Part shown: positions 1 to 13,578 of the stretch, piece after piece
Numbering within the stretch: position 1 is the first letter of the stretch
Layout: the number at the start of each line of letters is the position of its first letter
Source of the DNA: Dehalococcoidia bacterium
Lineage (GTDB): Bacteria; Chloroflexota; Dehalococcoidia; GIF9; AB-539-J10
Assembly (NCBI GenBank): GCA_030612025.1
Contig: JAUWOR010000016.1
Coordinates: 1 to 13,578, forward strand
Reading direction: 5' to 3'
DNA: 13,578 nt
Notes under the pieces: model-generated
Told to the model about the DNA's origin: nothing
What the model saw: only the letters and a program-made list of their open reading frames with translations
The model's database searches: none
Made by a program: the position numbers and the translations under genes

Positions 1-61
1 AGTCTATTCTAATTGAAGAATGAGCCTGAATAAAGGGGTTTCAGGCAACCCGGTTAACATT

Positions 62-81
62 AACAAATCTTGAGATTTGTT
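62..81. promoter_or_regulatory. Perfect 9-bp inverted repeat AACAAATCT-TG-AGATTTGTT, candidate transcription-factor operator
   Basis: Arms 62-70 and 73-81 are exact reverse complements. The 2-nt spacer is too tight for an RNA hairpin and suits a dimeric DNA-binding protein site. Confidence 0.4.
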
Positions 82-118
82 GAAAGAGACTCGTACTTGA
101 TTTAACGTGGAAGAAAAA

Positions 119-172
119 CTAGTATTTGAATTTCAATCCATAATCAACCAGTTCCCTCTTAGCTTTTTCATA
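119..172 (-). pseudogene. 3'-terminal relic of a second mtmB-like gene
   Basis: Minus strand reads YEKAKRELVDYGLKFKY*, versus YEKAKKELADYGLNFKY* at the end of the 3277..4647 gene. 48/54 nt are identical to 3277..3330. An in-frame TAA lies immediately upstream (173-175). Confidence 0.85.
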
Positions 173-600
173 TTAAGATTTCAGAGTTTCGACAGCGCCA
201 TCTTGAATGCTCGACACCCACATGAGAATGAAAACGACGCTCACGGCGGTAATAAATCAGTCATTGTTTGTCCCAAGAAGTTAAGATTCTACCTGAGAAC
301 AAAATCTCTTTACCCTCCTGTCAGAGCACTCAAAAAGACTTATGTTTTCGTGCTAACCTTGCAGCTAGCCATAGGCCAGTTCATACCATCTTGAGCTGAC
401 TAATTCCTTGGTGTCTCCTTTTTTGTAGCTACCCGAATTCTTTCCCTCCTTGCATTCGCACTGAGCAAATTAGTATTTTTGAGTTAGAATTTCGTAGGTA
501 TCAGGCCTTTTGTCTTATGCTCGTTCACAGGATTAGTGACGCCTCACCTTCTTTTTTTTGATTTTGTTGGCTGATAGTGCCTCTTACCCTCACTAATGAA

Positions 601-1863
601 TTATGAGATAGCTACCTCCTTTAAAACTGTTTCGTGGAACTTCAGAGGCCAGCCTATATCGGCCATTATTTTCAGGAATTTCATCGGGTCAAGGCATTCA
701 GCGGGAATTACTCCTCTTTCTGCATTGCCTTCCGCACACATCTTTGCTCCTACAATTGCTGGTAAAGCAACGGCTATATTCCTTGCTCCAAATCTTTTAT
801 ATACCTCCAACCCCTCTTCAGCACTTGTAACAAGGGAATAAGGCCAGGATAGTGTATATGTGACATCTTCTCCCGATTTAGCTCCCTTTATCTCTATTAC
901 AATAGAGTTAAACCCGAACGGAAGCTTGCCAGTGCTTTCATCCTCAGTGAAAAAATCCTCAGCTGGATGAGGCACCAATTTCAGTAAAACGTCACGTGGC
1001 ACAACCTTCACACCCTTTACATTTATCGCTTCCGAGTTAGCAAACCCCATCTTAACAAAAGCGCCCGCCAGAAAGTCGACCGGGAATTTGAAAGCACAAT
1101 ACTTAACACCTTTACCTATGTAACGTGGCAGTGTTATCGCTTCTTGGTGTTGATGGTAAGAAATTAAAACTGGACCAACTGGGTCTGGGAAATTATACTC
1201 TTCGCAACTACTAAAGCGAGGGTATTTCTTATACTTCCCATCTTCGAATACTGTAGGCTCAACTGCATAACCCCAAAGTGCTCTAAAAGGAGACCATCCC
1301 GGATCCCAGGCACTAACCACTTCCTCAGGCCTTTTTGGGACTTTTGCGCCAAACCTAATATGTATTTCATCCACACGGTCCAATTTATCACAACCATATC
1401 TAGCTAATACATTAGTGACTCCAGGAGATCCTCCGCAACCAACTAAGGCTGTCAAACCAGCCTTTTTGAACTCATTATCAAGTTCAAGTGGTCGGTTTTC
1501 TATTATCTGTGACAAGATATTATCTCTGGCAAGTATGTCTAACAAGCTAGGCTCGCCAAAAGATGTATCCACATAGTGAGCACCGCTTTTTAAGGCAGCT
1601 TTCATTATATTTGAGTTGAAAGCGGTCAATGTCAGATTAATAATGGCATCTACTCCCTTAGCTGCTCTCTCAATGTCCTCAACCTTTCCGGCGTCAACCT
1701 TTATAGTGGTAATTTTATCGCTTTTTATTTTGCTTTTAACCTTATTGGCTAAATCTAGATCTATATCACTTAAAACTATTTCTGCTATATCCTTGTCCCT
1801 AGCCAGAATTGAAGCACATGGACCACCTTGTCCCCCAGCTCCTACTATCAATACTTTCTTCAT
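601..1863 (-). CDS. Saccharopine dehydrogenase / carboxynorspermidine dehydrogenase-family NAD(P)-dependent C-N oxidoreductase
   Basis: N-terminal Rossmann motif VLIVGAGGQG with an acidic residue in LSDID. Family-type segments HYVDTS, GCGGSPGVTN and ERGVIPAE. RBS AAGGAGG upstream of ATG. Confidence 0.85.
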   Translation of the reverse strand: MKKVLIVGAGGQGGPCASILARDKDIAEIVLSDIDLDLANKVKSKIKSDKITTIKVDAGKVEDIERAAKGVDAIINLTLTAFNSNIMKAALKSGAHYVDTSFGEPSLLDILARDNILSQIIENRPLELDNEFKKAGLTALVGCGGSPGVTNVLARYGCDKLDRVDEIHIRFGAKVPKRPEEVVSAWDPGWSPFRALWGYAVEPTVFEDGKYKKYPRFSSCEEYNFPDPVGPVLISYHQHQEAITLPRYIGKGVKYCAFKFPVDFLAGAFVKMGFANSEAINVKGVKVVPRDVLLKLVPHPAEDFFTEDESTGKLPFGFNSIVIEIKGAKSGEDVTYTLSWPYSLVTSAEEGLEVYKRFGARNIAVALPAIVGAKMCAEGNAERGVIPAECLDPMKFLKIMADIGWPLKFHETVLKEVAIS

Positions 1864-1921
1864 TTATTCCTCCTTTTCCATTTAAATTTGAAATCTATTT
1901 ATAGTATGGTTCTCTCTATTT

Positions 1922-1959
1922 TGGACTGCACCCCTATGATTGGACAGAAAGGGTTAGGA
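1922..1959. repeat. IS right inverted repeat (IRR)
   Basis: TGGACTGCACCCCTATGATTGGACAGAAAGGGTTAGGA aligns with the reverse complement of 3184-3221 (TGGAGTGAACCCCTGAAGCTGGACACATTAGGTTAGGA). Confidence 0.9.
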
Positions 1960-2877
1960 GAGTTTGACGGGATTCCTCCTTTCTATTCTCTTTCATAGCC
2001 AGTAATGCCTCGAACTCATCAGGTGGCCGATAACCCAGTGCCGAATGAAGTCTCTTATGATTATAGACTTCCTGGATGAAACAGGGAAGCCTGGTCATCA
2101 CATCCTCCAGCGTCTCATATTCGCATAGGTATACCTCCTCATGCTTCAATGTTTTGAAAAAGCTCTCTATCCTGGCATTCTCATAAGGATTGCCTTTCTG
2201 AGCCATGCTGATCTCAAATCCGTAGCTCTTAAGTTCGTCTACGTACTCACTTGAGGCGTATTGCACTCCCTGGTCCGAGTGATGAATTATGCCAGGGCCA
2301 GGGTTACGCTCTGCTATAGCCATCTTAAATGCCTCAATTGTTAGTGAGCTATCAATCTTGGTGGAGAGGGCATAGCCTATCACCCGCCGGGAGCAAGCAT
2401 CCAATATCGCTGCCAGGTAGACAAAGCCAGTCTTGATACGGATGTAGGTAATATCACTAATCCATACCTGGTTTAACCTATTGATAACCATTCCCTTGAT
2501 GAGATTGGGATACTTGGGGAAGTGATGGTTACTATTGGTGGTTCTTACCCACTTCCGTTTGACCTGACATAAGAGGTCGCTTTCCCTCATCAAGCGCAGC
2601 ACCTTCTTATGATTTGCCCTCCATCCCTCACGCTTAAGCTGATGAGTAATCCTGCGGTAGCCATAACGGGGAAACTCAAGACAGATGGCCTCATGCGATC
2701 TACCAGGTCTGCCTCCAGCTGCATCCTGTCAGAGCTCTTGGCACCGGGTTTGCGATAGAAGCTACTCCGGGGGATGCTCATAAGTCTACACCCTTGCCGG
2801 ATACTGCTGAGGAAGTCTTTGCACCTGGTGACAAATTCCCGTTTCTCTGAGGCTGGCTGAAGCTCATCTGTAACCCC
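1934..2877 (-). pseudogene. IS3-family transposase OrfB (DDE integrase core), interrupted by an apparent 1-nt deletion at 2692/2693
   Basis: The DDE motifs WISDITY, HHSDQGVQY and NARIESFFKTLKHE are intact. The N-terminal part (SIRQGCRLMSIPRSSFY...LVDR) and the downstream part (EAICLEFPRYGYRRITHQLKREGWRANHKKVLRLMRE) are in different frames, and one added base after CGC-AT restores DRIEAIC. The ORF track splits this into 2590..2781 and 1934..2602. Confidence 0.85.
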
Positions 2878-3131
2878 TTTTTTAGAAACTCATTCTCCAG
2901 TGTCAGCCTGCCCACCAGCCGCTCCAACTTATCTACCCTGTCCCTAAGGGCAGCTTCCTCGGTGGGTTCATTATTGAACTTACCCCGACTGTATTGTTTC
3001 TTCCAATGGTAAAGTAGGCTCGGCGAGATGTTGTATCTCCGGCAGAGTTGGGCAGGACGGCTCTCTCCACTGAGTAACTCCTCTACTACCTGCCTCTTAA
3101 ATTCTATACTGAAACTTCTCTGATTCCTCAT
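2778..3131 (-). CDS. IS3-family transposase OrfA (HTH DNA-binding protein, 117 aa)
   Basis: RSFSIEFKRQVVEELL...QLCRRYNISPSLLYHWKKQY HTH followed by a coiled coil (LERLVGRLTLENEFLKK). ATG at 3131 has an AAAGGA RBS and is preferred over the track start at 3179. Confidence 0.9.
   Translation of the reverse strand: MRNQRSFSIEFKRQVVEELLSGESRPAQLCRRYNISPSLLYHWKKQYSRGKFNNEPTEEAALRDRVDKLERLVGRLTLENEFLKKGLQMSFSQPQRNGNLSPGAKTSSAVSGKGVDL
2877..2883 (-). other. A-AAA-AAG programmed -1 ribosomal frameshift site fusing OrfA to OrfB
   Basis: CTA AAA AAG lies in the orfA frame. The -1 frame is open from here (KGVTDELQPASEKREFVTRCKDFLSSIRQGCRLMSIPRSSFY) into orfB. This is the canonical IS3-family slippery heptamer. 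Confidence 0.8.
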
Positions 3132-3183
3132 GGCAAGATCCTTTCTATCCTCCATTATAGAGTATTTTGGCCCTGCCAAACCT

Positions 3184-3221
3184 TCCTAACCTAATGTGTC
3201 CAGCTTCAGGGGTTCACTCCA
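3184..3221. repeat. IS left inverted repeat (IRL)
   Basis: Reverse complement matches 1922-1959 at 27/38 positions. It ends in CA, followed by the TSD ATTT. Confidence 0.9.
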
Positions 3222-3276
3222 ATTTATTCCCACATAGGCAATAACCTTCCCATATAAATTCTCTCATGGAAGAAAG

Positions 3277-4647
3277 CTAATATTTGAAATTCAACCCATA
3301 ATCAGCCAGTTCCTTCTTAGCCTTTTCATATAAGGCTACATACTCTTTACTGGGCTGCAAAGTCTTTATGTTATAGCAGTCCTGGTATCTCTTGCCCTCA
3401 GGAGGGTTATCAAGATTACCTTCGTACTTCGATAAAAGTTTGTTTACTATTTCATTTGCCTTAGTCCTTTTCATTCCAACCGCCGCATGAGCAACTTCCG
3501 CGGTCCATTTGGATATCATGGGACTAAGGTGATCTATGAGGGCATTTTTAGCACCACCAGGAGCCTCGATAGAACTACCGGAAACTACAGATGCGATTAC
3601 ACGAGCAGCGTTTTCATAAAACTCCATCTCAGTCTCAGGGCCCGCAGCTATGTTAGAAATATTAATTAACGGGAAGTGGCTATTCCTAGCGATTGCTTGA
3701 GTACCCAAGCTCATGGCTGCCAAACATGTCCTCGGTGATTCACAAGAATACATGACATGTGGTGTGCCATTATCCTGGCACGAGCCACGGAACACGAGTA
3801 TTGCCTGAATATGGTCAGCTACAACAGTTAGCGCAGTTCCTTCCGGGCCACCACAATACCCGCCCAGGATGGGAGTAGTTTCAGCTACAACATGTCCACC
3901 AAAACTAGTAACAAAGGCAATTTCATTGAGTCTTTCAAAATTAACTTTCAGCTCAGACATCGAGCCAATAAGCCAACCATCCGAAGGCCTGAGCCCAAAT
4001 TGGCTGCCAGCAATCTTTCCTTGGTCTGATACTGCTGTGGCTATGGAATTCATTACAGGTAACCCAGGCCTTCCTGCTTTTCTGAGTCCCTCTCTTAATA
4101 GAACAACACTTTTAATACAAGCTAATATTTCTAGGGGTGAACCGGCACGCACAGGGACACCATCCAATGTAGCTAATGATGGTGCAGTGAGTGAATCTGC
4201 AAAAGGAACTTCACCGTAGCCTTGCACAACGCTTTCAAATATCTCCTCGTTAGAAACTGCAGCTCCGCAAGCTCCAAGAAAACACCAGGGAGGAATATTA
4301 CTCTCTGGCTTACGTGCTACCAATGCTTTTGCTTCTTTGCCTTCACCAAATATCGGAGCTGAAGGTGCTGTTGCTAATGCTTCCCGAATCTCTGCCTCCG
4401 TAAACTGGATAATACGTTGCGTATCAACACAATATGTGCCCACATTAGCATAAAGCTCTATTCCTGCTTTAAACACCCTGTCAGCTAAATCATCATCAGA
4501 AGGTATAACGTTTTCGGGATCGTATTTGATTTCATATTTTTTAACTACTTCCCTTAATTTTGGGACAAACACCTTCAAATTGTAATCCTTCTCAGAATAA
4601 TAAGGTCCTGTCAATGCCCGATTAATAACGTCCATAAAGCTAACCAT
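3277..4647 (-). CDS. mtmB: Monomethylamine:corrinoid methyltransferase (MtmB) family protein lacking pyrrolysine
   Basis: Recognisable MtmB segments: DRVFKAG, GTYCVDTQRII.FTE.EI, AGRPG, ELK, PILGGYCGG, AGPETEM, GKRYQDCY..KT. Length is 456 aa with no in-frame TAG; the Pyl-equivalent position is Met199 (ATG at 4051-4053). Confidence 0.9.
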   Translation of the reverse strand: MVSFMDVINRALTGPYYSEKDYNLKVFVPKLREVVKKYEIKYDPENVIPSDDDLADRVFKAGIELYANVGTYCVDTQRIIQFTEAEIREALATAPSAPIFGEGKEAKALVARKPESNIPPWCFLGACGAAVSNEEIFESVVQGYGEVPFADSLTAPSLATLDGVPVRAGSPLEILACIKSVVLLREGLRKAGRPGLPVMNSIATAVSDQGKIAGSQFGLRPSDGWLIGSMSELKVNFERLNEIAFVTSFGGHVVAETTPILGGYCGGPEGTALTVVADHIQAILVFRGSCQDNGTPHVMYSCESPRTCLAAMSLGTQAIARNSHFPLINISNIAAGPETEMEFYENAARVIASVVSGSSIEAPGGAKNALIDHLSPMISKWTAEVAHAAVGMKRTKANEIVNKLLSKYEGNLDNPPEGKRYQDCYNIKTLQPSKEYVALYEKAKKELADYGLNFKY

Positions 4648-5320
4648 TACTTCTCTCCTTCATGCTCCTTTTTTTGGACATAAGTTCTAAAGCAACAGAA
4701 ACCGCGTCTTTAGCTGTCTTCCCATATCCATCAGCTCCAATCTTATCTGCCCAACTTTGGGTTACAGGCCCTCCTCCTACCATAACAATATACTCATCTC
4801 TAATCCCTGCTGCTTTTAATATATCTATAAGATCTTTTTGTCCTAACATAGTTGTAGTTAAAAGAGATGATACACCTATAATATCTGCTTTAACCTTCTC
4901 TGCTTCCTGCAAAAAAGTAGAAATCGGCACATCTTTGCCTATATTGTGCACCTCAAACCCCGCTGTTTTTAAGAGCATTGCCACAATATCTTTACCTATC
5001 TCATGAATATCTCCCTTCGCCGTACCTATCACTACAGTGCCTTTCTTCTCTATACTTTTGCCTCTGGCTAAAATTTCAGGCCCTAGTATCTCCACCGCTG
5101 CATTAAAAACATCCCCAGCCATTATGAGTTCAGGTAGGTAAATCTCTAATTTCTCAAACCGATCTCCTATTTCATTCATTCCCCTGAACAAGCCCTTTTC
5201 AATACCCTCCAATGGATCAAGTTTTTCCTTAACTAGTTTATTTGCAGCTTCTCTTCCTTTATCCTCATCCAGGTCTACAATGGCTCTGAATAGGTCTTCA
5301 AATATTTCCTCTCTTCCCAA
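4640..5320 (-). CDS. Methyltransferase cognate corrinoid (B12-binding) protein, MtmC/MttC-like
   Basis: Cap domain (IGDRFEKLEIYLPELIMA), DxHxxG motif (GDIHEIGK), SSLLTTT and VGGGP. TTG start with AAAGGAGG RBS. Overlaps the mtmB-like start by 8 nt. Confidence 0.95.
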   Translation of the reverse strand: MGREEIFEDLFRAIVDLDEDKGREAANKLVKEKLDPLEGIEKGLFRGMNEIGDRFEKLEIYLPELIMAGDVFNAAVEILGPEILARGKSIEKKGTVVIGTAKGDIHEIGKDIVAMLLKTAGFEVHNIGKDVPISTFLQEAEKVKADIIGVSSLLTTTMLGQKDLIDILKAAGIRDEYIVMVGGGPVTQSWADKIGADGYGKTAKDAVSVALELMSKKRSMKERSNG

Positions 5321-5582
5321 TAAATCCTCCTTTAATATCTTTCCTGAGAACTTAACCCCCTTATATCCTTAGGCAAGTCTGTTCTAAGCTATTTCAGCCT
5401 AACTCCTATCTCCCTGTACAAAGAACCAGCTAACTGTTGTTTTAATGGAGCCAGAGTTAGCAAACTTACAAAACCATGCTCTCTCGAATATCACGAATAT
5501 TAGCCTTGAGCAACCCTATTACTACTTTCCTTTTTTATCCCCTTCTACCAGTACAGCGGCAAGAATGCTGGTTGCCATCTTT

Positions 5583-5719
5583 TCCAATACCATAAGTATC
5601 AAAGAACTTAATAACACTTGAAACACCTTCCACATAAGCTTCCCCTTCGATGATCTTAACCTATATTAACTTTTGCTGTGCTATCTGACACTTGCTTTAT
5701 GCAAACAACAATTCCCCAT
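5583..5719 (-). pseudogene. etfB: Degenerate electron transfer flavoprotein beta-subunit (etfB) 5' relic
   Basis: ATG at 5719, then after a frameshift IVVCIKQVSDSTAKVNIG* (5712-5656), then after a second shift EAYVEGVSSVIKFFDTYGIG (5642-5583). These match the EtfB consensus MkIvVCiKQVPD...EGVps.iNPfD.yA. Not in the ORF track. Confidence 0.75.
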
Positions 5720-5778
5720 AGCTCCTTTCCTGGTCAATATGCCTAGCTTTTCCAGTCAAAAATCCTAGTTTATCCTTC

Positions 5779-7056
5779 TTACCAAGATTCAAAAGTGTAC
5801 TCTCCACGTGCCGCATCTAACACAGCGCCATGGACACCACCCATCCAAATACGAATGATTGGTAGACTTCGAAGGTATTTTTCTACATGACCACCGGTTG
5901 AATAACCATAAGACCCCATCAAGCCCATAGCTTGTCTGCAAACCCACTCAGCTACCTCGGTTCCGAAGTTCTTACAAGCAGACGATCTTGCTATTTGTTG
6001 AAGTGAGGTCGGGTCTCCATATATCTCAGGGTGATCAAACATATAAGCAACATTCAAGTAGTAACTCCTAGCGGCTTGAATTTTCATAGCCATTTCACCA
6101 ATTGTAGCAGCAAAAAGCGACCTATCTCTCACTGGTTTCCCCACAATATATCTATCCTTTAAGTAGTCTGTTGCGATTTCAAGACAGGCTTGAGCTGGAC
6201 CTAACGCCTCAGCAGCACTTTGAAAGCGTGTGGATACCATCCACTTAAGAACCCAGGCCCCTTGCCCTCCTGGTGCCCCGCTACAATATTCTTTGGGGAC
6301 TCTCACATCATCATAGTAAATGGCCCCATTTTTTGCTGTGCATACTCTACCCAGCAATTCCTCGGGTTTACTAAATGATAATCCTGGTGTATCTTTGGGA
6401 ACGTCGATAATGACTATCCCATCATCTCCCTTTTCGGGGTCCGTAGTGCAAACTGTGCTATAGATTTCGGAGCTAATGATAGGACCAGGCCATAGCTTTT
6501 GTCCATTTATTATCCACTCGTTGCCTTTGAGTTCAGCTCTCGTTTGAATGGTGCGTCCATGCTGGCAATAAACATCTTCAATATTACAACCGCCGGCAGG
6601 TTCCGTCATGGCAAAACAACCATCACAAACCTCGCCACCACAGAACAGAGAAGCAAACTTCTTCAATATTGTCTCGTTATTGACAAGCATAGCTGCTAGA
6701 ACGCCCCATACACCCGTAGCAAAATGTTCACCTATATCTGGATCTCCTCGGGCAAGTTCCTCTATGAAAATACAATAAGTTACATTAGAGGTGATCCCCA
6801 ACCCCCCATATTCCTTTGGGAACCAGGCCCTTTGCCATCCCATGTCCACGAGCTTCTTCCTAATTTCATGAAAGGTCTTTTCGGCCAATTCTCGATCGCG
6901 GTGAAAGCCACCATCTAAATCCAGGCGACGAGGCATGACCTCTCGGTCTACGAATTCATGCAACGTTTTTGCTATTACTATATCTTCCTCGGTAGCAAAT
7001 GCTTTACTGTACTTCTGAGCAGGATCTCTCAAGTCTACACTAGATGGATATTCCAT
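5779..7056 (-). CDS. Acyl-CoA dehydrogenase-fold flavoprotein with atypical active-site motifs
   Basis: FPKEYGGLG, EELARGD, CFAMTEPAGG, WIINGQKLW, YDDVRVP, MGSYGYS. RBS AAGGAGGT. Confidence 0.9.
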   Translation of the reverse strand: MEYPSSVDLRDPAQKYSKAFATEEDIVIAKTLHEFVDREVMPRRLDLDGGFHRDRELAEKTFHEIRKKLVDMGWQRAWFPKEYGGLGITSNVTYCIFIEELARGDPDIGEHFATGVWGVLAAMLVNNETILKKFASLFCGGEVCDGCFAMTEPAGGCNIEDVYCQHGRTIQTRAELKGNEWIINGQKLWPGPIISSEIYSTVCTTDPEKGDDGIVIIDVPKDTPGLSFSKPEELLGRVCTAKNGAIYYDDVRVPKEYCSGAPGGQGAWVLKWMVSTRFQSAAEALGPAQACLEIATDYLKDRYIVGKPVRDRSLFAATIGEMAMKIQAARSYYLNVAYMFDHPEIYGDPTSLQQIARSSACKNFGTEVAEWVCRQAMGLMGSYGYSTGGHVEKYLRSLPIIRIWMGGVHGAVLDAARGEYTFESW

Positions 7057-7211
7057 TTAACAACCTCCTTATCTTTATTTTTTGCAGCGAATTTCTCATC
7101 CTCCGCCCCAATGCTCTCCGCAATACCTGTTAGTTTTTGCGCCAGGAGATCATTACCAGGGTAGTAAAGTGGAAACCTACCCTCATTAAGCTCCTCAGAC
7201 AAGTAGCCAAA

Positions 7212-8450
7212 TCACCAACCTTCGTACTCTTTTTTCAGAATCTCGAGGAATACATCATAAGTTAGCACCCTTGGATTTGAGTCTAGACTTAAATTCCATG
7301 TAGCTCTTTCTGCTATTTTTGGTAAATCCTTTTCATCCACACCTAGTTCTTTTAAACTATGCGGTGCCTCAACCATGTTGATCATTTCTTTCACAGTATC
7401 TACAGATTTCAGCGCTGCAGCCTTCAGAGATAGGCCAGAGACATCCTCACCTAGAAGTTCAGCAATTCTAGCGAATTTGGCTGGGTTAGTCATGCAGTTA
7501 TATTCCATAATCCAAGGTGCAGCTAGTGCACAAGTGACCCCGTGCGGTATCACTGGACGCGGTGGATTTCCATAGACACCACCTAATGCTTCCCCTAAGC
7601 AATGCATACCAGCACAGTTAGTGCTTGAGAAAGCTACACCTCCTAAGCAAGATGCCATCATCATCCCTTCCCTGGCATCAATATCTTTGCCATTCGTATA
7701 CGCTATTGGTAAATTCTCTGCCACTAACCTAATGCCATACTCTGCCAACGCATCACAAACAGGATTTGACACATTAGCAGTATAAGCTTCAATGAGATGA
7801 CTTAAAGCATCCAAACCAGTGGACGCCGTCTGCTTCGGAGGTAAACTAATTGTGAGTTCTGGGTCATCTATGGCAACTTTTGCTGCGATACATGGCCCAC
7901 CTAGATAGGTCGCAGGACCACCTATCGCCATTTTTTCCCATTTTTCAGTATGTGTTACAACAGCCCAGGGGTTACATTCGCTCCCCGTGCCTGACGTTGT
8001 TGGAATAGTTATCAATGGAAGCGGATGAGCCTTAGCTTTAGACCCTGCAGGTCCGCACACAGTATACGAATAGTCTTGTATCGTCCCTTGGTTCGTGGCT
8101 AGTAACGCTATGCACTTGGACGTATCCATAGGGCTGCCACCACCTAATCCAATAATTACATCTGGTTTAATTTCTCTGGCAAGTTTAGTTCCTGCCTCGA
8201 CGATGGTGTCAAGCGGATTCGCTTCTACCCTATCAAACATATCATAGCCTATTCCCGCCTCTTCGAGAAGCGTAGTAACTTTTCTGGCAATTCCTGCCTC
8301 GCTAAGTCCCTGGTCAGTTACAAGTAAGGCTTTCTTATACCCCGAATCTTTGACGATCCTGCCAAGTTGTGCAACTTTACCCCGCCCAAAAACAAGCGAT
8401 GCTTGCCAATAAAATTCAAAAGACTTTAATGTTCTTTGCATTACTGTCAT
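7212..8450 (-). CDS. Iron-containing (type III) alcohol dehydrogenase, 412 aa
   Basis: GLGGGSPMD, PTTSGTGSE, and metal ligands in DALSH...HCLGE...PHG. Start moved from 8483 to ATG 8450, which follows AAAGGAGG. Confidence 0.93.
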   Translation of the reverse strand: MTVMQRTLKSFEFYWQASLVFGRGKVAQLGRIVKDSGYKKALLVTDQGLSEAGIARKVTTLLEEAGIGYDMFDRVEANPLDTIVEAGTKLAREIKPDVIIGLGGGSPMDTSKCIALLATNQGTIQDYSYTVCGPAGSKAKAHPLPLITIPTTSGTGSECNPWAVVTHTEKWEKMAIGGPATYLGGPCIAAKVAIDDPELTISLPPKQTASTGLDALSHLIEAYTANVSNPVCDALAEYGIRLVAENLPIAYTNGKDIDAREGMMMASCLGGVAFSSTNCAGMHCLGEALGGVYGNPPRPVIPHGVTCALAAPWIMEYNCMTNPAKFARIAELLGEDVSGLSLKAAALKSVDTVKEMINMVEAPHSLKELGVDEKDLPKIAERATWNLSLDSNPRVLTYDVFLEILKKEYEGW

Positions 8451-8531
8451 TTCTATTCCTCCTTTCTTTTTCAACTTCTTCATCTAAATTCACTTTTAAT
8501 CTTCTTTATTCTCTTTTATGGCTAGGAGCAC

Positions 8532-9251
8532 CTATGCCCCTAAATAAGCTTTCCTTACGCGTTCGTTATTTAACAATGCTGCACCACTATCACTCATGAC
8601 TATATTGCCTGTTTCTATGACATAACCTTTATCGGCAAGCTTAAGCGCCATGTGAGCATTTTGCTCTACCAAAACGACGGTGATTTCCATAATGGTTTTG
8701 ATAGTTTCAATTATTCTGGCAATTTCAGCGACCACCAAGGGAGCTAAACCTAGTGAAGGTTCGTCCATTAGCAGCAAGCGTGGCTTTGTCATAAGCGCCC
8801 GCGCGATTGCGAGCATCTGTCCTTCGCCGCCGCTTAAGGTTTTTGCAAGTTGATTTTGTCTCTCCTTCAGTATCGGAAAATGCCGAAACATATCTTCAAT
8901 ATCTGCCTCTACTTCAGCTCTGTTCTTTCGTAAGAAGGCACCCATGGCGAGGTTTTCTTTCACGGTCATCAGCCTGAACAGCCTCCTTCCTTCGGGGGTA
9001 AGTCCAATTCCCAAGGCAACGATGTCATGGGTTGCCGTTCTATCTATCCTCTTGCCATCAAACCAGATCTCGCCGGACGTTGCCCGTTTCACCCCAGACA
9101 CGGTCTTCAAAAAAGTGGTTTTTCCTGCACCGTTGGCCCCAATAAGAGCAACAATCGTTCCTTTTTCAGCGTATAAGGAGACGTTTCTAAGTGCTGAAAC
9201 TTTATCATAGTATACACTTAAGCCCTTGACATCGAGAAACATGCTATTCAC
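8532..9251 (-). CDS. livF: Branched-chain amino acid (HAAT) ABC transporter ATP-binding protein, LivF-like
   Basis: Walker A GANGAGKT, PEGRRLF, LSGGE, LLMDEPSLGLAP, LVEQN, C-terminal VRKAYLG. Confidence 0.92.
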   Translation of the reverse strand: MNSMFLDVKGLSVYYDKVSALRNVSLYAEKGTIVALIGANGAGKTTFLKTVSGVKRATSGEIWFDGKRIDRTATHDIVALGIGLTPEGRRLFRLMTVKENLAMGAFLRKNRAEVEADIEDMFRHFPILKERQNQLAKTLSGGEGQMLAIARALMTKPRLLLMDEPSLGLAPLVVAEIARIIETIKTIMEITVVLVEQNAHMALKLADKGYVIETGNIVMSDSGAALLNNERVRKAYLGA

Positions 9252-10005
9252 CTCCTCCCAAGTAAGCTTCGATTACAGCCTTGTCTTTACTCACTTCTGC
9301 GGGCGTACTCTCGGCAATCCTTTTCCCAAAGTTTAGAACAGTGATCTTATCGCACAGGTTCATAACAAACTTCATATTATGTTCAATCAGCAGTATAGAC
9401 ACTCCGCTATCCCGTATCTTACCAAGCAAGCTCGTCAACTCCATGCTTTCTTCTGCGTTCATGCCCGTGGCCGGTTCATCTAACATTAATAGTTTTGGTT
9501 TGACAGCCAAGGCGATAGCTATTCCAAGCTTCCTCTGATAACCATGCGGCAGGCTCGCAGCACGCTCACCTAAATATTGAGACAGGCCCAGAAACTCAAT
9601 AATTTCTATGGCCTCTCTTCTATTACTCTCTTCGCTCCCCAGTGTAGCTCGGGTACTAAGCATCTGTCCCCAGAAGCTCTCATGTGCGTGCAGGTGGCAT
9701 CCCACCAGCACGTTTTTTAGGACGTCAAACTCCCTAAACAGGACATTGGCTTGAAAGGTTCGAACGAGCCCCAATGCAGCTACTTTATCAGGTGTCAAGC
9801 CAACAATGTTCTTCCTTTCGAAGAAGATGTCCCCTGCTTCTGGAAGGTAAACACCGCTTAGCACATTAAAGAGAGTTGTCTTGCCAGCGCCGTTGGGTCC
9901 GATCAAACCCCTTATCTCTCCTTCATTAACAGTCATATCTACGTTACTAAGGGCTTCTAAACCACCGAAGTACTTACTTACCTTCCTGATTTCAAGCAAA
10001 GCCAT
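9244..10005 (-). CDS. livG: HAAT ABC transporter ATP-binding protein, LivG-like
   Basis: FGGLEAL, GPNGAGKTT, RTFQ, LPHGYQR, LDEPATGMN, IEHNM, VIEAYLG. Overlaps both neighbours. Confidence 0.92.
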   Translation of the reverse strand: MALLEIRKVSKYFGGLEALSNVDMTVNEGEIRGLIGPNGAGKTTLFNVLSGVYLPEAGDIFFERKNIVGLTPDKVAALGLVRTFQANVLFREFDVLKNVLVGCHLHAHESFWGQMLSTRATLGSEESNRREAIEIIEFLGLSQYLGERAASLPHGYQRKLGIAIALAVKPKLLMLDEPATGMNAEESMELTSLLGKIRDSGVSILLIEHNMKFVMNLCDKITVLNFGKRIAESTPAEVSKDKAVIEAYLGGGE

Positions 10006-10969
10006 CTTTTCCTAATCCCCCTTTCCTGCTTCGGGATCTTCTAATCTGTGAGCGGATCCTCTCGGGTATACTTATCAGGCCTCCAGGCAAAAACAGGACT
10101 ATCAATATCAGGATAATGCCAAAGGTTATCAGGCGGTAGAATCCCAGCGGACGAAATAGCTCATCTAACAAAGTCAAGGCAATAGCACCTACTATCGGCC
10201 CGCCAATAGCAGACAACCCTCCCACTATATTATGAACCAGACTGAATTCTGATTGCCAAATGTCGAAACTACGTGGACTTATATAGGTATGATAATGAGC
10301 ATAAAGAGCACCAGTCAAACCGGCCCAGAAGCAAGCTATAGAAAAGGTCAGAACTTTATATTTCAGGGGATTAATGCCGACATGTTGGGCTAGAGTCTCA
10401 GCTTCATGAATGCTCCATAGGTTCATGCCTACCCGAGAGCGGTTCAGCTTCCAGATGAAAACTACACAGGCCACAGTAAGTGCAACCGCTACATAGTAGT
10501 AAGCAATCCTTGATGAGAGAACCTTAGGGGGCAGGATATAGAACAGCCCATCCCAACCCCCGAAGGTTCCCCTGAAGTAAGCAAAGGTCATTTTTATGAT
10601 CTCACCAAGTGCCCAACTAGCCATGAAGAAGTAGACTGCTCTTGTCCTCATCAAGGGAATGCTCACTAGAGCCCCAATAATCCCTGCCATTAACGCCCCT
10701 AACCATATGGTAACCCCAAACGGCCAACCCAGTTTCAAGAACAGCAGGGCAGATGTATAGGCGCCGATACCCATAAAACCAGCATGAGCAAAAGAAACTA
10801 ACCCCAGAGTTGTTATAAGCCACATGCTAGTAGCCATCATCACGTTAAAAGCGATGGTTATGGCGATATGCAGAATATACTCCTCCTGGGTAATAGCAGG
10901 CCACAAAAACACCAGGATTATTAAAATCACCCCGATATGGGACTTAAGCCACTCCTTATTCATTTGCAC
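9992..10969 (-). CDS. livM: HAAT ABC transporter permease, LivM-like
   Basis: Multiple hydrophobic helices; GLVSFAHAGFMGIGAY, SRVG..L..I.E.E.LA..VGIN, GLTGALYAH, VGG, LPGGL. Start is GTG 10969 or ATG 10963. Confidence 0.9.
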   Translation of the reverse strand: MQMNKEWLKSHIGVILIILVFLWPAITQEEYILHIAITIAFNVMMATSMWLITTLGLVSFAHAGFMGIGAYTSALLFLKLGWPFGVTIWLGALMAGIIGALVSIPLMRTRAVYFFMASWALGEIIKMTFAYFRGTFGGWDGLFYILPPKVLSSRIAYYYVAVALTVACVVFIWKLNRSRVGMNLWSIHEAETLAQHVGINPLKYKVLTFSIACFWAGLTGALYAHYHTYISPRSFDIWQSEFSLVHNIVGGLSAIGGPIVGAIALTLLDELFRPLGFYRLITFGIILILIVLFLPGGLISIPERIRSQIRRSRSRKGGLGKDGFA

Positions 10970-10996
10970 CTTTCATTGCTACTCCCCTCTCCTCCA

Positions 10997-11887
10997 TTAG
11001 AGCTCCCATGCCAACCCAAACAACCCTAAGGGTTTGAATACCAGTATTATAAAAACCGTAATGAAACCCACTATGTACCCAAGTTCGGAGCTAAATAGAG
11101 TGCCAACGAAACTGTCGATCATCCCTATGATAAATGCGCCAACAATGGCACCGGGAATACTTCCTAGTCCTCCCACAATCACTATCATGAAGGCCTTCAC
11201 AGTAGCGTCAAATCCCATTGTGGGAACGATAGACGTCAACGTTCCCACCAAGCATCCAGCAACTGCTGCCAGAGCACTGCCTAGACCGAAACCCAGCATA
11301 TGGACCCGTTGCGTATTTATTCCTTGCAGAGAACTGGTCTCAGGGTCTTCAGCAACGGCACGCATTGCCCTTCCCATCTTGAACCTGTGCAGGAAAAAAT
11401 GCAGCCCCCATAGTGCAAGCCCAGCTATGGCACAAATTGTCATCCTTTCATAGCTGAGGACCCCACCCAATATCTCTACTTTACCCGTAACGACGCCTGG
11501 TATGCCTTTTTCTACTGTGCCAAAAAAGCGGAGGCCAGCACTGGATATGATAAAGATTAACGCTAAGGTCATAGCCAAGTAATCTAATATCGGTCTGTCC
11601 CGCAAGGGACGCAGAAGAACAAACTGCATTCCCATGCCTATGGCAAAAATAATGCCGCAACTTAGTGGGAGTGCTATCCAATAAGGCAATTCTGCCCTAG
11701 TACATAGATAGTAGAGACCATAAGCACCAAGCATATATAATTCACCATGAGCATACTGAACAACACGCAGAATACCAAAGATCAAGCTCAAGCCGATTGC
11801 CATCAGAGCGTATATCAAACCCAGTGATGCCCCATTTATGAACATCTGTATCCCGAGCTCTCTTAACATACCAACAACTGATTCCAT
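10997..11887 (-). CDS. livH: HAAT ABC transporter permease, LivH-like
   Basis: GLIYALMAIGLSLIFG, AHGELYMLGAY, GRAMRAVAED, GIN, VGGLGSIPGA, KPLGLFG. Confidence 0.93.
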   Translation of the reverse strand: MESVVGMLRELGIQMFINGASLGLIYALMAIGLSLIFGILRVVQYAHGELYMLGAYGLYYLCTRAELPYWIALPLSCGIIFAIGMGMQFVLLRPLRDRPILDYLAMTLALIFIISSAGLRFFGTVEKGIPGVVTGKVEILGGVLSYERMTICAIAGLALWGLHFFLHRFKMGRAMRAVAEDPETSSLQGINTQRVHMLGFGLGSALAAVAGCLVGTLTSIVPTMGFDATVKAFMIVIVGGLGSIPGAIVGAFIIGMIDSFVGTLFSSELGYIVGFITVFIILVFKPLGLFGLAWEL

Positions 11888-11934
11888 TCTTTGAACTTCC
11901 TATTCCTCCAAGACTCCACTGCGTTTTTGTGTGC

Positions 11935-13176
11935 TTAATACTCCGGTGGTAGCTCAGGAAAACCTTTTTCGAGAAGCCGCGCTACTCCATCCTCAATGAT
12001 GTAAGTATAGTTATCATAGACAACTTGTCGCGGCAGGCCATATCGTGCCTTTCCAGCAAAAATCACCTCCCCCATATAACAATCTTCCTCCCCCATCTCT
12101 ACCTTTTCTAGAGCATTCGCGACAGCGCGAGTGTCCGTAACCGTGCCGCTAGCCTCAAAAGCCTTTTTCAATGCATATGCCCACCAAGTGTACCCGCCAG
12201 ATAACTCATAGAAGTGGCCGTACTTGCGCTCAAGCTTCTCACGCATCCGCTTTTGAAAGTCTGTGAGCTCTATGCCTTCAATGTTTGTATAGTAGGGGTA
12301 GCCAGAGACGATAACATCGTCAGCGAATTCCCCGCATATCTCCAGTATAGTCGTTACCTCCCCGGCGGCCGTTGAGACAATTGGTCCCTCGTAGCCCATC
12401 TCTCGGGCTGCTTTCACGATAGAGGCAGTTGTCCCTGCTGGAAGCGGGCTGCAGATGATAAAATCAGGATTTGCTGCTAGTGCTCTTGTCACTATGGGAT
12501 AGAAATCAGTAACAGTCCACTCAAAATAAAGGTACCCAAGGTCTTCGATACCATAGTGATCCATTAGCAGTGTGTACGAATAATGGCAATCATAGCCATC
12601 CTTGTCATCCGGGCCAATGAAAAAACACGATTCTAACTTGTCTCGGCCATAGTACCTAAACATGGCGGGTATGTACTGAAAGCCCGACTCATAGTCGGTC
12701 ATTTCGAGCCTAAATCCGTAGAAATACTCAGGGCCGATAAGCTCTATGTAACCCCAGCAGGCTGCCATTGACAGTACCTCGTTGGGCTCACTGATCCCCA
12801 GCATGCCTATGGTGGTGGCTGCAGGCGTGGCAAACATGTACTTTACCTTATCCTCGAAAACCAGCCGGGTTGTAGCTGCTCTGGAATCAGCCACGACGTT
12901 TTTGCTATCATAAGTAATAACTTCCATCTTGTACGTCTCATCCCCGACTTTGATTCCGCCTGCAGCATTAATTTCTTCGGCTGCGGTCTCCCAACCTTCC
13001 ATTAAACATATACCCCAATAAGCGCACTCGCCTGATAATGGTACCGTTCCTCCGATTTTAACCGTCTTCATTGGCTTTTCTTCTTCCACTGGAGGAGCAG
13101 GCGCACACATGGGAAGAGCAAAAGCCATTAATAAAGAAACCACTAATCCCACACTAATTAACCATTTCCATCTCAT
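11935..13176 (-). CDS. HAAT (LivJ/LivK-like) ABC substrate-binding protein, probable lipoprotein, 413 aa
   Basis: Signal peptide MRWKWLISVGLVVSLLMAFALPM-C followed by a Pro-rich linker APAPP; KIGGTVPLSG..A.WG, EINAAGGI.VG, DFYP. ATG 13176 follows AAAGGAGG. The track start at 13371 is probably over-extended; an in-frame ATG at 13236 is an alternative. Confidence 0.9.
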   Translation of the reverse strand: MRWKWLISVGLVVSLLMAFALPMCAPAPPVEEEKPMKTVKIGGTVPLSGECAYWGICLMEGWETAAEEINAAGGIKVGDETYKMEVITYDSKNVVADSRAATTRLVFEDKVKYMFATPAATTIGMLGISEPNEVLSMAACWGYIELIGPEYFYGFRLEMTDYESGFQYIPAMFRYYGRDKLESCFFIGPDDKDGYDCHYSYTLLMDHYGIEDLGYLYFEWTVTDFYPIVTRALAANPDFIICSPLPAGTTASIVKAAREMGYEGPIVSTAAGEVTTILEICGEFADDVIVSGYPYYTNIEGIELTDFQKRMREKLERKYGHFYELSGGYTWWAYALKKAFEASGTVTDTRAVANALEKVEMGEEDCYMGEVIFAGKARYGLPRQVVYDNYTYIIEDGVARLLEKGFPELPPEY

Positions 13177-13239
13177 GATATTTTTTCCTCCTTTCTTAAT
13201 AATTTTCTCAGTCTTTCCTGAGAGCCAATTCTTCATAGG

Positions 13240-13347
13240 TATCACCTCCCTACTGAGCAACCAGAATCCCCGATTGCAGCGGCACAGCATACGGGACAAG
13301 GGAGGTAATATGCCAACCTTGTCAGCGCCGTTCCCCGCTGGTTGCCC
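13240..13347 (-). ncRNA. Candidate structured cis-regulatory leader RNA with an anti-SD/SD pseudoknot
   Basis: Nested helices 13347-13338/13264-13255 (10 bp), 13330-13325/13285-13280 (6 bp) and 13314-13308/13292-13286 (7 bp). TATTACCTCCCT (13310-13299) pairs with AGGGAGGTGATA (13251-13240). No known family recognised. Confidence 0.45.
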
Positions 13348-13371
13348 GATATACATAACTCTTTCCTTCAT

Positions 13372-13460
13372 TTTTAAGCTCCCTACAAAGACATAGGCCC
13401 GCCCTTGATTAGAACGAGCCTATGCAGCGTGAAAGTAAGATAAAAAAGGGAGACTTAAAA
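13372..13460 (-). other. Second nested stem-loop domain in the leader, possible attenuator
   Basis: Outer stem 13460-13447/13384-13372 (13 bp, one bulge). Inner stem 13424-13415/13401-13392 (10 bp, one G-U), followed by UCUUUGU. Confidence 0.35.
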
Positions 13461-13520
13461 CATAGATATTAATCAACTTCATTTAACTAGTATCCCCCTA
13501 AGAGCTTGCTACCTTTATTT

Positions 13521-13549
13521 ATGTTAAAGCACGGGGGGGCGGTTGTCAA
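13521..13549 (-). promoter_or_regulatory. Sigma70-type promoter for the cluster
   Basis: Perfect -35 TTGACA (13549-13544), 17-nt spacer, -10 TAACAT (13526-13521). Predicted TSS is near 13514. Confidence 0.7.
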
Positions 13550-13563
13550 TAGCTCGAATTGAC
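13545..13563. promoter_or_regulatory. Inverted repeat GTCAAT-N7-ATTGAC overlapping the -35 (operator and/or back-to-back divergent -35 boxes)
   Basis: Exact 6-bp arms at 13545-13550 and 13558-13563. The right arm also gives TTGACT on the + strand. Confidence 0.4.
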
Positions 13564-13578
13564 TCATAATTAATGTTA

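Follow-up and report, generated by a model that had tools for sequence, protein, structure and literature searches.

The window, by which we mean the whole 13,578-nt stretch of DNA analyzed here, is best explained as an accessory, mosaic catabolic operon. A pyrrolysine-free MtmB-family methyltransferase, its corrinoid protein and a saccharopine-dehydrogenase-like (SDH-like) oxidoreductase form the core, which probably takes a methyl group off a nitrogen compound brought in by the importer before cleaving its C–N bond. For the whole reading, namely a mosaic operon for N-demethylation followed by SDH-type C–N oxidation, which is our best explanation, we estimate a probability of about 0.45.

Gene content and the methyltransferase system

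Based on the list of open reading frames and on Pfam and NCBIfam profile searches, we identified ten intact genes, all on the minus strand (Table 1). As described in the first-pass annotation, these co-oriented genes partly overlap (LivM/LivG by 14 nt, LivG/LivF by 8 nt, corrinoid protein/MtmB by 8 nt). A gap of 458 nt separates the ACAD gene from the corrinoid protein gene. The same annotation was right in that MT2 and activator genes are missing from the window, which also holds no CoA-activating gene.

Table 1 Features of the window, with coordinates, strand and supporting evidence.
Feature	Position	Strand	Evidence
Substrate-binding protein, HAAT family, Peripla_BP_6	11935..13176 (open frame up to 13371)	-	Pfam 138.5 bits
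LivH-like permease	10997..11887	-	BPD_transp_2, 143.8 bits
LivM-like permease	9992..10969	-	BPD_transp_2, 112.7 bits
LivG-like ATPase	9244..10005	-	ABC_tran + BCA_ABC_TP_C (Pfam)
LivF-like ATPase	8532..9251	-	ABC_tran; NF008626 271.7 bits, below cut-off 441
Fe-ADH (iron-dependent alcohol dehydrogenase)	7212..8483	-	Fe-ADH + ADH_Fe_C (Pfam)
ACAD-fold flavoprotein without canonical catalytic Glu	5779..7056	-	Three ACAD domains (Pfam)
Symporter-gene remnant (sodium:solute symporter 3' end)	5417..5471	-	blastn
Corrinoid protein, MtxC type	4640..5320	-	B12-binding + B12-binding_2; TIGR02370
MtmB-family methyltransferase, pyrrolysine-free	3277..4647	-	PF05369 343 bits
IS3-family element	1922..3221	-	orfA 3179-2778, orfB 2602-1934
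Saccharopine-dehydrogenase-fold NAD(P) oxidoreductase (SDH-like)	601..1863	-	Sacchrp_dh_NADP + Sacchrp_dh_C
MtmB-gene 3'-end fragment	100..175	-	blastn, self-alignment
Repeat element at contig end	1..89	.	Matches in relatives G006, G024
Leader, ~340 nt	13177..13520	-	Alignment with L158/L159
Promoter-like site TTGACA-17-TAACAT	13521..13549	-	10/12 matches

The MtmB-family protein spans profile positions 2–450 of 450 of PF05369 with no internal stop and aligns end to end with MtmB1 of Methanosarcina barkeri (219.6 bits, residues 6–454 versus 11–458), thus sharing fold and family with MtmB1/MtmC (PDB 1L2Q, 1NTH). However, Met199 aligns with Pyl202 of the M. barkeri enzyme (1L2Q), followed by a one-residue insertion, and aragorn detected neither a tRNA(CUA) nor a tRNA-Pyl in the genome. 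With no amber codon present either, the proposed pyrrolysine-free nature of the enzyme is confirmed. It is the sole PF05369 gene of the genome. None of 189 MtmB homolog matches carries a stop at the Pyl site, where M, V, L, F or Q is found instead; this varied residue argues for differing, larger substrates. The corrinoid protein exceeds the cut-off of TIGR02370 (221.8 versus 215.3 bits), reaches 218 bits on the MtgC model and contains GDIHEIG as its DxHxxG motif.

The host is an uncultured Dehalococcoidia bacterium from seep sediment. In the MtmB tree, the window protein is sister to that of locus L003 (SH-aLRT 98). MtmB was found in none of four genomes of the same genus (68–86% complete) and in 4/36 of the same family; the island is dispensable, which counts against our main reading.

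Partners of MtmB in related loci

Corrinoid protein and MtmB form a tight pair, their genes being adjacent in 55/77 genome loci. The closest relatives, L158 and L159 (MtmB 93%, corrinoid protein 83%, SDH-like enzyme 76% identical, the last being the L158 ortholog), show the order small protein-SSF-corrinoid protein-MtmB-SDH, with nothing more in that direction. Further arrangements are SSF-corrinoid protein-MtmB (86%)-FeADH-SDH (genome G024), MttB-SDH-corrinoid protein-MtmB (L165), SDH-corrinoid protein-MtmB-ACAD (L166) and ABC importer-corrinoid protein-MtmB-ACAD followed by a convergent SDH-like gene (L160). Importer, corrinoid protein, MtmB and SDH-like enzyme together make up the conserved unit. 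Over the 77 genome loci, the neighbors are amine-processing enzymes, with class-III aminotransferases in 16, MttB in 12 and aldehyde:ferredoxin oxidoreductases in 8. A 2,4-diaminopentanoate-dehydrogenase-like amine dehydrogenase is encoded in five of the 15 loci with an MtmB at least 75% identical (L002, L036, L161, L162, L164) and is followed by a class-III aminotransferase in 4/5, the L164 contig ending at the dehydrogenase. In Bathyarchaeia, MtrH lies directly after MtmB with a convergent RamA adjoining, and L167 contains a pterin-binding fragment near MtmB.

A neighborhood survey had been suggested for the SDH-fold gene, and it does recur beside the corrinoid protein–MtmB pair in Dehalococcoidia, in a deltaproteobacterium and in Bathyarchaeia. 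SDH-like genes are present at six of the 15 loci whose MtmB is at least 75% identical, and SDH-linked MtmBs occupy at least four separate places in the MtmB tree. In the sister genus, where a genome of 1.5 Mb can hold as many as 13 matches to the family, SDH-like paralogs also adjoin MttB-family methyltransferases (L145, L149).

The atypical ACAD proved to be a partner as well: orthologs with 85–87% identity directly follow MtmB in L006, L020, L160 and L166, i.e. in four of the same 15 loci (MtmB identity of 75% or more). In this protein, Met405 (..IWMGG..) stands in place of the catalytic Glu, WMG aligning with YEG of 3pfd and 5ol2. Remoter homologs lie in ordinary acyl-CoA contexts, which counts against our main reading, given that the window lacks a CoA-activating gene. 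The Fe-ADH, in contrast to its proposed role as a conserved partner, recurs in one relative only (33% identity), and a search of 400 other genomes of the class at E<=1e-90 gave no match; that neither it nor the HAAT importer is a conserved partner counts against our main reading. Its top NCBIfam model is the choline dehydrogenase GbsB (317.8 bits, cut-off 550), and its PDB matches are a methanol dehydrogenase (262 bits) and a 1,3-propanediol oxidoreductase (237 bits).

Likewise, the expectation of a conserved Liv-type importer did not hold. A transporter heads the unit in every case; in relatives it is an SSF, PotABCD-like or TRAP system and here a HAAT importer, so the substrates may differ. 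A search of 156 loci gave no binding-protein ortholog, and only 2/400 other class genomes contain homologs at E<=1e-40. The protein scores 31.9 bits on the LivJ-type NCBIfam model (cut-off 477) and has 4gnr as its top PDB match (E 5.7e-9). Its start is more probably at 13176, where MRWKW... resembles a signal peptide, than at 13371.

Assembly of the mosaic locus

Comparison with L158/L159 gave insights into the history of the locus. The leader is conserved (324/366 aligned bases, 88.5%; window 13185-13550 versus L158 401-775), the similarity stopping just past a ribosome-binding site common to both operons; no Rfam match was obtained in it. Upstream of the corrinoid protein gene, the symporter remnant matches the end of the SSF gene of L158/L159 (blastn, 82% over 56 nt to 2678-2733, E 2e-8), and its distance to the start of the corrinoid protein gene, ~95 nt, equals that in those loci. 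The common leader and this remnant show that the HAAT-FeADH-ACAD block locally replaced the ancestral symporter. In two sequencing runs, single contigs cross both block junctions. The block is probably foreign, since the 400 class genomes contain hardly any homologs of its Fe-ADH and binding protein.

The sigma70-type promoter proposed earlier stands in part. The site TTGACA-17-TAACAT is present, but the window contains 28 sites of this kind (shuffles give 22.5 ± 4), and what lends this one weight is solely the conservation of its -35 hexamer and -10 position ahead of the related L158/L159 operon. In an RNA run, coverage was confined to the IS and to 322 nt of an ACAD relative with 91% identity, and expression of the cluster was not seen.

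The IS3 element comprises 1300 bp with TG..CA ends, 51-nt imperfect inverted repeats, a 4-bp target duplication (AAAT at 3222-3225 and 1918-1921) and an extra frameshift in orfB; copies with 95% and 92% identity occur in the relative G006. After subtraction of the IS and one duplicate, the mtmB–SDH spacer is exactly 109 nt long, matching the earlier estimate of ~109 bp. Its alignment with the continuous spacer of L158 runs through the insertion point, the IS site of L158 being empty. The ancestral operon was leader-small protein-symporter-corrinoid protein-MtmB-SDH; after the block swap, the IS3 element landed between mtmB and the SDH-like gene. The SDH-like gene may be cut off from the operon by this insertion. 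At the contig end, the MtmB fragment is a direct repeat of 3267-3355 and matches the MtmB 3' ends of 15 loci by blastn, whereas the terminal repeat (query positions 13490-13578) has 79–94% matches at many places in G006 and G024 and shows a 5- to 10-fold increase in read depth in sequencing runs. The rearrangement scars and the 458-nt gap show recent shuffling, so that the genes now assembled here do not have to constitute a single, tuned pathway.

Proposed pathway and alternative explanations

Substrate class, step order, methyl route and co-transcription are those that we infer. An N-methylated amine or amino acid would be imported, and MtmB would transfer its N-methyl group to the Co(I) corrinoid protein. 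The methyl group would then pass to tetrahydrofolate via a pterin-binding methyltransferase encoded elsewhere. The only candidate is an AcsE-like gene located with the Wood-Ljungdahl genes for formate-THF ligase and CdhD on contig C5. The suggestion of an MT2 acting in trans retains this candidate, but URO-D, MtrH and a dedicated MtgA were not found in the 95.6%-complete genome. A RamA-type activator (PF14574), also expected in trans, was not found there, although 3/4 MtmB-bearing relatives possess RamA; its lack speaks against our main reading, as it leaves the corrinoid protein without an evident activator. A bacterial parallel is the glycine betaine:THF system MtgB/MtgC/MtgA of Desulfitobacterium hafniense, with its relatives MtpB, MtcB and MtyB. 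Like the scheme proposed here, it performs Pyl-free, corrinoid-dependent N-demethylation feeding tetrahydrofolate and the Wood-Ljungdahl pathway; however, its MT1 belongs to the unrelated MttB family, and the window's genome contains no MttB gene (PF06253), nor was a dedicated MtgA or RamA found in it.

Subsequently, the SDH-like enzyme would oxidize the demethylated product at its C–N bond, yielding an aldehyde and an amine. Carboxy(nor)spermidine dehydrogenases and saccharopine reductases use NAD(P) to form or break the C–N bond of a secondary amine, and the characterized enzymes of this fold are known to act on secondary amines. The window protein shares their two-domain Sacchrp_dh fold and an N-terminal GxGxxG motif (GAGGQG) but lies in a catabolic context, and its matches to 4rl6, 4ina and 8deb amount to only 74–88 bits; the carboxynorspermidine synthase model gives 69 bits against a cut-off of 800. 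The favored demethylated product would be a secondary amine, which points to a tertiary N-methyl amine as substrate, e.g. N-methylproline or an N-methylated polyamine. The Fe-ADH would interconvert the resulting aldehyde and its alcohol, and the Glu-less flavoprotein would contribute one further step.

The first-pass annotation had proposed a different order, in which an N-monomethyl (secondary) amine is demethylated to a primary amine that the SDH-fold enzyme converts to an aldehyde and ammonia. The primary-amine enzymes found after MtmB elsewhere would fit this order, as would the same post-MtmB position of the SDH-like gene in L158/L159. However, we know of no characterized member of this fold that oxidizes primary amines, and as the fold acts on secondary amines, primary-amine deamination after demethylation is the less natural order. 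Moreover, Pyl-free demethylation of an unquaternized secondary amine has no precedent in PMC13044021. Altogether, we regard this order as rather unlikely.

The earlier statement that no substrate was defined for a Pyl-free MtmB is outdated: MtqB of Methanococcoides methylutens Q3c was described in 2026 as a tetramethylammonium/choline:corrinoid methyltransferase (PMC13044021; MtgB is cited there and in PMC13080624). MtqB is the only characterized Pyl-free MtmB, and its action on quaternary amines counts against our main reading. A comparable system for choline or related compounds, with the Fe-ADH as a GbsB-like choline/amino-alcohol dehydrogenase, would agree with the top NCBIfam model of the latter and with the MtgC score of the corrinoid protein. 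MtqB/MtqC is similar also in pairing a Pyl-free MtmB with its own corrinoid protein. Nevertheless, the GbsB score is far below the cut-off, the Fe-ADH is not a conserved partner, and the tertiary amine made from a quaternary one suits neither an enzyme of the SDH type nor the aminotransferases that sister loci encode. Furthermore, the methanogen enzyme passes methyl groups to coenzyme M via an MtbA-type protein of the URO-D family, whereas the window's genome has no URO-D gene, and SDH-like or Glu-less ACAD partners are not described for MtqB. This explanation is therefore unlikely.

We likewise consider it unlikely that unrelated units, namely an amino-acid importer with Fe-ADH, an ACAD, the corrinoid protein–MtmB pair and the SDH-like gene, adjoin by chance at a recombination hot spot and form no single pathway, with a methyltransferase system possibly inactive in this host. 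The three rearrangement scars and the IS, the missing RamA and MttB, the absence of the island from the four congeners searched and the near-absence of binding-protein and Fe-ADH homologs would all be compatible with such a scenario. However, all ten genes are intact, the block was inserted exactly after the conserved leader, which includes the ribosome-binding site, and before the corrinoid protein gene, a transporter was swapped for a transporter, and relatives also carry the ACAD and SDH partners, arranged in several ways. In addition, mtmB differs between the window and L158 at ~10% of its bases, whereas the proteins differ at only 7% of their residues.

It appears quite improbable that the SDH-like enzyme acts first, releasing methylamine and an aldehyde or keto acid from an N-methyl secondary amine, with the Pyl-free MtmB then demethylating methylamine. 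This would be natural chemistry for an SDH or opine-type fold. In locus L165, the gene immediately following the Pyl-free MtmB encodes a dimethylamine methyltransferase of the Pyl type and contains an in-frame TAG, an indication that this relative encounters free methylamines, and slight demethylation of monomethylamine by MtqB is reported in PMC13044021. Against this stand the pyrrolysine held necessary for methylamine activation and the stop-free, varied Pyl site of the homologs. Finally, a halomethane, methyl thioether or methoxy compound as methyl donor is very improbable: the host belongs to the Dehalococcoidia and a Pyl-free MtmB-superfamily protein is the most strongly induced one of strain DCMF on dichloromethane, but that protein is only ~30% identical to other MtmB-family proteins (both according to PMC9768040), and the neighbors in this clade and most others are amine- or amino-acid-processing enzymes and amino-acid-type importers.

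Gene content of the locus and the pyrrolysine position of its MtmB

All large open reading frames of the window lie on the minus strand. According to Pfam and NCBIfam, the order in the direction of transcription is a Peripla_BP_6 binding protein, two BPD_transp_2 permeases, a LivG-like and a LivF-like ATPase, an Fe-ADH, a protein of acyl-CoA dehydrogenase fold (ACAD), a 458-nt gap, a corrinoid protein (Corr), MtmB, an IS3 element and a saccharopine-dehydrogenase-like NAD(P) oxidoreductase (SDH-like). The first-pass annotation described these genes correctly: ORFs, Pfam and NCBIfam agree with it, and overlaps of 8-14 nt are seen in three gene pairs. The window is one entire 13,578-bp contig (C10) of a 1.40-Mb genome in 19 contigs (95.6% complete), which contains a tmRNA and 47 tRNAs and is that of a bacterium. 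The genes for MtmB, Corr, ACAD and the SDH-like enzyme are each single-copy in this genome and located solely on the window contig. MtmB was found in 4/36 genomes of the same family and in none of the four searched genomes of the same genus; the closest MtmB loci derive from Dehalococcoidia MAGs.

Positions of features in the window
Feature	Position	Strand	Assignment or observation
Contig-end repeat	1-89		89 nt
MtmB 3'-end fragment	~100-175		downstream of SDH-like gene; direct repeat of 3267-3355
SDH-like gene	601-1863	minus	both Sacchrp_dh domains (80.2 and 49.4 bits, over cut-offs); GxGxxG motif
IS3 element	1922-3221		1300 bp; TG..CA ends; 4-bp flanking duplication AAAT; orfB vs NF033516, 228 bits
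IS inverted repeats	1921-1971 and 3172-3222		51 nt, imperfect
mtmB	3277-4647	minus	PF05369, 343.3 bits (cut-off 25); profile positions 2-450 of 450, full-length
Corr gene	4640-5320	minus	TIGR02370, 221.8 bits (cut-off 215.3); overlaps mtmB by 8 nt
Symporter-gene remnant	5417-5471		in the 458-nt gap; matches last 56 nt of L158 symporter gene (82%, E 2e-8)
ACAD gene	5779-7056	minus	N-terminal, middle and C-terminal ACAD domains
Fe-ADH gene	7212-8483	minus	
Binding-protein gene	11935-13176	minus	Peripla_BP_6
Short upstream frame	13177-13371		counterpart at L158:584-706

In an end-to-end alignment, Met199 of the window MtmB occupies the position of Pyl202 of the M. barkeri enzyme (1L2Q). The window mtmB has neither an internal stop nor an in-frame UAG, and the host genome (95.6% complete) holds no tRNA with anticodon CUA. 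With Met in place of Pyl, no amber codon and no tRNA(CUA), the protein is not an MtmB proper with regard to pyrrolysine. A homolog search gave 1285 hits, the best 120 of which show 55-93% identity and come from Chloroflexota, Spirochaetota, Desulfobacterota, Bathyarchaeia and other groups, and 156 MtmB loci were recovered (77 genome and 79 metagenome). Across 189 homolog hits from two locus sets, the Pyl position is taken by M (100), V (44), L (19), F (12), Q (9), H (3), A (1) or I (1) and never by a stop. When a distant MtmB (L224) served as the query, the hits formed a clade rich in Desulfobacterales, and none of the proteins was named after a methanogen.

Two homologous loci from other genomes or metagenomes deserve a separate description. 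In L165, a dimethylamine methyltransferase gene (4353-5750; Dimeth_Pyl profile positions 2-353 and 357-462) with an in-frame TAG at 5397-5399 lies directly downstream of a Pyl-free MtmB (78% to that of the window) and an SDH-like gene, and this locus seems to combine Pyl-type and Pyl-free methyltransferases around one corrinoid protein. In the metagenome contig L212, the MtmB homolog (5417-6789; 79%) is not continuous: one ORF covers 5417-6139 and another 6235-6789, which may reflect a broken copy or else an error of sequencing.

Recurrent partners and history of the operon

We analyzed the neighbourhoods of the 77 genome loci by ORF clustering and Pfam, leaving the window out of the counts. 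Corr stands beside MtmB in 55/77, a class-III aminotransferase in 16 (plus 3 with a longer form), an MttB-family gene in 12, SBP_bac_5 in 10, and a DHDPS-family gene and an aldehyde:ferredoxin oxidoreductase in 8 each. An SDH-like gene is present in 5 (L015, L016, L037, L038, L045), or 6 counting L003, where the SDH start is seen, and in 9/79 metagenome loci. Loci with at least 75% MtmB identity number 15 (L002, L003, L006, L020, L036, L158-L166, L212) and are not independent of each other, as L003/L006 and L020/L036 each come from one MAG and L158/L159 and L161/L162 are near-duplicates. SDH-like genes occur in 6 of these 15 loci, the ACAD ortholog in 4 and an amine dehydrogenase resembling 2,4-diaminopentanoate dehydrogenase in 5. 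In 4 of those 5, a class-III aminotransferase comes next; in L164 the contig ends at the dehydrogenase.

The closest relatives are the most informative. L158/L159 (MtmB 93%) consist of a small protein, a sodium:solute symporter (SSF), Corr, MtmB and SDH (76%), while the sister-genus genome G024 (86%) has small protein-SSF-Corr-MtmB-FeADH-SDH. Further arrangements are MttB-SDH-Corr-MtmB and then Pyl-type mtbB in L165 (78%), SDH-Corr-MtmB-ACAD (86%) in L166 (79%), a PotABCD-like importer-Corr-MtmB-ACAD (87%) followed by a convergent SDH-like gene in L160 (87%), and MtmB-ACAD (85-87%) in L006 and L020. A tree of 93 MtmB sequences places the window and L003 together as sisters (SH-aLRT 98), and SDH-linked MtmBs occupy at least four separate places. 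Of the partners whose recurrence the first-pass annotation had asked for, the SDH-like enzyme does recur, but a Fe-ADH adjoining MtmB was seen in just one relative and shares 33% identity with that of the window, and no surveyed MtmB locus carries a binding-protein ortholog; three distinct loci (L007, on the same contig as L176; L199; L212) have Liv-type ATPases (at least 50% identity) in the vicinity of MtmB. We firmly conclude that the conserved unit comprises Corr-MtmB, an importer and an SDH-fold oxidoreductase, and that ACAD is a frequent associate of the Corr-MtmB unit.

Other MtmB clades (L021-L024; L050, L057-L063, L067, L072, L075) carry their own fixed gene contexts. In Desulfobacterales, the order is PALP enzyme, M24 peptidase/creatinase-like protein, Corr, MtmB, D-glutamate-cyclase-like protein and SBP_bac_5. 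Thorarchaeota and relatives show Opp-type ABC genes, Corr and MtmB, then a convergent 380-aa protein without Pfam family.

The history of the present operon can be read from its leader and its gap. Over about 370 nt, the region upstream of the binding-protein gene shares 88.5% identity (324/366) with the one ahead of the L158 operon; the match includes a TTGACA box and the -10 position and stops just past a common ribosome-binding site. The symporter remnant lies at the same distance from the Corr gene as in L158. From the leader shared with L158 and the piece of a symporter gene left before Corr, we conclude that 7.8 kb with the HAAT importer, Fe-ADH and ACAD took the place of the small protein and the symporter in an ancestral operon. 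Single contigs span both block junctions in two sequencing runs, one of which is from the same study but carries no flag as a possible source of the window. We regard the present operon firmly as a recent mosaic. Homologs of the binding protein (E<=1e-40) were found in two of 400 genomes of a class-wide sample and those of Fe-ADH (E<=1e-90) in none of the 400; because homologs are nearly missing from the class, the HAAT-FeADH part was probably acquired from outside. The fragment downstream of the SDH gene repeats the 3' end of mtmB, so that the two copies enclose the IS and the SDH gene; it was probably left behind by a second Corr-MtmB module that has since disappeared. Numerous copies of the contig-end repeat (79-94% identity) occur in the sister-genus genomes G006 and G024, and no further copy in the assembled host genome; the repeat likely explains the assembly break.

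An Rfam search of the whole window gave no match at E<=1, and with it no riboswitch or known RNA in the leader or the 458-nt gap. The gap was also considered as a regulatory element, which we rejected because the symporter-gene remnant sits there. In the window and in L158 alike, the short upstream frame starts with MKERVMYIGQPAGNG; in the window, an indel has made it continuous with the reading frame of the binding protein, so that the longest ORF starts about 65 codons too early. Parts of the leader match short stretches elsewhere in related genomes.

Partner enzymes, candidate methyl sink and possible reaction order

The gene cluster is a real feature, an SDH/ACAD variant of a known but almost unstudied kind. 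Its SDH-like enzyme reaches 69.1 bits against carboxynorspermidine synthase (NF043000; cut-off 800) and at most 88 bits against PDB entries and, judged by these scores, is below equivalog level and far from any characterised enzyme. The sister-genus genomes G006 and G024 (1.4-1.5 Mb) show a marked expansion of this family, with 11 and 13 matches versus a single copy in the host. Sister-genus members (e.g. L145, L148, L149, L151) stand in tandem, beside MttB-family genes or M20/M29 peptidases, and also adjoin genes for sarcosine-oxidase-like/opine-oxidase-like flavoproteins.

In the ACAD, the catalytic-Glu motif YEG of the MCAD/SCAD/Bcd type (3pfd, 5ol2) aligns with W-M-G, and the IVD-type position was inspected by eye. 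Orthologs (85-87%) likewise have Met at the catalytic position. Homologs at 38-45% identity carry Glu or Leu there, and therefore the loss of the base recurs in the subfamily. These distant homologs look ordinary and sit with genes for 2-hydroxyacyl-CoA dehydratase (HGD-D), ETF and CoA-transferase; in L113, L123, L127, L134 and other Dehalococcoidia loci, they adjoin D-component genes of this dehydratase. Because the window ACAD is missing the catalytic Glu, we rejected the idea that this copy is simply one of the host's ordinary acyl-CoA dehydrogenases.

The importer is complete with its five HAAT (LivJHMGF) components: binding protein, two permeases and two ATPases. The binding protein scores 31.9 bits against the Leu/Ile/Val-type model NF011933 (cut-off 477) and matches LivJ structures at E of about 1e-3, which by score places it outside the Leu/Ile/Val type. 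For Fe-ADH, the nearest NCBIfam models are choline dehydrogenase GbsB, sulfoacetaldehyde reductase and lactaldehyde reductase, all below cut-offs.

With respect to the methyl acceptor, the host genome (95.6% complete) has no match to MttB (PF06253), URO-D (PF01208), MtrH or RamA (PF14574); RamA is present in 3/4 MtmB-bearing relatives. Apart from FolP, the host genome has a single pterin-binding gene, which encodes an AcsE-like methyltransferase and lies on contig C5 together with a formate-THF ligase fragment and CdhD. Given these Wood-Ljungdahl genes on C5, a candidate tetrahydrofolate/Wood-Ljungdahl sink exists. The bacterial quaternary-amine:THF corrinoid systems of the MtgBCA type differ in their MttB-family MT1 and in RamA, neither of which was found in the host genome; for their pterin-binding methylcorrinoid:THF methyltransferase, the AcsE-like gene beside the Wood-Ljungdahl genes is a candidate.

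Altogether, we give a probability of about 0.45 to a general scheme in which an imported N-methyl amine is demethylated by MtmB/Corr and its C-N bond is then opened. After import, MtmB would load the methyl group onto the corrinoid protein, from which it would pass to tetrahydrofolate; the SDH-like enzyme would open the C-N bond of the demethylated product and Fe-ADH would handle the resulting aldehyde. The first-pass interpretation, which is partly right, had a secondary N-methyl amine converted to a primary amine. As characterised enzymes of the SDH fold are known to act on secondary amines, we favour a tertiary N-methyl substrate yielding a secondary amine over this order.

To our knowledge, MtqB (2026), from the methanogen Methanococcoides methylutens Q3c, is the only Pyl-free MtmB member with a known substrate, and a quaternary-amine system of its kind is a further rival. 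According to Kashyap et al. (2026, PMC13044021), this homolog demethylates tetramethylammonium and choline and is called by the authors the first function for the Pyl-free MtmB group, so that the earlier statement of no defined substrate for Pyl-free MtmB is outdated. However, the MtqB type has a second methyltransferase of the MtbA/MtqA type (URO-D family), and PF01208 has no match in the host genome. The steps might also run in reverse, the SDH-like enzyme acting first and releasing methylamine. The mosaic might likewise be non-functional or a mere juxtaposition of units. Finally, and with low probability, the methyl donor might not be an amine at all. In strain DCMF, dichloromethane induced a Pyl-free MtmB-superfamily protein more strongly than any other (PMC9768040).

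A broader proposal, which we consider rather unlikely, is that the Pyl-free MtmB clade, its SDH-fold partner and the Glu-less ACAD constitute an undescribed anaerobic route for tertiary/secondary N-methyl amines. Here, the corrinoid enzyme would demethylate a non-quaternary nitrogen without pyrrolysine, the NAD(P) enzyme would open the secondary amine, and sediment Dehalococcoidia would channel the methyl group into their Wood-Ljungdahl pathway. Candidate substrates would be N-methylproline, left from proline-betaine demethylation, or N-methylated polyamines of marine biomass. A literature search, judged partly by title and abstract and excluding supplements, found no description of this gene combination or of a Dehalococcoidia MtmB, and nothing on N-methylproline with a corrinoid methyltransferase.

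Methylated amines are major osmolytes and sources of carbon and nitrogen in marine sediments, and many uncultured bacteria and archaea of sediments carry Pyl-free MtmB homologs. The locus bears on the question of who, besides methanogens and a few acetogens, demethylates these compounds without oxygen, and narrows it to a compact clonable unit of importer, Corr, MtmB and SDH-like enzyme. The natural variants of this unit, with the importer swapped or with ACAD, Fe-ADH, MttB or Pyl-type MtbB added, provide a comparative series for substrate finding. If the methyl donor is a non-quaternary amine, the view of Pyl-free enzymes as limited to quaternary amines must change.

The IS3 element between mtmB and the SDH-like gene

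With orfA/orfB, TG..CA ends, terminal inverted repeats and a short target duplication, the inserted element belongs to IS3. Beyond one programmed -1 shift, orfB requires a second frame change near 2690, so the transposase frame is not intact; a one-base insertion at 2692 is found in contigs of two sequencing runs. The IS is single-copy in the host genome, with 95% and 92% copies in one relative. Removal of the IS and one duplicate leaves 109 nt between mtmB and the SDH gene, confirming the spacing calculated earlier. Rejoined in this way, the spacer can be aligned through the point of insertion with that of L158/L159, which has no IS. The empty site was found only in these more distant loci; in the four sequencing runs examined (Logan contigs), no contig joins 1921 to 3222.

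Three joints (1857->13555, 1862->13206 and 143->3317) were rejected as variants of the locus, their sides being shorter than 30 letters and taken as repeats or relatives. An RNA-library run contains the IS at a depth of 200-600 and ~98% identity and nearly nothing else of the window; beyond the IS, its Logan contigs cover just 322 nt, from an ACAD relative with 91% identity. This run is one of those with a small share (0.07-0.10); as it contains mainly the IS, the others probably do so as well. In addition, contigs of two DNA runs connect position 3221, the IS end, to 1921 through a single intervening base, which indicates a circle or tandem junction of the IS family in the community.

Follow-up and report, generated by a model that had tools for sequence, protein, structure and literature searches.

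Several described RNA classes resemble parts of the element reported here. The SAM-II/V and preQ1-II/III riboswitches are pseudoknotted aptamers in which a pyrimidine-rich strand is complementary to the downstream Shine-Dalgarno (SD) sequence, and the HMP-PP (thiS) riboswitch is reportedly an aptamer embedded in a terminator. Dehalococcoidia include organohalide-respiring bacteria used in bioremediation as well as very abundant sub-seafloor lineages, and have small genomes; to our knowledge, their gene regulation is poorly understood. In the accessible part of its description, the Moco motif comprises as many as five stems, a multistem junction, and a GNRA tetraloop with its receptor, and the word ‘pseudoknot’ does not occur there (PMC2408646). 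[quoted passage not shown]

The window analysed here (i.e., the whole stretch of 13,578 nucleotides) comes from a Dehalococcoidia genome and contains, on the minus strand, a structured element in the leader of a transporter operon (Table 1). On balance, we lean towards interpreting this element as the ligand-sensing, aptamer-like domain of a leader RNA that is confined to Dehalococcoidia and absent from Rfam, and thus as an orphan riboswitch candidate. It resembles the orphan candidates obtained by comparative genomics (of the Breaker/Weinberg type) in its 5'-leader position, its covarying helices, its invariant junction nucleotides, and its lack of an assigned ligand. In contrast to the rdhA motif with its 18 members, as given in the accessible text (PMC11109978), the present family has over 100 members, mostly preceding transporter genes, and its copy in a single-copy genome of genus g98 (L208) is followed by a 26-codon hydrophobic ORF rather than by rdhA. 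Judging by the accessible description of the rdhA motif (PMC11109978), the element is probably a different RNA. Similarly to SAM-II/V and preQ1-II/III, the locus allows a 12-bp pairing between a pyrimidine-rich strand and an SD-like tract; unlike in those classes, most family members do not retain the SD pairing, and the likely conserved pseudoknots lie inside the aptamer.

Table 1. Positions of the leader, element, and operon features on the minus strand of the window.
Feature	Positions	Strand	Basis or remark
Promoter-like site TTGACA-17-TAACAT	13521..13549	minus	Consensus scan, 10/12 positions
Whole aptamer-like element	13255..13347	minus	Outer P1 pair to outer P1 pair; covariance-model match
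P1 5' strand GGGCAACCAG	13347-13338	minus	Partner 13264-13255, 10 bp, one G-U
P1 3' strand CUGGUUGCUC	13264-13255	minus	Covariation
J1/2 strand CGGGG	13333..13337	minus	Proposed PK1 5' strand; followed by AA at 13332-13331
P2 5' strand CGGCGC	13330-13325	minus	Partner 13285-13280, 6 bp, one G-U
Variable region	13306..13324	minus	Position of the P3 hairpin in most family members
C-rich strand CCUCCCUUGUCCCG	13292..13305	minus	Most conserved columns of the family
Candidate PK1 3' strand CCUUG	13301-13297	minus	Within the C-rich strand
Candidate PK2 5' strand CCCG	13295-13292	minus	Within the C-rich strand
P2 3' strand GUGCCG	13285-13280	minus	Covariation
J2/1 strand CUGCAAUCGGGGAUU	13265..13279	minus	Candidate PK2 3' strand CGGG at 13272-13269
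P3 of the first-pass annotation, GGCAUAU/GUAUGCU	13314-13308/13292-13286	minus	Complementarity in the sequence
Alternative helix CAGCGG/CCGCUG	13340-13335/13282-13277	minus	Complementarity in the sequence
SD-like tract AGGGAGGUGAUA and AUG of a short upstream reading frame	13234..13251	minus	Alignment of 12 leaders; tract at 13251-13240, AUG at 13236-13234
Hairpin CUCAG-GAAAGA-CUGAG	13207..13222	minus	RNAalifold, 5 pairs
First operon gene, Peripla_BP_6 substrate-binding lipoprotein	11935..13176	minus	Pfam E = 3.6e-40

A first-pass annotation of this DNA had described a riboswitch-like, GC-rich patch in a ~340-nt leader of a transporter operon. The GC content is indeed 0.59 at 13250-13349, compared with 0.35-0.40 in the flanks, and the promoter-like site fits a leader of ~340 nt, in which the element would lie ~165 nt from the start. 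The operon encodes an ABC transporter, with the Peripla_BP_6 binding protein and two each of permeases and ATPases. Its other products are an Fe-alcohol dehydrogenase, an acyl-CoA dehydrogenase, a corrinoid protein, and a methyltransferase of the MtmB family; beyond these genes lie an IS3-type transposase pair and then a saccharopine dehydrogenase. The first gene likely starts at ATG 13176, judging from its spacing to an SD sequence (GGAGG at 13191-13187) and from the signal-peptide-like N-terminus that this start would give (MRWKWLISVGLVV...). Between the element and this gene, the strongly SD-like tract, the AUG of the short upstream frame, and the CUCAG-GAAAGA-CUGAG hairpin form a separate conserved module, which occurs without the element in 2 of the 12 aligned leaders (L015 and L025). 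At one pair of the hairpin, 8 sequences have CG and 3 have UA. In our reading of the alignment, the AUG is replaced by AUA in L036 and L010 and by UUG in L012, where the UUG arises with a one-base insertion that makes CCUAUUG.

All complementarities proposed in the first pass (P1, P2, P3, the alternative helix, and a 12-bp anti-SD pairing) are present in the sequence at 13347-13240 of the minus strand. Single-sequence folding is uninformative for this locus, being no better than for shuffled sequence (minimum free energy of -43.4 kcal/mol, z = -0.12; 92 of 200 shuffles were equally stable), and the case that the element is more than chance comes from comparative evidence instead. A chance GC-rich patch would agree with the z score, and an N-terminal coding extension would agree with an ORF (13371-11935) that is open through the element from ATG 13371; against the family-wide conservation and covariation described below, both are barely credible. 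The coding extension was ruled out, as the frame of the locus is open in just 25 of 92 homologues and the element lengths are not multiples of three (38, 30, and 24 of the 92 in the three classes modulo 3).

Homologous leaders were gathered and checked for covariation, as the first pass had suggested. A 399-nt leader query was searched against the source genome and 40 relatives; ten places in the relatives (G001, G003, G004, G014, G016, and G024) spanned all or much of the element, and one further partial copy was found within the source genome. Nine complete copies were aligned (mean column identity of 77%) and used to build a covariance model (R1), which matched 17 of 119 genomes of the source organism's family, representing 11 of 20 genera, and none of 78 genomes from other families of the order. 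A second model (R2), built from 27 sequences, matched 5 of 151 genomes sampled across the class Dehalococcoidia and 12 of the 14 genomes from a second family, where nine genomes of 1.6-2.1 Mb contained up to 6 copies each and three genomes of 1.4-1.5 Mb (genus g98) contained a single copy each. R2 matched none of 135 sampled genomes from families outside the class under stricter filters that also missed the three single-copy genomes. The locus itself is matched at 13253-13349 with 78.5 bits (R1) and 67.4 bits (R2).

Records representing one genome per species were also searched using a strict core pattern (GGGAAA, gap, TCCCGTG, gap, YGTAATCGGG), which gave 119 stretches. The titles of 80 of these were nearly all Dehalococcoidia, Dehalococcoidales, or Dehalogenimonas, and R2 confirmed 76 of the 80 fetched stretches at E ≤ 0.001, missing L080, L085, L108, and L120. 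The RNA family, whose members are ~95-125 nt long, is thus found almost only in Dehalococcoidia. In agreement with the earlier impression that no known class was matched, scans against the Rfam 15 covariance models returned no family either at gathering score or at E ≤ 10 for the leader and E ≤ 5 for 14 loci of all subtypes, yielding only chance-level matches elsewhere (CRISPR-DR47, sR41, mir-21, and similar) and one tRNA. A description of the motif was not found in the openly readable full-text literature, and the riboswitch passages accessible in two papers (PMC12415852, PMC13390414) do not concern the element. The structured leader RNA family is genuine, apparently uncatalogued, and an orphan riboswitch candidate. 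The element is apparently present in cultured strains of Dehalogenimonas and Dehalococcoides, so the question of its function is directly testable.

The family alignment comprised 97 rows (96 distinct sequences) fitted to the structure of the model. Within the P1/P2/P3 structure, 91.1% of the cells were paired, compared with 32.0-48.0% when the partners were slid, and the covariation score was 0.609, compared with at most 0.102 in the slid controls; none of 500 shuffles reached the observed pairing and covariation values. Among the 96 distinct sequences, all 10 pairs of P1 changed on both sides, as did all 6 pairs of P2, which was 97.9% paired. P1 and P2 thus covary strongly across the homologues, supporting the view of a structured, riboswitch-like leader RNA. 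The P1 sequences of different lineages can be wholly different while the pairing is kept (GGGCAACCAG, GGCAGGGUGCU, GGGGGUAGUCA, and CCUGCCGG), and in one subtype the P1 sequence hardly varies (GCGGGCUCUGCCAG/GUGGCAUCCCGC). The unpaired core consists of three near-invariant segments: (C/G)GGGAAA after P1, CCYC-N-UCCCGUG in the P2 loop, and YGUAAUCGGG before the 3' strand of P1. In the last of these, J2/1 columns A175, U176, and C177 are invariant in all 96 sequences, and A174 in 95.

Two pseudoknots within this core are likely, namely PK1, between the G-run after P1 and CYC(G/C), and PK2, between the G-run before the P1 3' strand and CCCG. In the best-supported model, P1, PK1, and PK2 would join at a three-way junction, and P2 would form a loop-to-loop helix. 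In the combined PK1 and PK2 model, 96.8% of the cells were paired and 22 had changed on both sides, values that none of 500 shuffles equalled. A rival register, in which J1/2 pairs with UCCCG and J2/1 with CCYCG, scored lower (88.8% paired, 2 cells changed on both sides) and was rejected; L028 alone fits it. For PK1 (columns 16-19 with 138-141), 22 sequences have CG, 19 have GC, and 3 have UG at the pair 16-141, and the pair 19-138 shows UA and CG compensations; for PK2, the pair 144-179 shows a single CG-to-GC compensation, in L057. The support amounts to one subgroup-level C-G/G-C swap and three single-sequence compensations (L035, L038, and L057), with variation at these positions being scarce because most sequences were gathered using a pattern that fixes the core; the alignment was also fitted to the model. 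Given these few compensations and the preference of L028 for the rival register, the pseudoknots are likely rather than proven.

Two helices drawn in the first pass did not extend to the family. The proposed P3 was 48.6% or 64.0% paired, depending on which of two registers was used, no better than shuffles, and the competing CAGCGG/CCGCUG helix was 63.3% paired, with 500 of 500 shuffles scoring at least as high. A variable P3 hairpin is present in most members; the window row is gapped across its columns, and the variable region of the locus copy contains only a weak UGAC/GUUG hairpin and GGCAUAU, the 5' strand of the proposed P3. This P3 is common to the locus copy and its close relative L029 only, in which it seems to replace the usual hairpin.

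The third proposal, an anti-SD:SD pseudoknot, has its complementarity at the locus itself and falls short as a family trait. The C-rich strand includes an anti-SD-like CCUCC, and UAUUACCUCCCU (13310-13299) can form 12 bp, one of them G-U, with the tract AGGGAGGUGAUA, which starts at the 4th base 3' of P1. Across the 25 window-type members, the C-rich strand paired with the 35 nt after P1 at a mean of -9.7 kcal/mol, compared with -8.5 kcal/mol for control windows further downstream, and 3 of the 25, including the locus copy, beat all 12 of their own controls. A switch could be built on this pairing as follows. Binding of an effector would stabilise the knotted fold and tie up the C-rich strand. 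Without the effector, the freed UAUUACCUCCCU would pair with the SD-like tract 4 nt past P1; ribosomes would then be kept from loading on the short upstream frame, and the operon would be expressed less. The effector-stabilised knot would then free the SD-like tract and the element would act as an ON switch. Our confidence in this ON-switch step at the locus is low, and both the switching direction and the ligand are guesses.

Other members may point to other outputs. The Dehalogenimonas-type copies have a P1 of ~16 bp, and in about 10 of 15 a U-rich tract comes after it; this long P1 could double as a terminator stem, which would resemble the terminator-embedded arrangement of HMP-PP (thiS). 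Unlike HMP-PP, the locus copy lacks a U tract behind P1, and no terminator-like site was found in 13100-13578. Further downstream, some members have strong hairpins in which the AGCGGC of the P1 3' strand recurs on the 3' side, and in some a candidate alternative pairing engages the P1 3' strand. Varied expression platforms behind one aptamer are typical of riboswitch families. The ~16-bp P1 counts against a riboswitch, being long for a helix that must open and close.

The genes downstream are mostly those for transporter binding proteins and permeases. A same-strand ORF starts within 700 nt of 63 of 81 copies, and transport components account for 14 of 37 and 18 of 60 first ORFs in two partly overlapping sets; in the set of 60, Pfam matched none of its families to 14 first ORFs, and 18 more were diverse singletons. 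In other window-type operons, TRAP or ABC transporters occur together with MTTB methyltransferases, corrinoid proteins plus their activase and a pterin methyltransferase, aldehyde:ferredoxin oxidoreductases, saccharopine dehydrogenases, and peptidases. According to a rough sorting of subtypes using hand-made patterns, NrdJ lies downstream of 8 of 13 Dehalogenimonas-type copies and DctP downstream of 6 of 7 copies of another subtype. A third subtype precedes ModA (219 bits; cut-off 62.5), ModB (233-255 bits; cut-off 182.6), and xanthine-dehydrogenase-type subunits, names that NCBIfam confirmed, and another is followed by NrdJ (656 bits), by a radical SAM enzyme that binds B12, and by a reductive dehalogenase. 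The first pass had suggested that the RNA might sense the substrate of the pathway encoded in the window. This is unlikely since the same core precedes various kinds of TRAP and ABC transporters, transporters for molybdate, the B12-dependent ribonucleotide reductase, and both radical SAM enzymes and corrinoid proteins; this breadth suggests a general signal or cofactor, or subtype-specific ligands, instead.

Molybdate transporter and molybdoenzyme genes constitute the classic Moco regulon. The subtype preceding genes for a molybdate ABC transporter and molybdopterin-enzyme subunits therefore recalls the Moco/Tuco riboswitch (RF01055), and the NrdJ, radical SAM, and dehalogenase genes of another subtype, as well as the corrinoid proteins and methyltransferases of the window-type operons, recall the cobalamin riboswitch. 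That the element is a distant variant of either is nevertheless improbable. The usual cobalamin riboswitch regulon makes or imports B12, whereas the genes found here need B12, which is the reverse. The Rfam models for Moco (RF01055), cobalamin, and self-cleaving ribozymes did not match the leader or the 14 loci of all subtypes, for Moco and cobalamin even at E ≤ 5-10. Furthermore, the element has P1, P2, P3, and two candidate pseudoknot helices, and neither a conserved tetraloop nor a receptor was seen in the family alignments. The Moco architecture, in the accessible part of its description, differs from this (PMC2408646).

Returning to a Dehalococcoidia-specific riboswitch, a more speculative and rather doubtful version would be a private scaffold whose subtypes report scarce metal cofactors, with shut-off of the genes for molybdate uptake and molybdoenzymes, gating of B12-dependent genes, and an ON switch for corrinoid operons. 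If so, these cofactor-scavenging bacteria would use the scaffold as an ON switch for cofactor-dependent genes: the window subtype would turn on corrinoid methyltransferase and transporter operons only when the needed cofactor is available, and a second subtype would gate the genes for B12-dependent ribonucleotide reductase, radical SAM enzyme, and dehalogenase. More generally, with more than 100 representatives, up to 6 copies per genome, and subtypes sorted by gene set (transporters, molybdate uptake, B12-dependent ribonucleotide reductase, and corrinoid methyltransferase operons), the family would be a major regulatory device of Dehalococcoidia. Its ligand or ligands, once found, would show what these bacteria monitor, and the RNA would add a new, doubly pseudoknotted aptamer fold. 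We regard it as a promising new gene-control RNA and candidate riboswitch.

Not all copies fit this role equally well. Seven copies with at least ~2.4 kb of downstream sequence have no same-strand ORF within 700 nt, and the subtype with the invariant P1 adjoins very varied genes (for SmpB, PPDK, a DNA methylase, and others), with 12 of its 32 copies lacking a called ORF. Such very mixed neighbours and the absence of a co-oriented gene near some copies would suit a structured leader read by a protein, another RNA, or the ribosome, or else a stand-alone structured RNA such as a small RNA or an unrecognised self-cleaving ribozyme; in these cases no metabolite would be needed for regulation or processing. 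The P1 of two subtypes, long and conserved in sequence (~16 bp in the Dehalogenimonas-type copies, GCGGGCUCUGCCAG/GUGGCAUCCCGC in the other), and the occurrence of up to 6 copies per 2-Mb genome point the same way, and small ribozymes, too, typically have a compact core with two pseudoknots. We nonetheless consider such an RNA somewhat unlikely, as transporter and cofactor-related operons are enriched and the subtypes are sorted by gene class, no Rfam model of a ribozyme or protein-binding leader matches, and some members have riboswitch-style hairpins that compete for the P1 3' strand.

The multi-copy nature of the family also raises the question of a MITE/REP-type repeat, mobile or selfish, that would have P1 as its terminal inverted repeat and no regulatory role. 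Some copies adjoin transposase, integrase, or homing-endonuclease-like ORFs, and truncated remnants occur on contig C14 of the source genome. This explanation is very improbable: besides two remnants, the source genome contains only a single complete copy; copies that share a genome are not near-identical but differ by compensatory changes; and P1 keeps its pairing amid total sequence change between lineages while the unpaired core is fixed, indicating selection on RNA structure and not recognition of DNA ends. Two other genomes of this genus share the C14 remnants at an orthologous locus. An IS insertion in the three truncated copies was considered and rejected, as their shared flank is this orthologous locus in three genomes of one genus; convergent housekeeping-type ORFs lie beyond that flank.

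Three conserved modules accompany the element in the leader, two upstream and one downstream. The upstream pair, lying within positions 13393-13482 of the minus strand, comprises a 20-codon hydrophobic open reading frame (ORF) and a 9-bp hairpin, and each is found again in other leaders, including some without the element (loci L002 and L011). Of the 12 leaders in which the downstream module is conserved, five have short frames coding for similar peptides (MxNWL(S/L)GKT...), and in others the frame is interrupted by stops or frame shifts. Farther upstream, the block directly preceding the promoter-like -35 hexamer (13543-13578, minus strand) was repeated in several relatives at 83-100% identity; the matches, to positions 1-39 of the leader query, were in genomes G005, G006, G010, G011, and G016. 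The block may represent a shared operator or promoter module.

Features of the leader, element copies, and genes (positions refer to the window unless a contig or locus is named)
Feature	Position	Strand	Remark
20-codon hydrophobic ORF, MKLINIYVLSLPFLSYFHAA	ATG 13482, stop TAG 13422-13420	-	recurs in other leaders
9-bp hairpin, AUAGGCUCG with CGGGCCUAU	13423-13415 with 13401-13393	-	recurs in other leaders
SD-like tract, short upstream frame, and hairpin module	13207-13251	-	conserved, 12 leaders
Element remnants, n=2 (L003, L048)	contig C14 of the window's own genome (G000), about 80385 and 81695-81791		
Degenerate element copy (L010)	contig C28 of relative G024, about 304-418	-	
Single element copy in L208 (G249), L209 (G272), and L211 (G323)	1501-1617	-	
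MtmB-family homologue (monomethylamine methyltransferase, PF05369)	3277-4647	-	full-length
IS3-type transposase pair	1934-3179	-	
HTH_Tnp_1 ORF of the pair	2778-3179	-	
rve ORF of the pair	1934-2602	-	

Incomplete copies of the element were also found. On contig C14 of the window's own genome, a gene for an MFS transporter has a remnant on each side: the one before the gene is a 5' fragment of the element, and the one after it lacks the 3' strand of P1 and is present, together with its flank, in two other genomes of the same genus. The same contig carries at 82311-82361 a sequence of approximately 40 nt that occurs about 40 times genome-wide at 85-97% identity and may belong to a REP/MITE family. 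In the degenerate copy of a relative (L010), the 3' half is closely similar to the element and downstream module of the window, and unrelated AT-rich sequence stands in place of the 5' half with the 5' strands of P1 and P2.

A variant core (CCCCUGCCGUG; GUAAUCGGUUAUCGG) was observed in the single copies of three single-contig genomes of 1.4-1.5 Mb (L208, L209, and L211). Neighbouring ORFs were listed for L208 only among these; there the element has a gene for a response regulator on one side and a hydrophobic ORF of 26 codons on the other.

Within the window, the MtmB-family gene adjoins a corrinoid protein gene, and its product is a homologue without a pyrrolysine codon, as the gene contains no in-frame stop codon. 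The IS3-type transposase pair is placed between this methyltransferase gene and a saccharopine dehydrogenase gene.
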